From the NCBI GenBank assembly GCA_016720805.1, contig JADKJZ010000014.1, forward strand, positions 1,053,162-1,117,161: a DNA stretch of 64,000 bases, in the 5' to 3' direction. This document shows, one piece after another, positions 1 to 64,000 of this stretch (the stretch's first letter is position 1; the number at the start of each line of letters is the position of its first letter). The notes under the pieces are model-generated. The model was not told the DNA's origin. It saw only the letters and a list, made by a program, of their open reading frames with translations, and ran no database searches. This DNA is from Gemmatimonadota bacterium. GTDB taxonomy: Bacteria; Gemmatimonadota; Gemmatimonadetes; Gemmatimonadales; GWC2-71-9. The translations under genes and the position numbers were made by a program.

Positions 1-2158
1 GATTTCCACCCGCCGCGCGGAACTCCTGACCGACAAGGGCGAGGCCACCAAGGCGCGCGACCTGCTGGAGCGCGTGGTCGGGGAGCGCCCCCAGTGGCCG
101 GTGGCCTGGTACGGCCTCGGCGTGGCACGGCTGCAGGTAGCGCGCACCGGCGGCCTCTCGCGAAGCGGGGCGCTGCATCCGGTGGGCGTGAGCAACGAGG
201 CCGGGGCAGGGTATGCGCTCGTTCGGGCACTGGAACTGGACTCGACGTTCGTGCTGGCGGCCGAAGCGCTCGCGATGGCGTCGGTACCGCGGGAAGGGGC
301 GTCAAGGGTCGGCGAACGGCTCGCGATGCTCGAACGCGTGGAACGCCTGCTGAGTCCCGCGGGCCGATACCAGGCTGGTATCGTGGCGGTCACGGCCAAG
401 AACGGCCCGGCGGCGGTGCGCTTCCTCACGCCGATCCAGGGGACCGCCGGCCAACCCAATGGCCTCGCTGCAATCGTGCTGGCACGTGCCCACTACCAGG
501 CTGGTAACCCGCAAGCCGGGCGCGCGGCGCTGCTGGCCGGGGCAGCCGATCCGAGTCCCGCAGCGCGTGCCGCCTACCGAAAGGAGCTCGCGTGGGTCGC
601 CGAGCCGAGCGAGCTGGCGGCGTGGGATTCACTGCCACCTGCGCAGGCCTCGGCGTGGCTCGGCGACTTCTGGGCACGGCGTGACGTGCGCGATGCCCGC
701 CCCGACGGTGCTCGACTGATTGAACACTATGCGCGGATGGAATACGCCTTCGAGGTCTTCCAGCGCGTCGTGCCGCAAGTCGGCGTGCAGAAGAACGCCG
801 GGATGGCGTTCGCGATGGACTACGAGGTGGATGATCAGATGATGCGTGCGGCGGTCATGGCAGTCGGGCTGAGGGAGGAGGCCGATATCGGGGTGCAGCG
901 CCTTGCCACGGACGCGCTTGGGATGGGGCCGAATTCCCCGTTCCATGCGTTTCGAACCACCCAGACGCTCATCGATGATCGCGGCGTGATCTGGATTCGG
1001 CATGGCAAGCCGACCAAGATCGCGCGAACCGCGGACGGGGTCGCCCTCGAAGCGTGGCGCTACGACCGCCCTGAGGGGTCGCTCGTCCTGCAGTTTCGGG
1101 AGGAGAACTTCGACGGGCAGGCGGGGGCATCAGTCCTCGTCCCGTCACTGGTGACGGCGAACCCCTTGCAGCGGGATCAACTGTGCGCCATCGATCAATC
1201 GCTGTGCACGGTCAACGCCGACCCTCGGAGCGGCATGGCGCTCATGTGCGGGGGCGCGCCGTGTGATCCGACGCAGAACCCGTCGCTGGAACGCTTCCGC
1301 AGTGACGCCAAGCTCAATTCCACCGCTCGAATCCAGCGTCTCAATCGCAACGGCCTCGACGCGATCACCGAAGCGACGACCACGGACGACAACGCGCGGC
1401 CATTTGCCCGCGCGTTCGCTCCCACCGTGCAGGTCTACGGCCTCGACCGCGCCAGCGGCGGGGCGGGGCGTGCGGTTGTTGCCTTCGCCGTTCCCGGGAC
1501 CCAGCTCGAATACACCACGCCGCCCGAGGCCGGTGGCCGCGCCGTCTATCCGCTGCGCGTCGAGGTGATGCTCTCGCGCCGGAGCGACGGCACGCGCTTC
1601 GATCTCGACACGCTGCGCCGATTTGCCACGGCGGCCCCGCTCGCCGGCGAGCAGTACCTCACCGGCCTGGTCGAGCTGCCGGTCGCGCCGGGGCGCTACG
1701 TCGCCACGGTGGTGCTGAGTCAGGGCGATCTCGGCTCGATCGCACGCCTCGGCGAAGTCGTCATCCCGGCCGCTCGCGCCGGATTGAGCGTCTCCGACAT
1801 CGTCCTTGGCCGCGAGGGGAGCGGGGTGCGCTGGCAGTCGGGGGCGACGGCGGTGCCGCTGCATCCGTTGAACGCCTACCCGAAGGGTGGGACGGCCGAG
1901 GTGTACTACCAGTTGGCGGGGCTGAAGAGTGGCGCACGCTACGCCACCCGACTGGAACTCTTCGGCGCCGAGGACGATGCCAAGAAGCCGGCACGGCTCT
2001 CGATCGACTTCGAGAGCACAGCCACCGACACGCGGGCGGAGGTGTCCAGGTCCCTTGGGCTCCAGAACCTGGCGCCGGGGCGCTATCGGGTGCGGCTGAC
2101 GGTGCGGGGTGGTGAGCAGTCGGCATCGGCACTCGCGTGGCTCACGGTGACAAAGTGA
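1..2158 (+). CDS. TPR + GWxTD-like domain protein (5' end outside window)
   Basis: ORF 74..2158 stays open in the same frame back to base 2 (ISTRRAELLTDKGEATKARDLLERVV, TPR-like), so the start lies upstream of the window. 'FWARRD ... TLIDDRGVIWIRHGKP ... EAWRY' resembles the GWxTD domain signature as I recall it. Confidence 0.55.
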   Translation, partial: ISTRRAELLTDKGEATKARDLLERVVGERPQWPVAWYGLGVARLQVARTGGLSRSGALHPVGVSNEAGAGYALVRALELDSTFVLAAEALAMASVPREGASRVGERLAMLERVERLLSPAGRYQAGIVAVTAKNGPAAVRFLTPIQGTAGQPNGLAAIVLARAHYQAGNPQAGRAALLAGAADPSPAARAAYRKELAWVAEPSELAAWDSLPPAQASAWLGDFWARRDVRDARPDGARLIEHYARMEYAFEVFQRVVPQVGVQKNAGMAFAMDYEVDDQMMRAAVMAVGLREEADIGVQRLATDALGMGPNSPFHAFRTTQTLIDDRGVIWIRHGKPTKIARTADGVALEAWRYDRPEGSLVLQFREENFDGQAGASVLVPSLVTANPLQRDQLCAIDQSLCTVNADPRSGMALMCGGAPCDPTQNPSLERFRSDAKLNSTARIQRLNRNGLDAITEATTTDDNARPFARAFAPTVQVYGLDRASGGAGRAVVAFAVPGTQLEYTTPPEAGGRAVYPLRVEVMLSRRSDGTRFDLDTLRRFATAAPLAGEQYLTGLVELPVAPGRYVATVVLSQGDLGSIARLGEVVIPAARAGLSVSDIVLGREGSGVRWQSGATAVPLHPLNAYPKGGTAEVYYQLAGLKSGARYATRLELFGAEDDAKKPARLSIDFESTATDTRAEVSRSLGLQNLAPGRYRVRLTVRGGEQSASALAWLTVTK

Positions 2159-2173
2159 GCCGGGGCAGTCCTG

Positions 2174-4648
2174 CTACCTGGTGCCCCTGACCCGCTCCCA
2201 CCGTTCCTTCGCCTGCTTCACGCGCACATGCGTCGAGTCGAGCTCGCGCGCCATCCCCTCGTAGCCTGAGCGCAGCAGCCTCTCCGCCTCCGCATGGAAG
2301 GCGGGGCCGCGCCGCGCGAGGATGTCACCGACCATGCTCTCCCCTTGGGCGATGGCCCAGTGCGTCGGCGGGAACGCGGCGCGCCGGAGTCGCAGCCCCT
2401 CGCGAGCGGTGCGCGTCCCGCGTGCCGGATCGCCGAGTTCGGCCTGGCACCATCCCAGAAAAAGGAGCGCGGTGTTGAGCGAGGCATCGCGCTCGCTCAG
2501 CCCCTTCCCGCGCAGCGCCACGATCCCCTCGGCCGGCGCAATTGCTTCGGCGCACCGTCCCGCATCGGCGAGGATGTTGATTCGCATCCGCACCGCTGCC
2601 AGTGTCCCCGGATTGTCCGCCCCGAGCGTCGCCGTGTAGATCGCGATTGCCCGCTGCACCACGCTGTCGGCCTCGGCGTATTTGCCCTGGAAGAGCAGCG
2701 CCCCGGCGAGCGGCTGCAAGGCGTTGCCGACCCGCACATCGCCCGGCCCACGCGTCCGCGTGAAGATCGCCGCCGCCTCACGCAGTCGCGGCTCGGCCTC
2801 CACATACCGACCGAGCGTCGCGAGCGCCGTGGCGTAGTTGGTCAGCGCCACGGCCGAGCCGACGTCGGGCCGGAGCGCGGCGATCCGGTCGGCAACCTTG
2901 GCGTACACCTCCGCCGCCTCGGCGACACGGCCCTGCTCCGAGATCGAGTTCGCGAGGTTGTTCATCCCGCGGTAGATCTCGATCGAGTCGATCCCGGGCA
3001 CCTTCCCGTACATCACCAGCGAACGCCGATAGAGCGACTCGGCGCGCTCCGGCGATCCGACCTCCGTCTCCAGCCCAGCGAGGTTGTAGAGCCCGTCGGC
3101 CCGCTCGCGCAGCGACACCTGCTCGCCGAGCGAATCCTGCAGCCTGACCGCGTCAAGCATCAGCGGGCGTGCGCGCTCGTACAGCCCCATGTCGATCAGC
3201 GTCGACGCCAGCGTGTTCTTGATCGCGGCCCGCAGGTCGGGTGCGCTCGCGAACGACGAGTCGATCCGCGGAATCACCAGGTCGATCGCCTCGACCACCG
3301 TCGTCCCCTTGCCCGACTCCTGCGGCTTCGCGGCCGAGAGGACGTCGCGGAAGAACTGCGTCACCTGCGCGGTGCGCTGCTGCTCGAAGACGGCGCGGTC
3401 CCGCTCGGCGCGCGCCACCTGCGCCTGCCGCAGCGAGACTACGGTGCCGCCAATGAGCGCCACCACAGCCAGCGCAGCGGCGGCCACCGCCATCCGGTTG
3501 CGCCGCGCGAACTTCCCCAGCCTGTAGCCGATCGTGTCCGGCTGTGCGAGCACCGGCAGGCCGCCGAGATAGCGCTGCAGGTCGTCGCCGAGTTGCTGCG
3601 CCGTCCGGTACCGGCGCTCCGCCTCGGGACGCAACGCCATGAGGACGATCGAGTCGACGTCGCCGGCGAGTGACCGACGGAGCCGGGCGGCCGTGTCCTG
3701 CTCGCTGACCGCCGACTCCGCCGTCACCGCGCGGCTCGGTGCCGTTGGCACGCCGCGCTCGACCAGGGCACCGCGCGCCGTGGGCGCGAAGGGCCGCACG
3801 CCGGTCACCAGTTCGTAGAGCACCACGCCGAGCGAGTAGATGTCGCTGGCCGTGGTGACTTCGCCGCCGAGGAGCTGCTCTGGCGAGGCATACGCCACCG
3901 TCATCGGCGTGACGCCGGTGTGCGTCAGGTCGTCCCCACCCAGCTGGGTCGGATCGGCGAGCTTGGCAATGCCGAAGTCGAGCAGCTTGACGGTGCCATC
4001 CTCGGCGACGAGGATGTTGCCCGGCTTGAGGTCGCGATGGATGACGAGGTGCTCGTGGGCGTACTGCACCGCGGCGCAGACCTGGCGAAAGAGCGCCAGC
4101 CGGTCGCGGAGCCCGAGATGACGGGCCGTGCACCACTGGTCGATCGGCTGCCCCTCGACGTACTCCATGATGAAGTACGGCTCGCCCTCCGCCGTGACGC
4201 CGCCGTCGAGCAGCGCGGCGATGTTCCGGTGTTCGAGGCGTGCCAACAGCTGCCGCTCGCGCTGGAAGCGGGCGAGCGCCTGCGTCCGGTCGCCGAGCAG
4301 GGAGACCATCTTGATCGCGACGCGCTTGCGGTACTGGTCGTCGGCGCGGTGCGCCTCGTACACCGTTCCCATCCCGCCCTGACCGATCTCCCGCAGCAAC
4401 TCGTACTGCCCGACCCGTCGGCCCATCGTCGGCACCGTGTCACGGGCGTCAGTCAGTGGCATCGAGGCCGCCTGCTCGAATCGTTCGCCGACGTCGTCGG
4501 CCGATGCGAGCAGGGAGGAGATCTCAGCGTGGAGCGGAGCGTCGTGCGCCAGCGCCGCCAGACGCGTGGCGCGCTCGGCGGCCGGGAGGTCGATCAATTC
4601 TGCAAAGAGTGCGGAAATCTCGCCCCAGCGATCCGCCGGCAGCGCCAC
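2174..4648 (-). CDS. Transmembrane Ser/Thr protein kinase with C-terminal TPR repeats
   Basis: Hanks kinase motifs are present: GQGGMGTVY, VAIK, HRDLKPGNILV, DFGIAK, ASPEQ. One hydrophobic helix (MAVAAAALAVVALIGGTVVSL) is followed by about 400 aa of TPR-like repeats. GTG start at 4648, 2 nt after the sigma-factor stop. Confidence 0.9.
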   Translation of the reverse strand: MALPADRWGEISALFAELIDLPAAERATRLAALAHDAPLHAEISSLLASADDVGERFEQAASMPLTDARDTVPTMGRRVGQYELLREIGQGGMGTVYEAHRADDQYRKRVAIKMVSLLGDRTQALARFQRERQLLARLEHRNIAALLDGGVTAEGEPYFIMEYVEGQPIDQWCTARHLGLRDRLALFRQVCAAVQYAHEHLVIHRDLKPGNILVAEDGTVKLLDFGIAKLADPTQLGGDDLTHTGVTPMTVAYASPEQLLGGEVTTASDIYSLGVVLYELVTGVRPFAPTARGALVERGVPTAPSRAVTAESAVSEQDTAARLRRSLAGDVDSIVLMALRPEAERRYRTAQQLGDDLQRYLGGLPVLAQPDTIGYRLGKFARRNRMAVAAAALAVVALIGGTVVSLRQAQVARAERDRAVFEQQRTAQVTQFFRDVLSAAKPQESGKGTTVVEAIDLVIPRIDSSFASAPDLRAAIKNTLASTLIDMGLYERARPLMLDAVRLQDSLGEQVSLRERADGLYNLAGLETEVGSPERAESLYRRSLVMYGKVPGIDSIEIYRGMNNLANSISEQGRVAEAAEVYAKVADRIAALRPDVGSAVALTNYATALATLGRYVEAEPRLREAAAIFTRTRGPGDVRVGNALQPLAGALLFQGKYAEADSVVQRAIAIYTATLGADNPGTLAAVRMRINILADAGRCAEAIAPAEGIVALRGKGLSERDASLNTALLFLGWCQAELGDPARGTRTAREGLRLRRAAFPPTHWAIAQGESMVGDILARRGPAFHAEAERLLRSGYEGMARELDSTHVRVKQAKERWERVRGTR

Positions 4649-4650
4649 CC

Positions 4651-5217
4651 TCAGGCCGCCTGCAGTTCGCGGTGCAGCCAGGCGCGGGCCAAGGTCCAGT
4701 CACGCTTCACGGTGGCGGGAGAGATGCCGAGGACGTCCGCGCTCTCCTCGATCGAGAGCCCCACGAAGTAGCGGAGCTCGACGATTTTCGCCTGGCGCGC
4801 GTCGAGGGCGGCGAGGCGGTTGAGGGCCTCGTCGACGGCCACCACTTCTTCACTCGGCGCGCCATCGGCCAGATCGACCTGCGAGTCGAGGGTCACCTGA
4901 TGCTTGGCACCGCGCTTCTGCGCATTCCGGCGGCGGGCGTGTTCCACCAGGATCCGGCGCATCGCCTGGGCGGCGATGCCGAAGAAGTGGGCGCGGTTCT
5001 CCCAGGTCGGCGTGGTGCCGCCGGTCAGCCGGAGGAACGCCTCATGGACGAGCGCGGTGGCCCCCAGGGTGTGGTCGTCCCGTTCCAGCCGGAGCTGTCC
5101 GGCGGCCATCCGCTTCAGCTCGTCGTACACCACGGGGAGCAGTGCCGACAGGGCGTCGGGACTGCCGCTCGAGGCGGCGGCGAGGAGGGTGGTCACGTCG
5201 GAACGGGCAGCGTCCAT
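4651..5217 (-). CDS. ECF-type RNA polymerase sigma factor (kinase-associated subgroup)
   Basis: 188-aa reading from the ATG (cat at 5215-5217). Region 2 'ALVHEAFLRL', region 4 HTH 'LSIEESADVLGISPATVKRDWTLARAWL'. The rest of the 406-aa track ORF upstream is Arg/Ser-rich shadow. Confidence 0.9.
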   Translation of the reverse strand: MDAARSDVTTLLAAASSGSPDALSALLPVVYDELKRMAAGQLRLERDDHTLGATALVHEAFLRLTGGTTPTWENRAHFFGIAAQAMRRILVEHARRRNAQKRGAKHQVTLDSQVDLADGAPSEEVVAVDEALNRLAALDARQAKIVELRYFVGLSIEESADVLGISPATVKRDWTLARAWLHRELQAA

Positions 5218-5326
5218 CGGTCCGTGGGGTTGGGAGGGATACCGGATACTCCCCCGGCACGGGGGTGGCGTCAAGGTGGGGGGCGGGACGGGCTTGGCCA
5301 CCCCCCTCCGGCTATATTTCCCAGTT

Positions 5327-6016
5327 ATGCCAGAACCGGGCCTCACGGGCCGAATCGCCGCCATACGGGGCGTGATCGCCGAGCAGCAGCAGGCCGCCGG
5401 CTGGACCCACCCGGTGCGGATAGTGGCGGTGACCAAGACGCACGGTCCGGAGACCATCCGGGCCGCCGCGGCCGCCGGATTGGACGCCGTCGGCGAGAAC
5501 CGGGTCCAGGAGGCCCTCCCCAAGATGGAGGCGACCGCCGACCTCACCGTCGAGTGGCACCTGATCGGGGGACTCCAGCGGAACAAGGCGCGGCAGGCGG
5601 TCGGGAAGTTCGCGCTGATCCACTCCGTGGACCGCGCCGACCTGGCCGCCGAGCTCGACCGCCGCGCCGAGTCAGGCGCCGTGCAGCCGGTCCTGGTGCA
5701 GGTGAACTGTTCCGCCGAGCCGCAGAAGGGCGGGGTGGAACCGGCCGACCTCGCAGCGCTGCTCGACGCGATGCGCGCAATGCCGCGCCTCCGGGTCGAT
5801 GGCCTGATGACGATGGCCGAGTTCACCGACGACGAAACCGTGCAGCGACGGACCTTTGCCCTGCTGCGCACGCTGCGAGACCAGATGCAGGCCGAGGGTC
5901 ACCGGCTCCCCGAGTTGTCGATGGGGATGTCGGGGGACTACCCGGCCGCCGTGGCAGAGGGAGCAACGATGCTTCGCCTCGGATCGATTCTTTTCGGGCC
6001 TCGGCCCCAACCCTGA
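5327..6016 (+). CDS. yggS: YggS-family pyridoxal-phosphate homeostasis protein
   Basis: ATG at 5327 within track ORF 4904..6016. 'VAVTKTHGPETI', 'GENRVQE', 'WHLIGGLQRNKA', 'LSMGMSGDY' are typical of the YggS/PROSC fold. Confidence 0.85.
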   Translation: MPEPGLTGRIAAIRGVIAEQQQAAGWTHPVRIVAVTKTHGPETIRAAAAAGLDAVGENRVQEALPKMEATADLTVEWHLIGGLQRNKARQAVGKFALIHSVDRADLAAELDRRAESGAVQPVLVQVNCSAEPQKGGVEPADLAALLDAMRAMPRLRVDGLMTMAEFTDDETVQRRTFALLRTLRDQMQAEGHRLPELSMGMSGDYPAAVAEGATMLRLGSILFGPRPQP

Positions 6017-6027
6017 CCGACGACCAC

Positions 6028-9000
6028 GTGAGCGCTGACGAAACACCCTCGACCAATCCCACCGCCGCCCGCCACCCTGCGTGGCCGGACGGTGGCGCCG
6101 ACGCGCTCGAGCGCGATCTCCTCGCGCGCTGGGAATCGGAGGGGCTCTTCCAGCAGGTGCAGGCCGCGACCGCCGATGGCGAAGGCTTCGTATTCTTCGA
6201 GGGTCCGCCGACCGCCAATGGTCGCCCCGGCATTCACCACGTCTTCTCGCGCACGATCAAGGACCTGATCTGCCGCTACCAGGCGATGCAGGGGAAGCGC
6301 GTCACGCGGATCGCCGGCTGGGACACGCACGGCCTCCCGGTCGAGCTCGAGGTCGAGAAGCAACTCGGCTTTGCCGGCAAGAAGGACATCGAAGCGTATG
6401 GCGTCGCCGAGTTCTCGAAGAAGTGCCTCGAGAGCGTCTTCACCTATCGTGACGAATGGGTGCAGCTCTCGAACCGCACCGGTTACTGGCTCGATTACGA
6501 CAACGCCTACGTGACCTGCACGAAGGAGTATGTCGAGTCGGTCTGGTGGTTGCTGCAGCGGCTCTTCCAGAAGGAGCTGCTCTACCGCGGCCATCGCGTC
6601 TCGCCGTACTGCCCGCGCTGCGGCACGGTGCTGTCGTCGCACGAACTCGCGCTGGGCTACGCCGAGGTGAAGGACAAGTCGGTGTACGTCACCTTCCCGC
6701 TGAGCGATGGCTCGGGGCGCGAGCTCGTCGTCTGGACCACCACGCCGTGGACGTTGCCGAGCAACGTGGCGGTCGCGGTGAATCCGGAGCTGGAGTACGC
6801 GGAGTTCACGTCGCCGGCGCATCCGGGGCGGACCTTCGTGCTCGCGGCGTCGCGTGCGGCCAAGGCAGCAGAGCTGCTGGGCGAGGGCACCACGATGGGC
6901 GCCAGTGTGCCGGGGGCGCAACTCGCCGGGCTCCGCTACGCGCGGCCGTTCGACATCGTGACGATGCCGGCCGACGGGGCGCATTCCATTGTGGTGACGG
7001 GCGCGTTCGTCACCGCCGATGACGGCTCGGGCCTGGTGCACATGGCGCCCGCCTTCGGCGCGGACGACTACGCCGCGGGCCGCGAGCATGGCCTCGCCCT
7101 GGTGCGGCCCGTTGCGGGCGACGGCACCTTCGTCGGCACGTCGTGGCCGGAGCTGAATGGCAAGCTCGTGACGGCCGACGACACCAACGAGATGCTGATC
7201 CGGAAGCTCAAGGAGCTCGGCCGGCATCTCAAGACTGAGCAGTACATCCACAGCTATCCGCACTGCTGGCGCTGCCACAGCAAGCTGATCTACTACGCCC
7301 GCGAGTCGTGGTTCGTGCGGACGTCGTCGGTCAAGGCGCGGATGCAGGAGCTGAACGCCGGGATCGCGTGGCACCCGCCCGAAGTCGGCACCGGACGGTT
7401 CGGCGAATGGCTCGGCAACAACGTCGACTGGGCGCTGTCACGCAAGCGCTACTGGGGCACGCCGCTGCCGATCTGGGTCAGCGACCGCGACCCGGAGTAT
7501 GTCGAGGTGATCGGCTCCTATGCGGAGCTCAAGGAGAAGGCCGGCTTCACGCCGACCGGCGACCTCGACGTGCACAAGCCGTGGGTTGACGAGATCACCT
7601 GGCCCGCGCCGGGCGGTGGCACCATGCGCCGCGTGCCGGAAGTGATCGACACCTGGTTCGACTCGGGGTCGATGCCGTACGCGCAGTGGCACTATCCGTT
7701 CGAGAACGTCGACCAGTTCGAGCGGCACTTCCCGGCCGACTACATCTGCGAGGGGATCGACCAGACGCGCGGCTGGTTCTACTCGCTGCTGGCGATCGGC
7801 ACGGCGGCGTTCGATGCCGCACCGTATCGCAATGTCATCGTGAACGAGCTGGTGCTCGACGCCAGCGGCCAGAAGATGTCGAAGAGCAAGGGCAACGTCG
7901 TCGATCCGTGGAAGCTGGTCGAGAAGCACGGCGCCGATGCGGCGCGTCTCTACATGGTGCTCTCGAGTCAGGTCTGGCAGCCGAAGCGCTTCGACGAGCG
8001 GCAACTCGTCGAGACCGCAGGTGGCTTCCTCAACACGCTGCGCGCGTCGTACCACTTCTTCTCGCTGTACGCCGGCCCCGATGGCGCGGCGGCCCCGGCC
8101 GCGGCGGACCGTCCCCTCGCCGATCGCTGGCTGCTGGGGCGTCTCGACGCCACGGTGGCGGCGGTGCGGGCGGCGTTCGATGGCTACGACGTGACCACTG
8201 GTGTGCGCGCGCTGACCGAGTTCGTCGTCGACGATCTGTCGAACTGGTGGGTGCGGCTCAATCGTGGTCGCTTCTGGGCGCCCGGCCGCGAGGCCGATCC
8301 GTCGGCGGTGGCCACCATGCGCGAGGCGCTCGTCTCGGTGTCGCGCCTGCTCGCCCCGGCGGCGCCGTTCGCCAGCGACTGGCTCCACCGGGCGATGACG
8401 GGAACCTCGGTGCACCTGGCGCCGTTCCCGGTGGATGCTGGCCGCCTGGACCCGGCGCTCGATCGGGCCATGGACGGCATCCGGCGCCTGGCCTCGCTCG
8501 GCCGTGCGGCGCGCGAGACGGCATCGCTTCGGGTCCGGCAGCCGCTCGCCACGATCCGCGTGGCCGTCCCGGTCGAGGTGCGCGGCGCCGACTTCGACGC
8601 GTTGATTCCGCTGCTGCAGGGCGAGACCAACGTCAAGCGTGTCGAGATCGTGACGTCGGACGCCGATCTTGTCCGTCTGCGCGGCAAGCCGAACTTCCGG
8701 ACCCTCGGCAAGCGCTTCGGCGCCGAGGTGAAGGGGGTCGCCGCGTCGGTGGCGTTGCTCACGGCCGAGCAGCTCCGCGCACTGGAGCAGGGCGAGAGCG
8801 TGACTGCCGATTACCTGCTCCTCCCCGAGGACGTGACCATCGAACGGGAAGTGGTCACCGATTGGCCCGTGGCGAGCGCGGGGCCGTTCGTGGTCGCGCT
8901 CGATCCGGTGGTGACGCCGGCGCTGGCCCAGGAAGGGCTCGCGCGCGAGTTGGTGAGCCGTGTCCAGCGGCTCCGGAAGGATGCCGGCTTTGCGGTGAGC

Positions 9001-9234
9001 GCGCGCATTGCGCTCTCGTTGACGGGAGATGCCGCATTGCTTGACGCGGCGCGGGTGCATCAGGAATACATCGCCGGCGAGACGCTGGCGCGCGAGTTCA
9101 CGATCGGGGAGGCCGCGACGGAGCCTGATCGGCAGGAGGCATTCGAAGTCGAAGGACACGCTGGCGCACTCGCGGTACGCCAGCTCGGGAACGGTCGGAC
9201 CCCTTCCGGCCCTGCACAGGTGAACGCATCGTGA
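6028..9234 (+). CDS. ileS: Isoleucine--tRNA ligase
   Basis: 'PPTANGRPGIHHV' (HIGH-type) and 'KMSKSKGN' (KMSKS) motifs, with full-length class I editing synthetase architecture. Start assigned to the in-frame GTG at 6028; the upstream 524 codons of track ORF 4456..9234 overlap yggS and the sigma gene and read as Arg/Gly/Pro junk. Confidence 0.93.
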   Translation: MSADETPSTNPTAARHPAWPDGGADALERDLLARWESEGLFQQVQAATADGEGFVFFEGPPTANGRPGIHHVFSRTIKDLICRYQAMQGKRVTRIAGWDTHGLPVELEVEKQLGFAGKKDIEAYGVAEFSKKCLESVFTYRDEWVQLSNRTGYWLDYDNAYVTCTKEYVESVWWLLQRLFQKELLYRGHRVSPYCPRCGTVLSSHELALGYAEVKDKSVYVTFPLSDGSGRELVVWTTTPWTLPSNVAVAVNPELEYAEFTSPAHPGRTFVLAASRAAKAAELLGEGTTMGASVPGAQLAGLRYARPFDIVTMPADGAHSIVVTGAFVTADDGSGLVHMAPAFGADDYAAGREHGLALVRPVAGDGTFVGTSWPELNGKLVTADDTNEMLIRKLKELGRHLKTEQYIHSYPHCWRCHSKLIYYARESWFVRTSSVKARMQELNAGIAWHPPEVGTGRFGEWLGNNVDWALSRKRYWGTPLPIWVSDRDPEYVEVIGSYAELKEKAGFTPTGDLDVHKPWVDEITWPAPGGGTMRRVPEVIDTWFDSGSMPYAQWHYPFENVDQFERHFPADYICEGIDQTRGWFYSLLAIGTAAFDAAPYRNVIVNELVLDASGQKMSKSKGNVVDPWKLVEKHGADAARLYMVLSSQVWQPKRFDERQLVETAGGFLNTLRASYHFFSLYAGPDGAAAPAAADRPLADRWLLGRLDATVAAVRAAFDGYDVTTGVRALTEFVVDDLSNWWVRLNRGRFWAPGREADPSAVATMREALVSVSRLLAPAAPFASDWLHRAMTGTSVHLAPFPVDAGRLDPALDRAMDGIRRLASLGRAARETASLRVRQPLATIRVAVPVEVRGADFDALIPLLQGETNVKRVEIVTSDADLVRLRGKPNFRTLGKRFGAEVKGVAASVALLTAEQLRALEQGESVTADYLLLPEDVTIEREVVTDWPVASAGPFVVALDPVVTPALAQEGLARELVSRVQRLRKDAGFAVSARIALSLTGDAALLDAARVHQEYIAGETLAREFTIGEAATEPDRQEAFEVEGHAGALAVRQLGNGRTPSGPAQVNAS

Positions 9235-9614
9235 CCAAGACCCAGCTCAAGCATCTCGAGGGGCGGCTCCTGGAGGAGCGCGCGCGCGTCATGAAGGAAC
9301 TCGGCTACTACGACGAGCAGTTCAACAACACGCTGCAGGGCGCCGACGGCGACCTCTCGTCGTATTCGCTCCACATGGCCGATCAGGGCACCGATGCCAT
9401 GGAACGCGAGAAGCAGTTCCTGATGGCCTCCAAGGAAGGCCGCTACCTGTGGCACCTCAACGAGGCGCTCCGCCGGCTGTACAACAGCCCCGCGAATTTC
9501 GGCAAGTGCCATCAGTGCGGCGCGCTGATCGACTTCGAGCGGCTCGACGCGCTGCCCCACGCCCGGCTCTGCATCTCCTGCAAGGAGAAGGAAGAGGATG
9601 CCAAGAAGCGCTGA
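9231..9614 (+). CDS. DksA/TraR-family C4 zinc-finger protein
   Basis: C-terminal 'CHQCGALIDFERLDALPHARLCISC' four-Cys finger after a coiled-coil N-terminus. GTG start overlaps the ileS stop. Confidence 0.8.
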   Translation: MTKTQLKHLEGRLLEERARVMKELGYYDEQFNNTLQGADGDLSSYSLHMADQGTDAMEREKQFLMASKEGRYLWHLNEALRRLYNSPANFGKCHQCGALIDFERLDALPHARLCISCKEKEEDAKKR

Positions 9615-10107
9615 TCGCCGGGTCCCGTTCTGGGGCGTGCTCGCCGTCACCGTGCTGCTCGACCGGATCACCAAGATGATCGCGGAGAGCCGTCTGGTGT
9701 GGGGCGACGCGCCCATCCCGGTCATCGGGGACTTCACCCGGTGGCGGCTGGTGTACAACACCGGCGCCGCCTTCGGCCTCCACCTCGGCAGTTACTCGCG
9801 CTGGGCCTTCATGCTGATCGCCTGCGTGGCCGTCGTCGTGCTGTACAAAATGTGGCGGGAGGCCGACGTGGCCGACCGCTTTCGTCAGCTCGCCCTCGCC
9901 TTCGTGGCGGGCGGCGCCGTCGGCAACCTCATCGACCGGGTCCTCTCGGCACGCGGGGTCGTCGACTTCATCGACATGGGGATCGGCGAAGGCTTGCGCT
10001 GGCCGACCTACAATGTCGCCGACATCGCTGTCACCTGCGGGGCGCTCGCCCTCGCGATTTCTCTCTGGCGCGAGGATGCGCGGCGCGCTCCCGCGCCGAC
10101 CGCCTAG
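9598..10107 (+). CDS. lspA: Lipoprotein signal peptidase II
   Basis: 'YNTGAAFG', 'GNLIDR', 'VVDFID', 'WPTYNVADIAV' LspA motifs and four hydrophobic segments. Classical ileS-lspA neighbourhood. Confidence 0.9.
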   Translation: MPRSADRRVPFWGVLAVTVLLDRITKMIAESRLVWGDAPIPVIGDFTRWRLVYNTGAAFGLHLGSYSRWAFMLIACVAVVVLYKMWREADVADRFRQLALAFVAGGAVGNLIDRVLSARGVVDFIDMGIGEGLRWPTYNVADIAVTCGALALAISLWREDARRAPAPTA

Positions 10108-10123
10108 GCGGTCAGGCCCGGTC

Positions 10124-11122
10124 GTGGAATTCTCCGTCGTCCCAGTGCAGGCAGAGCGGCTCGACCGCTATCTCGCCGATCAGTTGCAACTCTCGCGCAC
10201 CGTGGCAGCGCGCATAGTCGCCGCCGGCCACATTCGCTGCGGCGCCAAGGTGCTCCGCGCATCGCACCTCCTGGCGCGCGGCGACGTCGTCACCGTCGAC
10301 ATTCCCGAGACCGAGGAACCGCGGCGGATCACGCCGAATCCGATCGAGCTGACGGTCATCCACGAAGACGAGGACCTCGCCGTCATCGACAAGCCGGCGG
10401 GCCTCGTCGTGCATCCTGCCCCCGGGCACTGGGATGACACGCTGGTGAACGCCCTTGTGGCCCGGGGCACCACGCTCGCCGGTGGTGCCGAGGGGCGGCC
10501 CGGCATCGTGCACCGGCTCGACCGCGACACCAGTGGACTGCTGATTGTTTCCAAGACGGACCTGGCACACCGTCGACTCGGGCAGATGATTGCCGCTCGG
10601 CGCGTCTCGCGGGTGTACGCCGCCATGGTCTGGGGCCACCTCGACGAGGAGAAGGTGATCATCGAGGCGCCGCTGGCACGGCACCCGAAGGACCGGAAGC
10701 GGATGTCGATCCAGGCCGATGGGCGGGCCGCGCGGACCGACGCCTTCCCGATCGTCCGGCTCGGGCCGGTCTCGATTGTCCGGCTCGAGCTGCACACCGG
10801 CCGAACTCACCAGATCCGCGTCCACCTCGAGTCGATCGGGCACCCCATCGTGGGCGACCCGGTCTACCCCGGCGGTGGCGCCAAGCGAATCACCGGGGTG
10901 GGGAAGGCCAAGGCGAAGGAACTCGAAGCCCTGGCCCCCCGGCAGGCACTTCACGCCGCCCTTCTCGCGTTCCGCCACCCGAGCAGCGGGGTGCCGCTGG
11001 AGCTGCGTTCGGCCTGGCCCGCTGACCTCTGGCCCCTGCTGCAGGCCGCCGGCGCCGGGGACCTGACGATGCCGCGGGAAGAGGTCCTGGACGCGATTGG
11101 CTTCTTCGGGTCGGATGGCTGA
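10124..11122 (+). CDS. rluD: RluA/RluD-family 23S rRNA pseudouridine synthase
   Basis: N-terminal S4-like 'RLDRYLADQL', catalytic 'HRLDRDTSGLLIVSK', 'HQIRVH'. Start set at the first in-frame GTG after the lspA stop (uncertain). Confidence 0.85.
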   Translation: MEFSVVPVQAERLDRYLADQLQLSRTVAARIVAAGHIRCGAKVLRASHLLARGDVVTVDIPETEEPRRITPNPIELTVIHEDEDLAVIDKPAGLVVHPAPGHWDDTLVNALVARGTTLAGGAEGRPGIVHRLDRDTSGLLIVSKTDLAHRRLGQMIAARRVSRVYAAMVWGHLDEEKVIIEAPLARHPKDRKRMSIQADGRAARTDAFPIVRLGPVSIVRLELHTGRTHQIRVHLESIGHPIVGDPVYPGGGAKRITGVGKAKAKELEALAPRQALHAALLAFRHPSSGVPLELRSAWPADLWPLLQAAGAGDLTMPREEVLDAIGFFGSDG

Positions 11123-11474
11123 GCGGGCGGGGGTAGGCGGGCTGGTTGTCCGGGTCGCCGGCACCCGCTGGTTCATCCCGGTCACCGGCGTGATCGAGGT
11201 CCTCCGCGAGGCGGTCGTGGCGCGGGTCCCGGGCACCCCGCCGGCCGTCCGGGGGATGGTCAATCACCGCGGCCGGGTGCTGACCGTGGCCGACCCTATC
11301 CGGGCATTGGGGCTGTCGGGCGATACTGGGGGAGAGGTCGACGTGGTCGTCGTGGACGCCGGGGGACACCGCTTTGCGGTGGCCGTCGACGGGGTCGTGG
11401 AGCTGGCCGCCGAGCCGCGCACGGGCCTTGCAACGTTGGACCTCGACCAGGTCGCGACCGCGATCTTTGCCTGA
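11115..11474 (+). CDS. cheW: CheW-like coupling protein
   Basis: 'VVRVAGTRWFIPVTGVIEVL ... VPGTPPAVRGMVNHRGRVLTVADP' fits the CheW fold. ATG at 11115 (TTG at 11097 also possible) overlaps the rluD stop. Confidence 0.8.
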   Translation: MAERAGVGGLVVRVAGTRWFIPVTGVIEVLREAVVARVPGTPPAVRGMVNHRGRVLTVADPIRALGLSGDTGGEVDVVVVDAGGHRFAVAVDGVVELAAEPRTGLATLDLDQVATAIFA

Positions 11475-11494
11475 CCCTTCAGCCGGAGGCCAGC

Positions 11495-11860
11495 GTGGCC
11501 CATCGGGTGCTCATCTGCGACGACGCGATCTTCATGCGAACCATGATCGCCGACATTCTCACCGGGGCCGGCTATGACGTCGTCGGCGAGGCCGAAAGCG
11601 GCTTGCAGGCCGTCGAGCGGTACAAGGCGCTCCTCCCCGACATCGTGACCATGGACATCGTCATGCCGGACATGGGCGGAATCGACGCCGTCCGGGCGAT
11701 CGTCACGGCCCACCCCGACGCCAAGATCCTGATGTGCTCCGCCATGGGGCAGCAGGCGCTCGTGGTCGAGGCGATTCAGGCCGGCGCCAAGGACTTCGTC
11801 GTCAAGCCGTTCCAGCCGGCCCGCGTCCTCGAGGCCGTCCAGCGCGTTATGGCGGGATGA
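11495..11860 (+). CDS. cheY: CheY-like single-domain response regulator
   Basis: Receiver residues are present: 'VLICDD', 'DIVTMDIVMPDMGG', 'ILMCSA', 'VVKPF'. GGAGG lies 6 nt upstream of the GTG start. Confidence 0.9.
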   Translation: MAHRVLICDDAIFMRTMIADILTGAGYDVVGEAESGLQAVERYKALLPDIVTMDIVMPDMGGIDAVRAIVTAHPDAKILMCSAMGQQALVVEAIQAGAKDFVVKPFQPARVLEAVQRVMAG

Positions 11861-13356
11861 CCGAGGCGCGGCGGGCGCGGTACGTCGCGCTCTTCGCGGC
11901 GGAGTCGCGCTCGCTGCTGGCCGGCGCGCGCCGCGCCCTCGCGGCCTGGCTCGACGCCCCCGCCGAGCGCGCCCCGGCCGACGAAGTCTTCCGCACGCTT
12001 CACACCATCAAAGGAATGGCCGCCTCGCTCGAATACGAGGCGATCGCCGAACTGGCGCACACCACGGAGAGCGCGCTGGTCGCCGTGCGCGACAGCGGGG
12101 ACCCGGCGGACCGGACCTGGCTTCGTGACCTCGAGGCGACCCTCGACCAGATCGCCCTCGGCTGCGAAGCCGCCGCCGCGGCCGAAGGGGAGGCTGCACC
12201 GGGCGAACAGGCCGCCGCACCGGCCCGCATCGTCCGCGTCGACCTCGATCGCCTCGACGCGCTGTTCGAGGACCTCGGCGGGTTGGTGACCGCTCGGCAG
12301 GAACTCGAACGCCACGCCGAGCGGGACACCCTCTCGCCGGTGGCTCGTGCGGCGCAGGTGATGGCGCGCCGCCTCGACACGCTCCAGGACCGGATTCTCC
12401 ATGTTCGCCTCGCCCCCTTGAGCGAGGTGTTCGAGCGAATTCCGCCGATCGTGCGCGACCTTGCCCGGCAGCTTGGCAAGGAGGTGACGGTGCAGGTGCA
12501 GGGCGAGGCGCTGGAGGTGGACCGGGCCGTGCTCGATCAACTGGCCGAACCGCTGATCCACCTGCTGCGAAACGCCGTGGACCACGGCCTCGAGTCGCCG
12601 GACGTGCGCCGCGCGCTCGGCAAGCGCCCCGCCGGGTCGGTGACGCTCAAGGCACGCCGTGACCGGGATTCGGTGGTGCTCGAACTGAGCGATGATGGCC
12701 GCGGTATCGATCGAGCGGCCGTCGCCGCGCGGGCGGTGGCGCAGGGGATTCTCGAATCCGATGCTTCGCTCAATGACGACGGCTTGCTCGCCGTGCTGGC
12801 GCGCCCCGGCTTCAGCACCGCCGCCTCGGTGACGGATGTCTCCGGCCGCGGCGTCGGGCTCGATGTCGTGGCGTCTCGATTGCATGACCTCGGCGCATCG
12901 CTATCGCTCACCACGGTGCCCGGGCGGGGAACGACCTTCGTGGTGCGGTTGCCGACCCGGCTCGGCATTGTCCGTGCGCTGGTCGCCTCGATCGGTGAGG
13001 AGCGGTACGTGATGCCGCTGACGCACGTCGCCGAGTTCCTGCCATGGGAGCCGGAGGCGGTGCAACACGTTGATGGCCGGGCGGTCATCGAGTTGCGCGG
13101 CGAGCTGATCCCGGTGCTCGACCTGCGGCGCTTGCTGCTCTATCGCGGCGAGGCGCCGCCGGCTCGACGTCCGGCGCTGGTGTTCGAAGCCAACGGGCAG
13201 CGGGTCGCCCTCCTGGCCGATGCGATTCACGGCCAGGTCGATGCCGTGGTGCAGCCGCTGGATCGACCGCGCGGGATGCCACGGTGGATCACCGGCGCCA
13301 CGGTCCTCGACAACGGGCGACCGGCGTTGCTGCTCGACCTGGCCAGCGTAGTGTAG
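11857..13356 (+). CDS. cheA: Chemotaxis histidine kinase CheA (compact form)
   Basis: HPt 'FRTLHTIKGMAA', N-box 'HLLRNAVDHGLE', G1 'DDGRGID', G2 'SGRGVGLDVV', C-terminal CheW-like domain. ATGA overlap with cheY. Confidence 0.9.
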   Translation: MTEARRARYVALFAAESRSLLAGARRALAAWLDAPAERAPADEVFRTLHTIKGMAASLEYEAIAELAHTTESALVAVRDSGDPADRTWLRDLEATLDQIALGCEAAAAAEGEAAPGEQAAAPARIVRVDLDRLDALFEDLGGLVTARQELERHAERDTLSPVARAAQVMARRLDTLQDRILHVRLAPLSEVFERIPPIVRDLARQLGKEVTVQVQGEALEVDRAVLDQLAEPLIHLLRNAVDHGLESPDVRRALGKRPAGSVTLKARRDRDSVVLELSDDGRGIDRAAVAARAVAQGILESDASLNDDGLLAVLARPGFSTAASVTDVSGRGVGLDVVASRLHDLGASLSLTTVPGRGTTFVVRLPTRLGIVRALVASIGEERYVMPLTHVAEFLPWEPEAVQHVDGRAVIELRGELIPVLDLRRLLLYRGEAPPARRPALVFEANGQRVALLADAIHGQVDAVVQPLDRPRGMPRWITGATVLDNGRPALLLDLASVV

Positions 13357-13357
13357 G

Positions 13358-13393
13358 AATCGATGATCGATGATCGATGATCGATCATCGATT
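13358..13393. repeat. Heptamer-palindrome element (GATGATC)n(GATCATC), hairpin-forming
   Basis: aatcgatgatcga / tgatcgatga / tcgatcatcgatt: 13358-13370 is the exact reverse complement of 13381-13393. Sits in the 61-nt gap between the cheA stop and the cheC start. Confidence 0.85.
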
Positions 13394-13417
13394 TGTCCGA
13401 CTCTCCTTGGAGCGCAG

Positions 13418-14038
13418 ATGACGAATCCCAATGACCTCGACACTCTCCGGCGCGATGGGCTGCGCGAGGTGGCCACGATCGGCGCGGGGCATGCCGCGAC
13501 GGCGTTGTCGCAGCTCACCGATCGGCGGATCATGATCTCGGTGCCGCAAGTGCGGCGCGTGAACTTCGGCGAAGTGCCGGCGATGGTGTCGCTCTTTGGC
13601 GACCATGTCGCCGTGGTGGCGATGCGGATGCTGGGCGACCTCACCGGGCGCTCGCTGCTGGTCTTCGGCGAGGCCGATGCGACGCGACTCTGCGACTTGA
13701 TCCTCCGCCGTCCGATCGGTCCGCAACGCGCCCTCGGCGAACTCGAGCAGTCCGGGCTCAAGGAGGTCGGCAACATCGTCTGCTCGGCCTACCTGACCGC
13801 GCTGTCGAACTTCATGGGGATGATGCTGCTCCCCTCCGTGCCCTCGTTGACGATCGGTCGGACTGCCGACGCCATCGCGGCGACCGTCGATCCGAACGAG
13901 TCGCGATCGGACCTGGTCTTCTGTGTCGACACAGCCTTCCGCGCGGAAGGCGCGGAGGCGCCGCTGACCGGTGCGTTTCTGTTGATGCCTGACCAGGCCT
14001 CGATCCAGGCGATCCTCGAGGCGATCCGGCTCGACTGA
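13418..14038 (+). CDS. cheC: CheC-family CheY-P phosphatase-like protein
   Basis: Two CheC repeats. The second has an intact S-x3-E-x2-N-x22-P site ('SGLKEVGNIVCSAYLTALSNFMGMMLLPSVP'); the first reads D-x3-E-x2-T ('DGLREVAT'). ATG at 13418 is preceded by GGAG; the track ORF's MIDDRSS prefix is repeat sequence. Confidence 0.75.
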   Translation: MTNPNDLDTLRRDGLREVATIGAGHAATALSQLTDRRIMISVPQVRRVNFGEVPAMVSLFGDHVAVVAMRMLGDLTGRSLLVFGEADATRLCDLILRRPIGPQRALGELEQSGLKEVGNIVCSAYLTALSNFMGMMLLPSVPSLTIGRTADAIAATVDPNESRSDLVFCVDTAFRAEGAEAPLTGAFLLMPDQASIQAILEAIRLD

Positions 14039-14039
14039 G

Positions 14040-15194
14040 ATGGCCACCCCCGAGGGTCCGGAAGCGGCGCGCATCGCGGCGCTGCGCCGACGCCTCGGCG
14101 CGGCCTCTCCCGCGACGCTCACCAACTTCGCCTGGTTTGCGGCCCGTCGCGGCAGCCACGCGGCGGCGATCGAGGCCGTGCGGGAGGCCGTGGCGCAACC
14201 CGGCGCACCACGTGCGGCGTGGCAGACGCTCGAACGGCTGGTCACGGGCCGGAACGATGGGCTCCTCCTCGCCCCGGCCAGCGCGACCCGGCACCCGCCG
14301 GTCGACATCTCCGGCGGGGCATCGGCATTGGCGGCCGCCGTCGCGGCGCACCGCGAAGGCGCCCTCGCCGTCGCGGAGACCTGCTACCTCGCCGCCGTCT
14401 CCGTCTCGCATCTCGCGGCGGCCGCGTCCGACGGGCTGGCGGTGCTCCACGAACAACGCCACGAGCAGGACGCCGCGACCAGTGCGTGGCACCGTGCCAT
14501 CGCGGGCGGTGCCCCGTGGGCCACGCACAATCATGCGCTTGCCCTCTTGCGGCGCGGCGACGTGCCAGCCGCGCGTCGCGCGATCGCGCAGGCGTTGACG
14601 GCAAGTGCACCCACGGCGGCGCTGTATGCCCTCGCGGGCTACGCGGCACTCCTCGACGGTGCGGCCGCCGATGCCCTGCAGTCGCTTGAAGTCGCCGTGG
14701 AACTCGAGCACGATCTGGCCCGCGCGCACTTCACCCTCGGCCTCGCGCATGACAGGCTCGGTCACCCCGCGGCCGCGCTCGCCGCGACGCGTCGTGGGCT
14801 GCTGCTCTCGCCGTGGTACCTGCCGCAGGTATGGCTGTTGACGCCGGTGCCCGGCAGTCTCCCGGTCGAGCTCCCGGCGGGGAGCGAGCGTCCCGGCGCG
14901 TCCGACGGCACCGACGAGGTGCTGCTGGCGCTTGGTCGTTCACTGCTCGAGACCGGACATCTGGGCGAATCGCTCGCCGTCTTCGATCAAGTGCTGGTGC
15001 GCGATCCGGCACAACCCGCGGCCCTCTTCCACCGCGGCGTCGTGCTGGCCAAGCTGCGCCGATACGATGAAGCGCTGGCGGACTGGGAGGCGGTGGACCG
15101 CACCGATCCGGAGAGCCCGCTCGGCGCGATGTCTCGCCGCCACGCCCGTTCCGCACGTCAACTCGCCGCGCTCTTTGCCGCGCGGGCGGGCTGA
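14040..15194 (+). CDS. TPR-repeat protein
   Basis: Ala/Leu-rich helical repeats with TPR-like periodicity, clearest at the C-terminus ('ALFHRGVVLAKLRRYDEALADWEAV'). Starts 1 nt after the cheC stop. Confidence 0.6.
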   Translation: MATPEGPEAARIAALRRRLGAASPATLTNFAWFAARRGSHAAAIEAVREAVAQPGAPRAAWQTLERLVTGRNDGLLLAPASATRHPPVDISGGASALAAAVAAHREGALAVAETCYLAAVSVSHLAAAASDGLAVLHEQRHEQDAATSAWHRAIAGGAPWATHNHALALLRRGDVPAARRAIAQALTASAPTAALYALAGYAALLDGAAADALQSLEVAVELEHDLARAHFTLGLAHDRLGHPAAALAATRRGLLLSPWYLPQVWLLTPVPGSLPVELPAGSERPGASDGTDEVLLALGRSLLETGHLGESLAVFDQVLVRDPAQPAALFHRGVVLAKLRRYDEALADWEAVDRTDPESPLGAMSRRHARSARQLAALFAARAG

Positions 15195-15197
15195 CCG

Positions 15198-16115
15198 ATG
15201 CACGGGCCACTGCACGAGATCGGGTTGGTCGAGGTGCTGCAACTGCTGGGACGCGGCGCGCGGCACGGGACCTTGCAGGTGGTCGGACTGGATCCGGCGG
15301 CACCGCGCACGGTCAGGTTGTGCGCCGGCAGGGTCGTCTCGGTCGAACCCGACGCGGGCGAGGCGGCCGTCGAACGAGCCCTGGTGGCACGCCACCTCTC
15401 GATCACCGATGCGATCCGACCCGACCTCGCAGCCGAGTCGCGCGACGCGATGCGGCAAGAACTCGCGATGCGGACCCTTGCGGCGATGCTGCACTGGACG
15501 CGGGGGCGATTCGACTTCGCCGAGGAGCCGGTCCGCGACGGACCGCTCGACATCGCGGTCGACACCATCCTGCTGGAATTGGTCGGGCGGGAGTCGCAGC
15601 GGGTGGAATTGGCGGCCCTTCTCGACGACTTCCACGCCATTCCGGTCTTTGTGGCGGATGATCGGCTCGCGCTGGGAACGCCACCGGAGCTCGATCCGCT
15701 TGATTGGCGGATCCTCGATGCGGTGGATGGACGCCGGGACGTCAGTGCCATCGCCGGAACCCTCGACGAGCCGCTGGAAACCGTTGGTGATCGCGTCCGG
15801 GCACTGCAGGGGGCCACTATACTTGAACTGGCGGCGGCACCGGCCAACGACGCCTTGGCGGCGCGCGCCGCCATCGAGGCGGGCCGCTACGACGACGCGG
15901 TCGCGCTGTTGGAACAGCGGGTCGGCAGTGTCCGCTCCGATCGCGAGGCGTGGCGGTTGCTAGGCCTCGCTGAAGTCGGGGCAGGGCGGTTCGACCGCGC
16001 CATCCGCGCGTGGGAAGCTTGGCAACAGGCCGACCCGACATTGGCGCAGGAAGCCGGGGCCCTGATCGCCGCCGCACGCACCATGCTGGAGGCATTGCAC
16101 GACCATCGTGAGTGA
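15198..16115 (+). CDS. PATAN/DUF4388-domain protein with C-terminal TPR
   Basis: N-terminus 'GPLHEIGLVEVLQLLGRGARHGTLQV' and later 'LHWTRGRFDFAEEP' match the DUF4388 pattern as I recall it. TPR-like tail. Confidence 0.65.
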   Translation: MHGPLHEIGLVEVLQLLGRGARHGTLQVVGLDPAAPRTVRLCAGRVVSVEPDAGEAAVERALVARHLSITDAIRPDLAAESRDAMRQELAMRTLAAMLHWTRGRFDFAEEPVRDGPLDIAVDTILLELVGRESQRVELAALLDDFHAIPVFVADDRLALGTPPELDPLDWRILDAVDGRRDVSAIAGTLDEPLETVGDRVRALQGATILELAAAPANDALAARAAIEAGRYDDAVALLEQRVGSVRSDREAWRLLGLAEVGAGRFDRAIRAWEAWQQADPTLAQEAGALIAAARTMLEALHDHRE

Positions 16116-16863
16116 TTCGTTCTCCCCTTCGTCGACGCCTGTGGGCGCGCCGTCGTTCCTCGACCTCGGGGAACGGTTGCGGCAGCATGGGCAACTCGAC
16201 GCGGCCGCGACCGTCACGATGAACGGGCTGCGTCAATGGCCGACCCTCGCCGCCGGCCATGACTTGCTCGGTCGCATCGAGGCCGATCGGGGCGATGACC
16301 GCGCCGCCGCCGAGGCGTGGGGCGCCGCACTCGCCTGCGAGCCCGGTCACCTGGGCGCGCTCAAGGGGCTCGCCTTCCTCGCCTTCCGCGGCCACGACTT
16401 CGCGGCTGCCGAGCGGCATCTCGAATTGGCCGTGGCCCGCGCGCCGCACGATGCCGCGTTGCTCGGCGCGCTCGACCGGGTGCGCAGTCGTCGCCCGTCT
16501 GGGCCCGCGGATGAACCAGTTCGACTCGATGATCCGGCCAGTGGACTGCTTCTCTGCGACGCCGACGGGATGCGACTGAGTGGAGGCGTTGGTCCCGAGC
16601 GCAATGACGACGCCGCGGATGCGGCGGCGGCGGAGACGGCCGGGTTGCTCCGTGAAGCGACCCGCAGCGCGCGGCTTCTCGGCCTCGGCGGCGTCAAGCA
16701 TCTGGTCGTCGAGTGTGCCGACGCTCGCCTCGCGGTGGTCCCGGTCGCCGCTGGCGCCGCACTCCTCGCCGTGCGGAGCGCCGCAACGCCGATCGGCCGA
16801 CTGCTGGCCATCGCACAGCGCGCCGCTGGCGTGGCAACGCAGTGGATCGGTGGATTGGAATGA
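16108..16863 (+). CDS. TPR + Roadblock/LC7-like domain protein
   Basis: N-terminal TPR-like helices. The C-terminal ~100 aa ('GLLLCDADGMRLSGG ... GGVKHLVVECADARLAVVPVAAGAALLAV') follows the Roadblock alpha-beta pattern. GTG start overlaps the upstream gene by 8 nt. Confidence 0.55.
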   Translation: MSDSFSPSSTPVGAPSFLDLGERLRQHGQLDAAATVTMNGLRQWPTLAAGHDLLGRIEADRGDDRAAAEAWGAALACEPGHLGALKGLAFLAFRGHDFAAAERHLELAVARAPHDAALLGALDRVRSRRPSGPADEPVRLDDPASGLLLCDADGMRLSGGVGPERNDDAADAAAAETAGLLREATRSARLLGLGGVKHLVVECADARLAVVPVAAGAALLAVRSAATPIGRLLAIAQRAAGVATQWIGGLE

Positions 16864-17213
16864 GTCTCGAGCGGTGGGAACGGCTGCTGTGCGAGGTGAT
16901 CGCGATCCCCGGCGTGCGGGGCGCCGCGCTCGTGGCGAGCGATGACGGTCTCGTCGTGGCCGAGGCGGCGATGGATCAACTGGACGGCGCCGATGTGGCC
17001 GCACTCGTTGCGGCGCTGGTCTCGCGCGCCACGCGCGTGGCGCGCAGCATTCCGACCGCTCCACCGCGGTTGATCCATCTCGCGGGTGACCGCGGCACCT
17101 TGCTCGCCGTCGACGCCGGCTCTCCGCTCTGGCTGGTGGCGGTCGCGGAGCCTGGTGCCGAGGTGGGTCGCCTGCGGGTGTTGTTGGGCGATCTCGCCGG
17201 GGCGGTGGACTGA
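16860..17213 (+). CDS. Roadblock/LC7 (MglB-like) protein
   Basis: 117 aa: 'IPGVRGAALVASDDGLVVAEA ... IHLAGDRGTLLAVDAGSPLWLVAVAEPGAEVGRL' is a typical Roadblock pattern. ATGA overlap with the upstream gene. Confidence 0.7.
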   Translation: MSLERWERLLCEVIAIPGVRGAALVASDDGLVVAEAAMDQLDGADVAALVAALVSRATRVARSIPTAPPRLIHLAGDRGTLLAVDAGSPLWLVAVAEPGAEVGRLRVLLGDLAGAVD

Positions 17214-17680
17214 TGCGCGTCCTCGAACCCTGGGTGGAGGCGCCGCTCGCCGAGTTCCTGCGTGAGTCCGCGGCTCGACTCGCCTTGATCACCACGGCCT
17301 CCGGCCAGGTCATCGCCCAACATGGCTTCGCCCGGTCGCTCGATGTCATGGCCGCGGCCTCGCTCGGCGCCGGCATCCTGGCCACAACCGGCGAACTTGC
17401 GCGGATGGTGGATGCCACCGGCGGCTACCGGGTGGTGGTGCACCAAGGCGTGCAACGCGGCCTCTGGCTCGCCGGCTTCGACACGCCGCGCGGACGCTGG
17501 ATCGCATTGGTCGCGTTCGGGGAGCAATCCACGGTTGGCCTCGTCCGGCTCTTCTTCCAGCGCTTCGTCGAGCGGCTCGCGGCCGCCGCCCCGCGCAGCG
17601 TGCCGGTGCGAGAGGTGCTGGCCGAAGGATTCGAGCGCGAACTCGACGCGTCATTGCGCGCCCTCTTCGGGGGGAGCTGA
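17213..17680 (+). CDS. Second stand-alone Roadblock/LC7-like protein
   Basis: 'ARLALITTASGQVIAQHG ... VVVHQGVQRGLWLAGFDTPRGRWIALVAFGEQSTVGLV' has the same fold pattern but is more divergent. 1-nt overlap (TGATG) with the upstream gene. Confidence 0.55.
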   Translation: MRVLEPWVEAPLAEFLRESAARLALITTASGQVIAQHGFARSLDVMAAASLGAGILATTGELARMVDATGGYRVVVHQGVQRGLWLAGFDTPRGRWIALVAFGEQSTVGLVRLFFQRFVERLAAAAPRSVPVREVLAEGFERELDASLRALFGGS

Positions 17681-17682
17681 GC

Positions 17683-18288
17683 ATGGCGCGCCTCGACCAG
17701 GATGCCAGGACGCTCTCGCTCACGTTGGTGGTGTATGGCGCCGCGCGCGCCGGGAAGAGTGCCTTGCTGCGGGCCATTCACGAACGGATCGCGGTGGCGC
17801 ACCGCGGCGACGAGGAACCGCTCGGCGAGCCATCCGATGTCGGCCTGCCCCTCAACTGGGTGCCGCTCGACCTGGGTGACGTCGCGGGGTGGCGCACGCG
17901 CGTCCACCTCTACGCCGTGCCGGCGCAAGAGCAGGCCGACGCCACGCGGCGACTGGTGCTGGCCCAAGCCGATGGCGTCCTCTTCGTGGTCGATGCGCAG
18001 GCCAGCCGGCTCGAGGCCAACGTCGCGGCGCTTGCCGCGCTCCACGCGCAATGGCCCGAAGGGAACGGGACGACGCGCGTGCTGCCGGTGGTCTTCGTGG
18101 TGACCAAGCAGGACCTGCCCGAGGAATTGCTGTTGGAAGAGCCCGTGCTCGCCGCGATCCTCAACCCGGAGCACGCGCCGCTCTTCCGTTGCGATCTCGC
18201 GCGGGGCGAAGGCGTCTTCCGCGCACTGCAGTCGCTCATCGGAACCGTGATGCGCCAGGTGGTTGCCTTGCCTGAGACGGCGACGTGA
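17683..18288 (+). CDS. MglA-family Ras-like small GTPase
   Basis: P-loop 'GAARAGKS'. 'RTRVHLYAVPAQ' parallels the MglA 'KTRFHLYTVPGQ' G3 region, 'DGVLFVVDAQASRLEAN' parallels 'DGVVFVADSQIERMEAN', and G4 is 'TKQD' versus NKRD. The comparison is from my memory of Myxococcus MglA. Confidence 0.8.
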   Translation: MARLDQDARTLSLTLVVYGAARAGKSALLRAIHERIAVAHRGDEEPLGEPSDVGLPLNWVPLDLGDVAGWRTRVHLYAVPAQEQADATRRLVLAQADGVLFVVDAQASRLEANVAALAALHAQWPEGNGTTRVLPVVFVVTKQDLPEELLLEEPVLAAILNPEHAPLFRCDLARGEGVFRALQSLIGTVMRQVVALPETAT

Positions 18289-18295
18289 GGGGCGC

Positions 18296-20248
18296 ATGCT
18301 GAATCCTCACGCACGGTTCGCGAGCTTCGTCGTCGGCTCGGCCAACCGACTCGCCTTCACTGCCTCGAAGGCCGTCGCCGAGTCGCCCGGGGCGGTGTAC
18401 AACCCGCTCTTCATCTATGCCCGCCCGGGCCTCGGGAAGACACACCTGCTGATGGCCATCGGGAATGAGGCACTGGCGATCGATGCCTCGCGCGTGGTGG
18501 AGTACGTCACGGTCGATGATTTCGTCGAGGCCTACCAGGCGGCGATTGCGGCAGGGCAGGCGGAGGCCTATCGGCGCCGCTTTACCGAGGCAAACGTCGT
18601 CCTGCTGGATGACGCACAGCTGCTCTCCGACCGCCGCGAGCTGCAGGCTGAGCTGCTCCGCCTGATGGATCTGCTGATGGCCGCGGACCGGCAAATCGTC
18701 CTCGCCGGTGACCGTCCTCCCGAGGAGATCCAGTCGCTGGATGAGCGGTTGATTCGCCGCTTTGCCGGCGGTCTGGTGATCGACATTGGCGCACCGGACT
18801 ACGAGACCCGCCTCGCGATCCTCACCCGTCGCAGCAACGACCGACAGGTGCATTTCGCGCCGGAAGTGCTTGACGTCGTCGCCCAGCTCCCGATCACCAC
18901 CGTGCGCGAGCTCCTGGGTGCGCACAACCGCCTCGTGGCGCAGCAGGCCGTACAGACCGCACCGCTCGCGAGCGACCAGGTGCGCCAACTGATGCTGAGC
19001 CTGGGGCACGGTGCCGTCGTGGTCGAGCCGGTGGTCGCGGAGTCGACAGTGGTGGCGGCGGACGAGTCCCCGGCGCTTGACGAGTTCTCGGACTTCCTCT
19101 CCGATCTCTCGGCGACGGTCGCGGTCCAGGTTGATCGGTGGCGGCAGCGGATCACCGAGGCAATGCTGCGCTTCGGCGCCGAAGGGATGCGGACCTCGCG
19201 CCTCGAGGCACTCCTCGCCGAAGAGGTCGCCGTCGATCCCGCCGAAATCCTCGCCCAGTACGAGGCCGACGTTGAACGGCTGCGCGTCCTCCGGCAGGAG
19301 ATCGAGACGCTCGCCCCCGCGCTGCTCTCCGAACAATCGCTGCACGACCCGGACCTCCTGGCCGAGGCGGAAGCACTCGTCGAGGAGGCGCGCGAGAGCG
19401 GTGCGCCGCTGCCCGGCCCGGTCCCACGCTACACGCTCGCCGCCTTTGCCGTCGGGCAGACGTCGCGACATGTCGTCGAGGCGATCCACACCGCCGCGAC
19501 CGCCCCCGGGCAGCGCTACAACCCGATGGTGATCGTCGGGCGTTCGGGCACCGGCAAGAGTCATCTACTCCATGCCTTTGGCCACGAATTGCGCGCCGCC
19601 GGCCTCAAGCGTGTGGCCGTCTTCGATGCCAAGCAGTTCGTCGACGACCTGGTGGCCGCCCTCGCCGATGGCTCGATCACGCGCTGGCGGCATCGGCTCC
19701 GACGCGTCGACGCGCTGCTGCTCGACAACGTCGCGGTCCTTGCCGGCAAGGAGCGTTCGCAGGAGGAGCTGTACCTGCTGTACAACCTGCTGCTCGAGTC
19801 GGGACGGCAGATGGCCTTCACCACCACGGTCACGCCGTCGCAACTGGAGGGGTTCGAGCCGCGACTCGCGACGCGGCTCGCCGGCGGACTCGTGCTCGAG
19901 CTTGGGGCCCCGGATCGGGAGGCGCGCGTGCAGGAGGTGGTTCGCCTCCTCGGCGCCCTGGCGAACGACGCCGATCTGGTCGACTATCTCGCCGCTCGCC
20001 CCGCCGTCACCCTCCGCGATACGCAGCAGCTGGTGCAACGACTGCTCGCGGCTGCGGAGGAGCGCCAGGCGCCGCTGACGTTGATCACCGCGCGCAGCAT
20101 CCTCGATGGCACTGCCGCTCCGGCGCCCCGACCGCCCCGGCGAGGCAGCGGACTCCTCGCCCCGGGTGGTGGTGCCATTCGGTCCCGTGAGAAGATGATC
20201 GAGACGTGGCCCGACATCGCCGAACGGTTGATGGAGGAGTGGAGCTGA
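18296..20248 (+). CDS. Protein with two tandem DnaA/Hda-like AAA+ modules, no DnaA domain IV
   Basis: Module 1: 'FVVGSANRLA', Walker A 'ARPGLGKTHLL', Walker B 'VVLLDDAQLL', 'QIVLAGDRPPEEI', 'LDERLIRRFAGGLVIDIGAPDYETRLAIL'. Module 2: 'GRSGTGKSHLL', 'LLLDNVAVL', 'PRLATRLAGGLVLELGAPDREARV'. No C-terminal DnaA-type HTH sequence is visible. Confidence 0.8.
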   Translation: MLNPHARFASFVVGSANRLAFTASKAVAESPGAVYNPLFIYARPGLGKTHLLMAIGNEALAIDASRVVEYVTVDDFVEAYQAAIAAGQAEAYRRRFTEANVVLLDDAQLLSDRRELQAELLRLMDLLMAADRQIVLAGDRPPEEIQSLDERLIRRFAGGLVIDIGAPDYETRLAILTRRSNDRQVHFAPEVLDVVAQLPITTVRELLGAHNRLVAQQAVQTAPLASDQVRQLMLSLGHGAVVVEPVVAESTVVAADESPALDEFSDFLSDLSATVAVQVDRWRQRITEAMLRFGAEGMRTSRLEALLAEEVAVDPAEILAQYEADVERLRVLRQEIETLAPALLSEQSLHDPDLLAEAEALVEEARESGAPLPGPVPRYTLAAFAVGQTSRHVVEAIHTAATAPGQRYNPMVIVGRSGTGKSHLLHAFGHELRAAGLKRVAVFDAKQFVDDLVAALADGSITRWRHRLRRVDALLLDNVAVLAGKERSQEELYLLYNLLLESGRQMAFTTTVTPSQLEGFEPRLATRLAGGLVLELGAPDREARVQEVVRLLGALANDADLVDYLAARPAVTLRDTQQLVQRLLAAAEERQAPLTLITARSILDGTAAPAPRPPRRGSGLLAPGGGAIRSREKMIETWPDIAERLMEEWS

Positions 20249-21870
20249 TGGCGATCAAGGGCTCACTCCGCGAAGCGTCGCTGGCCGACGTCGTGCAACT
20301 GCTCTTCCTGGGGCGCCGCACCGGCTGCCTCTCCGTGGCCAACGAGCGGAACTTCGGTTCGATCTGGTTTGACGACGGCTGGATCACCTTCGCCGGCATG
20401 GTCTCGCGCCCCGATCGCCTCGGCGAGCGCCTTCTCGCGGCCGGGCGTCTGCGTCCCGAGCAGTTGGCGCAGGCCATCGCGGTGCAGCAGGCCATGCCGG
20501 GGCAGCGTCTTGGGGCCGTCCTGCGTCAGTTGGGCTACCTCACCCCCGAGGACGTCGAGGGCGAAGTCCGCCGACAGGTCGAGGAGACGATCTACACCCT
20601 CTTCACCTGGACCAGCGGGACCTTCTCGTTCGAGGCCGGCGTACGCCCCGAGGATCCCGAGGCGGCGCTGCGGCTGAATCCCGACGGACTGCTGCTCGAG
20701 GGCGCTCGACGCGTCGACGAGTGGAGTGTCATCGCCAAGAAGATCCCTTCGCTCGATGCGGTCTTCGCGCTCGAGGGCGATGTCCGCGGCGGTGCCGAGG
20801 GTGATGAGGCACTGGTGGAGACGGAGCGGCGCCTGCTGCCGTTGCTCGATGGCATTCGCACGGCCCGCGACCTGATGGACTCCACCGGGCTGACCGACTT
20901 CGAGGTGTGCCGCGTCCTGTATGGACTGCTGAGCGCTGGCCGCCTCCGGCGGGTCGCCACGGCGCCCGCCGCGCCCGCACGCGAGAGTGGCTCGCGCCTC
21001 GACGAGCATCGCAACCTCGGCATTGCCTTCTATCGCACCGGCATGCTGGCGGAAGCGGACCGCGAGTTCCGCCGCGTGTCGGAGTTGCGGCCGGAGAATG
21101 GTGAGGGACCGTTCCACCTCGGGCTGATCGCGCTGCGCGAGGCGCGCTGGGAAGACGCGATCACCCAACTGAAGCTCGCGGCCGAGCGCAGCGGTCCGCG
21201 CCCCGCCGTGCTCCACAACCTTGCCCTCGCGTTCGAGGCGCTTGGTCGACTCGACGAGGCCGACGCCGCCCTCTCCGAGGCGATCCAGCGCGAGAAGGAC
21301 GACCCGCGACTCTGGATCGGCTGGGGCCTGCTTGCGCTGCGCCGTGCCCAGGGGCCGTCGGCGCTGGAGCGCTTCGCGCGGGCACGCGACCTGATTGGTA
21401 CCGCGATCCCGCCGGCCCGCTGGTACTGGGGCTGCGGCTGCGCCCAGGCGCTTTCCGAGGCGTGGCAGGATTCCCTCGCCACCGTGCGTGAGGGCGTCAC
21501 CCAGTACCCGGATCATCCGGTGCTGCGCACGTCGCTGGGGGTCCTGCTCGAGGCGTCCGGTGAAGTGGGTGAGGCCGAGGCGCATTTGCGCCACGCGCTT
21601 GGCGAAGATCCGACCATTCCGCAGATCTCCAAGAACCTCGGCGACCTGCTTTATCGGGCGGGACGATGGGACGAGGCGGAGGAGGCCTACCTGCGCGCCG
21701 CGAAGCTCGAACCGGCCCTGGGCGACGACCTCTTCTTCAAGCTCGGCAATCTGGCCTGCCGGCGGGCCGACATGGCCACGGCCCGGCAGCATTGGGAGGA
21801 AGCGGTGCGTCTCAACCCTGAGCACGCGCTGGCGCGGGCCAACCTCAGTGGTTCCCGGGCGGGTCAATGA
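20248..21870 (+). CDS. PATAN/DUF4388-domain protein with C-terminal TPR
   Basis: 'IKGSLREASLADVVQLLFLGRRTGCLSV ... LFTWTSGTFSFEAG' is a DUF4388-like N-terminus, followed by >250 aa of clear TPRs ('GIAFYRTGMLAEADREFRRVSELRPENG'). The ATG shares its A with the upstream stop codon (TGATG). Confidence 0.7.
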   Translation: MAIKGSLREASLADVVQLLFLGRRTGCLSVANERNFGSIWFDDGWITFAGMVSRPDRLGERLLAAGRLRPEQLAQAIAVQQAMPGQRLGAVLRQLGYLTPEDVEGEVRRQVEETIYTLFTWTSGTFSFEAGVRPEDPEAALRLNPDGLLLEGARRVDEWSVIAKKIPSLDAVFALEGDVRGGAEGDEALVETERRLLPLLDGIRTARDLMDSTGLTDFEVCRVLYGLLSAGRLRRVATAPAAPARESGSRLDEHRNLGIAFYRTGMLAEADREFRRVSELRPENGEGPFHLGLIALREARWEDAITQLKLAAERSGPRPAVLHNLALAFEALGRLDEADAALSEAIQREKDDPRLWIGWGLLALRRAQGPSALERFARARDLIGTAIPPARWYWGCGCAQALSEAWQDSLATVREGVTQYPDHPVLRTSLGVLLEASGEVGEAEAHLRHALGEDPTIPQISKNLGDLLYRAGRWDEAEEAYLRAAKLEPALGDDLFFKLGNLACRRADMATARQHWEEAVRLNPEHALARANLSGSRAGQ

Positions 21871-22706
21871 GCGACGAGACCCTGCCGGCACTGCAGGCAG
21901 AATACGCGCGACTCGCGTCGGCACTGGCGACCGCACCCTCGGCCGAACAGCGCGCACTGATCAAGGCCGACATCGTCACCCTGTTCCGGCGCGCCGAGAC
22001 GTTGATCGCGGAGCTTGCCACGTTCAAGGAGTCGATCCGCGAGTTGGTCGATCGCTTCAAGACGTTGCCCGGTGAGGCGGCCGCGTCGGTGCGCCATGAC
22101 CATATCGGCGCGTCGAGCTACATCGAACGTGGCTGGAGTGCGTTGGCCGCAGCGGATTGGACGGCGGCCGCGGCCGCACTCCGCGAGGCGATTGCGCGGG
22201 ACGCCACCAGTACGACGGCGCGGGCGCTCTTGGCGTGGGCGCTGGTGCGCACCGGCGAGGTCGATGCGGCGGTCGCGCTCTGCCGGCCGATGCTCGAGGC
22301 CGACCCGGCGAACGGGCTCGCCCGGGTCGCGGTCGGCGTGGCCCTGCTGCAGCGCGATCAGCTCGACGAGGCCGCCGTCCACCTGAGCCACGTCACCTCG
22401 GGCGCGAGTGCCGATCCTCGCGCGGTCCTCTATGCCCACTACTGGTTGGGCGTGGTCGCGCTGCGTCGCGAGGACTTCGGCGCCGCCGTGGAGTCGCTCC
22501 GCCGCGCCGTGACCCTGGGGCCGAACCTCGGGGAGGGGTGGGCCGAGCTCGGGATCGCCCTCTGGCATGCCGGCGCGCCGGCGGACGCGCGCGAGGCGTG
22601 GCGAGTCGGGGCCGGCATCCGGCACTCGCCGCACCAGACGCGGTGTCGCGATCTGGAGACCGTCACGGCTGCCGGAGGGACGCCGCCACGCTGGTCCCCG
22701 TCCTGA
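21867..22706 (+). CDS. Coiled-coil + TPR protein
   Basis: N-terminal helical segment followed by TPR-like repeats. ATGA overlap with the upstream gene. Confidence 0.55.
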   Translation: MSDETLPALQAEYARLASALATAPSAEQRALIKADIVTLFRRAETLIAELATFKESIRELVDRFKTLPGEAAASVRHDHIGASSYIERGWSALAAADWTAAAAALREAIARDATSTTARALLAWALVRTGEVDAAVALCRPMLEADPANGLARVAVGVALLQRDQLDEAAVHLSHVTSGASADPRAVLYAHYWLGVVALRREDFGAAVESLRRAVTLGPNLGEGWAELGIALWHAGAPADAREAWRVGAGIRHSPHQTRCRDLETVTAAGGTPPRWSPS

Positions 22707-23614
22707 CCCTGCTGCTCGCCCTCCAGGGCGGGCCGGCCCCCCGCGCGGTCGAGTTCACGGTCGGGAATGTCACCGTGGTGACCGTCCCCCGGCTGGAGCC
22801 CCTCGGCCGGCGGTTGGGTGCGGTCGCAGCCGCGCCGCAGCAGTGGCTCGGCCTCGGTCGGATCGCGCTGGGGCCGATCACCCTGGCGATCGTCCCCGAT
22901 CGCACGACCTTCCAGCGGTGGTCCCGGGGCCGACTCCCCTCCTGGGGCGCCGGCATGGCCCTTCCCAACAGCGGCATGGTGCTGCTCCGCGCCGATGGCG
23001 GTGACGTCGATGTCACCCTTCGGCACGAGCTCGCCCACGTGGCACTCCACCGCAAGGTGAAGGTCCGCGTCCCACTCTGGTTCGACGAAGGGTATGCCGT
23101 GTTGGCGTCCCGCGAGTACGGCGGATTGGCGGCGCTGCAGCTCAACCTGGCGGTGGCTGCTGGTCGGGTGCCGACGCTCGCAGCGCTCGATGCCTCGCTG
23201 CGGGGCAGTGAAGGGGATGCCACGGCGGCCTACGCGTTGGCCGCGTCGGCGGTGGCCGAGCTCGGGCGACGGCACCCGACGGGCACGCTCGATCCGCTCC
23301 TCCAGCGGCTGGCGGGGGGCACCCCCTTCGAGGAGGCGGTGCTGGCCACGACCGGCCTCAGCGCGGACCGATTTGCCGACACATGGCACTTGGCGACCCG
23401 TCGGCGGTACAACTGGGGAATCTGGCTGGCGACGGGTGGGGTCTGGGTGGTGCTGGCACTGCTCCTGGCCTGGGCCAAGGCGTATCGTCGGCACCTCGAT
23501 GCACCGCGGCGGGAGGCGCTCAACGTGGGCTGGAGCCTGCCGCCGGATGACGAACCGATTACAACTGACGAATTTCTGCCGATTCCGCTTGACCCACCCG
23601 AGTTGAACCGCTAG
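22643..23614 (+). CDS. Putative membrane-anchored zinc metalloprotease (HExxH...E)
   Basis: 'RHELAHVALHRKVKVRVPLWFDEGYA' is a gluzincin-like HExxH plus a downstream Glu. C-terminal hydrophobic helix 'WGIWLATGGVWVVLALLLAWA'. Start uncertain: GTG at 22643 gives a signal-like N-terminus (LVPVLTLLLALQG). The track ORF start at 22157 overlaps the upstream gene in another frame. Confidence 0.5.
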   Translation: MSRSGDRHGCRRDAATLVPVLTLLLALQGGPAPRAVEFTVGNVTVVTVPRLEPLGRRLGAVAAAPQQWLGLGRIALGPITLAIVPDRTTFQRWSRGRLPSWGAGMALPNSGMVLLRADGGDVDVTLRHELAHVALHRKVKVRVPLWFDEGYAVLASREYGGLAALQLNLAVAAGRVPTLAALDASLRGSEGDATAAYALAASAVAELGRRHPTGTLDPLLQRLAGGTPFEEAVLATTGLSADRFADTWHLATRRRYNWGIWLATGGVWVVLALLLAWAKAYRRHLDAPRREALNVGWSLPPDDEPITTDEFLPIPLDPPELNR

Positions 23615-23625
23615 GCTCCTGAGCT

Positions 23626-23817
23626 ATGCCAAACTCAGAAACGCAGTCCGGGCGTCCGACGACGCTCTTCACGCGCCGCAATCTGCTCCTGCTCGGGGTC
23701 GCCTTGCTGACGCTGGTGGCAGGTTACGCGGTCCTGGTCAGCGGCTCGGCCAGCGCGGCCGCCGTGCTGCTGGTCCTCGGCTACTGCGTCCTCTTCCCGC
23801 TGGCTCTGCTGGCCTGA
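23626..23817 (+). CDS. Small two-helix membrane protein
   Basis: 63 aa with two hydrophobic helices (LLLLGVALLTLVAGYAVLV; AAAVLLVLGYCVLFPLALL). No family recognised. Confidence 0.45.
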   Translation: MPNSETQSGRPTTLFTRRNLLLLGVALLTLVAGYAVLVSGSASAAAVLLVLGYCVLFPLALLA

Positions 23818-23830
23818 TCGGCAGGACTGC

Positions 23831-23904
23831 GGGCGAATAGCTCAGCTGGTTAGAGCGCCTGCCTTACACGCAGGATGTCGGGGGTTCGAATCCCTCTTCG
23901 CCCA
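23831..23904 (+). tRNA. tRNA-Val (anticodon TAC)
   Basis: Cloverleaf read by hand: acceptor GGGCGAA/TTCGCCC, D arm GCTC-AGCTGGTTA-GAGC, anticodon arm CCTGC-CTTACAC-GCAGG, T arm GGGGG-TTCGAAT-CCCTC, discriminator A. CCA is not encoded. Confidence 0.9.
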
Positions 23905-23969
23905 TACCGGCGTGTCTGTGCACGCCACTTCGACCGTCTTTTAGGGCGTACCTCACGGAGGTCTACGGG

Positions 23970-25703
23970 ATGTTGCAGCACGTCATGTCGATCACGCTCA
24001 TCGCGACAGTGGCCTCGGCTTCGCCGGCCCCCTCGCAGATCCGCGCCAATACTTCGATCGGTGGGCGCACTGCTGCGCCGCCGCCGCGCATCATGGTGGC
24101 CAATCCGGCCCTCGCGACCTCGACCGACTCGGCCGCCTCGGTGGCGATCGGCGATGGGATGCGCGACAAGATCACGAAGTCCGTGACCGGGACGTTCACG
24201 GTGCTGACCAAGCGCGACATGAACACGGCGCTCGCTGCCTATGGCTTCGCCGAGAATGAAGTCCTGAACGCGACGTCCGCGATGCGGTTGGCGAACCAGA
24301 TCGACGCGCGGACCGTGGTGACCTCGACGCTGAGCAAGGGCGCCGACGGCCGCTTCTCGCTCATCGTCCGCGTCTCCGGCTCGAGCGCTTCGCTCGATGT
24401 CGGGCATGTGGTGACCATTGCGCAGGCGCCCGGTCAGCCGCTGGCCGACTTCGGCAGCAAGGCTGGCGAGGCGATCGTCCCGGCGCTCAAGGGATGGAAT
24501 GACGCCAAGGCCTGCCTCGATCAGAGCACGACCAAGCTGGACAAGGCCAACGAGGCGGCCCAGAAGGCGTTCCGCGCGCAGCCCGGCCACGGTCTCGCGA
24601 GCTACTGCCTCGCCGAAATCGCCAGCAAGCGTGACTCGGCTGGTGCCGCCACCATGCAGGCGTGGCAGGATGTCACCAAGGCCGACCAGTACTCGCTGAC
24701 GGCGTGGCAGCACATTGCGTCCATTCACGCGAACAAGGGCGATTCGGCCAAGGTCGTCGAGACGTACCAGCAGATGTTGCGCGTCGCGCCGACGAACCAG
24801 CTCCTGCGCGACCAGTCGTACAAGGTCTTCCAGGGCTACGGCCGTCCCGACGCCGCGATGCAGGTCGTCGACGAAGGGATCAAGATGGATCCGGCCAACA
24901 CCGACTGGTACGACCTGAAGAGCAACGTCTGCATCGGCAAGGGCGATCTCGGCTGCGCCGTGGCCTCGCTCGAGGAGCTCTTCTCGATCGACTCGACCAA
25001 GGCCGACACCAACTTCTACGCCAAGATCCTCTACGCCGCGAAGGAGAAGCCGGACACCGCCAAGTACCTGATGTGGGCCAAGCGCGGTGCCGCCAAGTAC
25101 GACAGCCGCGCCGACATCCTCGAGGAGCTGGCGATCGCGTACGGGTGGACCGGCCAGTCCGACTCGTCGGTGGCCACCGCCCGCAAGATGATCATGGTCG
25201 ACGATACCAAGACCGACGCGCTGATGCGGGTGGTAAAGTCGTTGCTCGACGGGAAGAAGTACCGCGAGGCGACCTCGCTGGCGTCGACCGTCAACGGGCT
25301 GTCCGATGTCGAGACCAAGAACACATACGGAGCAATGCTCGTGCGCTCCGCTGACGAGGTTCGCTCGGCGACTCCGCCGGACAACGCGCTCCTGATCCAG
25401 ATGAGCGATGCCATCCTTTCCTCGGGAACAACGAACAATCAGGTGATCGTCCTCGCCAACTTCTTCATCTCGGCGGCCTTGGCCGGCGACGTGCAGGAGA
25501 TGTCCAAGACGGTGCGCACTCCGCAGGCGACCTGCGAGTCGACGAAGACGTACGAGGCCGTGCTGGCGAAGATCGAGCCGGCACTTGTTTCTGCCGCCAC
25601 GAGTCCGACGGCGCAGATCGCGGACTTTGCCAAGCGGTTCCTGCCTTCCGTGCAGAGCGAAAAGGTCGAAGTCGTCAAGATGCTCGCCCAGCGCTGCAAG
25701 TAG
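23970..25703 (+). CDS. Secreted/periplasmic TPR-like protein
   Basis: Signal-like N-terminus (MSITLIATVASASPAPS), GGAGG 11 nt upstream of the ATG, and helical-repeat C-terminal two thirds. Lys-rich and visibly less GC-rich than its neighbours. No specific family recognised. Confidence 0.6.
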   Translation: MLQHVMSITLIATVASASPAPSQIRANTSIGGRTAAPPPRIMVANPALATSTDSAASVAIGDGMRDKITKSVTGTFTVLTKRDMNTALAAYGFAENEVLNATSAMRLANQIDARTVVTSTLSKGADGRFSLIVRVSGSSASLDVGHVVTIAQAPGQPLADFGSKAGEAIVPALKGWNDAKACLDQSTTKLDKANEAAQKAFRAQPGHGLASYCLAEIASKRDSAGAATMQAWQDVTKADQYSLTAWQHIASIHANKGDSAKVVETYQQMLRVAPTNQLLRDQSYKVFQGYGRPDAAMQVVDEGIKMDPANTDWYDLKSNVCIGKGDLGCAVASLEELFSIDSTKADTNFYAKILYAAKEKPDTAKYLMWAKRGAAKYDSRADILEELAIAYGWTGQSDSSVATARKMIMVDDTKTDALMRVVKSLLDGKKYREATSLASTVNGLSDVETKNTYGAMLVRSADEVRSATPPDNALLIQMSDAILSSGTTNNQVIVLANFFISAALAGDVQEMSKTVRTPQATCESTKTYEAVLAKIEPALVSAATSPTAQIADFAKRFLPSVQSEKVEVVKMLAQRCK

Positions 25704-25717
25704 CCCTTCCCACGACG

Positions 25718-25747
25718 GGGCGGGTCGCCTATATTGGCGACCTGCCC
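25718..25747 (+). terminator. Possible stem-loop downstream of the TPR gene
   Basis: gggcgggtcgcc-tatatt-ggcgacctgccc: 12-bp stem with one mismatch. There is no following T-tract, so terminator function is uncertain. Confidence 0.3.
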
Positions 25748-25752
25748 AATCG

Positions 25753-25826
25753 GGGGCTGTAGCTCAGTTGGTTAGAGTGCCGCACTGTCACTGCGGAGGT
25801 CGCGGGTTCGAGCCCCGTCAGCCCCG
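25753..25826 (+). tRNA. tRNA-Asp (anticodon GTC)
   Basis: Acceptor GGGGCTG/CAGCCCC, D arm GCTC-AGTTGGTTA-GAGT, anticodon arm CCGCA-CTGTCAC-TGCGG, T arm GCGGG-TTCGAGC-CCCGT, discriminator G. Confidence 0.9.
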
Positions 25827-25836
25827 TTTACATCAT

Positions 25837-25870
25837 CCCGTCCCGGCATGCCGGGCGGGGTGTTTTGTTT
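25837..25870 (+). terminator. Rho-independent terminator after tRNA-Asp
   Basis: cccgtcccggca|tgccgggcgggg is a GC-rich hairpin, followed directly by tgttttgttt. Confidence 0.6.
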
Positions 25871-25880
25871 CCAGGACCCC

Positions 25881-26816
25881 ATGACCGACGCCCTGCACGT
25901 TCCCGTTCTCCTCGCTCCGATCCTCGCCCGCGCCGAGGGCGCGACGCGTGTCGTGGACGGGACGCTCGGGCACGGGGGGCATGCGGCCGCCTTCCTCGCT
26001 GCCGGTGCGGAGGTGCTCGGCATCGACCGTGACCCCGACGCCATCGCCACGGCACGGGCCCGACTGGGCGACGAGCGGATGCACTACGTCAATGCCCCCT
26101 ACGCCTCCCCCGAGGCCGTGGCTGCGGTGCGTGCCTTCCACCCCGACTTCCTCCTCCTCGACCTCGGCGTGTCTTCTCGGCAGCTCGATGATGAGCGCCG
26201 CGGCTTCACCTTCCGCCCTGGCGCCCCGCTGGACATGCGGATGGGGCCGGACGTCCCGACCGCCGCCGAGTGGCTCGCCTCGGTCGACGAGGCGGAGCTC
26301 AAGCAGGTGCTGCGCGACTACGGCGACGAGCCGAAGGCGGGGCGGATGGCGGCCGAGATCGTCCGTCGGCGGGAGACGAGCGACTTGGTCACCAGCGACG
26401 ACCTGGTCAATGCCATCCGGGCCTCCCTGGGCCCCCGGAGCGGGCCTGGGGACTTCGCCCGGATCTTCCAGGCGGTCCGGATCGCCGTGAACGAGGAGCT
26501 GACCGGACTGGAGGAGGTGCTCCCCCTTTTTCGGGAGGCGGTCGGACCGGGTGGGACCCTTGCGGTGATCAGTTATCATTCGGGCGAGGACCGGTTGGTG
26601 AAGGGGGCGTTCCGGTTGTGGAGCGCCGGCTGCACCTGTCCACCGGGCCTTCCCCAGTGCATTTGCGGGCAAGTGCCCCTTGGACGCTCGGTGCCGCGGA
26701 AGGCAGTGATTGCCGACGACGCGGAGACTCGTGCCAACTCACGCGCCCGGAGTGCCCGGCTCCGCTTCTTCCGGAACAGCGATGCCAGCGACCAATCGCC
26801 AACGCGTGCAGGTTAG
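25881..26816 (+). CDS. rsmH: 16S rRNA (cytosine1402-N4)-methyltransferase
   Basis: 'HVPVLL', 'VDGTLGHGGHA', 'GIDRDPDA', 'LLLDLGVSSRQLD', 'ISYHSGEDRLVK' are RsmH/MraW motifs. ATG at 25881, downstream of the tRNA terminator. Confidence 0.9.
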   Translation: MTDALHVPVLLAPILARAEGATRVVDGTLGHGGHAAAFLAAGAEVLGIDRDPDAIATARARLGDERMHYVNAPYASPEAVAAVRAFHPDFLLLDLGVSSRQLDDERRGFTFRPGAPLDMRMGPDVPTAAEWLASVDEAELKQVLRDYGDEPKAGRMAAEIVRRRETSDLVTSDDLVNAIRASLGPRSGPGDFARIFQAVRIAVNEELTGLEEVLPLFREAVGPGGTLAVISYHSGEDRLVKGAFRLWSAGCTCPPGLPQCICGQVPLGRSVPRKAVIADDAETRANSRARSARLRFFRNSDASDQSPTRAG

Positions 26817-27087
26817 GGGACGCCACTTCGTGCTGGCGTGGACCATCGTCTTCCTGGCCGCCACCGGGGCGATCGTCGTGCGCAGTCGCACCGCGTTCGA
26901 GGCCACCAATCGGATCGGGAAGTTGCAGGAGGAGCGCGATCGGCTGCGCGAGGCCCAGGCGGACTTGCAGTCGCGCATCGCGGCGCTGAAGAGTCGTCCG
27001 GTCCTCGGCCCGAAAGCCGCTGCCCTCGGCCTGCACACCCCGTCCGATTCCGAGAGTGTCTCCCTCCGCGTCGAGCGGGCGCGCTAG
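26782..27087 (+). CDS. ftsL: FtsL-like cell-division protein
   Basis: 101 aa with a single TM (FVLAWTIVFLAATGAIVV) followed by a coiled coil (KLQEERDRLREAQADLQSRIAALK). Position between rsmH and ftsI. Confidence 0.6.
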   Translation: MPATNRQRVQVRGRHFVLAWTIVFLAATGAIVVRSRTAFEATNRIGKLQEERDRLREAQADLQSRIAALKSRPVLGPKAAALGLHTPSDSESVSLRVERAR

Positions 27088-29061
27088 ATGGCGACTCCAG
27101 CGGCACGGCTCGTCGCGGTGCAGACGCTGCTTGTGCTCGGCGGCGCCGTCGTGCTGGGGCGCTCGTTCCAGTTGCAGGTCGTGCAGCATGCCCGGTGGGA
27201 GGCACGTGCCAAGGCGCTGCGCACCGAGAGCGACACCATCGATGCACGCCGCGGGACGATTTTCGATCGCAATGGCGTGCCGCTCGCCGAAACGCAGGAA
27301 GCCTACCGCATCACCCTCGCGAAGAACGAGTTCACCGACAGCGCCCGGATCGTCAAGCAGTTGTTGAAGCTGCCGGGCTTCAGCGCCGAGCGGGTCGCCA
27401 AGGCGATGGCGAAACGCTACCCCAACTTCTATGATGAACTGAGCGCCGAGGAGATTGCCCCGCTACGCGACCTGAAGGGGGTGCACTTCGACGTCGTGCG
27501 GCGCCGTGTCTACCCGCTGGAGCAACTGGCCCGGCCGCTGCTCGGGCGGCTCGACGACAAGGGTCGGGCCTCGGGCGGCGTCGAACGCATGCTCGACACG
27601 GTCCTGACGGGCACGCCGGGGTTGGCGATCTACCTTCGTGACGCCAGCAGCAAGGTGGTCAAGATTCCCAGCTCGATCATCCGTGCGCCGGTGGCGGGCA
27701 AGGATGTCTACCTCACCATCGACAACGCCCTCCAGGGCATCGTCGAGGGCGAACTTCGGCGCGCGGTCGCCGAGTATCAGGCCAAGGGCGGTGACGTCGT
27801 CGTGCTCGACGTGAAGAGCGGCGAGTTGCTCGCGTCGGCCTCGCTGCGGACGGACACCGCCACCGGGCGGCTGGTGCCGAACCTGGGAGCACTCGTGGAG
27901 GCGAATGAGCCCGGATCGACGGCCAAGCTCTTCACCGCCGCCGCCGTGCTGCGCGAGCGCGCAGACACGACACCCGTCTCCGGCGAGGGCGGCATCTGGC
28001 GGATCCCGCTGCCGGGCGGAAAGAGTCGTTCAATCGAAGATGTGCACGCCGAGTCGGGGATGCTGTCGCTCGGAGAGACGATCAAGGTGTCGAGCAACAT
28101 CGGCATCTCGAAGTTCGGGTTGCGCATCACGCGGGAGCAGCAATTCCTGGCGCTGCGGGATTTCGGATTCGGGACGCCGGTGCTGCTCGGCATCCCCGGC
28201 GAGACGACGGGCTCGCTGCGCAATCCGGCGAACTGGGACATTCCCGTCCTCTCGCAACCTTCGATTTCGCAGGGCTACTTCTTCGAGGCCTCGGCGCTGC
28301 AGGTCGCGGCAGCGTACGCCGCGATCGCGAACGGCGGCCGCCTGATGGCGCCGTCGATCGTGCGCGAGGTGCGTGACGGCCGAGACAAGACGGTGCGCTG
28401 GCGCCACACGCCGACCCAGGTTCGTGAGGCGGTGACGCCCGACGTGGCCCATCAACTGATGGCATACCTCCGCCTCGCGACGGATACCGGCGGTTCGGGG
28501 GCGAAGGCCCAGCTGGACCGCGCCACCGTCGTTGGCAAGACGGGTACCGCAAAGGTGCTGGTGCAGGGGCGATACGTTACTGGCGTCTATCGCGGCTCGT
28601 TCGCCGGACTGTACCCGGGCGAAGCACCGGAGGTCGTCGTCTACGTCATGATCGACCGTCCGAGCGGGATGGCGTTCTACGGTGGTCTGGTGGCGGCCCC
28701 GATGGTGCGGAACATCCTGCTGCAATCGCTCGCATCGCGGACGTCGCCGCTCAACCGCCCGAGTATCGAGACGCCGCTCGCCGCGCGGCGCGAGGCCCCG
28801 CTCGTTGTGGCGACCGGTGATCCGACGCGGCAGGTCGGCTTCCCGCTCCCCAAAGCCACGACGACGCCCGCTGGGTCGACCGCCGTGCCGATGGTCCAGG
28901 GACTTCCGGTGCGCGAGGCGATCGTGGCGCTGCATCGGGCCGGCTACCAGGTGCAACTCGCCGGCCGCGCCACGGGATTGGCCCGCCGTACCCTTCCCGT
29001 GGGCGGCGACACGCTGGCGCGCGCCCGCATCGTGACCCTTTACGCCGACTCGATCCCATGA
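27088..29061 (+). CDS. ftsI: Penicillin-binding protein (FtsI/PBP3 class) with apparent C-terminal PASTA domain
   Basis: Transpeptidase motifs 'STAK' (PGSTAKLFT), 'SSN' (VSSNIG), 'KTG' (GKTGTA). The last ~65 aa ('VPMVQGLPVREAIVALHRAGYQVQLAG...') look PASTA-like. Confidence 0.9.
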   Translation: MATPAARLVAVQTLLVLGGAVVLGRSFQLQVVQHARWEARAKALRTESDTIDARRGTIFDRNGVPLAETQEAYRITLAKNEFTDSARIVKQLLKLPGFSAERVAKAMAKRYPNFYDELSAEEIAPLRDLKGVHFDVVRRRVYPLEQLARPLLGRLDDKGRASGGVERMLDTVLTGTPGLAIYLRDASSKVVKIPSSIIRAPVAGKDVYLTIDNALQGIVEGELRRAVAEYQAKGGDVVVLDVKSGELLASASLRTDTATGRLVPNLGALVEANEPGSTAKLFTAAAVLRERADTTPVSGEGGIWRIPLPGGKSRSIEDVHAESGMLSLGETIKVSSNIGISKFGLRITREQQFLALRDFGFGTPVLLGIPGETTGSLRNPANWDIPVLSQPSISQGYFFEASALQVAAAYAAIANGGRLMAPSIVREVRDGRDKTVRWRHTPTQVREAVTPDVAHQLMAYLRLATDTGGSGAKAQLDRATVVGKTGTAKVLVQGRYVTGVYRGSFAGLYPGEAPEVVVYVMIDRPSGMAFYGGLVAAPMVRNILLQSLASRTSPLNRPSIETPLAARREAPLVVATGDPTRQVGFPLPKATTTPAGSTAVPMVQGLPVREAIVALHRAGYQVQLAGRATGLARRTLPVGGDTLARARIVTLYADSIP

Positions 29062-30506
29062 CGCTGCAGGCGCTGGTGGCGGTTCTCCGACAGTTCGATC
29101 TCCTTGTCTCCGCTCCACTCGACGATCCCGCCGTGAGCGGGGTGGCGGTAGACTCGCGCCGCGTCACGCCAGGGACGCTGTTCATCGCGGAGCGAGGCAG
29201 TGACGCGGACGGTCATGCCTACGTCGCCGCTGCCGTCGCCGCGGGGGCAAGCGCAGTGGTGGTCGAGCACTCGATGGGGATCACGGCCCCGGAAATCGTC
29301 GTCACGGACGGTCGCGCCGCGGCCCGTCGTCTGGCGGAGGCGTGGTACCACCATCCGGCGGAGTCCCTTCGCATCGTTGCCGTCACCGGTACCAACGGGA
29401 AGACGACGACCACCGCGTTGGTGCGACACCTCCTCAACGCCGAGGGCACCGCTGGAAGCATCGGCACGTTGGGGGCATTCGACGGTAGCGGGCGGGCGGT
29501 CAGCTCGACGGCGGGCACGCTGACGACTCCTGGTAGTGTCGACATGCAGGCCACGCTGCGGGCGATGGTTGACGCCGGGGTGCGCCATGTCGCGATGGAG
29601 GCGTCCTCCCACGCCCTCGACCAGGGACGGCTCGATGCCATCACCTTCGCCGGCGCGATCTTCACCAACCTGACGCGCGAGCACCTCGACTACCACCACA
29701 CGATGGAGGCCTACCTCGCGGCAAAGCTGCGGCTCGCCGACCTCGTCGCCCCCGATGGTGTCCTCGCCATCAACGCCGATGATCCGGCGTGGTCGTCGTT
29801 GCACGGCGATCGACGGGCAGTGCGCTGGGGCCACGCTGCCGATGCCGACGTCCGCATCGAGGAGTTGGTGGCCCTCACCGCCGGGAGCCGATTCACCCTG
29901 ACCGGCCGCTTCGGCACCGCAGAGGTGGCGATTCCGCTTCCGGGCGAATTCAATGTCGCCAACGCGGTCGGTGCCGCGGCGGTCATGCTCGGCCTCGGCA
30001 TGCCGATGGCCGAGGTCGTGGCGCGGCTTGGCGAGTCGCCGCAGATTCCCGGCCGGATGGAGCGGATCATCGACGCGCCCTTCCACGTGATCCGCGACTA
30101 TGCCCATACCCCCGACGCCTACGAGCGCGTCCTGGCGACCATCCGTCCGCTGACCCCGGGACGGATCATCGTGGTCTTCGGCTGTGGCGGCGATCGTGAC
30201 GGCGGCAAGCGACCCATCATGGGCGAGATCGCGGCGCGTCTGGCCGATCATGTCATCCTCACCAGCGACAATCCGCGGACGGAAGATCCCGATCGGATCA
30301 TCGACGACATCGCGGCAGGGATGCCGAAGGGCTCCTATGAGCGGGAGCTCGACCGCTACATCGCCATCGCGATGGCCACCGGCCAGGCCCGTCCGGGCGA
30401 CGTGGTGCTGCTGCTCGGCAAGGGGCACGAGACCTATCAGGTGATCGGCCACGAGAAGGAGCCGTTCGATGAGCGCGCCATCGTGCTGGGGTTGGTCGGC
30501 CGATGA
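29058..30506 (+). CDS. murE: UDP-MurNAc-L-Ala-D-Glu--2,6-diaminopimelate ligase
   Basis: Mur ligase P-loop 'VTGTNGKTTT' and 'DNPR' (meso-DAP type) in 'LTSDNPRTEDP'. dcw position. Confidence 0.9.
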   Translation: MTLQALVAVLRQFDLLVSAPLDDPAVSGVAVDSRRVTPGTLFIAERGSDADGHAYVAAAVAAGASAVVVEHSMGITAPEIVVTDGRAAARRLAEAWYHHPAESLRIVAVTGTNGKTTTTALVRHLLNAEGTAGSIGTLGAFDGSGRAVSSTAGTLTTPGSVDMQATLRAMVDAGVRHVAMEASSHALDQGRLDAITFAGAIFTNLTREHLDYHHTMEAYLAAKLRLADLVAPDGVLAINADDPAWSSLHGDRRAVRWGHAADADVRIEELVALTAGSRFTLTGRFGTAEVAIPLPGEFNVANAVGAAAVMLGLGMPMAEVVARLGESPQIPGRMERIIDAPFHVIRDYAHTPDAYERVLATIRPLTPGRIIVVFGCGGDRDGGKRPIMGEIAARLADHVILTSDNPRTEDPDRIIDDIAAGMPKGSYERELDRYIAIAMATGQARPGDVVLLLGKGHETYQVIGHEKEPFDERAIVLGLVGR

Positions 30507-31858
30507 GCATCGCGTGGACGGCCGCGCAGGTGTGCGAGGCACTAGGGCTCCCCACTCCCGGATTCGAAGCGCACTACGCCCAGGTCGGGACCGACACCCG
30601 CGCGCTCGTCCCCGGCTCGCTCTTCGTCGCCCTGGTGGGTGAACGATTCGATGCCCATGACTACCTCGAGGCAGCGCGTGACGCAGGCGCCACAGGCGCC
30701 GTCGTGCGGCGGGGCGCGCCGGCGGTCGAGGGGCTGACCCTCTATCCGGTGGACGACACGCTGCATGCCCTCGGCGAGTTGGCCCATGCCCGCCGCGAGC
30801 GGTTCACTGGTCCGGTGATTGCCATCACGGGGCAGAACGGCAAGACGTCGACGAAGGAGATGGTGGCCGCGGTGCTCGCCACGCGCTGGAAGACCCACCG
30901 CACCCGGGCCAACGACAACAACCTCGTCGGCGTGCCGCTCACCGTGCTGCAGGCGCCTGAGGAGACCGAGGCGATGGTGGTCGAGGCCGGCGCCAATGTG
31001 CCGGGCGAGATTCCGCGGTACCGCGAGATCCTCCGGCCCGACATCGCCCTGGTCACCAACGCCGGCGCTGGCCATCTCGAGGGCTTCGGCTCCGTAGCCG
31101 GGGTGGTGAAGGAGAAGCTCTCCCTCACGCGCGACGTGCCGCTGGCGATTGTCGGGCTCGAGCCAGCCGATCTGGTGCCTGGCGCTCGTGCCCTCGCGAA
31201 GCGGGTGATCACGGCCGGGCTCGACGATGCCGACGTCACGCCGACCAGCGTCACGCTCGGTGCCGACGGGCGGCCGATCGTGTCGATCGACGGCCGCACC
31301 TTCCATCTCGCGGCGCGTGGACGGCACCAGGCAGGGAATGCCATGTTCGCCTGGGGCGTGGCCCGCGAGCTTGGGCTGGACCTGGACGCCGTCGCGAAGG
31401 CGCTGGAAGCGTTCACGATTCCCGGCGGCCGCGGCGAATTGAAGCATCACGGGGCGCTGACGGTGCTCAATGACGGCTACAATGCCAACCCGCAGTCGTT
31501 CGCGAGTGTGATCGCCCTCGCGCAGGAGATGCGGGCGGGCAAGACGCTGGTCTTCGTGGCGGGGACGATGCGGGAGTTGGGTGACCACGCCCCGGCACTC
31601 CACGCCGAAGTGGCGGCGCAGTTGGCCGAGCTGCAACCGGAGTTGCTGGCCCTGGTCGGAGAATTTGTGCCGGCCTTCGCGCCCTACCGGGCTGCCTTCG
31701 CCGGTCGGCTGCTCGAGGCCCCCGACGCCGACACGATGGGGCCGCTGCTGGCGGCGCGGTTGAAGGGAGATGAACTCGTGGTGTTGAAGGGTTCTCGCGG
31801 GGTCACCCTTGAGCGTATCCTTCCCGCCATCCTGCCACGCGCCGCCACCACCGCCTGA
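30503..31858 (+). CDS. murF: UDP-MurNAc-tripeptide--D-Ala-D-Ala ligase
   Basis: 'ITGQNGKTSTKEM', 'LNDGYNANPQS'. dcw position after murE. Confidence 0.9.
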   Translation: MSIAWTAAQVCEALGLPTPGFEAHYAQVGTDTRALVPGSLFVALVGERFDAHDYLEAARDAGATGAVVRRGAPAVEGLTLYPVDDTLHALGELAHARRERFTGPVIAITGQNGKTSTKEMVAAVLATRWKTHRTRANDNNLVGVPLTVLQAPEETEAMVVEAGANVPGEIPRYREILRPDIALVTNAGAGHLEGFGSVAGVVKEKLSLTRDVPLAIVGLEPADLVPGARALAKRVITAGLDDADVTPTSVTLGADGRPIVSIDGRTFHLAARGRHQAGNAMFAWGVARELGLDLDAVAKALEAFTIPGGRGELKHHGALTVLNDGYNANPQSFASVIALAQEMRAGKTLVFVAGTMRELGDHAPALHAEVAAQLAELQPELLALVGEFVPAFAPYRAAFAGRLLEAPDADTMGPLLAARLKGDELVVLKGSRGVTLERILPAILPRAATTA

Positions 31859-31864
31859 GGGCCG

Positions 31865-32986
31865 ATGCTCTACCACCTGCTCGCCGGCAAGTCGGGGCTG
31901 CTGTCCAACCTCCTCACCTACATATCGTTCCGCGCCGCGGCCGCCATGGTCACCGCGCTCGGCATCGCGTTTCTGCTTGGTCCGGTGATCATCCGGAAGC
32001 TGCACGCGTTGAAGGTGGGGCAGGTGATCCGCGCCGAGGGACCGGCCAGCCACCAGGCCAAGCGCGGCACGCCGACGATGGGCGGCATCATCATCATCCT
32101 GGCGACGGTGATTCCGACGCTGCTCTTCGCACCGCTCACCAATCGCTTCGTCATCGTGAGTGTGGTGGCGATGCTCTGGTGCGGGGCGATCGGCTTTCTC
32201 GACGACTACCTCAAGGTGGTTCAGGGGCAGTCCCGCGGGCTCGTCGCCAAGTGGAAGTTGACCGGACAGGTCACCTTCGGCGTCTCACTCGGCATCTTGC
32301 TCATTGTCTGGCCGGTGGTCAATCCGGCGATGATTCCCGCCGAGGGAACGACCGTTCCGTTCTTCAAGTATCTGGTGGTCACCTTCGCGCCGTGGTTGTA
32401 CGTCGTCTTCGTCACGGGCGTGGTGACGGGCTTCTCGAACGCCGTGAACCTCACCGACGGGCTGGATGGTCTCGCGACCGGTCTCTCGACCATCGCCGCT
32501 GGCGCCTTCGCCTCCTTCGCCTATGTGCTCGGGCGCGTCGACACCACGGCGTACCTGAACCTCTTCTACCTCCCCGGTTCGGGCGAACTCTCGGTCTTCT
32601 GCGCCGCCCTGATGGGGGCCTGCCTGGGCTTCCTCTGGTTCAACGCGCATCCGGCCAAGGTCTTCATGGGCGACACCGGCTCGCTTGCCCTCGGGGGCGC
32701 GTTCGGCACGGTGGCGATCCTGCTCAAGAGTGAATTCCTGCTGGTCATCATCGGCGGCGTCTTCGTCGCGGAAGCGGTCTCGGTGATGCTGCAGACGTCG
32801 GTGTACAAGTGGAACAAGCGGACCCGCGGCCGGGAGTATGCCGACTCGCACCGCGTCTTCCGGATGGCGCCGCTGCACCACCACTTCGAGAAGTTGGGCT
32901 GGGCCGAGACGACCGTGGTCGTGCGCTTCTGGATTCTCGGGATCTTCTGTGCGCTGGTGGCACTGGCCACCCTGAAGCTGCGATGA
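31865..32986 (+). CDS. mraY: Phospho-N-acetylmuramoyl-pentapeptide transferase
   Basis: 'KRGTPTMGG', 'DDYLKV', 'NAVNLTDGLDGLA', 'GDTGSLALGG', 'APLHHHFE'. Confidence 0.95.
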   Translation: MLYHLLAGKSGLLSNLLTYISFRAAAAMVTALGIAFLLGPVIIRKLHALKVGQVIRAEGPASHQAKRGTPTMGGIIIILATVIPTLLFAPLTNRFVIVSVVAMLWCGAIGFLDDYLKVVQGQSRGLVAKWKLTGQVTFGVSLGILLIVWPVVNPAMIPAEGTTVPFFKYLVVTFAPWLYVVFVTGVVTGFSNAVNLTDGLDGLATGLSTIAAGAFASFAYVLGRVDTTAYLNLFYLPGSGELSVFCAALMGACLGFLWFNAHPAKVFMGDTGSLALGGAFGTVAILLKSEFLLVIIGGVFVAEAVSVMLQTSVYKWNKRTRGREYADSHRVFRMAPLHHHFEKLGWAETTVVVRFWILGIFCALVALATLKLR

Positions 32987-34353
32987 ATCGCTTCGCCGGG
33001 TGGCAAGCGGACGGTCGCGAAGTCGCCGTCGCGGGGCTCGCCAGGAGCGGCGCGGCCGCGGCGCAGCTGCTGCGAGCGCGCGGGATTCCCGTGTATGTCT
33101 CGGATGGCGGGGCAGGGGAGAAGGTAGTCGCGGTCGCCGCAGAGTTGCGCGCGCTGCAGGACCCGCAGCTCGACGTGCAGCTTGGCGCCCATGATCTGGC
33201 ACGGATTGGCCGTTGCGCCGCGCTGATCCTCTCGCCTGGCATCCCGCCGACGGCGGCGGTGGTGCGCGCCGCGGTCGATGCGGGCGTTCCGGTATTGGCC
33301 GAGGCACAACTCGGGCTCGACGCGCTCGCCGGCGTCCCCTACATCGCGGTGACCGGCACCAACGGAAAGACCACCACCACCGCCCTCCTCGAGCACCTGA
33401 TGCAGGCGGCTGGTCGGCATGCCGTCGCGGCGGGCAACATCGGCCTGCCGCTCTCGGACGTCGCGCGGAGCGCCACGCCGCCCGAATGGCTGGCCGTGGA
33501 ACTGTCGTCGTTTCAGTTGCACGATTGTCCCGACCTCATGCCGACGGTGGGGATTCTCACCAACCTCGCGCCCGACCATCTCGATCGCTACCCCGACCTG
33601 GCATCGTATTACGCCGACAAGGCGCGCCTCTTCGCCCGGGCCTCGGGGATGTCCTGCTGGGTGACCAACCTTGATGATCCCGAGTCGCGCCGGATGATCG
33701 CCGCCGTCCCCGGTCGGCATCTGGCCTTTTCGGTGGCGCCTGGTGTCCGCGCCGACGCCTGGTACGACCGTGCCGGCGACCAGTTGATGCTCGCCGGTGC
33801 GCCGTTGTTGCCGCGCGAGGCGTTGCCGCTCCTCGGCGACCACAACGTCGCCAACGTTCTCGCAGCGGCGTTGGCGCTCCACGCCACCGGAATCGGCCAT
33901 GCCGCACTCGCCGACGGCATCCGCACCTTCCGCCCGATGGCGCATCGCCTCGAGCCGGTGCGCGAGGTGGACGGCGTCCTCTGGGTGAACGATTCCAAGG
34001 CGACCAACGTCGCCTCGACCGTCGTCGCGGTGGAGGCGATGCAGCGTCCATTCGTCCTGTTGCTCGGCGGCCGTCACAAGGGAGAGCCCTACACCGCGCT
34101 GCTCAAGCCGTTGGCGGCGCACGGCGTTGCCGTGGTGGCGTATGGTGAGGCGGCGGGACTCATCCAGGCGGACCTCGGCGCCGGCATCCGCGTAGTGCCC
34201 GCCGGAGATTTTGCCGAAGTCATGGCGACGGCACGGGCGCTTGCGCCACGGGGCGGGGCCGTGCTCCTGTCGCCGGCCTGCTCCAGCTACGACATGTTTG
34301 ACCATTACGAACACCGTGGCGGCACCTTCCGCCAGATCGTGGAGTCCTGGTGA
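32983..34353 (+). CDS. murD: UDP-MurNAc-L-alanine--D-glutamate ligase
   Basis: ATGA overlap with mraY. 'VTGTNGKTTTTAL', 'NDSKATNV'. Confidence 0.9.
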   Translation: MNRFAGWQADGREVAVAGLARSGAAAAQLLRARGIPVYVSDGGAGEKVVAVAAELRALQDPQLDVQLGAHDLARIGRCAALILSPGIPPTAAVVRAAVDAGVPVLAEAQLGLDALAGVPYIAVTGTNGKTTTTALLEHLMQAAGRHAVAAGNIGLPLSDVARSATPPEWLAVELSSFQLHDCPDLMPTVGILTNLAPDHLDRYPDLASYYADKARLFARASGMSCWVTNLDDPESRRMIAAVPGRHLAFSVAPGVRADAWYDRAGDQLMLAGAPLLPREALPLLGDHNVANVLAAALALHATGIGHAALADGIRTFRPMAHRLEPVREVDGVLWVNDSKATNVASTVVAVEAMQRPFVLLLGGRHKGEPYTALLKPLAAHGVAVVAYGEAAGLIQADLGAGIRVVPAGDFAEVMATARALAPRGGAVLLSPACSSYDMFDHYEHRGGTFRQIVESW

Positions 34354-35510
34354 GTCCGAACGCGGTACGCCACCCTGGAGAACTGCGCTGGGAGACCAAC
34401 CTCCTCGCGTGCGTGACGCTGACGCTCACCGGCTTCGGCGTCATGAACTGCTACAGCACTGGCAGCTATGTCACACAGTGGCATACCGAGGCGTCACAGC
34501 AACTCTCCGGGGCGCTGATTGGGGGCGTGGCGTTCCTGGTGGCGGCGTACGTCGACTATGGCGTCTGGCGAAAGCTCGCCAAGCCGATGTTCTACGCCAC
34601 GCTCGGCGGTCTGGTCCTGCTGGCGATCGTGTCGCTGATCTGGAAGGGGAAGCAGGCGCCGTCGATCCTCGGCACGCTGTTCCCGTACCGCCTTGGTGCG
34701 CATCGGTGGATCTATGTCGGCGTGCAGGTGCAGGTTTCCGAAATCGCCCGCTTCACCTTGGCCGCATACGTGGCGATGCTGGCGGCTGGGGCCGGGCAGA
34801 AGTTGCGGCATTGGACCACCGGGTTCATGCCGCTCATGGGCGTCGTGATCGGGACCGTCTTGCTGGTCGCGGCCGAGCCGTCGCTGTCGATGTCCGTGGT
34901 ACTGGCGGTCGTGGGTACCATGATCATCTTCACCGCCGGTGCGCGGATCACGCATTTCCTCCCCTTGGTGGCCATCGCCGCCCTGGCGCTCTTTGTCGTC
35001 CTCAAGTTCGACCCGGTGCGTTCCGAACGCATGCAGACCGCGGCCGTCTCGTCGCTGGAATGCAATGCCCGGGATGACCAGTCGTGCAAGTCGCTCATCG
35101 GCTTCGGCAGTGGCGGCATGCTCGGCGTCGGCTTCGGACAGGGAACGCAGCTGCTCGGACACGTCCCACTTGGCTACTCCGACTTCCTGTTGTCGGGCAT
35201 CGGCGAGGAGTGGGGTTTTCTGGGGATCGTCTTCATCGTTCTGGGCTTCGGGCTCTTCTGCTGGCTGGGATTCCGAATCTCGCGGACCGCGCGAGATCCG
35301 TTCGGGACGTACCTCGCGGCGGGTCTCACCATTCCCGTCGGCGTGACCGCGCTCGCGCATGCGGCGGTTGTCACGCGCATGGGACCGGTGACCGGCTTGA
35401 CACTGCCGTTCATGTCCGCGGGGCGGGTGTCGCTGATTCTGTACCTCTTCTCCGCCGGAGTCCTCGTCAACATCGGACGGCGACGCGGGCGGCCCGCGCG
35501 GCAAACGTGA
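34350..35510 (+). CDS. ftsW: SEDS-family peptidoglycan polymerase FtsW
   Basis: Polytopic membrane protein, 'SEIARF', 'GFGQGTQ...LP..YSDFL', 'GEEWGF'. dcw position. Confidence 0.9.
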   Translation: MSPNAVRHPGELRWETNLLACVTLTLTGFGVMNCYSTGSYVTQWHTEASQQLSGALIGGVAFLVAAYVDYGVWRKLAKPMFYATLGGLVLLAIVSLIWKGKQAPSILGTLFPYRLGAHRWIYVGVQVQVSEIARFTLAAYVAMLAAGAGQKLRHWTTGFMPLMGVVIGTVLLVAAEPSLSMSVVLAVVGTMIIFTAGARITHFLPLVAIAALALFVVLKFDPVRSERMQTAAVSSLECNARDDQSCKSLIGFGSGGMLGVGFGQGTQLLGHVPLGYSDFLLSGIGEEWGFLGIVFIVLGFGLFCWLGFRISRTARDPFGTYLAAGLTIPVGVTALAHAAVVTRMGPVTGLTLPFMSAGRVSLILYLFSAGVLVNIGRRRGRPARQT

Positions 35511-36610
35511 CCACCGTCTTGCTGGCAGGCGGTGGCACCGGCGGTCACCTGATGCCGGCACTCGCCATCGCCCAGCAGTTGCAGGCGCGCCACCCCGACT
35601 GGCGGATCGTGTTCGCGGGTGCTGAACGCGGGATCGAGGCGACCGTCCTCCCCGAACGGGGCCTCCCGCACCGCCTCTTTCCGTTCGAACCAATCCATCG
35701 ACGGCAGTGGTGGCGCAACGTCAAGTGGCCGCTGCTCGCGTGGCGCGTGGCGCGGGCCGTCGACCGCATGCTGGATGACGAACGCCCGGCCCTGGTGATC
35801 GGGACCGGCGGCTATGTGAGCGGCCCCGTCGTGTGGCGTGCTGCGCGGCGCGGGATCCCCACGGCGATCCTCGAGCTCGATGTCCTCCCGGGGTTTGCCA
35901 CCCGGCGCGCCGCGCCGATGGTGCAGGAGATCTGGACCGCCTCGCCGGAAGGACTCGCGGCGCTGGGGCCTGGCGCAGCCGCGCGCGGCCGGGTGACTGG
36001 CGCGCCGATCACGCCGCCCGACCCGACGCGCCGCGATGCGGCCCGCCAGAAGTTCGGCCTGACGGACGACCGACCGGTGCTGGTGATGACTGGTGGCAGC
36101 CAGGGCTCTCTCGCGATGAACCGGTTGATCGCCGATTGGCTGCGTGATGGCGGCGTGGCCAACGCGCACCTGATCTGGGCCACTGGGCGCGGCACGTACC
36201 AAGAGTTTGCACACCACCATCTGCCACCCGACGTGACCGTCGTGCCGTTCCTCGACCCGATGGCCGATGCCTGGGCGGTGGCTGACCTCTGCGTGGCGCG
36301 TGCCGGGATGATGACCCTTGCCGAGCTCTGCGCGTGGGGTATTCCGTCGGTGCTGGTGCCGCTGCCCACCGCCGCTGCCGATCACCAGCGTCACAACGCC
36401 GAGGCGATGGCCGCCGCAGGGGCAAGCGTGGTGCTTGAGCAGGCGGGACTCACCGCGCAGCATCTCGGTGACACGCTCACGGCCCTCCTGGCTGACGCCC
36501 CGCGACGCGCGGCCATGGCGGCCGACGCACGGCGACGCGGCAAGCCGGACGCTGCACGGCAGATCGCCGAGCGGTGCGAGCTCCTCATTGCCTCGGGAGC
36601 CTCGTCATGA
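35507..36610 (+). CDS. murG: UDP-GlcNAc--MurNAc-(pentapeptide)-PP-undecaprenol GlcNAc transferase
   Basis: GTGA overlap with ftsW. 'LAGGGTGGHLMPALA', 'TGGSQGS', 'ARAGMMTLAELCAWGIPSVLVP'. Confidence 0.9.
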   Translation: MTTVLLAGGGTGGHLMPALAIAQQLQARHPDWRIVFAGAERGIEATVLPERGLPHRLFPFEPIHRRQWWRNVKWPLLAWRVARAVDRMLDDERPALVIGTGGYVSGPVVWRAARRGIPTAILELDVLPGFATRRAAPMVQEIWTASPEGLAALGPGAAARGRVTGAPITPPDPTRRDAARQKFGLTDDRPVLVMTGGSQGSLAMNRLIADWLRDGGVANAHLIWATGRGTYQEFAHHHLPPDVTVVPFLDPMADAWAVADLCVARAGMMTLAELCAWGIPSVLVPLPTAAADHQRHNAEAMAAAGASVVLEQAGLTAQHLGDTLTALLADAPRRAAMAADARRRGKPDAARQIAERCELLIASGASS

Positions 36611-37857
36611 CCAGCCGTCGAGATTTTCTGCACGCGGTCACGGTGGGCGGCGTGGCGCATGGCGCACTGGCGGGCCGCGTCGCCGGCAACGCTCCGCCGG
36701 CGCCGGCGTCCGGAGCCGATGATCGTGGGCGGTGGGTCGCTGTGGCGACACGGATGGCCGATCCACTCCTCGGAGCGTTGGCACGCGGCGAACTCAAGCT
36801 CCGCATGCCGGTCGAGGCAGTGGCCGGTGCCGAGGCCGATCGACGCAAGGTGACCCACCTCGAAGGATTCGGCCGCCTGCTCGCCGGATTGTCGCCCTGG
36901 CTCGAGCAACGGCTGCCGAGTGGCGACGAGGAGCGCAGCCGTGCGCGCCTGGCTGCGCTGGCGCAGCAGGGAATGGACGCCGCCACCAACCCGGCGTCCC
37001 CCGATCGGATGAACTTCTCCGACGGCGCGCAGCCGCTCGTCGACGCCGCATTCCTCGCGCATGCGATGCTGCGCGCCCCGCGCACGCTGTGGCAGGAGTT
37101 GCCGTCCGCGACCCAGGGCAACGTCCTGGCCTCGCTCCGCGCCACGCGCGTGATCCGGCCGGGCTACAACAACTGGCTCCTCTTCAGTGCCATGATCGAG
37201 GCCGCGCTCGCCTCCGTCGGTGAGTCGTGGGACCAGATGCGGGTGGACTACGCCCTGCGGCAGCATGAGCTCTGGTACAAGGGCGACGGCATGTACGGCG
37301 ACGGCCCGACCTTTCACTGGGACTACTACAACAGCTTCGTGATCCAACCGATGTTGCTCGACATTCTCGTCACCGTTGGCCCCAAGGTCTCAGCGTGGAA
37401 GGAGATCGCGGCGCGGGTGACCACGCGGGCGCAGCGCTACGCCGTGATTCAGGAACGGCTCATCTCGCCCGAGGGGACGCTGCCGCCGATCGGCCGATCG
37501 ATCGCCTATCGCTGCGGAGCGCTGCAGCTGCTCGGTCAGGTGGCGCTGCGGCATGAGCTCCCCTCGGGCGTGTCGCCGGCCCAGGTGCGTGGCGGGATGA
37601 CGGCGGTGATCGGCCGCATGATGGAGGCCCCGGGCACCTTCACGCGGGACGGCTGGCTGACGATCGGTCTGGCTGGGCACCAGCCGTCGCTCGGCGAGAG
37701 CTACATCTCGACCGGCTCCTGTTACCTCGCCGCAACCGGGCTCCTTCCGCTCGGGCTCCCTCCGGGGGATCCATTCTGGAGCGCCCCCCCAGCCCCCTGG
37801 ACGGCGAAGAAGCTCTACGACGGCGCGGACGCCCCCGCGGACCACGCCGACGGATAG
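36607..37857 (+). CDS. Tat-signal exported protein, DUF2264-like
   Basis: 'MTSRRDFLHAVTVGGVA' is a twin-arginine-type signal. 'NNWLLFSAMIEA', 'GDGPTFHWDYYNSFVIQP', 'GRSIAYR' resemble DUF2264 as I recall it. ATGA overlap with murG. Confidence 0.5.
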   Translation: MTSRRDFLHAVTVGGVAHGALAGRVAGNAPPAPASGADDRGRWVAVATRMADPLLGALARGELKLRMPVEAVAGAEADRRKVTHLEGFGRLLAGLSPWLEQRLPSGDEERSRARLAALAQQGMDAATNPASPDRMNFSDGAQPLVDAAFLAHAMLRAPRTLWQELPSATQGNVLASLRATRVIRPGYNNWLLFSAMIEAALASVGESWDQMRVDYALRQHELWYKGDGMYGDGPTFHWDYYNSFVIQPMLLDILVTVGPKVSAWKEIAARVTTRAQRYAVIQERLISPEGTLPPIGRSIAYRCGALQLLGQVALRHELPSGVSPAQVRGGMTAVIGRMMEAPGTFTRDGWLTIGLAGHQPSLGESYISTGSCYLAATGLLPLGLPPGDPFWSAPPAPWTAKKLYDGADAPADHADG

Positions 37858-37899
37858 TCACCGCTTTGCCCCCCTTCCGCCCGCTCTTATCTTGCGCGG

Positions 37900-39276
37900 G
37901 TGGCCGCCCTGTTTGACCCCTCCGATCCCCGTCCCGTGCACTTCCTCGGCCTCAGTGGCGCGGGGATGAGCGCCCTCGCGCTCGCCGCGCGCCGCCGTGG
38001 CGTGGCGGTGAGCGGCTGCGATACCGAGACCGCGGCCTTTGCCGATTTGCGCGCGGCCGGCGCCGAGGCGTTTGACCACCCTGATCCGGCCCACCTTGCC
38101 GGCATCCGTGCGCTGGTCGTGACCGCCGCCGCCTCGCAGCAGCATCCCGAGATCGTCGCCGCGCGTGCGGCGGGCATTCCGGTCGTGCAGCGGAAGGAGG
38201 CGTTGGCCGATCTCGTGAACGGGACCACCCTGGTGGCGCTTGCCGGGACGCACGGGAAGACGACCACCACCGTGATGACCACCGAGGCGCTTCGTGGCGG
38301 CGGGAAGCATCCCTCCGGCCTGGCCGGTGGGCGTGTCTCCACCTGGGGCGGCAACGCGCTGCTCGACGGCAACGATCTCTTCGTGGTCGAGGCCGACGAA
38401 TACGACCAGGCCTTCCTGACCTTGCAGCCGACCATCGCCGTGGTGAACAACGTCGAGGCCGATCACCTCGAATGCTACGGCAGCGTCGAGGCGATGGAAG
38501 CCGCGTACGCCACCTTCGCCGGTCGCGCCGAGCGCGTGCTGGTCGGCACCGGCGACGTGGGGAGCGATCGCCTGGCGCAGACGCTCGGCGACAATGTGTG
38601 GCGCTTCGGGCTCGAAGAGGGCGCCGACCTGCGGCTCGTGCCGCGGAACGCCGGCCCCGATGGCACCGTCGCCGATGTGACGTTCCCCGATGGCCGTCAG
38701 CAGGTGCTCACGCTGCATGTCCCGGGGCTCCACAACCTGCGCAACGCCGGGGCCGCGCTCGGCGTCGCGTTCGCGCTCGGCGCCGACCTCGATGGGGCGA
38801 TCGCCGCGCTGGGCCGCTTCACCGGCGTCGGACGTCGCTTTGATCGGCACGGCGAGTCGCACGGCGTCACCTACGTCGACGACTACGCGCACCATCCGAC
38901 CGAACTCGTTGCGACGCTCGCCGCCGCGCGGCAGGCCTTCCCGCACCACCGGCTCGTCGCCGCGTTCCAACCGCATCTGTATTCGCGGACGGCATCGCAC
39001 GGCGCGGCCATGGGCGAGGCGCTGGCCGCCGCCGACCTCGTGGTGGTGACCGACGTGTATGGGGCGCGCGAGGCCCCGGTCGAGGGCGTGAGCGGGCATA
39101 TCGTCGCCGACGCGGCCATCGCCGCGGGCGCCGTCGTCTGCTACGCGCCGGTGCGGGCAGACCTGGCCCAGGAGATCGCGTCGATGCTCCGTGAGGGCGA
39201 TGTCCTCCTCACGCTCGGGGCCGGCGATATCACCCTGGTCGGCGCGGACGTGCGCCGCCTGCGCGAGGGTGCGTGA
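37900..39276 (+). CDS. murC: UDP-N-acetylmuramate--L-alanine ligase
   Basis: 'HFLGLSGAGMSALA', 'LAGTHGKTTTT', 'DDYAHHPTE'. Confidence 0.9.
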   Translation: MAALFDPSDPRPVHFLGLSGAGMSALALAARRRGVAVSGCDTETAAFADLRAAGAEAFDHPDPAHLAGIRALVVTAAASQQHPEIVAARAAGIPVVQRKEALADLVNGTTLVALAGTHGKTTTTVMTTEALRGGGKHPSGLAGGRVSTWGGNALLDGNDLFVVEADEYDQAFLTLQPTIAVVNNVEADHLECYGSVEAMEAAYATFAGRAERVLVGTGDVGSDRLAQTLGDNVWRFGLEEGADLRLVPRNAGPDGTVADVTFPDGRQQVLTLHVPGLHNLRNAGAALGVAFALGADLDGAIAALGRFTGVGRRFDRHGESHGVTYVDDYAHHPTELVATLAAARQAFPHHRLVAAFQPHLYSRTASHGAAMGEALAAADLVVVTDVYGAREAPVEGVSGHIVADAAIAAGAVVCYAPVRADLAQEIASMLREGDVLLTLGAGDITLVGADVRRLREGA

Positions 39277-39953
39277 CGACGCGGCAACGGGCACTGATCG
39301 TCGCTCTGGGCGCCGTGGCTGCAGTGGCCCTCTGGATTGGCGTGCCGCGCGCCATGCGTCGCCTCGAGTACTTCCGCGTCCGGCACATCGAGGTCACCGG
39401 GGTGCGGTTCCTCGACGAGCGTGACGTGGTCGCCCGCCTCGCCTTGCCGAAGACGGCCAGTATCGTCGATCCGCTGGCGCCCGTGCGTCGGAACGCCTCC
39501 GCGATTCCCGGTGTCGCGGCGGCCTCGATTGAGCGTCGCTTGCCGGGGACACTCTCCCTGTTGGTGTTGGAGGAATTGCCGGTGGCGCTCGTGATGCAGG
39601 AGGAGAAGCTGGTGCTGATGGATCGCCGTGGGCGCATCCTGCCGTTTGACCCGACGCGGGCACCGACATCGCTCCCCGTGGCCGAGCGGGATTCGGCAAC
39701 CGCCGCCCTGCTGTCGGCGGTGCTCCGAGCCGATCCTGAATGGTATGGGCAGATCGAATCGGCCCGCCGCGATGGTGGCGATGTCCTGCTCGAGGATGGC
39801 CCGCATCGGGTGCGCATTCGTCCCGGTGCCTCGCTCGAAACGATCCGCGGCGTGACCGCGGTGCGCGCCTGGTTGACCACCGCCAATCGCCCGTGGCAGG
39901 AGCTCGATGCCCGCTTTGCCGATCGCGCCTTCGTGAAGTGGGCAACGTCGTGA
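39273..39953 (+). CDS. ftsQ: FtsQ-like cell-division protein (POTRA)
   Basis: Single TM (ALIVALGAVAAVALWI) followed by 'FRVRHIEVTGVRFLDERDVV', POTRA-like. Position between murC and ftsA. Confidence 0.7.
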   Translation: MTTRQRALIVALGAVAAVALWIGVPRAMRRLEYFRVRHIEVTGVRFLDERDVVARLALPKTASIVDPLAPVRRNASAIPGVAAASIERRLPGTLSLLVLEELPVALVMQEEKLVLMDRRGRILPFDPTRAPTSLPVAERDSATAALLSAVLRADPEWYGQIESARRDGGDVLLEDGPHRVRIRPGASLETIRGVTAVRAWLTTANRPWQELDARFADRAFVKWATS

Positions 39954-41209
39954 GCACCGTCGCCGTGCAGCGGCTCGTCGCCGCCCTCGACCTCGGGAGC
40001 ACCAAGATCACCGCCATCATTGGCGAGGTGACCGGCGACTCCCGCTCGTGGGGGCTCCGCATCCTCGGCGTCGGCAGCGAACGGTCCACTGGCGTGCGTC
40101 GCGGGGTCATTCGCGACTTCGAAGAGACGGTCCGCGCGGTGACCAAGGCGATGACGGATGCCGAACGGATCGCCGGGCTCGAGGTCGGGACGGTCTATGT
40201 CGGGGCGGGCGGGGAGCAGATCGCCCAGCGGATCTCCCACGGCGTCGCCAGCATCACGGGCAGCGAAGTCCGCACCTCCGATCTGGCCCGTGTGAACGAC
40301 GTCGCCTCGTCGGTCTCGTTCGGCCACGACCAGGAACTGCTCCACGCCATCCCGCACGACTATCTCGTGGACGGCCAGGCTGGCTACGCCGACCCGATCG
40401 GAATGGCCGGCGAGCGTGTCGAGGCGGAGGTCTACATCCTCACGGCCCGCTCCAGCGCCTTGGCGCACCAGCGGAAAGCCATCGAAAAGGCGGGGTGGAA
40501 CGTCGGGGAAGTGGTGGTGGAACCGCTCGCGGCCTCGTTGGCGGTCCTGACCCCCGAGGAGCGGGAAATGGGGTCAGTTCTCGTGGACCTTGGCGGAGGG
40601 AGTACCTCTGTCGCCATCTTTCAGGGTGGGAAGCTCCGCCATACCGCCTCCCTCCGCTTTGCGGGGGGGCACCTGACTTCCGATCTGGTCCATGGCCTTG
40701 GGGTGACCCAGGCCGAGGCGGAGCGGATCAAGGAAAAGTGGGGCGCGGCCTACGAGCCGTTGATCCCGGAGAACGAAGTCGTGGAAGTCGTCCTGACGGG
40801 GGGGCAGGGGCCCCGGCAGGTGAAGCGCCAGTTGATTGCTCACATCATGCACGCCCGGCTCCAGGAGGTTCTGGAGCTGGCCTACGACGAAGTGACCCGC
40901 GCCGGCTGGGCGATGGCCGGGTTGCCGTGCGGCGTGGTGGTGACGGGTGGCGGGGCGGCGGCCCCAGGCATCGTCGAGCTGACGAGAGACGTCTTCGCGG
41001 CACCGGTACGGATCGGGGTGCCTGCGGACCAGTTGCGAGGTTTGGTGGACAGAGTGGCATCGCCGGGCCTCGCGGTTCCGGTCGGACTGGCCCTCTGGGG
41101 TGCACGACAGGTGGCGATGGGTGGGGGCTTCGGCGCCGGGGGCAAGTCATCGCCCGCCGTTGGCCGGGTGCTCGAACCAGTGCGACGCTGGTTGCAGGAT
41201 TTCTTCTGA
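39950..41209 (+). CDS. ftsA: Cell-division protein FtsA
   Basis: Actin-fold motifs 'ALDLGSTKITAIIGE', 'VLVDLGGGSTSVAIF', 'VVVTGGGA'. The GTG start shares TG with the ftsQ stop codon. Confidence 0.9.
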   Translation: MSTVAVQRLVAALDLGSTKITAIIGEVTGDSRSWGLRILGVGSERSTGVRRGVIRDFEETVRAVTKAMTDAERIAGLEVGTVYVGAGGEQIAQRISHGVASITGSEVRTSDLARVNDVASSVSFGHDQELLHAIPHDYLVDGQAGYADPIGMAGERVEAEVYILTARSSALAHQRKAIEKAGWNVGEVVVEPLAASLAVLTPEEREMGSVLVDLGGGSTSVAIFQGGKLRHTASLRFAGGHLTSDLVHGLGVTQAEAERIKEKWGAAYEPLIPENEVVEVVLTGGQGPRQVKRQLIAHIMHARLQEVLELAYDEVTRAGWAMAGLPCGVVVTGGGAAAPGIVELTRDVFAAPVRIGVPADQLRGLVDRVASPGLAVPVGLALWGARQVAMGGGFGAGGKSSPAVGRVLEPVRRWLQDFF

Positions 41210-41231
41210 CCGACCCTCGGGGGGGTGCGGC

Positions 41232-42461
41232 ATGGCGGACGGGATGATCTTCGAGCTCGAAGAGCAGTCAGCGCAGAATGCACGGATGAAGGTCGTTGGC
41301 GTCGGCGGGGGTGGCGGAAATGCCGTCAACCGCATGATTGCCGAGGCCCTCAGCGGCGTGCAGTTCATTTCGGTCAACACCGATGCCCAGGCCCTCGCGG
41401 CCTCGCGGTCCGACATCAAGGTGCAGATCGGCAAGAAGCTGACGCGCGGCCTCGGCGCCGGCGCCCGTCCCGAAATCGGCCGTCAGGCGATCGAGGAGAA
41501 TCGGGACGAGGTGCTTGAGCATCTCCAAGGGGCGGACCTGGTCTTCGTCACCTGCGGCATGGGTGGTGGCACCGGCACGGGCGCTGCACCGATTATTGCA
41601 CAGATCGCCAAGGACATCGGCGCCCTCACCGTCGGCATCGTCACCAAGCCGTTCCTCTTCGAGGGGCGGAAGCGGATGAAGCAGGCCGAAATGGGGATCA
41701 CCGAGCTTCGGCGAAACGTTGACACGATGATTGTCGTACCGAACGAACGGCTGCTCGCGGTGGTTGGGAAGGGCATTCCCTTCCAGGACGCCCTCAAGAA
41801 GGCCGACGAAGTGTTGCTGAATGCAACGCGCGGGATTGCCTCCTTGATCACCAGTACCGGCATCATCAACGTAGATTTCGCGGATGTACGGACGGTGATG
41901 CAGAACGGCGGCGCGGCACTGATGGGCACCGGCGTGGCCACCGGCGAGAATCGGGCGCTCGAGGCGGCGCAGCAGGCGATCTCGTCGCCACTGCTCGACA
42001 ACGTCTCGATCAACGGCGCCAGCGGCGTGCTGATCAACATCATCGGCGGCGACGACCTCACCCTCGGCGAGGCGACGCAGATCAGCGGCATCATTCACGA
42101 CGCCGTGGGCGACGACGCCCAGATCATCTTCGGTGCCGGGAACGACTCGCGCTGCAATGGCGAGATCCGCGTGACGGTGATCGCGACGGGCTTCGATCGG
42201 GCCGTGACGGGTGAGCCGGTGGTCGAGCGGAACGTGAACCCGCAGGTGCTGCCGTTCTCACCGCGGCGCCAGGCCGGCGTCACGCCGCCGGCCGCACCGA
42301 GCCAGCAGTCAACGCCGGCAGCCCAGCAGCCCACGGTGACGCCACCGCGGACCGCGCCGGTGCAGCAGCCGTTCGTTCGTCCGGTGCAACCGCCGAAGCC
42401 GGCGACGCCCGATGTGTCCGACATGGAAATTCCGACCTTTATCAGGCGGCAAATGGATTGA
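41232..42461 (+). CDS. ftsZ: Cell-division GTPase FtsZ
   Basis: 'VVGVGGGGGNAVNRM', 'GMGGGTGTGAAP', 'NVDFADV', Pro/Gln-rich linker, conserved C-terminal peptide 'DMEIPTFIRRQ'. Confidence 0.95.
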   Translation: MADGMIFELEEQSAQNARMKVVGVGGGGGNAVNRMIAEALSGVQFISVNTDAQALAASRSDIKVQIGKKLTRGLGAGARPEIGRQAIEENRDEVLEHLQGADLVFVTCGMGGGTGTGAAPIIAQIAKDIGALTVGIVTKPFLFEGRKRMKQAEMGITELRRNVDTMIVVPNERLLAVVGKGIPFQDALKKADEVLLNATRGIASLITSTGIINVDFADVRTVMQNGGAALMGTGVATGENRALEAAQQAISSPLLDNVSINGASGVLINIIGGDDLTLGEATQISGIIHDAVGDDAQIIFGAGNDSRCNGEIRVTVIATGFDRAVTGEPVVERNVNPQVLPFSPRRQAGVTPPAAPSQQSTPAAQQPTVTPPRTAPVQQPFVRPVQPPKPATPDVSDMEIPTFIRRQMD

Positions 42462-43729
42462 TGCGTTTCCAGATTCCCCGATTTCCTCTCGCCGCCGCCG
42501 TGCTCGCGGTGGCCGCGCTGATCGTGTCGCGCGGCGACTATCCGTGGCAGCGTCTCTCCGACGTGCCGACGACTGGCGCGATCGTCGTGTCCGATCCGTA
42601 CCATACGGTGAGCGACACCCTGCAGCGTGGGGAAACGATCGGGGCGCTGCTCGCGCGCCACGGCGTGATCGGGTTGGATCTGTCGGCGTTGGCCAGTGCG
42701 CTCCGCTTCGACCCGCGCCGCTTCCGCGCCGGGCAGGTCTTTTCGGTGCGCCGCGGTGGGGCCGCCGATGAGGCGACCCAGGTGGAATTTCGCGCCTCAC
42801 CGGAACAGCGGGTGCAGTTCATCCGGACCGCCAACGGCGAGTGGCGCGGGAACGCCGTCAAGGTCTACTGGAGCACCGACACGATCCGCCTCGGCGCAAC
42901 GATCACGTCGAGTCTCTTCAACGCCATCGACGACGAAGTCAGCGACGCGACCCTCGACCGTCAGGAGCGGGCCAACGTCGTCTACGCGCTCGCCGACGTC
43001 TTTTCCTACTCGGTCGACTTCTCGCGTGACATCCAGCAGGGCGATCGTTTCACGGCGGTGGTCGAGCGGCGCACCTCGGACGAAGGCGAGACCCGCTTTG
43101 GCCGCATCCTCGCGGGTGAACTGAGTGTGGGTGGCAAGGCGATCGCGGCGTACAACTATCGCAACGGTGGCCAGAACGCCTTCTACGACGCTGCGGGCAA
43201 CGCGCTCAAGCGTGCCTTCCTCGCGGCACCGGTCGAGTTCCGCTACATCTCGAGCGGTCTCTCGCGCGCCCGCTTTCATCCGGTGCTGGGCGTCTTCCGC
43301 AAGCATGACGGGATCGACTATTCCGCCGCCGCGGGCACCCCGGTCCATGCGGCCGCCGAAGGGACGATCCTGCGCGCGGGGTGGGCCGGCGGTTACGGCA
43401 GACTGATCGAGATCCGCCACCGCAATGGCATCGTCACGCGGTACGGGCACCTCTCGGTCATCGGGCCCGCGATCCGTCCTGGCGCGCACGTCGGCCAGGG
43501 CGACTTCATCGGCAAGGTCGGCTCGAGCGGTCTCTCGACCGCCCCGCACCTGCATTACGAGTTCCGCGTTGATGGCACCGCCCGCGACCCGCGCAGCGTC
43601 AAGATGGACACCGGCGCACCGCTGCCAGCGGGCGACCTGGTGGCGTTTCGCCAGGAACGCGATCGGCTCCGCGCGCTGCTTGGGCCCTCGCTCGCGTCGC
43701 CGCCGGCCCGCGGCTCCCTCGCCGAGTAG
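42461..43729 (+). CDS. M23-family metallopeptidase
   Basis: 'HDGIDYSAAAGTPVHAAAEG', 'GHLS', 'GSSGLSTAPHLHYEF'. N-terminal signal/TM. Confidence 0.85.
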   Translation: MRFQIPRFPLAAAVLAVAALIVSRGDYPWQRLSDVPTTGAIVVSDPYHTVSDTLQRGETIGALLARHGVIGLDLSALASALRFDPRRFRAGQVFSVRRGGAADEATQVEFRASPEQRVQFIRTANGEWRGNAVKVYWSTDTIRLGATITSSLFNAIDDEVSDATLDRQERANVVYALADVFSYSVDFSRDIQQGDRFTAVVERRTSDEGETRFGRILAGELSVGGKAIAAYNYRNGGQNAFYDAAGNALKRAFLAAPVEFRYISSGLSRARFHPVLGVFRKHDGIDYSAAAGTPVHAAAEGTILRAGWAGGYGRLIEIRHRNGIVTRYGHLSVIGPAIRPGAHVGQGDFIGKVGSSGLSTAPHLHYEFRVDGTARDPRSVKMDTGAPLPAGDLVAFRQERDRLRALLGPSLASPPARGSLAE

Positions 43730-43745
43730 CCCTTCCCACCGATTG

Positions 43746-44465
43746 ATGGACCTCTATCCCGCCATTGACCTGCGCGGCGGACAAGTCGTTCGCCTCGCGC
43801 AGGGGGAAGCCGCTCGCGAAACCGTCTATGGCCACGATCCCGTGGCCCAGGCGGAACAGTTCGTTCTGGCCGGCGCCCGTTGGCTCCATGTCGTCGACCT
43901 CAATCGTGCCTTCGGTGACGGCGACAACGACACGGCGATCGCCGAGATCGTGCGCCGGTTCGGCGATCGGCTGCAGGTCCAGCTCGGCGGTGGCATTCGC
44001 GAGGTCGCGCGGGCCGAGGCCGTGGTCCAGCTCGGCGTCTCGCGCGTGGTGATCGGCACGGCGGCCGTCGACCAGCCGGCGCTCGTCGATGCCGTGGTCC
44101 GCGCAATCGGTGGCGACCGCGTGGCGGTCGGGATCGATGCGCGCGATGGTCGGGTGGCGGTGCGCGGCTGGGTCGAGACATCCGCCGTGCGCGCCACCGA
44201 GCTCGCCGCGCGCGTCGCGGGGCAGGGCGTGCACACCGTGATCCATACCGACATTGCGCGCGACGGGATGCTGAGCGGGCCGAACCTCGACGAAGCGCTC
44301 GCGTTGCAGACCAAGGGGCCGCGGGTGATCGTGAGCGGCGGCGTGGCCTCGATCGCCGATCTGCAGGCCATCGCACGCGCAGGACTCGCGGGGGCCATCA
44401 CCGGGCGCGCGATCTACGAGGGACGCTTCACCCTCGCCGAGGCGCTCGCCGCCCTGGCGAGCTGA
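43746..44465 (+). CDS. hisA: ProFAR isomerase HisA (HisA/PriA type)
   Basis: 'LYPAIDLRGGQVVRL', 'LHVVDLNRAF', 'VQLGGGIR', 'VIHTDIARDGMLSGPN', 'VIVSGGVAS'. No other his genes are adjacent. Confidence 0.8.
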   Translation: MDLYPAIDLRGGQVVRLAQGEAARETVYGHDPVAQAEQFVLAGARWLHVVDLNRAFGDGDNDTAIAEIVRRFGDRLQVQLGGGIREVARAEAVVQLGVSRVVIGTAAVDQPALVDAVVRAIGGDRVAVGIDARDGRVAVRGWVETSAVRATELAARVAGQGVHTVIHTDIARDGMLSGPNLDEALALQTKGPRVIVSGGVASIADLQAIARAGLAGAITGRAIYEGRFTLAEALAALAS

Positions 44466-44470
44466 CCGCC

Positions 44471-46249
44471 GTGGCTACCCTCCCCGCCATCGTCGTGGCC
44501 CTGGTGGCCGGTGGCGCAATGGCGTGGTGGAGCTACCGAGGTCGCACGGCGCAGCCGCTCGCCATGGCGGCGGCGGTTTGCCGGACACTCGGCGCCGCAC
44601 TCCTGGTCCTCCTCCTCCTCAATCCGACACTCTCCTCCCGGCTGCTCACGCAGCGTCCGCTGATCCTGCTCGACCATTCCGTCTCGATGCTCGCGCAGCG
44701 CGGCCAGGGCTCGGCGGCTCGCGCGGCGGCGGCCGCGCTGGGCGACACCGTCGCCTTCGGCGACCTCGCGCCTGGTGAAGCGGGTGGGCGCAGCATGCTT
44801 GGGGCGGCATTGCCCGCGGCACTCGCCAGCGGCCGGCCGGTCACGGTCGTGACCGATGGCGAAATCGGTGACGCCGACGCGCTGCCGACCGAGCTGCTTG
44901 CGACGACCACGGTGCGCCTCTTTCCGCGCGGCCCTGGGGATGACGTGGCGCTGGTCGAGGTTCGTGGTCCCGAACGGTTGGCTGCAGGCGATTCGCTGCA
45001 TCTGCGGGTCGAAGCGCGGCGAGTGGGCGCGGCACCCGACAGCACGCGGATCGAGATTCGCGACGGTGCCCAACTGCTGCAGGCCGCGACGATCAGGCTG
45101 GGCAGTACCGGGCGCGGCGTCGTGGACCTTGCGATGGCCATGCCGTCGGCGAGTGTCGGGCTGCGGTGGCTGGAGATCCGTCGCGTCGGTGCCGCCGATG
45201 CGGAAGCCGGGGACGATCTTCGTTGGTGGGCGGTCCGCGTGACCCCGTCACCGGGGGTGGTGGTGTTGGCGAGTGCACCGGACTGGGACGGACGTTTCCT
45301 GTATCGCGCACTCCGCGATGTCACCGAGGCCCCCGTCCGTGGTTACGCCCAGTTGCAGCCGGGGCAGTGGCGCCGGATGGACGATCTCCGTCGTGTGCCG
45401 GCCGCCGAGGTGCAGGCGGCGGCACGAGCCGCCGATCTGCTCGCCGTGCGCGGTGAGGTCGAACCTTGGCGTCGCAGCGGCCGCGCACGGCTCCTCTGGC
45501 CCGTCGCGGCGATGGCGGGAGACTGGTACCTCGCGCCGAGCGCCTCCTCACCGGTCGCGGGCGGCTTTGCCGGGGGCGATGCCGATTCGTTGCCGCCTGC
45601 CGTCGCCGTGACGCCCCTCGGCGCCGAGGCGACCTCGGCATGGGTCGGCGCCACCGCGCGACTCGCGCGGCGCGGGAGCGATGTCCCCGTGATCGGCGGA
45701 CAGCAGGGGCGGGACGGCCGCACCGTCACCTTCGGCGCGGACGGCCTCTTCCGATGGGGCTTTCGGGGTGGGGTGTCCGAGCAGGTGTGGCGCGCCCTCG
45801 TGGCCGATGCGGCGGCGTGGTTGCTGGCAACGCCCGATTCGGCGAGCGCAGCCATCCGGCCGATCGCCCTGGTGACGCCGCGGGGGCGGGCGGTCCGGTT
45901 TCGCTGGGTTGGCAGTCGGGCGCCGGAACCCGTCGCCATCACCCTCCGCGACTCGGCGCGAACTCGAGTCGACACCCTGCGCTTCGACGCCGGCGGAGAG
46001 GCCTCCATTCCGTTGCCGGTTGGTCGCTATCGCTACCTCGTGGCCGATGGCGGTGGTAGCGGGGACTTCGGCGTGGAGCCCTACGCCGACGAACTGGTCC
46101 CGACCCCGGTGACCCTCACGGAGCGGCGGGCGACGGTCGCGACGGCCTCGACCGGGCGTGGTGCTCGCGAATGGCCCGCGCTGTTCCTGCTGATCGTCCT
46201 CGCCTTCGGGGCGGAGTGGCTCCTCCGCCGCCGACTCGGCATGCGCTAG
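44471..46249 (+). CDS. Large membrane protein of unknown function (N-terminal double-TM, C-terminal TM)
   Basis: Two N-terminal hydrophobic helices (LPAIVVALVAGGAMAWW; AAVCRTLGAALLVLLLL), a long Ala/Arg/Gly-rich soluble part, and a terminal helix (WPALFLLIVLAFGAEWLL). Resembles BatA-type N-terminal double-TM anchors, but no catalytic motif is seen. Confidence 0.45.
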   Translation: MATLPAIVVALVAGGAMAWWSYRGRTAQPLAMAAAVCRTLGAALLVLLLLNPTLSSRLLTQRPLILLDHSVSMLAQRGQGSAARAAAAALGDTVAFGDLAPGEAGGRSMLGAALPAALASGRPVTVVTDGEIGDADALPTELLATTTVRLFPRGPGDDVALVEVRGPERLAAGDSLHLRVEARRVGAAPDSTRIEIRDGAQLLQAATIRLGSTGRGVVDLAMAMPSASVGLRWLEIRRVGAADAEAGDDLRWWAVRVTPSPGVVVLASAPDWDGRFLYRALRDVTEAPVRGYAQLQPGQWRRMDDLRRVPAAEVQAAARAADLLAVRGEVEPWRRSGRARLLWPVAAMAGDWYLAPSASSPVAGGFAGGDADSLPPAVAVTPLGAEATSAWVGATARLARRGSDVPVIGGQQGRDGRTVTFGADGLFRWGFRGGVSEQVWRALVADAAAWLLATPDSASAAIRPIALVTPRGRAVRFRWVGSRAPEPVAITLRDSARTRVDTLRFDAGGEASIPLPVGRYRYLVADGGGSGDFGVEPYADELVPTPVTLTERRATVATASTGRGAREWPALFLLIVLAFGAEWLLRRRLGMR

Positions 46250-46276
46250 GATTCGGCATCACATGTTCAGGATGAA

Positions 46277-47188
46277 ATGATGGCACGACTCGGGGAAAAA
46301 CTCGGACTCTGGCAACGGATCAAGCGGCTGGCGCTCACGGACGTGGGGGCGCTCGCACGCGGCCTCAATGCCGACGATCTCGAACAGATGGAGCGCGTGC
46401 TGATCGAGGCCGATTTCGGCGTGCCCGCCACGCTCGACCTGGTTGCCTTCCTCGAGGGCGAGGTGCGCAAGGGGAAGTTGAAGACCGATGTGCAGTTGCG
46501 CGACGCCGTCGTGACGCAATTGGGCGCAATGCTTGCCGGTCCGTCGGACCCCGCGAGGCTTGAGTCTCCCGCGAGCGGTCCGACTGTCGTCCTCGTGGTC
46601 GGCGTGAATGGCGTGGGGAAGACCACCTCGGTCGCGAAGCTCGCGCGCCGGCTTCAGCAGGAGGGAAAGAAGGTGCTCCTCGGCGCGGCAGACACGTATC
46701 GCGCCGGCGCCGTCGCGCAGCTTGAGACCTGGGCCGCACGACTCGGCATCGAATGCGTCTCGGGCGCGTCGGGGGGCGACCCGGCGGCGGTGGCGTACGA
46801 TGCGGTCGAGGCGGCGATTGCCCGGAATGTCGACGTGGTGGTGATCGACACCGCGGGGCGTCTGCACACGCAGGACGGCCTGATGGCAGAGCTCAGCAAG
46901 GTGGTGCGTGTCGTGGCGAAGAAGCTGCCCGGCGCGCCGCACGAAGTCTTTCTGGTGCTCGATGGCACCGTCGGCCAGAATGCGGTGCAGCAGGGGAAAC
47001 TCTTCGGCAAGGTGGTGTCGCCGACCGGACTGGTGATCACCAAGCTCGATGGCACTGCCCGCGGCGGCGCGATCGTGGCACTTCGTCGGGAGCTCAACGT
47101 ACCGATCCGCTTCGTCGGGACCGGCGAGACGGTGGATGACTTCGCGCCGTTCGATCCGCGGGCCTGGGCGGAGACGCTCTTTGACTGA
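46277..47188 (+). CDS. ftsY: Signal-recognition-particle receptor FtsY (short form)
   Basis: 'VGVNGVGKTTSVAKLA', 'DTAGRLH', 'VITKLDGTARGG'. Confidence 0.9.
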   Translation: MMARLGEKLGLWQRIKRLALTDVGALARGLNADDLEQMERVLIEADFGVPATLDLVAFLEGEVRKGKLKTDVQLRDAVVTQLGAMLAGPSDPARLESPASGPTVVLVVGVNGVGKTTSVAKLARRLQQEGKKVLLGAADTYRAGAVAQLETWAARLGIECVSGASGGDPAAVAYDAVEAAIARNVDVVVIDTAGRLHTQDGLMAELSKVVRVVAKKLPGAPHEVFLVLDGTVGQNAVQQGKLFGKVVSPTGLVITKLDGTARGGAIVALRRELNVPIRFVGTGETVDDFAPFDPRAWAETLFD

Positions 47189-47231
47189 GGCACGCCCAAC
47201 GCCGTGGCGCGCCCCATCGGCCGTCCTCGCC

Positions 47232-47669
47232 ATGCTCGTGGCGGGGACGGCCGCGGTCTTGGTGGGCTATGGGGCGGCGTGGCTGCCAGGCGGCGCGCCA
47301 CCGTGGGCCAGTTGGGCGATGGTCATCGGCATGGCGCTGCTGTTGCCGGGCACGCTCTTGCTGGGCGCACTGCGACGTGGTCGGAACAGCGTTCGCCTGG
47401 TGCTGATCGCGCTGGCACTCGGCCTCCTGCTGGTCGTGGCGTTCGGCGCGGCGTTGCTGCTGCCGGCCGCTGGTGCGGAAGAGGCCCTGTTCCTCGGCCT
47501 GCCGCGGCGCGCGGCGATCATCGTCTACGGCGTCGGGCTCGTGCCGCTCCTCTTCCTGCCGTGGGCGTTCGCGCGTGACTTCCGTGACTTCGGACTCGAT
47601 GAGGCCCGCCTGGACGCGCTCCGGCGCGAGTGTGCGCGGGTCGGCCCGCCTCGGGAGCCGCGACCATGA
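47232..47669 (+). CDS. Small polytopic membrane protein coupled to the symporter
   Basis: 3-4 hydrophobic helices. Its stop overlaps the symporter ATG (ATGA at 47666). Start uncertain: ATG 47232 or in-frame TTG 47181. Confidence 0.4.
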   Translation: MLVAGTAAVLVGYGAAWLPGGAPPWASWAMVIGMALLLPGTLLLGALRRGRNSVRLVLIALALGLLLVVAFGAALLLPAAGAEEALFLGLPRRAAIIVYGVGLVPLLFLPWAFARDFRDFGLDEARLDALRRECARVGPPREPRP

Positions 47670-49123
47670 TCGTCGCCGTGGCGATCGGCTACCTCGCGCT
47701 CTGTCTGCTGATCGGGGCGTGGGCCGCGCGCCGCACGCACTCGGCGCAGGACTTCTTCGTCGCTGGCGCGGGGATCGGGCTGTGGCCGTTGGCGATCGCA
47801 TCGATGGCGGCCACACTGTCGGGCTTCGCGTTCATTGGCGGTCCCGGCTTGCTCTACAGCGTGGGTACCGGTGCGCTCTTCATTGTGCTGCCTGCCGGCA
47901 TCACCGGGGCACTGAGTGCCTGGCTGCTGGGGAGTCGGATGCGCCTGCTGGGCGAAGTGCGGGGCCTGATGACCGTCCCCGACGCGATCGGCGTGCGGTA
48001 CCGGTCGCGGGCCGCGCAGGGGCTCTCGGCGCTCGCCATCCTGGTGGCGACGATCGGATACCTTGCGACCAACCTGCTCGCGCTCGGCCTGATCATCGAC
48101 GCGATCTTCCACACGGGGCTCCCGCTGGGGATCGTGATCGGCGCGGTGGTGGTGGTGGCCTACTCGGCCGCCGGAGGCATCCTCGCCGGCATCTACACCG
48201 ATCTGGTGCAGGGGGCCATCATGGCGCTCGCCTCGATGCTGGTCTTCGGCGCGGCGATGACCAGCGGTGGGGGGCTCGGCGGCATCTCGCGGACCATCCT
48301 GGCGCATGAGCCGATGCTGCTCGGGCCGTGGGGGAAATTCACCCCGCTGGCGGCGCTCTCCTTCTTCTTCGTATTCGCCCTGGGCACGCTGGGCCAGCCG
48401 CACGTGATCCACAAGTACTACATGCTGCGCGATCCTCGTCGGTTGCGGTGGTACCCGTTGCTGATGACCGGGGCGATGGTGGTGACGCTGCTGCTCTACT
48501 TTGGCGTGGGTGTCGCGATCAAGGCCGCGGTCCTGCGGGGTGACGTCCCGCCGCTGGCGAGGGGGGATGACGCCACCCCGACCTTCCTGCTGCGCTACAC
48601 GGCCCCCTGGCTCGCGGGGCTCGTCTTCAGCGGCGTCGCCGCTGCGATCATGAGTACCGTCAATTCCTTCTTCAGCGTCGGCGCGGCCGCGATCACGCAC
48701 GATCTTCCCGTGGCATTCGGACGTCGCGCCACAAACGAGTTGCGAGGTGGCCGGATGGCGACGCTCGCGTTGGCGGTCCTCGCGACATTGCTTGCCCTCG
48801 GCAGCGGCCAGGCCGTGGCCCTCCTCGGCGTCTTCGGCTGGGGGCTCTTTGCCTCGACCCTCGTACCGGCACTCGCCATCGGACTGAACTGGCCAGGAGC
48901 CACCCGGAAGGGGGCCCTCGCCTCGATCGGCGTCGGTCTGGTGACCACCCTCCTCTTCGAGACCCTCGCCTGGGCCAAGGCCTACACCTTCCCGGCCGGC
49001 GTCACGGTCTCGGGACTCTCCCTGATCCTGGCGATGGCCACCTTCTTCGCGGTGTCGTGGCTGACGCGCGACGAGGCGGAGGGAGATCTCGATGCGGACG
49101 TGCGGGTGATCATCGAAAGCTGA
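47666..49123 (+). CDS. Sodium:solute symporter (SSS) family transporter
   Basis: About 13 hydrophobic segments. The N-terminal 'FFVAGAGIGLWPLAIASMAATLSGFAFIGGPG' is typical of the SSS family. Confidence 0.85.
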   Translation: MIVAVAIGYLALCLLIGAWAARRTHSAQDFFVAGAGIGLWPLAIASMAATLSGFAFIGGPGLLYSVGTGALFIVLPAGITGALSAWLLGSRMRLLGEVRGLMTVPDAIGVRYRSRAAQGLSALAILVATIGYLATNLLALGLIIDAIFHTGLPLGIVIGAVVVVAYSAAGGILAGIYTDLVQGAIMALASMLVFGAAMTSGGGLGGISRTILAHEPMLLGPWGKFTPLAALSFFFVFALGTLGQPHVIHKYYMLRDPRRLRWYPLLMTGAMVVTLLLYFGVGVAIKAAVLRGDVPPLARGDDATPTFLLRYTAPWLAGLVFSGVAAAIMSTVNSFFSVGAAAITHDLPVAFGRRATNELRGGRMATLALAVLATLLALGSGQAVALLGVFGWGLFASTLVPALAIGLNWPGATRKGALASIGVGLVTTLLFETLAWAKAYTFPAGVTVSGLSLILAMATFFAVSWLTRDEAEGDLDADVRVIIES

Positions 49124-49133
49124 AGGGTCGTTA

Positions 49134-49170
49134 CGATGATCGATCATCGATCATCGATCATCGATCGTCG
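49134..49170. repeat. Heptamer-palindrome element (GATGATC)(GATCATC)n
   Basis: cgatgatcga-tca-tcgatcatcg (49134-49156) forms a 10-bp stem with a 3-nt loop, followed by further GATCATC units. Lies between the symporter stop and the recG start. Confidence 0.85.
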
Positions 49171-49191
49171 AATCTCTCTTATCTTGGTCTC

Positions 49192-51255
49192 ATGGCCCAA
49201 CTCCGCCTCGACACTCCCATCCAGTTCCTGAAAGGCATCGGCGAGAAGCGCGCCGACGCCTTCGCGCGGCTGGGCGTGGTGTCGGTGCACGACCTGCTGC
49301 ACCACCTGCCGCATCGCTACATCGACGCCTCGACCACCACGCCGCTCGCGCAGGCGCGTGTCGGCGATGATGTGGCGTGCATCGGTACGGTCGTCAGCAA
49401 GGGGGTGCTGCCGACGCGGAAGGGGCTGCGGGTCTTCCATGCCGTGCTCAAGGATGCGAGCGGGTTGCTGGAGTGTGCCTGGCCCGGGCAGGCGTTCCTC
49501 GACCGGACGCTGGCCGTGGGGCAGTTGATCCTCGTGGCAGGCCCGATCCGCTTCTATCACGGCCGGCAGATGGCACCGCGCGAGCTGGTGATTCTCGGCG
49601 ACGCCGACGATCCGGCTGCCGCGGGGCGGATCCTCCCGGTCTATCCCGCCACCGAGGGGCTCTCGCACAAGCAGATCCGCGCGCTGATGGAGACGCACCT
49701 CGACACCCTCTCGCCGTTGGTGCCGGACGTCCTCGACCCGACGCTGCGCGACCGCTTTGCGTTGCCGTCATTGGCGGATGCACTGCGGGCTGTGCACCGC
49801 CCGACGACGATGGCGGAGGCGGAGTCGGGACGGCGCCGGTTGGCACTGGACGAACTGCTCGACCTGCAGCTCATGTTGGCGCGCGCTCGTCACGTGGCGC
49901 GCCATGGGCAGCGCGGCCAGACCTTCACGCTGCACAAGACCTTCACGTCACAGCTGCGCGAGGCGCTGCCGTGGCCGCTCACCGGCGACCAGAAGAAGGC
50001 GATCCGCGAGATCTTCGAGGACATGACGCACGAGGAGCGGATGCACCGCCTCGTGATGGGCGATGTCGGCACCGGGAAGACGGTGGTGGCGCTCTTCGCA
50101 ATGCTGCTGGCGCTGGAGAACGACTGCCAGGCCGCCCTGATGGCGCCGACGGAACTGCTCGCCGAGCAACACCACCGGACGCTCACGACGCTGCTCGCCC
50201 CGCTTGGGCTCGTGCCGGAGCTGCTGCTCGGGCGACTGACCGCAGCCGAGAAGAAGGCGGCGCACGCCCGGCTGCGCACCGGTGCCACGAAGCTGGTTGT
50301 CGGGACGCATGCACTCGTGCAGGAGTCGGTGGCCTTCCAGCGCCTCGGCCTGGTGGTGATCGACGAACAGCACCGCTTCGGGGTGGAGCAACGCGCTGCG
50401 CTGATGGGGAAGGGGGAGGCACCCGACGTGCTGCTGTTGACCGCCACGCCTATCCCGCGCTCGTTGGCACTGACGCGCTACGGCGACCTCGATGCCTCGC
50501 TGCTCAAGGAGCGGCCGCCTGGGCGCGGCACCATCCGCACCGCCGTCCGCACGCCGTCGCAACGTCGGCGGGTCTTCGAGTTCCTGCGCGAGACGGCACT
50601 CAAGGGCGGGCAGGTCTACATCGTCCTGCCGGTGATCGAGGAGTCGGAGAAGGCCGACCTGCGCGCGGCGCAGACGATGGCGACCTCGCTCACGGCGCAG
50701 TGGCCGGATGTGACGGTCGGACTGGTGCATGGCCGGCTCAAGGCACCAGAGCGTGATCAGGTCATGCGCGACTTCCGCGACGGCAAGATCGGCGTGCTGG
50801 TCGCCACCACGGTGATCGAGGTCGGGATCGACGTCGCGAATGCGACGGTCATGGTCATCGAGCATCCGGAGCGCTTCGGGCTGGCGCAGTTGCACCAGCT
50901 CCGCGGCCGCGTCGGACGGGGGAGCGGCGACTCGCACAGCATCCTGCTCACCGTCGGCGAGGACGTCCCGGAGCGGCTCCGGGCGTTCTCGAAGACCGAC
51001 GACGGCTTCGCGATCGCCGAGCTCGACTTGCAGGAGCGCCGGCAAGGCGACCTGCTCGGCGCCCGGCAGTCCGGCGGCGTCGACTTCAAGGTGGCCCGCT
51101 TCCCGGACGACACCGACCTGCTCACCGAGGCGCGCGCCCTCGCGCGCACGATTCTCGACGCCGACCCGACCCTGGACCGCCGCGAGCATCAGGCGCTGAA
51201 GGATCGGGTGGTGACGCGGTATCCGAGGGGGGAGACGTTGTTTAGGGTGGGATGA
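49192..51255 (+). CDS. recG: ATP-dependent DNA helicase RecG
   Basis: Wedge-domain N-terminus, 'MGDVGTGKTVVA', 'DEQHRFGV', 'TATPIPRS', 'QLHQLRGRVGRG'. Confidence 0.9.
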   Translation: MAQLRLDTPIQFLKGIGEKRADAFARLGVVSVHDLLHHLPHRYIDASTTTPLAQARVGDDVACIGTVVSKGVLPTRKGLRVFHAVLKDASGLLECAWPGQAFLDRTLAVGQLILVAGPIRFYHGRQMAPRELVILGDADDPAAAGRILPVYPATEGLSHKQIRALMETHLDTLSPLVPDVLDPTLRDRFALPSLADALRAVHRPTTMAEAESGRRRLALDELLDLQLMLARARHVARHGQRGQTFTLHKTFTSQLREALPWPLTGDQKKAIREIFEDMTHEERMHRLVMGDVGTGKTVVALFAMLLALENDCQAALMAPTELLAEQHHRTLTTLLAPLGLVPELLLGRLTAAEKKAAHARLRTGATKLVVGTHALVQESVAFQRLGLVVIDEQHRFGVEQRAALMGKGEAPDVLLLTATPIPRSLALTRYGDLDASLLKERPPGRGTIRTAVRTPSQRRRVFEFLRETALKGGQVYIVLPVIEESEKADLRAAQTMATSLTAQWPDVTVGLVHGRLKAPERDQVMRDFRDGKIGVLVATTVIEVGIDVANATVMVIEHPERFGLAQLHQLRGRVGRGSGDSHSILLTVGEDVPERLRAFSKTDDGFAIAELDLQERRQGDLLGARQSGGVDFKVARFPDDTDLLTEARALARTILDADPTLDRREHQALKDRVVTRYPRGETLFRVG

Positions 51256-51290
51256 TGGATGATGGATGATGGATGATGGATGATCGATGG
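51251..51290. repeat. Direct heptamer array (GATGATG)x4-GATGATC-GATGG
   Basis: Read directly. Begins inside the last recG codons and stop (tga 51253-51255). Confidence 0.9.
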
Positions 51291-51303
51291 CCTGTCTCGG
51301 AGT

Positions 51304-51350
51304 TGTCATCCTGAGCGTAATGGCCCGAAGGGCCGCGCAGTCGAAGGACC
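51304..51350. repeat. 47-bp GC-rich hairpin element, copy A (TGTCATCCTGAGCG...GCGCAGTCGAAGGACC)
   Basis: tgtcatcctgagcg-taatggcccgaagggcc-gcgcagtcgaaggacc, with an internal ggccc-gaa-gggcc hairpin. Its flanks match the reverse complement of 52497-52543. Confidence 0.8.
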
Positions 51351-51404
51351 TACGACCTACGACCTACGACGTACGACCCTAACAACCAACGACCAACGAC
51401 TAAC
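51349..51404. repeat. Heptamer arrays upstream of paralog 1: (CCTACGA)x3+CGTACGA, then four NACNAAC-like units
   Basis: cctacga cctacga cctacga cgtacga ccctaac aaccaac gaccaac gactaac, ending 8 nt before the GTG at 51413. Confidence 0.9.
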
Positions 51405-51412
51405 GGCTCTCC

Positions 51413-52441
51413 GTGTACTCCACCTGCCTCTTCTGCACCAAGGACCTCGGCACCAACGAGGTGATCGAGACGCTGCCCATCGGGCGGCGGCTCGCCTTTG
51501 ATGCGTCGCAGGGTCGGCTCTGGGTGGTGTGCCGGCACTGCGCCAAGTGGAACCTGGTGCCGTTCGAGTCGCGGCTCGAGAGCATCGACGCGTGCGAGCG
51601 ACTCTTCCGCGACACGCCGACGCGGTACTCGACCGACAACATCGGCTTGGCGCGGGTGAAGGAGGGCTTGGAGCTGGTGCGGATCGGGCCGGCGCAGCGG
51701 CCGGAGTTTGCGGGGTGGCGGTATGGGGACCAGTTCAGGCGACGGCGTCGGCGGAACCTCCTGATCGGTGTTGGCGGCGCGGCGTTAGTGGGTGGGGCAG
51801 TGTTGGCACCTGGCCTGTCTGGCGGCATGGGAGCGCTTGCAGCGGTGTTCGCCTATCAATGGGGCGACGTCGCATTCGCAGCACTCAGAGCTTCCCGAGG
51901 CCGGATGGCGGTCGTCGATCCTCGGAATGGCGTCCGCCAGACACTCTGGCGAACGGCGATGACGAGCGCGCGCGTCGCGTGGCGGGATAGCACGCCCGTG
52001 TTGCGCGTCATGCCCCTCCTCAGCCGGAAGCTCGAGTGGCACGGCGATGACGTCCCTCGCATCGGTCAACGGGTTATGGCCGGGGTCAACTTGCTCGACG
52101 GGGGCCGGAAGGCACTGGCGGCGGCGACCACAATACTGGGAGACCACCACGGCGATCTTTCGAGCTGGATGATGCTTCGGTCGAAGGAGCCGGGTTTCGT
52201 CGATCCGCGCACCGGGAGCTCCCCGGTCTTCGCCGCGAATCGTGCCGACTATTGGCAGGGATATGGCGAACCCATGCTCATCATCGGCAAGCTTCCCGAG
52301 GTCGAGCGGCTGGCCGTAGAGATGTACTTCGCCGAATCCGCCGAACGCAACTACCTCGAGGGTGAGCTCACACTTCTCGAGCGCGAATGGCGTCAGGCGG
52401 AGCAACTCGCGAAGATTGCCGATGGGCTGGCGCTGGAGTAG
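51413..52441 (+). CDS. Paralog 1: zinc-ribbon / membrane-hairpin protein of unknown function
   Basis: 342 aa. N-terminal CxxC-x31-CxxC (C5,C8,C40,C43) plus C61, 'RRRRRN', a Gly/Ala-rich hydrophobic stretch, a unique middle, and the conserved tail 'ERNYLEGELTLLEREWRQAEQLAKIADGLAL'. GTG start. Confidence 0.7.
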   Translation: MYSTCLFCTKDLGTNEVIETLPIGRRLAFDASQGRLWVVCRHCAKWNLVPFESRLESIDACERLFRDTPTRYSTDNIGLARVKEGLELVRIGPAQRPEFAGWRYGDQFRRRRRRNLLIGVGGAALVGGAVLAPGLSGGMGALAAVFAYQWGDVAFAALRASRGRMAVVDPRNGVRQTLWRTAMTSARVAWRDSTPVLRVMPLLSRKLEWHGDDVPRIGQRVMAGVNLLDGGRKALAAATTILGDHHGDLSSWMMLRSKEPGFVDPRTGSSPVFAANRADYWQGYGEPMLIIGKLPEVERLAVEMYFAESAERNYLEGELTLLEREWRQAEQLAKIADGLALE

Positions 52442-52469
52442 GCGAGAAGCGAGAAGCGAGAAGCGATAA
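52442..52469. repeat. Direct heptamer array (GCGAGAA)x3-GCGATAA
   Basis: Read directly. Begins immediately after the paralog-1 stop codon. Confidence 0.9.
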
Positions 52470-52476
52470 GGGCCAA

Positions 52477-52543
52477 GTGCATTCGCGAGCACGCAGGTCC
52501 TTCGACTGCGCAGCCCTGCGGGCTGCTTCGCTCAGGATGACAT
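52477..52543. repeat. 'GTGCATTCGCGAGCACGCAG' box + 47-bp GC-rich element, copy B (inverted relative to copy A)
   Basis: The reverse complement of 52497-52543 is atgtcatcctgagcg-aagcagcccgcagggct-gcgcagtcgaaggac. The 14- and 15-nt flanks are identical to copy A, with a different but still hairpin-forming core (cagccc-tgc-gggctg). Confidence 0.8.
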
Positions 52544-52547
52544 AACT

Positions 52548-52640
52548 CCTACGACCTACGACTTACGACCTACGACCTACGACCTACGACTTACGACCTA
52601 CGACGTACGACCCTAACGACCAACGACTAACGACTAACGA
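52548..52640. repeat. Expanded heptamer arrays upstream of paralog 2: 9 NNTACGA units, then four NACNAAC-like units
   Basis: cctacga x2, cttacga, cctacga x3, cttacga, cctacga, cgtacga; then ccctaac gaccaac gactaac gactaac. Same arrangement as upstream of paralog 1, but 9 units instead of 4. Confidence 0.9.
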
Positions 52641-52646
52641 CTCTCC

Positions 52647-53705
52647 GTGTACTCCACCTGCCTCTTCTGCACCAAGGACCTCGGCACCAACGAGGTGATC
52701 GAGACGTTGCCCATCGGGCGGCGGCTCGCCTTTGATGCGTCGCAGGGTCGGCTCTGGGTGGTGTGCCGGCACTGCGCCAAGTGGAACCTGGTGCCGTTCG
52801 AGTCGCGGCTCGAGAGCATCGACGCGTGCGAGCGACTCTTCCGCGACACGCCGACGCGGTACTCGACCGACAACATCGGCTTGGCGCGGGTGAAGGAGGG
52901 CTTGGAGCTGGTGCGGATCGGGCCGGCGCAGCGGCCGGAGTTTGCGGGGTGGCGGTATGGGGAGCAGTACAACCGCCGTCGGCGGAATGCCTATCTGATC
53001 GGGGGCGCGGGCGTGGTGGTTGGAATGGGGGCGATCGCCGCGCTGAGCGCGTTCGGCTTTGCGGCGGCCAGTGGTGGCTATCTCAGCTATCAACTCGTGA
53101 AGGCAGGATGGGATGCCGGGCTGAATCGCCAGGCCAGGTTTCTGCTCCCCGATCCCGATCCCGCCGCGCGCGAGACGGTGCGACTCGATCGCAGTCACCT
53201 GAAGCACGCCACGATTTCCTGGGAAGACGGCACGCCATCGCTGGACCTTCCCCACCCGAAGCACCTCAAGAAGGGGGACTTCGTCCTCTCCTACCGCGGT
53301 GCCGAGCTGCAGTCGGTGGGGCGTCGGGCTGTCGCTGGCCTCAACCTGCTTGTTGGCGGACGATCCCAGTTGCAGGAAGGCAGCCGGATCCTCGCGGAGA
53401 ATCACGGCGATCTCTCGGACTGGCTCCGCCGCCGCACCGTTGCACTCGCGGACGTCCCCAAGGCCGGAACCCCGAAACACTGGGTGAACTACACTGCCCC
53501 TTACCTTGTGCTCGACAAGCTCAACGCCGGTGACCGCATGGCCGTCGAACTCTGGATGAACGAGGACATCGAGCGGCAGTGGCTCGAGGGAGAGCTTACT
53601 CTTCTGGAGCGCGAATGGCGTCAGGCGGAGGAGCTGGCCAAGATCAGCGATGCGCTGGCGCTGCCGGAGACGGCGGATGAGGAACTCGCGAAACGGAAGG
53701 GGTAA
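52647..53705 (+). CDS. Paralog 2: zinc-ribbon / membrane-hairpin protein of unknown function
   Basis: 352 aa. The first 317 nt differ from paralog 1 at a single synonymous position. The middle is unrelated to paralog 1. Tail 'ERQWLEGELTLLEREWRQAEELAKISDALAL'. Confidence 0.7.
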   Translation: MYSTCLFCTKDLGTNEVIETLPIGRRLAFDASQGRLWVVCRHCAKWNLVPFESRLESIDACERLFRDTPTRYSTDNIGLARVKEGLELVRIGPAQRPEFAGWRYGEQYNRRRRNAYLIGGAGVVVGMGAIAALSAFGFAAASGGYLSYQLVKAGWDAGLNRQARFLLPDPDPAARETVRLDRSHLKHATISWEDGTPSLDLPHPKHLKKGDFVLSYRGAELQSVGRRAVAGLNLLVGGRSQLQEGSRILAENHGDLSDWLRRRTVALADVPKAGTPKHWVNYTAPYLVLDKLNAGDRMAVELWMNEDIERQWLEGELTLLEREWRQAEELAKISDALALPETADEELAKRKG

Positions 53706-53751
53706 GTGCATTCGCGAGCACGCAGCTCCCTCGCTGCGCTCGGGATGACAT
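53706..53751. repeat. 'GTGCATTCGCGAGCACGCAG' box + short GC-rich element, copy C
   Basis: The same 20-nt box as at 52477-52496, followed by ctccctcgctgcgctcgggatgacat (reverse complement atgtcatcccgagcgcagcgagggag). Can fold as cgagcacgcagc-tccctc-gctgcgctcg. Confidence 0.75.
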
Positions 53752-53782
53752 CGATCATCGACCATCGATGATCGATCATCGA
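53751..53782. repeat. Heptamer-palindrome element
   Basis: tcgatcatcga-cca-tcgatgatcga (53751-53775) forms a perfect 11-bp stem with a 3-nt loop, followed by tcatcga. Lies between paralogs 2 and 3. Confidence 0.85.
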
Positions 53783-53792
53783 GCCCTGGGGA

Positions 53793-54827
53793 GTGTTTCT
53801 CATTTACTCAACCTGTCTTTTCTGCACCAAGGACCTCGGCACCAACGACGTCCTCGAGACCCTGCCCATCGGCCGGCGCATCGCGTTTGATGCGGCGGAG
53901 GGGCGGTTGTGGGTCGTGTGCCGGCATTGTGCCAAGTGGAACCTGGTGCCGTTCGACTCGCGCCTCGAAACGATTGACGATTGCGAGCGGCTCTTCCGCA
54001 GCACCACGATGCGCTACTCGACCGACAACATCGGGCTGGCGCGCGTGAAGGAAGGGCTCGAGCTGGTGCGGATCGGTGAGGCGCAGCGGCCCGAGTTCGC
54101 GGGGTGGCGCTACGGCGACTCGTTCGGGCGCCGCCGCCGCCGCAACCTCCTGATTGCCGGCGGGGTCGCCGCAGCGGGGATCGCGGTGGTCTCCGGCGGA
54201 CTCGCGATGGGCGTCTCCTTCGGCATGCTCGGCCAGCTCCCGAACTACTACAACCTCTTTGTGGTGAATCGTCGCGTCACGGTGCGGGTGCCACGCGCCG
54301 ACGGCCCACCGATCGAGCTGTCCGACGCGCTCGCCTCGAAGGCACGTCTCGTGCGCCGACCGAACAACGAGTGGCTAATCCGCACCAAGGTGATGGAAGA
54401 GTCCAGCATGAGTCGCAAGCTTCGGAAGGCCGGGTCGCAGGAGATCGAGTTCACCGGTGCGGAGGCCGAACAGCTACTTGCCGGCGTGCTCGTGCGCCTG
54501 AATCGGTGGGGCGGGACCCAACGCACCGTACGCGAGGCGGTCGACCTGGTCGAACGACAGGGCGACAGCGCCGGCGTCATCGCGGGCCCGTTCTCACCGG
54601 TGATGGATGGCAGCGGCTCACAGCTGCTCGCCAAGACCCCGTCCGAATGGCGCCTCGCCGCCGAGATCGCGCTCAATGAGAGCTCGGAACGCCTCGCCCT
54701 CGCCGGCGAACTGCGGGTGCTGGAATGGCAGTGGAAGGAAGCCGATCGGCTCGCGAAGATCAGCGACTCGCTGGCGGTGCCGGAGTCGATCGACGAGGAG
54801 TTGGCCCGGCGGAAGGATGATCGATGA
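53793..54827 (+). CDS. Paralog 3: zinc-ribbon / membrane-hairpin protein of unknown function
   Basis: 344 aa. N-terminal domain is roughly 85% identical in protein to paralogs 1 and 2 (by eye) but clearly diverged at the DNA level. Unique middle. Tail 'ERLALAGELRVLEWQWKEADRLAKISDSLAV'. GTG start at 53793 (uncertain). Confidence 0.65.
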   Translation: MFLIYSTCLFCTKDLGTNDVLETLPIGRRIAFDAAEGRLWVVCRHCAKWNLVPFDSRLETIDDCERLFRSTTMRYSTDNIGLARVKEGLELVRIGEAQRPEFAGWRYGDSFGRRRRRNLLIAGGVAAAGIAVVSGGLAMGVSFGMLGQLPNYYNLFVVNRRVTVRVPRADGPPIELSDALASKARLVRRPNNEWLIRTKVMEESSMSRKLRKAGSQEIEFTGAEAEQLLAGVLVRLNRWGGTQRTVREAVDLVERQGDSAGVIAGPFSPVMDGSGSQLLAKTPSEWRLAAEIALNESSERLALAGELRVLEWQWKEADRLAKISDSLAVPESIDEELARRKDDR

Positions 54828-54845
54828 TCGATGATCGATCATCGA
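54816..54845. repeat. Heptamer-palindrome element (GATGATC)x3(GATCATC)
   Basis: tcgatgatcga-tga-tcgatcatcga (54821-54845) forms an 11-bp stem with a 3-nt loop. Overlaps the last codons and stop of paralog 3. Confidence 0.85.
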
Positions 54846-54913
54846 CTTCTGTCACCCAACTGTCATCTTGTCGCCATCTGTCGCCCCAATATTCGAAAAT
54901 CTCCACCCCATCC

Positions 54914-55951
54914 ATGTACTCCACCTGTCTCCTCTGTGCCGACTCGTTGGGGACGAACGCCGTCCTCGAGACGCTCCCCGTGGGGCGGCGCCTGGCGTTT
55001 GACCCGGCCAAGGGACGGCTCTGGGTCGTCTGCCCCGGCTGTGCCCGATGGAACCTGGTTCCCTTCGACAATCGGCTCGAGGCGATCGACGAGTGCGAGC
55101 GCCACTTCCGCGACACCCGCGTTCGCTTCTCCACCGGGACGATCGGCATGGCCCGGATGCCGGACGGCACCGAACTGGTGCGGATCGGCGAGGCGCTTCG
55201 TCCCGAGTTCGCGGCGTGGCGGTACGGCCGCGAGCTGTTGCGTCGGCGGCGGCGTGCCCTCCCATTCGGGACGCAGCGCGAGCACACCGGCGTGGCGGCG
55301 TGGATCTCCGATGTGGCCACGATGGTCGGCACGCTGATCGCCATCCCCTTCCTCGAGGGAGCGATCGGCCCGCGCCACGCCGTGAGCGCCGTGCGCCTCG
55401 TGCGCGATCCGTGGACCGGCAACCTGCTCCGCGTCCGCGCGCTGGCGATGGTGCGCTCCGTCCTGGCGCGCGAGGACGACCAGTGGCGGCTCGAAGTGCC
55501 CTATCGAAGCGAGCTCGACGTGGTGCTCGGCGACGATCCCCTCGCCATCACGTCCATCCGCGATCACCCCGCCGTCGGCTTCTTTCGGGGCGACAAGCTC
55601 TACGAGGGGCTCGCGAGGGTGCTGCCGACGATCGAGAGTCGCCTGCCGTCGGCGGGTGAGGTGCAGGAGGCGACCCGACTGCTCGAGCGGACCTCCGACG
55701 ATCCGGCGATGCTCATCGGCTATGTCACCGGACGGCCGTTGCGCCTCGGGACCCGGGGACAGTTCCCGTTGGCCGACGTGGCACCGGAGATCCGGCTCGC
55801 GCTCGAGATGGCCTCGCATGAGGAGACCGAGCGCCGTGCGCTCGAAGGGGAGCTGAAGCTGCTCGAGCACGAGTGGCGCGAGGCGGAGCGACTCGCGGCC
55901 ATCCTCGACGACCTCGCACTGCCCGCCGGAGGGCCCGATGCCGTCACGTGA
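54914..55951 (+). CDS. Paralog 4 (most divergent): zinc-ribbon protein of the same family
   Basis: ATG at 54914 within track ORF 54824..55951. 'CLLC ... CPGC ... DECERHF' keeps all five Cys, plus 'RRRRRA' and the tail 'ERRALEGELKLLEHEWREAERLAAILDDLAL'. Its own upstream region has no CTACGA array. Confidence 0.65.
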   Translation: MYSTCLLCADSLGTNAVLETLPVGRRLAFDPAKGRLWVVCPGCARWNLVPFDNRLEAIDECERHFRDTRVRFSTGTIGMARMPDGTELVRIGEALRPEFAAWRYGRELLRRRRRALPFGTQREHTGVAAWISDVATMVGTLIAIPFLEGAIGPRHAVSAVRLVRDPWTGNLLRVRALAMVRSVLAREDDQWRLEVPYRSELDVVLGDDPLAITSIRDHPAVGFFRGDKLYEGLARVLPTIESRLPSAGEVQEATRLLERTSDDPAMLIGYVTGRPLRLGTRGQFPLADVAPEIRLALEMASHEETERRALEGELKLLEHEWREAERLAAILDDLALPAGGPDAVT

Positions 55952-56729
55952 CGTCTATCTCCTGACGGTGTCCGCGGCTCCGCTCCTCGCGGCGCTGGTG
56001 GTGCTCTGCTGGATCGCCTCGCTCATCCGCCGCGACAGCTCACTCGTCGACCGGATCTGGGGACTCGGCTTCGTGCTGCTGGTGCACCATCACACGGCCT
56101 TCGCCGGGGAGGTCGGTGGCACGGTCGATCGGCTCTTCGCGGCACTGGTGGTGATCTGGGGGCTCAGGCTGACGTGGCACATCACCCATCGCAACTGGGG
56201 GCACGGCGAGGACCCCCGGTACGCCGCGATGCGCGCCAGGAACGGGGGCCGCTGGTGGTGGCAGAGCCTCTTCACCGTCTTCCTGCTTCAGGGGGCGCTG
56301 ATGCTCCTGATCGGCCTTCCGCTCGCAGCGACGGCGACGCCTGGCGCAGCGTGGGGACGGGCGCTCGGCAGCCTGCTCTGGGCGGTGGGGTTTGCCTTCG
56401 AGGCCGGCGGTGACTGGCAGCTCGCCCGCTTCAAGGCCAACCCGGCCAACCGCGGCCAGGTCCTCGATACCGGCTTCTGGCGCTACACCCGCCACCCGAA
56501 CTACTTCGGCGACGCCCTCCAGTGGTGGGGCTTATGGTGCTTTGCGGCGGCGACCGGCCTCTGGTGGACGATCGTCTCCCCGATCCTCATGACGCTGCTG
56601 CTCCTGAAGGTCTCCGGGGTGACCCTGCTGGAGTCGGCACTCGTCGACTCCAAGCCCGGCTATCGGGATTACGTCCGCCGAACACCGGCGTTCTTCCCGT
56701 GGTGGCCGCGGTCTGACGGCCGCGGATGA
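55938..56729 (+). CDS. DUF1295 / steroid-5-alpha-reductase-like membrane protein
   Basis: 'SLVDRIWGLGF', 'GEDPRY', 'GFWRYTRHPNYFGD' and multiple TM helices. The start overlaps the end of paralog 4 by 14 nt. Confidence 0.75.
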   Translation: MPSRDVYLLTVSAAPLLAALVVLCWIASLIRRDSSLVDRIWGLGFVLLVHHHTAFAGEVGGTVDRLFAALVVIWGLRLTWHITHRNWGHGEDPRYAAMRARNGGRWWWQSLFTVFLLQGALMLLIGLPLAATATPGAAWGRALGSLLWAVGFAFEAGGDWQLARFKANPANRGQVLDTGFWRYTRHPNYFGDALQWWGLWCFAAATGLWWTIVSPILMTLLLLKVSGVTLLESALVDSKPGYRDYVRRTPAFFPWWPRSDGRG

Positions 56730-56733
56730 AGCC

Positions 56734-56754
56734 CCCTCATCCCTCACCCCTCAC
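56734..56754. repeat. Direct heptamer array CCCTCAT-CCCTCAC-CCCTCAC
   Basis: Read directly, in the DUF1295-asnS intergenic region. Confidence 0.8.
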
Positions 56755-56784
56755 GAGTAAGGCGGCGATGGCGGGCACCTTTTA

Positions 56785-56821
56785 CGTTTCACCCGTTCAC
56801 CGTTCACCGTTCACCGTTCAC
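56785..56821. repeat. Direct heptamer array (CGTTCAC)x4 preceded by a degenerate unit
   Basis: cgtttcac-c-cgttcac-cgttcac-cgttcac-cgttcac, ending 11 nt before the asnS ATG. Confidence 0.9.
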
Positions 56822-56832
56822 CGGTCCTCCGC

Positions 56833-58128
56833 ATGTCCTTCGTCCGCATCTCCGAACTCTCCCAGCATGTCGGCGCCGTCGTCACGGTGCCGGGCTGGGT
56901 CGTCACCACCCGTTCGTCGGGGAAGATCGCCTTCTGCGTGATGCGCGATGGCACCGGCTACCTGCAGACGGTGTTCCCGAAGAATGAGGTGATCGACGGG
57001 GCGTGGGAGCGCTTCGCGACGCTGACGCAGGAAGCCTGCATCACCGTCACCGGCACGGTGCGCGAGGACGCGCGCGCACCCGGCGGCTACGAGCTCACCG
57101 CGAGCGACGTGGTGGTGACGGCGCCGAGCGTCGACTATCCGATCTCGCCGAAGGAGCATGGCACCGCGTTCCTGTTCGAGCATCGGCATCTCTGGCTGCG
57201 CAGCAAGAAGCAGGTCGCCATCGCCCGCGTGCGTCACGAGATCGAGCAGGCGATCCACGACTTCTACTACGCGCGCGGCTTCATTCGCGTCGACACCCCG
57301 ATCCTCACCGGCTCGATCGGCGAGCAGGCGGGCGAGCTCTTCGCGACGGAGTACTTCGACCTCGGCCAGGCCTACCTCGCGCAGACGGGACAGCTGTACG
57401 GCGAGGCCGCTGCCGCGGCACACGGAAAGATCTACACCTTCGGGCCGACGTTCCGCGCCGAGAAGAGCAAGACGCGCCGGCACCTGACCGAGTTCTGGAT
57501 GATCGAGCCGGAAGTCGCCTTCAACGACTCCAACGCCAACATGGAGTTGCAGCAGGACTTTGTCTCGTACCTGGTCGAGCGTGCCCTCGAACGCCGCAAG
57601 GAAGAGCTCAAGGAACTGGAGCGCGACCTCGCGCCGCTGGAAAAGGTCACCGGGCCGTTCCCGCGGATCACCTACAGCGAGGCCATTGCCGCGCTGCAGG
57701 CCCAGGGCTCCGACATCCAGTGGGGCACCGACCTCGGCGCCGACGACGAGACCGCGCTCGCCAAGGCCTACGACAAGCCGCTCTTCGTGATGAACTATCC
57801 GAAGGAAGTGAAGGCGTTCTACATGAAGGAGAACCCGGACGATCCGCGCACGGTGCTGAACAACGACTGCCTCGCCCCGGAAGGCTACGGCGAAATCATC
57901 GGCGGGTCAGAGCGGGAAGGGGACTACGACAAGCTGCTGCAGCGGATCAAGGATCAGGGGCTCGATCCGGCCTCGTACGGCTGGTACCTCGACCTCCGGA
58001 AGTACGGCGGCTTCGTGCACAGCGGCTTCGGCCTCGGCCTCGAGCGCACCGTCGCCTGGATCTGCGGCATTCCGCACATTCGCGAGGCGATCGCGTTTCC
58101 GCGGCAGATTCACAGACTCTATCCGTGA
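56833..58128 (+). CDS. asnS: Asparagine--tRNA ligase
   Basis: Class IIb synthetase. 'FRAEKSKTRRHLTEFWMIEPE' and 'GGSEREGDYDKLL ... WYLDLRKYGGFVHSGFGLGLER' match the AsnRS-specific WY.DLR.YG motif rather than AspRS. Confidence 0.85.
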   Translation: MSFVRISELSQHVGAVVTVPGWVVTTRSSGKIAFCVMRDGTGYLQTVFPKNEVIDGAWERFATLTQEACITVTGTVREDARAPGGYELTASDVVVTAPSVDYPISPKEHGTAFLFEHRHLWLRSKKQVAIARVRHEIEQAIHDFYYARGFIRVDTPILTGSIGEQAGELFATEYFDLGQAYLAQTGQLYGEAAAAAHGKIYTFGPTFRAEKSKTRRHLTEFWMIEPEVAFNDSNANMELQQDFVSYLVERALERRKEELKELERDLAPLEKVTGPFPRITYSEAIAALQAQGSDIQWGTDLGADDETALAKAYDKPLFVMNYPKEVKAFYMKENPDDPRTVLNNDCLAPEGYGEIIGGSEREGDYDKLLQRIKDQGLDPASYGWYLDLRKYGGFVHSGFGLGLERTVAWICGIPHIREAIAFPRQIHRLYP

Positions 58129-58147
58129 GTCGCGGTATTCCGCTTCG

Positions 58148-58230
58148 GGATGATGGATGATAGATCATGGATGATGGATTGTTCGTTCCGCGACGGCCAT
58201 CCATCATCCATCATCCATCATCCATCATCC
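58148..58230. repeat. Long inverted heptamer repeat: (GGATGAT)n arm / 19-nt loop / (ATCATCC)n arm
   Basis: The left arm (58148-58179) matches the reverse complement of the right arm (58199-58230) at 30 of 32 positions. Sits between the convergent asnS and mazG genes; the right arm contains the mazG stop codon. Confidence 0.85.
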
Positions 58231-58983
58231 TTCGTTTCGCTTCACCTCATCCCAAATCACATCCAGCTCCTCCAGCGTCGCGTCGCCGAGCACCACGCTT
58301 CGCTCGGCGGCGATCGTCTCGATCGCCTCGAAGCGGCGGCGGAACTTGGCGTTGGCACGGTCGAGGGCGATCCCTGGCTGGACGCCGGCCTTGCGGGCCA
58401 GGTTGACGACCGCGAAGAGCAGGTCGCCGATCTCCTCGGTGAGCGCTGTCGGGTCGTCGGTACCGATGACCAGCTCGGCCTCCACCTCGGCGAGCTCCTC
58501 GGCCACCTTCTGCAACGGCCCGCGCGTGTCGGGCCAGTCGAAGCCGACGCCGGCGGCCCGCTCCTGCAGCCGGTAGGCCATGAGGAGCTCGGGCAGCGTG
58601 GTCGGGAGGCCACCGAGGGTGCCTCGACTGGTCGGCCGTTCCCGCGCCTTCAGCGTTTCCCATCGCTCCCGTTCTCCGAGGTCGAAGAGGTGGGGGTGGC
58701 GGCGCTGCATCTTGCCGACCAGGTCATCGGCGATGTCGTCCGGGCTAAATTCCCCGGTCTCCGCGCCCAGCACGAGCTGCCAGGCGAGGTGGAGCATCAG
58801 GTCGGCGACCTCTTCGCGGATGGCGGCGGGCTGGTCGCTGCTGAGGGCGGCCGCGAGTTCGTGCGCTTCCTCGATCAGGTAGGGGCGCAGCGTCTGCCGG
58901 GTCTGGACCCGGTCCCAGGGACACCGCTCGCGCAGGTCCGCCACCATCGCCACCGCCCTGCCGAGGGCCGATTCGTCTTGCAT
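58225..58983 (-). CDS. mazG: MazG nucleoside-triphosphate pyrophosphohydrolase
   Basis: 'LRERCPWDRVQTRQTLRPYLIEEAHEL' and two EExxE-type repeats ('EEVADLMLHL', 'EEIGDLLFAVVNLAR'). Confidence 0.85.
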   Translation of the reverse strand: MQDESALGRAVAMVADLRERCPWDRVQTRQTLRPYLIEEAHELAAALSSDQPAAIREEVADLMLHLAWQLVLGAETGEFSPDDIADDLVGKMQRRHPHLFDLGERERWETLKARERPTSRGTLGGLPTTLPELLMAYRLQERAAGVGFDWPDTRGPLQKVAEELAEVEAELVIGTDDPTALTEEIGDLLFAVVNLARKAGVQPGIALDRANAKFRRRFEAIETIAAERSVVLGDATLEELDVIWDEVKRNEG

Positions 58984-59009
58984 CCGTTCTCCGGGAGTCC
59001 TAGTCTCCG

Positions 59010-60095
59010 ATGGTGCATAATCCCGTGACCCCCGATACCGCCCGGGCCTGGGTGGACGTCGATCTCGATGCCGTCGTCCGCAATGCCCGTTCCTTTGCGG
59101 CGCGGACCGGCGTCCCGATGCTGCCGATGGTCAAGGCCGATGGCTATGGCCTCGGCGCCGTCGCCGTGGCCCGTGCCCTCGCCGAGGTGGAGCCCTGGGG
59201 CTACGGCGTCGCGACCATCGACGAGGCACGCGAACTCCATGTCAACGGTGTCCTCCGGCCGATCCTGATCTGCTCGCCGATGCTGCCGGACCTGGCAGAG
59301 GCGACCGCCTCGGTGGCTGCGCGTCCGACGATCGGCAACCTCGAGGGACTCCGCGCCTGGCTCGCCCTCGGCGATCGACCCTTTCACCTCGAAGTCGATA
59401 CCGGAATGTCGCGTTCCGGCTTGCGGTGGGACGATGTCACGCAGCTCATGGACGCGCGTAATCTGCTTGCCTCGGCAGCCGGATGGGAGGGAGTCTATAC
59501 CCACTTCCACTCGGCCGAGGGGGACGATCTCGCAACCGCCGACCAGTGGCGCCGGTTGCAGCAGGCGATCACCACCCTCGGCCGCCGCCCGCCGCTGGTG
59601 CATGCCGCCAACTCGGCCGCCGGGGGTGCCGGTCCCTCCTACGCCGCCGATCTGACGCGGCCAGGCATCCATCTTTATGGAGGGCGCCTGTCGGGACTCG
59701 ATGCCGTTCCGGTCGCGGCGGTTCGCGCCCGTGTTGTCGGCGTCCGGCGGTTGCCGGCGGGTGGCACCGTCTCGTACGAGGCAACCTGGCGCGCACCCCA
59801 TCCGACGACGATCGCGACGATCGCCATCGGCTACGCAGATGGGATGCACCGCCGGCTGTCCAACGGCGGCGTGGTGGAATTGTTGGGGCAGCGGCTCCGC
59901 ATCGTCGGGCGGGTCACCATGGATCACCTCATGGTCGACGCCGGCGACCTGCCGGTCTCGCTGGGGGACGTGGCAACACTGTTTGGCGGTCTGGTCTCGC
60001 TCGACGAGCAAGCCGCCTTGGGTGGAACGATCGCGTATGAACTTCTCACCGGGCTCGGGGCACGCCTCCCGCGCCGCTACCACAGGTCGTCATGA
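59010..60095 (+). CDS. alr: Alanine racemase
   Basis: 'LPMVKADGYGLGAV' (PLP lysine), 'HLEVDTGMSRSG', 'THFHSAE', 'VSYEATW'. Confidence 0.9.
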   Translation: MVHNPVTPDTARAWVDVDLDAVVRNARSFAARTGVPMLPMVKADGYGLGAVAVARALAEVEPWGYGVATIDEARELHVNGVLRPILICSPMLPDLAEATASVAARPTIGNLEGLRAWLALGDRPFHLEVDTGMSRSGLRWDDVTQLMDARNLLASAAGWEGVYTHFHSAEGDDLATADQWRRLQQAITTLGRRPPLVHAANSAAGGAGPSYAADLTRPGIHLYGGRLSGLDAVPVAAVRARVVGVRRLPAGGTVSYEATWRAPHPTTIATIAIGYADGMHRRLSNGGVVELLGQRLRIVGRVTMDHLMVDAGDLPVSLGDVATLFGGLVSLDEQAALGGTIAYELLTGLGARLPRRYHRSS

Positions 60096-60340
60096 ACCAG
60101 CACTTCGCCTCTCTCATTCTCGGCCTCGCCGGTCAGGCCAACGCGGCGATGGACGGTCAATTCCCGCCCGGCGCCGCCGATGCCGGCGCCAGTGATGCGC
60201 GTCAGTTCGCCAAGGCGCTGATCGATACGCTTGGTGCCCTTGAGGAGCGGACGCGCGGCAATCTCGACGCCGATGAGGCGAAGCTCATGGAACAGGCGCT
60301 GACGGCGCTGCGCTTCCGCTTCGCGACGGCCAAGACGTGA
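60092..60340 (+). CDS. DUF1844-like small protein
   Basis: 82 aa. 'FASLILGLAGQANAAMDG ... AKALIDTLGALEERTRGNLDADEAKLMEQALTALRFRF' matches my recollection of DUF1844. ATGA-type overlaps on both sides. Confidence 0.6.
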   Translation: MNQHFASLILGLAGQANAAMDGQFPPGAADAGASDARQFAKALIDTLGALEERTRGNLDADEAKLMEQALTALRFRFATAKT

Positions 60341-61500
60341 GTCGTCGTGCCGCCCTGATCGTCCTCGATGGCCTCGGCGTCGGGACGGCGCACGACACCG
60401 CCGCGTACGGCGACCTCGGAAGCGCGACACTCGGCAATGTCATGCGCGCCCCGGGTGCCCCGCGTCTCCCGAACCTCGAGGCGCTCGGCTTCGGCGACTG
60501 CGGCGACAGCGGCATCGCGAAGGTGGCAGCGCCGACGGCCGCGCGCGGCGTGGCGCAACCGAACAGTGCCGGAAAGGACAGCACGACCGGACATTGGGAA
60601 CTGTGTGGCGTGCAGCTGCCCGTGCCGTTCCCGACCTACCCCCACGGCTTTCCGGCGGAGTTGCTCGCGGCCTTCTCGGAGCGGACCGGTCGCGGGGTCC
60701 TCGGCAACCGACCCTCCTCCGGGACGGTCATCCTCGATGAGCTCGGCCCGGAGCATGTCGCCACGGGCCAGTGGATCGTCTACACCTCGGCGGACTCGGT
60801 CTTCCAGATTGCGGCCCACGAAGAGGTCGTGCCGCTCACCGAGCTGTATGCCGCCTGTCAGGTCGCCCGGGAGCTCCTGGTGGACCCCCATGGCGTGTCG
60901 CGGGTCATTGCCCGGCCGTTCAAGGGGACCGTTGGGGCATGGCAGCGCACCGCCAATCGGAAGGACTTCTCGCGGCAGCCAACCGGGCCGACCCTCCTCG
61001 ACCGGTTGGCCGAGGCCCACCTCCCCGTGGTCGGGGTCGGGAAAGTGGACGATCTCTTCGCGGGGCGCGGGATCACCTCGATCCACACCCCCACGAACTC
61101 GGACGCCTACGCCCTGATCGAGGGGGGACTCTTGGCGATGCGCCGTGGGATGCTCTTCGCGAACGTGATCGAGTTCGACCAGAGCTGGGGTCACCGGAAC
61201 GACGTGGCTGGCTTTCAGAAGGGATTGGTGGAACTGGACCGCTGGATTCCCCGTCTCCTGAAGCAGGTTCGGGAGGAGGATCTGATTATCTTCACCGCCG
61301 ACCACGGGAACGACCCCACCACCCCGTCGACCGACCATGCCCGGGAATGTGTGCCGGTGTTGGCGATCGGCCCCAGGGTCCGCCCGGTGCCCCTTGGGGA
61401 GCTGGGGACCTTCGCCGACGTGGGGCAGACTATCGCGGAGTTTCTGGGGGTGCGCCCCCTTGAGGCCGGCACGTCCTTCCTGGAGCGGGTGTGGAACTGA
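60337..61500 (+). CDS. deoB: Phosphopentomutase
   Basis: 'LIVLDGLGVG', 'GKDSTTGHWE', 'TADHGNDPT', 'HARECVPVL'. Confidence 0.9.
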   Translation: MSRRAALIVLDGLGVGTAHDTAAYGDLGSATLGNVMRAPGAPRLPNLEALGFGDCGDSGIAKVAAPTAARGVAQPNSAGKDSTTGHWELCGVQLPVPFPTYPHGFPAELLAAFSERTGRGVLGNRPSSGTVILDELGPEHVATGQWIVYTSADSVFQIAAHEEVVPLTELYAACQVARELLVDPHGVSRVIARPFKGTVGAWQRTANRKDFSRQPTGPTLLDRLAEAHLPVVGVGKVDDLFAGRGITSIHTPTNSDAYALIEGGLLAMRRGMLFANVIEFDQSWGHRNDVAGFQKGLVELDRWIPRLLKQVREEDLIIFTADHGNDPTTPSTDHARECVPVLAIGPRVRPVPLGELGTFADVGQTIAEFLGVRPLEAGTSFLERVWN

Positions 61501-61880
61501 CGGAGCTGCGGGCGGCGGCCGAGGGCGGGCGGGAGCGGGCGTACGCGCCGTACTCCGGCTTTCACGTCGGGGCGGCGCTGGAGACTGCCGAAGGGGCGGT
61601 CTTCGTCGGGGCCAATGTGGAAAATGCATCCTACGGCCTGACCATCTGTGCCGAACGAAGCGCCATGGCGGCCGCCATCTCGTCGGGGGCACGGAAATTC
61701 GTGCGGTTGCTGCTGGTCAGCGACGCCCCGCATCCGATCGCCCCCTGTGGGGCCTGTCGCCAGGTGCTTGCCGAGTTCGGGTTGGCGCTGACCGTCATCA
61801 GTTGTGCTGGAGCCGAGACCAAGGAGTGGACCATTCGCGACCTGTTGCCTGCCGCCTTCACCGGGGACGTGCTCGAGTGA
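61491..61880 (+). CDS. cdd: Cytidine deaminase
   Basis: 'CAERSAM' and 'PCGACRQVLAEF' zinc-binding motifs. Confidence 0.9.
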   Translation: MELTELRAAAEGGRERAYAPYSGFHVGAALETAEGAVFVGANVENASYGLTICAERSAMAAAISSGARKFVRLLLVSDAPHPIAPCGACRQVLAEFGLALTVISCAGAETKEWTIRDLLPAAFTGDVLE

Positions 61881-63070
61881 CCTCACGCCTCCTCTCCCTG
61901 GCGGTGGTGGCCCTGTTGGCCACGGCCTGCACCGAAAAGCTCACGACGCCGGTGAACTGCCCCAATCTCTGTCCGGGTGGCGTCGCGGATTTCCGCGACA
62001 CCATCCTGACCGCCACGGTCGGTTTGGATACCTCCTACTCCGGCTACGTCGGCGAATCGTCGTTGCTGTCGCTGCTGGTGGCCAACGGCGGCGCCTACGG
62101 CGTCTCGCGCGGCATCGTCGCCTTCCAGTCGCGCGGAGACTCGGTCTTCGTCAAGGATACCGCGCGCGTCTTCACCGTCGATTCGGCCGCGGTCTCGCTC
62201 TTCCTGCAGGCGAGTGACAGCACGGTCGTGAGCGGGGTGGTCGAGTTGTATCGCCTCCCGCTCGCCATCGATTCCTCGACGTCGATCGGCGCGATCGATG
62301 CCGCGATGACCCCGGACCAACTCCTGGCGGAGTTCGAATTGACCTCCGGGTTGCGGACGGGGGCGATGCGCATCGTGCTCTCCGGCGCGACGCTCGCCAA
62401 GGTGGCCTTCACGCCCGCCGACAGCGGCCGACTGCAGGTTGGGGTGCGCGTGCGCTCGACCAACGCCACCGGCATCCGTGTCGGCACGGCGGCGGCCGGC
62501 GGCGAAGGTCCGGTAGTGACGTGGTACACGCGCGTCGAGGTCGCCGACACCGCGCTCCGGAGTCAGATCTTTACCCGCTTGCCCTCGACCAACTTCACCG
62601 TTCGGAGCGGAACCACACCGCCGACGCCGGGATTGCTGGCCGTCGGCGGCTTTCCGGTGGCACGCAGCTTCATCCGCTTTACGCTGCCCCCGGAATTGCG
62701 TGACTCGGTCACCATCGTGCGGGCGACGCTCCAACTCACCGCGGATCAACCGATGTTCGGGATCCCGGCCGACACGGCCACCCTCCTGGCGCACCCGGTC
62801 CTGGCGCTGCTTGGGCCGAAGTCCCCGGTCGCCACGGATCTCTTCAACGGAGCCTTCCTGTTGACGGGTCAGACCGAGGTGACCCTCGAGGTCGCGTCCC
62901 TGGTGCGGCTCTGGCAGGGGGCCGACGCGTTGCCGTCGGTATTGCGCCTCGAGATCGGGCAGGAGGGTGCAACCTTCCTTGCCCCGGCGTTCCGCTCGTC
63001 GCGGTCGGCCAGTGGCGCACCGACGCTTCGCATCACCTACCGGCGCAGCTTCGCCTTCGAGGGCTTCTGA
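61877..63070 (+). CDS. Putative lipoprotein of unknown function
   Basis: GTG at 61877 overlaps the cdd stop. 'LLSLAVVALLATAC' is a lipobox-like signal. Ser/Thr/Val-rich, beta-strand-like composition. The track ORF upstream of 61877 overlaps deoB and cdd in other frames. Confidence 0.55.
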   Translation: MTSRLLSLAVVALLATACTEKLTTPVNCPNLCPGGVADFRDTILTATVGLDTSYSGYVGESSLLSLLVANGGAYGVSRGIVAFQSRGDSVFVKDTARVFTVDSAAVSLFLQASDSTVVSGVVELYRLPLAIDSSTSIGAIDAAMTPDQLLAEFELTSGLRTGAMRIVLSGATLAKVAFTPADSGRLQVGVRVRSTNATGIRVGTAAAGGEGPVVTWYTRVEVADTALRSQIFTRLPSTNFTVRSGTTPPTPGLLAVGGFPVARSFIRFTLPPELRDSVTIVRATLQLTADQPMFGIPADTATLLAHPVLALLGPKSPVATDLFNGAFLLTGQTEVTLEVASLVRLWQGADALPSVLRLEIGQEGATFLAPAFRSSRSASGAPTLRITYRRSFAFEGF

Positions 63071-63072
63071 CG

Positions 63073-64000
63073 ATGCGTGGTCATTCGCTACTGCTCGTCG
63101 CCGCCGTGGCCCTCGTCGCCGCGCCGCTGGCCGCCCAGTCGTCGGAGTTCGGAGTGCGCGGTCTCGGCCTGCCGGGGCGATCCGCCTCCGCGCGCGTGCT
63201 CGGCGGCGGTGGAGCGCTCGGGCTCTTCGATGGCGAGTCGAGCCTCAATCCAGCCTCGCTGTCGACCCTCTCGCTGACGACGGCCGTCTTCACCATGTCG
63301 AACAACTCGCGGACCTCCGTCAATCCGGCGGGCAAGGCGAGTGGGCGGGATACCCGTTTCCCCCAGGTGCTGATCGGCGGTCCGATCCCGCGAACCCGGT
63401 TCGTGGTGGGCGTCTCGTATTCAATGTTCACCGATCGCGACTTCCAGCTGGTGTCGGTCGGTCAGGCGTCGCCGCGCGGAGTCCCCGTCGGCGTGACCGA
63501 CACGTTGACGTCGCGGGGCGGCATCGCGGACCTCCGGATCGCGGCAGGCTACGCCCTGTCGCCGAAGCTCAGCGTCGGCGGTGGGCTGCACTTCCTGACC
63601 GGGTCCAACCGGATGTCGACGCGTCGGGTCTGGGATGATCCCGAGTACGCGGCGCTCGAGGAAAAGGCCGAGCTCTCGTACCAGGCGATCGGATTCTCGG
63701 CCGGCTTTCTTCTGCATCCGACGCCCCGCATTGCCGTGGCCGGTTCGATTCGTCGGGACGGCCGGATGACCATCCAGCGTGATTCCACGCCCAGCGGCGA
63801 AGTCTCGATGCCGACGCAACTTGCCGGCGGCGTACGCCTCCAGCTCTCGCGACGGCTGGTCGTGGCGGGTCAGGCCATCGTGCGCGACTGGTCTCGCGCC
63901 GACAGCGGCCTCGTGGCGGCTGGCGCCATTGGCGCCCGTGACACCCGAGAGTTTTCCGGTGGAGTGGAGCTCTATTCGAATGCCCGCCGCCCGTCGAACA
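63073..64000 (+). CDS. Putative outer-membrane beta-barrel protein (3' end outside window)
   Basis: Hand translation from the ATG at 63073 shows no stop to the window end. Signal peptide 'MRGHSLLLVAAVALVAAPLAAQS', followed by alternating hydrophobic/polar short strands (e.g. 'ADLRIAAGYALSPKLSVGGGLHFL'). Not in the ORF track because it is open-ended. Confidence 0.55.
   Translation, partial: MRGHSLLLVAAVALVAAPLAAQSSEFGVRGLGLPGRSASARVLGGGGALGLFDGESSLNPASLSTLSLTTAVFTMSNNSRTSVNPAGKASGRDTRFPQVLIGGPIPRTRFVVGVSYSMFTDRDFQLVSVGQASPRGVPVGVTDTLTSRGGIADLRIAAGYALSPKLSVGGGLHFLTGSNRMSTRRVWDDPEYAALEEKAELSYQAIGFSAGFLLHPTPRIAVAGSIRRDGRMTIQRDSTPSGEVSMPTQLAGGVRLQLSRRLVVAGQAIVRDWSRADSGLVAAGAIGARDTREFSGGVELYSNARRPSN

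Follow-up and report, generated by a model that had tools for sequence, protein, structure and literature searches.

A Tandem Array from an Undescribed Protein Family

Four tandem genes on the forward strand of the window (the whole stretch of 64,000 nucleotides analysed) are members of an undescribed protein family, which appears to be restricted to Gemmatimonadota. The encoded proteins combine constant ends with a variable middle, an architecture that was proposed in a preliminary description of this DNA and is confirmed by the conservation profile and by comparison of the middle-domain types.

The tandem arrangement itself is well established. ORF analysis recovered four intact plus-strand frames within positions 51413–55951, copies 2–4 align with copy 1 at 46–60% identity, a family HMM matches all four copies over their full length, and a direct-repeat finder recovers four N-domains and four C-helices at the DNA level; the similarity among the copies is far beyond chance. 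Copy 1 (51413–52441; 342 aa, GTG start) is 100% identical to the NCBI hypothetical protein IPP98_15350. It consists of a predicted zinc-ribbon N-domain (codons 1–105, 51413–51727), an Arg run with a hydrophobic hairpin (codons 106–162, 51728–51898), a variable alpha/beta middle domain (codons 163–295, 51899–52297), and a heptad C-helix (codons 296–342, 52298–52438). Copy 2 (52647–53705; 352 aa, GTG start) has the same architecture, and copy 3 (53793–54827; 344 aa from the GTG at 53793) is of the predicted membrane-anchored type with a distinct middle domain, its family-conserved sequence starting at YSTC (53805). Copy 4 (54914–55951; 345 aa from the ATG at 54914) belongs to a "last-copy" clade. 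Its frame is open from an ATG at 54824 (375 aa), overlapping the copy 3 stop; homologs use the MYSTC start, which gives 345 aa, and the ortholog was likewise called at that length. The GC3 of the four copies (0.81–0.86) is similar to that of the adjoining genes and the frames are intact, so the copies are not pseudogenes.

No significant match for the family was found in Pfam, NCBIfam, PADLOC, PHROGs, PDB sequences, PDB folds, or BFVD. The first reading of the sequence had been unable to place the family, and indeed it corresponds to no curated family and no solved fold. It comprises more than 6,600 matches (2,512 representative clusters at 50% identity), essentially all of them full-length, and every named match is from Gemmatimonadota, including Gemmatimonas aurantiaca. 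Positional orthologs of copies 1–4 are present in the related loci L001 and L088, the pair of copies 1 and 2 is kept across Gemmatimonadaceae loci, and the last-copy clade was found in nine genomes. A recent origin of the paralogs is not supported, as they are ancient and have positional orthologs across genomes. Since 36 of the 51 fully flanked loci in a GTDB sample hold a single copy, adjacent hetero-partners are not obligatory.

Domain Organization

The head is the most uniform part of the protein, with most-common-residue frequencies of 0.8–0.93. C5, C8, C40, and C43, which form a CxxC-x31-CxxC pattern, are invariant in the four copies and reach 97–100% in 258 family members, while C61, which had been counted as a conserved fifth cysteine, is found in 76% of them and does not qualify as such. 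In the AlphaFold2 model of copy 1, strands 26–30 and 35–39 precede the second CxxC knuckle, and the head thus shows the feature that defines the zinc-ribbon class, two conserved CxxC knuckles on beta-hairpins. Like zinc-ribbon/treble-clef fingers, it has four conserved cysteines in two knuckles parted by a beta-hairpin, and zinc binding is predicted. Weak motif similarity was detected to zf-CW (PF07496), Zn_ribbon_TFIIB, and Zn_ribbon_Thio2; the best scores of about 12 bits lie below the cut-offs of 22–27.5 (zf-CW, Zn_ribbon_TFIIB) and do not support membership in a curated zinc-ribbon family. The first knuckle of zf-CW is resembled by the motif WVVCxxCxKW in 97 of 118 members. However, the score of 12 bits is far below the zf-CW cut-off of 27.5, only 17 of 47 profile positions are matched, and the other cysteine pair is located upstream in the family head and downstream in zf-CW. 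In addition, the head is extended by a conserved helix and a three-stranded sheet, neither of which has a match.

An RRRR run and the terminal helix motif are present in all four copies, as originally described. The uncharged span that follows the head has a median length of 40–42 aa, and is 40% Gly+Ala; the preceding 15 aa contain 4.9 K+R and the following 15 aa contain 3.9. Two helices (101–131 and 140–162) are modelled here in copy 1, within a compact AlphaFold2 model (pLDDT 84, pTM 0.77), and a membrane hairpin is predicted. A Gly/Ala-rich hydrophobic stretch had been ascribed to all four proteins, which is true of copies 1–3 (best 17-aa window, dG 0.4–1.1 kcal/mol) but not of copy 4, whose 42-aa segment contains five charged residues and has a best 17-aa window of 3.8 kcal/mol. 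Its orthologs in eight other genomes are likewise devoid of the hydrophobic hairpin; the copy 4 clade has lost it, and copy 4 is probably soluble. This clade lacks a signal peptide as well and keeps all other domains, which are therefore predicted to work in the cytoplasm. In many members the latter half of the span has only marginal hydrophobicity (dG 3–12 kcal/mol per 17 aa), which leaves some probability for a one-pass topology. The hairpin has the highest sequence entropy of the whole protein and a dN/dS of up to 0.46; from this poor conservation, we propose that it may serve as an anchor rather than a pore.

The middle regions were initially thought to share no obvious similarity. This holds only for some of the pairs when compared by pairwise BLAST (E 0.008–16), whereas copies 1 and 2 are 33–36% identical in this region (E 3e-20 at 33%) and a middle profile built from other family members matches the four copies at 4e-33, 6e-27, 1e-20, and 1.6e-3. 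Across 115 homologs the region aligns with few gaps and displays the conserved motifs GRRV..LN..G and A..LL....GDL..W. The middles are therefore not unrelated sequences; profile matches and a confident AlphaFold2 model identify one homologous domain with five strands, a helix, and a late sixth strand (pLDDT 87). Its top Foldseek matches are PH-like (SSRP1/Pob3 N, PLCg2 spPH, Avo1, and PHb 3dcx_E) and non-significant (E 0.45–2, TM ≤0.43), and LytTR domains score similarly; a PH fold has a beta-sandwich of 6–7 strands with a C-terminal helix as its cap. Most-common-residue frequencies fall to 0.2–0.5 in the middle and are 0.65–0.83 in the tail helix, whose conserved hydrophobic residues (315, 319, 322, 326, 329, 333, 336, and 339) follow a 3–4 spacing.

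Gene Conversion, Selection, and Type Turnover

Copies 1 and 2 are identical at 314 of 315 nt over exactly the part that codes for the N-domain, together with about 60 nt of 5′ leader, and their identity falls to about 50% directly after codon 105 (WRYG). The tract (51353–51727 on the copy 1 side, covering the leader and the whole N-domain, and 52587–52961 on the copy 2 side, both plus strand) is the result of domain-precise gene conversion confined to the head.

With regard to selection, the preliminary description had likened the array to diversified specificity, immunity, or receptor modules under diversifying selection. Positive selection finds no support in the middle dN/dS of 0.07–0.28 between positional orthologs, nowhere above 1; these values are elevated relative to RecG, AsnS, and DUF1295 (0.025–0.16) and still purifying, and every segment of the protein is under purifying selection. 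What does fit the idea of diversified modules is the replacement of types between close genomes. Middle types turn over between close relatives, with 40–94% identity where RecG differs by about 1%. The middle of copy 1, for instance, shares 82% identity with its counterpart in L088 but 40% with the one in L001 (RecG pN ~0.012), and the copy 2 type is 90% versus 58% identical between relatives whose RecG and AsnS are about 1% apart in amino acids. A further relative, L086, has five copies, one of a type ≤29% identical to all others. The dS of some middles (1.2–2.8) is far above that of flanking genes (0.3–0.5), which indicates import of divergent alleles.

Proposed Function and Alternative Readings

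Our preferred reading, to which we assign a probability of about 0.35, is that these proteins are membrane-tethered cytoplasmic adaptors, which would display variable domains and oligomerise via their constant heads and heptad helices. The constant head, about 105 aa long, would be a cytoplasmic alpha/beta domain of the four-Cys zinc-ribbon kind. It is followed by an Arg-flanked, Gly/Ala-rich helical hairpin of about 40 aa, which may anchor the protein in the inner membrane and leave both of its ends cytoplasmic; the copy 4 lineage has lost this hairpin. A rapidly evolving, weakly PH-like alpha/beta domain of about 135 aa might bind a different cytoplasmic ligand or client in each paralog, and the constant C-terminal helix, with its 3–4 heptad hydrophobic seam, could act with the head in self- or cross-assembly or in docking to one common, highly conserved partner. 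The array changes by tandem duplication and replacement of variable-domain types, and gene conversion holds the head and the 5′ leader uniform. In favour of the adaptor reading are the uniform architecture of this large family, its constant and variable parts, the predicted topology, the heptad spacing of the tail helix, the joint retention of paralog sets, purifying selection, and the head-confined conversion. Against it stand the many single-copy loci, the absence of a co-occurring gene beyond the local synteny block in the loci examined, the marginally hydrophobic half of the span, and the non-significance of the PH-like similarity.

Bacterial PH (PHb) membrane proteins, whose small intracellular domain of beta-sheet plus helix is tethered by two TM helices at the N terminus (PMC2817789), offer a close architectural parallel, and ddE and ddF of E. 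faecalis (DdE/DdF) are adjacent paralogous PHb genes (PMC8657885). The family is likewise predicted to have two TM helices directly before its intracellular domain, copy 4 excepted, and it has adjacent paralogs, which are frequent in the PHb families DUF304/bPH_2, DUF1200, and DUF2244. The ydbST genes of B. subtilis (YdbS/YdbT) are another adjacent pair of this kind. PHb domains form oligomeric rings, and PHb 3dcx_E is among the non-significant structural matches of the middle. However, the family adds a zinc-ribbon domain in front of the hairpin, while a helical sub-domain and a long heptad helix follow the beta part, and it is apparently limited to one phylum. The four window proteins have no bPH match in Pfam, and no bPH family (PF08000, PF03703, and relatives) is among the 25 listed of the 42 Pfam families matched by 118 members (hmmscan, E ≤ 1).

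A rather unlikely alternative is that the proteins are independent intracellular recognition, immunity, or defence modules, in which the variable domain would sense diverse targets such as phage or toxin proteins, effector or signalling activity would reside in the constant head and hairpin, and the array would be a repertoire upheld by frequent replacement of variable cassettes. The swapping, gain, and loss of types between genomes with about 1% RecG/AsnS difference, the divergent-allele import seen in the dS of some middles, and the conversion that keeps the constant part uniform all favour it, and two-TM hairpin effectors are frequent in abortive-infection systems. On the other hand, the dN/dS of 0.07–0.28 reveals no excess of replacement changes, and the immunity reading made at the outset finds no backing in the searches: PADLOC-DB 2.0 gave no family at E ≤ 1 for any of the four proteins, PHROGs gave no match, and no relatives were found on phage, plasmid, or IMG/VR contigs. 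The family is phylum-wide, and its stable, conserved place among housekeeping genes, recG-[array]-asnS-mazG-alr, is not a defence island. Such strong conservation of the head is unusual for defence genes, whose distribution is typically patchy, and the hairpin sequence is not conserved, contrary to expectation for a pore-forming effector.

Some bacterial multigene families, which are homogenised by gene conversion and have variable cores between constant ends, resemble the array in their tandem paralogs, near-identical constant part with a sharp boundary at a domain edge, and type turnover. Unlike in those families, the variable domain of the array is predicted to be cytoplasmic and not surface-exposed, each type is under purifying selection, silent cassettes and phase-variation machinery were not seen at the array, and the array is placed among housekeeping genes. 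A more speculative and quite unlikely reading is a Gemmatimonadota-specific constant/variable intracellular recognition system, in which the conversion-uniform head and heptad helix, exchangeable cytoplasmic cassettes, and a soluble paralog would make up a membrane-associated sensor repertoire, e.g., against phage or toxin proteins; if true, this would be a constant/variable recognition system unrelated to any defence or signalling system known.

It is improbable that the proteins are regulators tethered to the membrane, where they would sequester a conserved factor of the cytoplasm in the manner of zinc-binding anti-sigma factors, with the head holding a transcription or housekeeping factor at the membrane and the variable domain taking the releasing signal. 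ZAS-type membrane anti-sigma factors place a cytoplasmic zinc-binding domain at the N terminus, ahead of a membrane anchor, as is predicted for the family, and the extreme conservation of the head in different orders of the phylum points to a macromolecular partner that is itself conserved. However, the ZAS motif HxxxCxxC is absent from the aligned sequences, and neither a sigma-factor gene nor another regulator gene recurs beside the family in the loci examined. The predicted outside loop comprises only a few residues, which leaves no extracytoplasmic sensor or periplasmic domain, and no anti-sigma family is among the 25 listed of the 42 Pfam families matched by 118 members at E ≤ 1. Glycine-zipper channels or membrane-stress proteins, whose hairpins would oligomerise into a pore or remodelling assembly gated by the cytoplasmic domains, are highly improbable: the 40% Gly+Ala content, the many small-xxx-small spacings, and the Arg-rich flanks on both sides fit them, but the hairpin is the least conserved segment with only its composition kept, and a whole orthologous clade of the copy 4 type dispenses with it while keeping all else.

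Neighbouring Genes and Repeats

Copy 4 overlaps by 14 nt the downstream gene for a DUF1295 steroid-reductase/ICMT-like membrane enzyme (55938–56729, plus strand; Pfam E 3e-68). Although the overlap that had prompted the suggestion of co-expression is real, it recurs only in the close relatives L001, L086, and L088, and of 83 loci examined only 7 have DUF1295 beside the family, so that general co-expression is not supported; DUF1295 accompanies the array in a lineage-specific way and is no conserved partner. Outside the local synteny block, no gene was seen to accompany the family across the loci examined.

Heptamer tandem arrays lie directly upstream of copy 1 (GACCTAC, 7.4 copies, 51347–51400, partly inside the conversion tract) and of copy 2 (CCTACGA, 11 copies, 52548–52641). 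A GC-rich stem-loop without a U tail is located past the copy 1 stop (52476–52543, plus strand) and carries the element GTCATCCTGAGCG in reverse orientation, and a comparable stem-loop is found past copy 2 (53706–53750, z = −3.1).

Four tandem genes of an unannotated family

Four tandem paralogs (copies 1-4) are present on the + strand of the window. According to the ORF listing, they occupy positions 51413-52441 (copy 1, 342 aa), 52647-53705 (copy 2, 352 aa), 53793-54827 (copy 3, 344 aa), and 54824-55951 (copy 4, 375 aa; 345 aa when counted from the ATG at 54914). The latter start gives a protein that begins with MYSTC, as do all homologs. The reading frame of copy 4 is also open for 90 nt upstream of this conserved start (54824-54913), where an upstream ATG overlaps the stop codon of copy 3 (ATGA). 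Most of this extension is encoded by a GATGATC heptamer array, and since it is missing from the called orthologs, it is probably not translated.

In the alignment, identity to copy 1 ranges from 46 to 60%, and all four copies share invariant C5, C8, C40, and C43 (CxxC-x31-CxxC), an RRRR run after the WRYG motif, and a terminal helix motif, in agreement with the preliminary description. At the DNA level, a repeat finder independently recovered the 5′ 300 nt and the 3′ 103 nt, each four times. GC3 is 0.81-0.86 in the four genes, similar to that of neighbouring genes. The features are real and the genes intact; pseudogenes or selfish repeats are ruled out by the intact frames, the gene-like GC3, and dN/dS values far below 1. 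The four genes represent a real and evolutionarily maintained family, which looks expressed and carries no annotation.

Domain architecture and predicted topology

The AlphaFold2 model, built on a 118-sequence alignment (pLDDT 84, pTM 0.77), is comprised of four parts: a putatively zinc-binding head (residues 1-95, in which zinc-ribbon strands are accompanied by a helix at 54-67 and a sheet of three strands), a hairpin of two long helices (101-131 and 140-162), an alpha/beta middle domain (165-295, pLDDT above 90), and a tail helix (296-339). The middle domain adopts the same fold when modelled alone (pLDDT 87), and the conserved hydrophobic residues of the tail (315, 319, 322, 326, 329, 333, 336, and 339) form a seam of 3-4 heptads. 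Conservation, expressed as the frequency of the most common residue across 115-258 members, is 0.8-0.93 in the head (with many invariant columns), 0.65-0.83 in the tail helix, and 0.2-0.5 in the hairpin and middle. A fifth Cys, previously listed among the conserved features of the head, is conserved at only 76% among family members and does not deserve that status.

The charge-free span that follows the Arg run has a median length of 40-42 aa and consists of 40% Gly+Ala. It is preceded by a mean of 4.9 K+R in 15 residues and followed by 3.9 in 15 residues, and at least two K/R occur after it in 97% of members. Positively charged flanks are cytoplasmic under the positive-inside rule, which would place both flanks in the cytoplasm and make the span a helical hairpin, with the caveat for this predicted topology that the second half of the span is merely marginally hydrophobic in many members. 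The pTM of 0.77 suggests that the domains pack together, in agreement with the hairpin topology. The hairpin had been attributed to all four proteins; it is found in copies 1-3 and is lacking in copy 4, whose clade has lost the hydrophobic segment, has no signal peptide, and keeps the head, middle, and tail, implying that these three parts function in the cytoplasm. An internal Tat signal was also considered and rejected, given the position of the Arg run at residue 110 and the positive flanks on both sides of the span.

Searches for known relatives

Copy 1 is identical to the hypothetical protein IPP98_15350 of a Gemmatimonadetes MAG and has more than 6,600 relatives. No significant match was obtained for the four proteins in Pfam, NCBIfam, PADLOC, or PHROGs, for all 118 aligned members in Pfam at E ≤ 1, or for three profiles (the four paralogs, the 118-sequence family, and the middle domain) among PDB sequences. 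The best PDB sequence match, ZO-1 PDZ2 (E 0.62), was dismissed because a PDZ strand was aligned to a predicted helix. Foldseek returned no match with E < 0.001 for the full model against the PDB and the BFVD viral models, or for the middle-domain model against the PDB. The sole recurring signal in the family searches was a resemblance of WVVCxxCxKW to the first zf-CW knuckle, seen in 97 of 118 members but below threshold (about 12 bits versus a cut-off of 27.5); it indicates a zinc knuckle and nothing more. PilZ-like c-di-GMP motifs were rejected, RxxxR and DxSxxG being absent in register, and nothing relevant was found in the literature on Gemmatimonadetes signature proteins. The earlier statement that the family could not be placed therefore holds across all these sequence and fold collections.

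Distribution and genomic context

The profile search, run over 1.84 billion cluster representatives, matched 2,512 clusters (at 50% identity), 1,018 of them at E ≤ 1e-30, and the best 150 were all full-length. A scan covering GTDB at one genome per species detected at least 586 encoding stretches. The best 80 of these all belong to Gemmatimonadota, from both Gemmatimonadales and Longimicrobiales, except one titled only "uncultured bacterium". A tandem pair (P0266) occurs in the cultured type species Gemmatimonas aurantiaca, and no family relatives were found in phage and plasmid collections (tblastn) or in a scan of IMG/VR. As far as named matches show, the family looks phylum-specific. A single copy is present at 36 of the 51 fully flanked GTDB loci, two copies at eight, and three at seven; some genomes contain a second family locus (OX639991.1 and CAZKYO01).

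The place of the family in Gemmatimonadales is fixed, with the gene order recG-[1 to 5 copies]-(DUF1295)-asnS-mazG-alr. The ORF listing bears out the reported 14-nt overlap of copy 4 with the DUF1295 gene (55938-56729, Pfam E 3e-68), which is also seen at L001, L086, and L088 (family loci of three related genomes), and DUF1295 was found at only 7 of 83 loci examined. The pair in Gemmatimonas lies between iscS/mnmA and a cyclase gene, and loci in Longimicrobiales have yet other neighbours. Neighbouring genes were re-called by a GC3 criterion, as stop-to-stop ORFs in DNA of 68% GC create spurious links; outside local synteny, no neighbour recurred among the genes so called, and the context thus names no functional partner.

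Toxin-antitoxin modules (RES/Xre-MbcA, Fic/MazE-like, and PemK) are inserted near some family loci (L084, 3845-4681; L083, 9525-10148 and 14447-15012), those at L084 lying between an SSF transporter gene and a fragmented recG. At L003/L009 (contig_20234 of a long-read MAG, 10372-13700), the asnS, mazG, and alr genes downstream of the array are split into several short ORFs, which are probably assembly frameshift errors rather than pseudogenes; a fourth array member called there (10375-11388) is actually a frameshifted asnS fragment.

Evolution of the paralogs

The middle regions had been described as showing no obvious similarity among the paralogs. In pairwise BLAST, those of copies 1 and 2 share 33% identity (E 3e-20), and the remaining pairs give E values of 0.008-16. 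A profile made from the middles of other members, with the window copies and their three nearest relatives left out (nominal database 1e6), matched copy 2 at 4e-33, copy 1 at 6e-27, copy 3 at 1e-20, and copy 4 at 1.6e-3, and the region aligns across the family with few gaps and conserved motifs. The four middles are thus homologous rather than unrelated, an outcome that forms part of what the preliminary description had itself named as counting against its reading.

A neighbour-joining tree computed from middle plus tail groups each of window copies 1-4 with the L001 gene at the corresponding position and unites the last copies of 9 genomes in one clade; a pair of first and second copies is conserved across Gemmatimonadaceae loci. 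The paralogs are ancient, and distinct types are retained together. When the tree is built from the heads, the first two copies of the window group with each other, as do the first two of L001, a sign of concerted evolution of the head. Codons 1-105 of window copies 1 and 2 are identical at 314 of 315 nt and the 60 nt upstream at approximately 95%, and identity falls to approximately 50% directly after WRYG, whereas over the same codons their positional orthologs in L088 and L001 match the window copies at only 87-92% identity. This pattern indicates a recent gene-conversion tract, the 3′ edge of which coincides with a domain boundary.

Nei-Gojobori dN/dS between positional orthologs (window versus L088 and L001) is 0.01-0.10 in the head, 0.06-0.46 in the hairpin, 0.07-0.28 in the middle, and 0.02-0.32 in the tail, compared with 0.025 in RecG, 0.03-0.04 in AsnS, and 0.10-0.16 in DUF1295. 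Selection is relaxed in the middle, yet purifying in every segment. Among relatives with a RecG pN of approximately 0.012, middle identity to the window copy differs by type: 90% (L088), 92% (L001), and 72% (L086, its fifth copy) for copy 4; 82%, 40%, and 80% (second copy of L086) for copy 1; 90%, 58%, and 53% (third copy of L086) for copy 2; and 67% and 80% for copy 3, which has no counterpart in L086 (≤31%). L086 (JGI Ga0498926_0000428, 6854-12579), from a close relative, has five family genes rather than four, and one of its middle types is at most 29% identical to any other.

Synonymous divergence in the divergent middle pairs is 1.2-2.8 versus 0.3-0.5 in flanking genes, which points to replacement of middle types by divergent alleles rather than positive selection in place. 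The earlier suggestion of diversifying selection on the middles thus stands with regard to diversity and type turnover, but positive selection was not detected at their dN/dS. The combination of variable-domain turnover with domain-precise gene conversion is genuine and unusual.

It was also observed that L086 has a second copy 2-like gene and that two of its genes are called with shortened N-termini (VIETLP/MIETLP), for which a miscalled start codon or the loss of the first CxxC may be responsible.

The turnover of middle types is what would favour an intracellular recognition or defence repertoire. However, the distribution of the family, its genomic context, and the absence of defence hallmarks speak against this explanation, which we consider rather unlikely. 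If the variable domains were recognition modules, they would constitute a new type of intracellular repertoire.

Possible function

A membrane-tethered cytoplasmic adaptor or scaffold is our tentative main reading, with a probability of roughly one in three. The constant head and the heptad helix would allow family members to assemble with one another or to dock on a single conserved partner, the hairpin would serve as a simple anchor (its composition is kept, its sequence is not), and the variable domain would supply each paralog with its own ligand. The copy 4 type, probably soluble, would associate with the anchored members or regulate them. An anti-sigma-like regulator that acts by sequestration seems less probable than a recognition repertoire, and a glycine-zipper pore is the most doubtful of these proposals.

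In function, the closest analogy is with the 2-TM proteins of the PHb group (DUF304/bPH_2, DUF1200, and DUF2244), in which a PH-like domain on the intracellular side, able to form rings, is held at the membrane by two TM helices (PMC2817789) and which are often encoded as adjacent paralogs, e.g., DdE/DdF (PMC8657885). The best Foldseek matches of the middle domain are also PH-like, but with E of at least 0.45 and TM of at most 0.43. Owing to this mixed result, a predicted two-TM anchor and no HMM match, the family is not assigned to PHb. A more fitting label is that of an undescribed family assembled from familiar parts, namely a zinc ribbon followed by a 2-TM hairpin, a small alpha/beta domain, and finally a heptad helix.

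Soils harbour Gemmatimonadota in abundance, but little genetic work has been done on them. The head shows a degree of conservation usual for core machinery, but the family lacks annotation, a Pfam model, and a structural relative. With its domain boundaries, likely topology, membrane-anchored and soluble subfamilies, and evolutionary regime defined here, it merits a new Pfam/DUF entry and gives genetic work in Gemmatimonas aurantiaca or G. phototrophica a definite object.

Intergenic repeats and RNA elements

Tandem heptanucleotide arrays (period 7, 4-11 copies) occur in almost every intergenic spacer of this part of the genome, at 49134-49171, 51250-51289, 51347-51400, 52442-52470, 52548-52641, 53749-53782, 54816-54845, 56788-56823, 58148-58179, and 58198-58230, and also at 13359-13392. 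Their units include GGATGAT, CGACCTA, GCGAGAA, GATGATC, and TTCACCG, and they recur at equivalent spacers of the three related genomes (L088, L001, and L086). Arrays of the ACGACCT/ACGACTA type lie just upstream of family genes and those of the GCGAGAA type just downstream. The heptanucleotide arrays resemble the cyanobacterial STRR heptamer repeats.

Rfam and tRNA scans detected nothing inside or adjoining the gene array, and a promoter/terminator scan gave matches only within heptamer repeats, with no terminator between copies. A shared element, GTCATCCTGAGCG, is located inside GC-rich stem-loops in the recG/copy 1, copy 1/copy 2, and copy 2/copy 3 spacers (51305-51317, +; 52529-52541, -; and 53737-53749, -, respectively). 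The hairpins after the stop codons of copy 1 (-30.3 kcal/mol, z = -1.6) and copy 2 (-23.3 kcal/mol, z = -3.1) both lack a U tail, and the spacer stem-loops may be REP-like, mRNA-stabilising or processing elements.

Translation of heptamer arrays also explains why several ORFs have odd extensions (IIDHRSS/MMDDR) at the N-terminus. The recG ORF of the window, as listed (49057-51255, 732 aa), has its GTG start inside a CGATCAT heptamer array; as recG orthologs are 687 aa long, translation probably begins at the ATG near 49195 (MAQLRLDTPIQF...).

Follow-up and report, generated by a model that had tools for sequence, protein, structure and literature searches.

Two adjacent genes of a four-gene tandem array in a Gemmatimonadota genome, paralogs 1 and 2, carry at their 5' ends a block of 383 nt that differs between them at only 5 positions (98.7% identity). 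In all likelihood this block was produced by intrachromosomal, non-reciprocal homologous recombination, i.e. gene conversion, between the two neighbouring paralogs. Recombination of this kind is itself textbook biology and is ordinary in tandem gene families.

The shared block and its place in the array

Positions are those of the window, the whole 64,000-nt stretch of DNA that was analysed, and the genes and their parts lie on its forward strand. In gene labels G000 denotes the genome under study and the suffix (_1, _2) the paralog number. Paralog 1 (51413-52441, 342 aa) is an open reading frame of orthology type 1 that groups with G015_1 in a tree of the rest of the protein (support 100/96). 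Paralog 2 (52647-53705, 352 aa) belongs to type 2, as judged from its reading frame, its 92% identity to the G015 ortholog and the tree. Downstream lie paralog 3 (53793-54827, 344 aa when counted from a GTG, the aligned start being an ATT at 53802) and paralog 4 (54914-55951, 345 aa). The latter is the most divergent type, with 82-87 differences per 315 nt between its N-domain and those of the other paralogs and a clade of its own in both trees. The genes share one layout: a zinc-ribbon N-domain with a Cys4-type, zinc-ribbon-like motif (CxxC...CxxC), then an Arg-rich/hydrophobic membrane hairpin and a diverged middle domain, and at the C-terminus a conserved helix.

The initial annotation had described a near-identical 317-nt block in paralogs 1 and 2 with a single synonymous difference, and an ungapped comparison at an offset of 1234 nt reproduced it: between 51413-51729 and 52647-52963 the sole mismatch is at 51473 (C versus T, a CTG/TTG leucine pair). 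The coding identity and its sharp 3' edge thus stood, and its length had to be revised, because the identity reaches 66 nt farther upstream of the start codon, to 51347/52581, with four leader mismatches at 51357, 51384, 51394 and 51406. The complete block therefore spans 51347-51729 in paralog 1 and 52581-52963 in paralog 2, and comprises the 66-nt leader, the GTG start and codons 1-105, which encode the zinc-ribbon N-domain up to the residues WRYG. Its 5' edge falls within a (GACCTAC)n heptamer array in the paralog 1 leader (51347-51400, detected with Tandem Repeats Finder) and cannot be placed exactly for that reason. The same program finds a longer (CCTACGA)n array of about 11 units at 52548-52641 in the leader of paralog 2. 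A REP-like GC-rich hairpin element at 51304-51354 (inverted repeat I1; partner at 52492-52542, 86% complementary) has a core, GTCATCCTGAGCG, with 361 occurrences in the genome when up to 2 mismatches are allowed; this dispersed genome repeat is outside the converted block.

At the 3' side the edge is abrupt, and mismatches are dense from 51730/52964 onwards. Paralogs 1 and 2 differ at 1 of 317 nt in the coding block versus 319 of 684 in the codon-aligned remainder (Fisher p = 3e-65). Were they as diverged as the corresponding unconverted pair of G015 (41/315), the probability of finding one difference or none would be 3e-18, and a chance origin of the identity is excluded. The sequences past the breakpoint had been called unrelated, which holds for the DNA but not for the protein, since the middle regions are homologous (32% identity, E = 3e-23). 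The hairpin and variable middle domain of paralog 1 (51730-52300) lie outside the conversion tract, and those of paralog 2 (52964-53560) are under purifying selection relative to the G015 ortholog (omega 0.08). Towards the C-terminus, the conserved helix module of paralog 1 (52342-52444, repeat family D3) has 79% nucleotide identity to the paralog 2 copy; its counterparts at 53570-53672, 54686-54788 and 55828-55930 are similar at the protein level, with no recent conversion.

Recency, relatives and discordant trees

When paralogs 1 and 2 are compared, synonymous divergence (Nei-Gojobori) is as low as 0.013 over the N-domain but reaches 1.47, a saturated value, over the hairpin and middle domain, and 0.80 at the C-terminus. 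Across orthologs of the block 22-40 of 315 sites differ and the N-domain dS is 0.28-0.53, so that no special synonymous constraint acts on this domain. Paralog 3 had been noted as encoding nearly the same N-domain with many nucleotide differences, and indeed 92 of 105 residues are identical while 51 of 315 nt differ from paralog 1. Its N-domain, which has not been converted recently, is 51-52 differences per 315 nt away from paralogs 1 and 2 (dS ~0.6), with 31 synonymous codons relative to paralog 1.

The near-identity is also confined to this lineage. The N-domains of paralogs 1 and 2 differ at 41 of 315 positions in G015, a member of the same genus, at 22 in G005 and, with a 1-nt gap allowed for, at 32 in G010; these orthologous pairs are either unconverted or converted longer ago, and the event in the present genome is lineage-specific. 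Its paralog 1 block has one difference to its own paralog 2 and at least 22 to every N-domain of ten relatives. The four most similar within-genome N-domain pairs (1, 14, 22 and 26 differences) are all formed by adjacent genes.

The history of the N-domain departs from that of the rest of the protein. A tree of the latter sorts the sequences by ancient orthology type with support of 96-100, whereas the N-domain DNA tree joins G000_1 with G000_2 (100/99), G005_1 with G005_2 (99/97) and G012_1 with G012_2 (100/99); a G004 pair shows the same contrast between N-domain and remainder. In AU tests on the N-domain, monophyly of type 1 (p = 1.5e-4) and of type 2 (p = 5e-4) was rejected, and on the rest of the protein a clade of G000_1 and G000_2 was rejected (p = 3e-85). 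Homogenisation of the N-domains of adjacent paralogs thus recurs in several related genomes, which implies concerted evolution of the N-module alongside divergence of the remainder. The initial annotation had attributed the identity to recent recombination rather than purifying selection. The dS contrast, the unconverted relatives, the discordant trees with their AU tests and an independent assembly, described below, all bear this out, and we reject conservation in favour of what appears to be a recent gene conversion.

Direction, mechanism and alternative origins

Seven of the eight strict type-diagnostic sites within the coding block are of type 2, as is a further one at 51345, immediately 5' of the block edge. 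The leader and GTG start of paralog 1 match the leader of paralog 2 of G010 and not that of its paralog 1, where the start is ATG and a heptamer array is missing; the paralog 2 copy of the block also matches this orthologous leader and start. Since its diagnostic sites are mostly of type 2, paralog 1 is the likely acceptor, and paralog 2 the likely main donor, on the strength of few diagnostic sites. A single clean transfer from paralog 2 to paralog 1 is too simple, however. With G010 alone as the reference, sites +180 to +262 look type-1-like and the block is partly mosaic. Moreover, paralogs 1 and 2 of this strain share a patch of four SNPs that is absent from the sister strain, which hints at a later event. 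The G010-only sites point to a mosaic and to a patch passed later from paralog 1 to paralog 2. At site 51473 (+61), three of the four copies in the two strains have T and paralog 1 of this strain has the ancestral C, a pattern that would need an extra mutation or exchange.

The sequence of events that we infer starts from an ancient four-gene array downstream of recG. In the lineage of this species, the leader and first ~317 coding nt of paralog 2 would have overwritten the equivalent part of paralog 1 by a homology-limited, RecA-type mechanism. The tract may have begun in the heptamer-repeat leader common to both genes and ended at WRYG, where the similarity of paralog DNAs drops from about 85-90% to noise, so that a heteroduplex could not have extended further. 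At least one further short exchange probably came later, leaving the single difference seen in this strain. The breakpoint had been placed exactly at a domain boundary, and it does fall where the conserved N-module ends; in every paralog pair, converted or not, nucleotide similarity drops away near +330. Since the tract reaches just as far as nucleotide homology does in all paralog pairs, no programmed cassette system is needed. The earlier wording of 'cassette exchange' is unnecessary for this block, as the part that was copied is the conserved module.

Modular exchange does seem to occur in the family at another level. The middle region of paralog 1 exists in two deeply diverged forms whose distribution is discordant with species relationships; relative to G010 its nucleotide identity is only 35-65% versus about 92% in the flanks, and it looks to have been replaced between species. 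It is conceivable, but on balance unlikely, that the N- and C-terminal modules act as recombination handles for swapping middle 'specificity' domains between paralogs and strains. If this were true, the array would be a locus of natural domain shuffling, with the 383-nt block as the footprint of one exchange.

Unequal crossing-over between the N-domains of paralogs 2 and 1, with later loss of the original paralog 1, would predict the same hybrid structure as gene conversion, namely a leader and N-domain of paralog 2 joined to the remainder of paralog 1. Array size varies from 2 to 6 genes among relatives, so duplication and loss do occur. This route would, however, need a duplication followed by a precise deletion that restored the four-gene synteny and the spacing of G015 and G010, and the four-SNP patch, present in both paralogs here and absent in the sister strain, fits short conversion tracts better. 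We consider it improbable. We would give no greater weight to an inter-genomic import, from another strain or species, of a paralog 1 allele that already carried a paralog 2-like N-domain. The SNPs that separate the two strains are unevenly spread and clustered, as is typical of recombining populations: paralog 1 is almost the same in both (1 difference in 1029 nt), whereas paralog 2 has 24 in 742 nt outside the block. The discordant middle region of paralog 1 would also suit an import. Against it stands the block's closeness to its own paralog 2 relative to every N-domain of the ten relatives, from which it follows that the donor was the resident neighbour or a sequence indistinguishable from paralog 2.

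An error of assembly or consensus, through a collapsed or copied repeat, was the condition that the initial annotation had named against its own reading. The genome is a metagenome-assembled genome of 16 contigs and of activated-sludge origin, and in a relative of the same data type paralog 2 has what is probably a 1-nt indel error. The block is nevertheless present in an independent assembly of a different, sister strain (GCA_016709975.1, contig JADJLS010000005.1), identified through an exact-protein look-up. The two strains are 98.5% identical over 9 kb, and the copies of the 383-nt block in that assembly have 7 mismatches. The two copies in the present genome differ at 5 sites and in heptamer number, and were therefore resolved separately; besides, only one arrangement is possible for two direct copies in a linear path. 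An artefact is thus very improbable for the block, and single sites in such genomes could reflect a strain-mixture consensus.

We regard programmed cassette switching, by antigenic variation, a shufflon or a diversity-generating retroelement placing different middle cassettes after a constant 5' end, as just as hard to credit. The constant-variable-constant architecture of a tandem array and the different middle cassette of paralog 1 in otherwise close species are what such a system would produce. The array nevertheless consists of four complete reading frames, each with its own start, the order of the four types is conserved across genera, and it is the constant part and not the variable part that was exchanged here. 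The middle regions are under purifying selection, with omega of 0.06-0.27 in intact orthologs of types 1, 2, 3 and 4, a range that leaves out the divergent 1a/1b pair G000_1/G010_1, whose saturated dS makes its omega of 0.41 uninformative. Between the two strains the variable region of paralog 1 has 0 differences in 712 nt, and no recombinase or reverse transcriptase was found in the neighbourhood of the array. Lastly, although the identity includes the non-coding leader, selection at the nucleotide level (for an RNA structure, internal promoter or antisense gene) is effectively refuted as the cause, given the 22-40 of 315 differing sites among orthologs (dS 0.3-0.5), the 31 synonymous codons that separate paralog 3, a scan of the locus that detected no terminator-like site, and an Rfam scan whose only match (E = 0.23) scored 20.6 bits against a gathering threshold of 60 bits.

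The protein family and related systems

The paralog proteins had no match in Pfam, NCBIfam, PADLOC or PHROGs, and a PDB profile search returned only noise. A confident AlphaFold2 model (pLDDT 82, pTM 0.74) gave no Foldseek hit with E below 0.1, the best being 0.5 in the PDB and 0.14 among viral structures. The family comprises about 2,480 clusters at 50% identity and is present in 86 of 151 sampled genomes of Gemmatimonadota. Its members are probably membrane proteins that face the cytoplasm, and not surface antigens. From the conserved, operon-like arrays of several paralogs one might tentatively guess that they are subunits of a membrane-anchored hetero-oligomer with common N- and C-terminal assembly modules. 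The only neighbours of the array are genes for an SSF symporter, RecG and a DUF1295 protein, and asnS. As this recG-array-asnS arrangement is a housekeeping neighbourhood conserved across genera, we rejected a reading of the array as a defence island or contingency locus.

Zinc-binding anti-sigma factors are zinc-ribbon membrane-anchored regulators, and they share with the array proteins an N-terminal Cys4-type motif with a hydrophobic segment and then a variable domain behind it. The array proteins, in contrast, have no sequence or fold match, lack an adjacent sigma factor gene and end in a conserved C-terminal helix. Constant-variable-constant layouts with recombination in conserved flanks are found in mosaic families with conserved ends and variable centres, such as Neisseria opa and pilE/pilS, Anaplasma msp2, Borrelia vls and polymorphic toxin/immunity loci. 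As in these families, the middle of one paralog differs between close species. Unlike them, the present array has no silent partial cassettes, its variable regions are conserved among orthologs under purifying selection, it lies beside recG and asnS, and it shows no sign of high-frequency switching.

The closest parallel is the concerted evolution of bacterial paralogs by gene conversion, known for tufA/tufB in Salmonella and for rRNA operons. There, as here, a segment is homogenised between paralogs within a single genome, probably non-reciprocally in the present case too, homology sets the limits of the tract, trees of segment and flank are discordant, and the process recurs in related lineages. 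The differences are that here one module and its leader are homogenised next to a substitution-saturated remainder, and that the paralogs are adjacent tandem genes and not dispersed. Such cases in bacteria were reportedly reviewed by Santoyo and Romero in 2005. Our search of the literature on Gemmatimonadota together with gene conversion or heptamer repeats found nothing relevant.

The block is a clean, well-controlled case of module-limited concerted evolution, with a recent event that can be dated, a second assembly that confirms it and, in sister genomes, older events of the same kind. It calls for caution in short-read assembly and read mapping over such arrays. For the family itself, it means that N-domain sequences are unusable for inferring orthology, and it points to a large and entirely uncharacterised protein family of the Gemmatimonadota.

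The paralog array and the shared block

The window is part of a 1.13-Mb contig in a genome of 3.5 Mb (16 contigs), and named homologs assign it to the Gemmatimonadota. In the window, recG (49057-51255) precedes four tandem plus-strand paralogs: p1 (51413-52441), p2 (52647-53705), p3 (53793-54827) and p4 (54914-55951). Each comprises an N-domain of roughly 105 residues with CxxC...CxxC, an Arg-rich stretch with a hydrophobic helical hairpin (residues ~113-150), a variable alpha/beta middle region and a long, conserved C-terminal helix. At the start of p3 (region 53793-53804), ATT at 53802 aligns with the start Met, with GGGGAG 8 nt upstream. Among the relatives (G004 to G015; suffixes give the paralog number), the aligned codon is ATC in G010_3, G005_2, G006_2 and G012_1, and CTG in G006_1; these are either non-canonical starts in use or miscalled start sites. 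A second tandem cluster of three genes, distantly related to p1-p4, is present on another contig of the same genome (C7:102171-105342). In its proteins several hydrophobic helices come after an N-terminus with a similar CxxC...CxxC motif, and such clusters were found in relatives too.

The initial annotation described 51413-51729 and 52647-52963 as differing at one synonymous site, and this was found to be so (51473, offset 1234). At the same offset the identity already begins 66 nt earlier, at 51347/52581, and this extension adds four mismatches, giving a full block of 383 nt that is 98.7% identical; its 5' edge falls within a (GACCTAC)n array which has more units ahead of p2 than p1. From 51730 on, codon-guided alignment of p1 and p2 gave 319 differences in 684 nt (~47%), as against one in 317 nt upstream (Fisher p = 3e-65). 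The term "unrelated" for this downstream region is apt for the DNA but too strong overall, since the encoded proteins are homologous (32% identity, E = 3e-23).

The breakpoint had been placed at a domain boundary, and the AlphaFold2 model bears this out: WRYG, where the block ends, is a module boundary because it directly follows the compact N-domain, at the start of the helix entering the hydrophobic hairpin. All paralog pairs examined, whether converted or not, show 70-100% ungapped nucleotide identity as far as ~+330 from the gene start, beyond which it drops to noise. The tract stops where homology does, so no special cassette machinery is required, and a sharp breakpoint at the homology limit is what homology-dependent recombination predicts. 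The proposed cassette exchange is thus not needed for the p1/p2 block; its only support comes from the p1 middle region, which would be a different event.

Other repeats surround the array. Tandem Repeats Finder detected 477 period-7 arrays genome-wide (periods 6, 8 and 9: 10-46), the dominant motifs being ATCATCG (97), ATCATCC (92) and AACGACT (74). In the window such arrays lie between genes, both around the paralog array and around the genes next to it (for example 13359-13392, 49134-49171, 51250-51289, 52442-52470, 53749-53782, 54816-54845, 56788-56823 and 58148-58230), and in relatives the same gene boundaries bear heptamer arrays whose motifs and copy numbers differ. Copies of a GC-rich, REP-like hairpin element with the core GTCATCCTGAGCG are found at 51304-51354, 52492-52542 and ~53737, those on either side of p1 being inverted relative to each other. 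Allowing <=2 mismatches, the genome contains 361 occurrences of the core, with ~78 expected by chance, and in relatives the element is found at other intergenic positions of the array.

Conversion versus conservation or artefact

The initial observation was confirmed, and its interpretation as gene conversion is supported. Purifying selection had been set aside in favour of recombination, a view upheld by the dS contrast and by the conflict between N-domain and remainder trees. Between p1 and p2, dS (Nei-Gojobori) rises from 0.013 in the N-domain to 1.47 across the hairpin and middle, and is 0.80 over the last 50 codons; N-domain dS between orthologs of different species is 0.28-0.53, and therefore this domain is not under unusual synonymous constraint. 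As also noted initially, the p3 N-domain is alike in protein and diverged in DNA, differing from that of p1 at 51 of 315 nt, with 13 codons amino-acid-changing.

Assembly error, the alternative raised initially, is contradicted at assembly level by the independent sister-strain assembly GCA_016709975.1, which also carries this p1/p2 block (383 nt, 7 mismatches) and encodes the exact p1 protein on JADJLS010000005.1, in a locus 98.5% identical to the window across 9 kb. Leader differences at -55, -28 and -6 are common to both strains, and therefore the first homogenisation is older than the strain split.

Recurrence, direction and number of events

Genomes of the same genus also have the array in synteny behind recG. 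In a maximum-likelihood tree built from the protein portion that follows WRYG, orthology types were resolved; for example, the window's paralogs (G000) grouped with those of G015 (G000_1 + G015_1, 100/96; G000_2 + G015_2, 98/99). The N-domain DNA tree instead paired paralogs 1 and 2 within G000 (100/99), G005 (99/97) and G012 (100/99). AU tests on the N-domain data rejected monophyly of type 1 (p = 1.5e-4) and type 2 (p = 5e-4), and on the remainder rejected a G000_1+G000_2 clade (p = 3e-85). All four closest within-genome N-domain pairs are adjacent genes (G000 1-2, G004 2-3, G005 1-2, G006 1-2), and N-domain conversion is therefore recurrent. The p1/p2 N-domains differ at 1 site in G000, 22 in G005 and 41 in G015; the window's event is the most recent.

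Sites were taken as diagnostic if G010 and G015 had a common state for each type and the two types had different states. Within the coding block, p1 is type 2 at 7 of 8, as it is at 51345, just upstream of the block edge, and it carries type-1 states from 51735 onward. Its leader (heptamer array, GTG start) matches that of G010 paralog 2; in G010 paralog 1 the leader lacks the array and the start codon is ATG. Because of these type-2-like sites, leader and start codon, p2 is likely to have been the main donor, judging from sequence. A single clean event is opposed by sites +180 to +262, which are type-1-like when G010 is the sole reference, and by two haplotypes at +180, +189, +213 and +222: C-G-C-G in the sister strain's p2, identical to G010 paralog 2, and G-A-G-C in both window copies and the sister strain's p1. 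The G-A-G-C pattern would fit either a short p1-to-p2 patch acquired later in the lineage of the window or an import in the sister strain.

Divergence between the window (47413-56600) and the sister-strain locus is strongly patchy, long stretches with 0 differences per 250 nt alternating with clusters of 12-17 (for example 49413, 53413-53900, 54413 and 56163), the usual pattern where a population undergoes frequent homologous recombination. G010 paralog 2 has its frame broken by a 1-nt deletion at ~+162, and the sister strain's paralog 4 is called as two pieces (313 aa + 47 aa); either could be a pseudogene or the product of a long-read indel error.

DNA identity between the p1 middle (51730 to ~52300) and its G010 ortholog is only 35-65%, and similarity to G010 and G005 falls sharply at both sides; the N-domain, C-helix, p2, p3, p4 and recG are ~90-95% identical to G010. 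The type-1 remainder separates G000+G015 from G010+G005 (100/96 and 100/99), and forcing G000_1 with G010_1 was rejected (p = 1e-37), which together imply two old, deeply diverged middle-region forms at one position. How these forms are distributed conflicts with the relationships of the flanking genes. These comparisons suggest allelic cassette replacement, in which the p1 middle would have been exchanged via its conserved flanks.

The protein family

No sequence match for the family was found in Pfam, NCBIfam, PADLOC, PHROGs or PDB, and a Foldseek search with the confident AlphaFold2 model (pLDDT 82, pTM 0.74) gave no match below E = 0.1. The family has >6,600 matches in a database clustered at 90% identity (2,482 clusters at 50%), and was present in 86 of the 151 genomes sampled from the phylum, with 1-15 copies in each. 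The process seen here is of a known kind, acting in an uncharacterised gene family. Distant members likewise have arrays of 3-4 paralogs located between recG and asnS, with gene spacing of 4 nt in some, and orthologous middle regions are under purifying selection (omega 0.06-0.27, the divergent type-1 1a/1b pair excepted). Conserved arrays and purifying selection fit co-functioning subunits better than a contingency locus, and we infer that the paralogs might form a hetero-oligomer.
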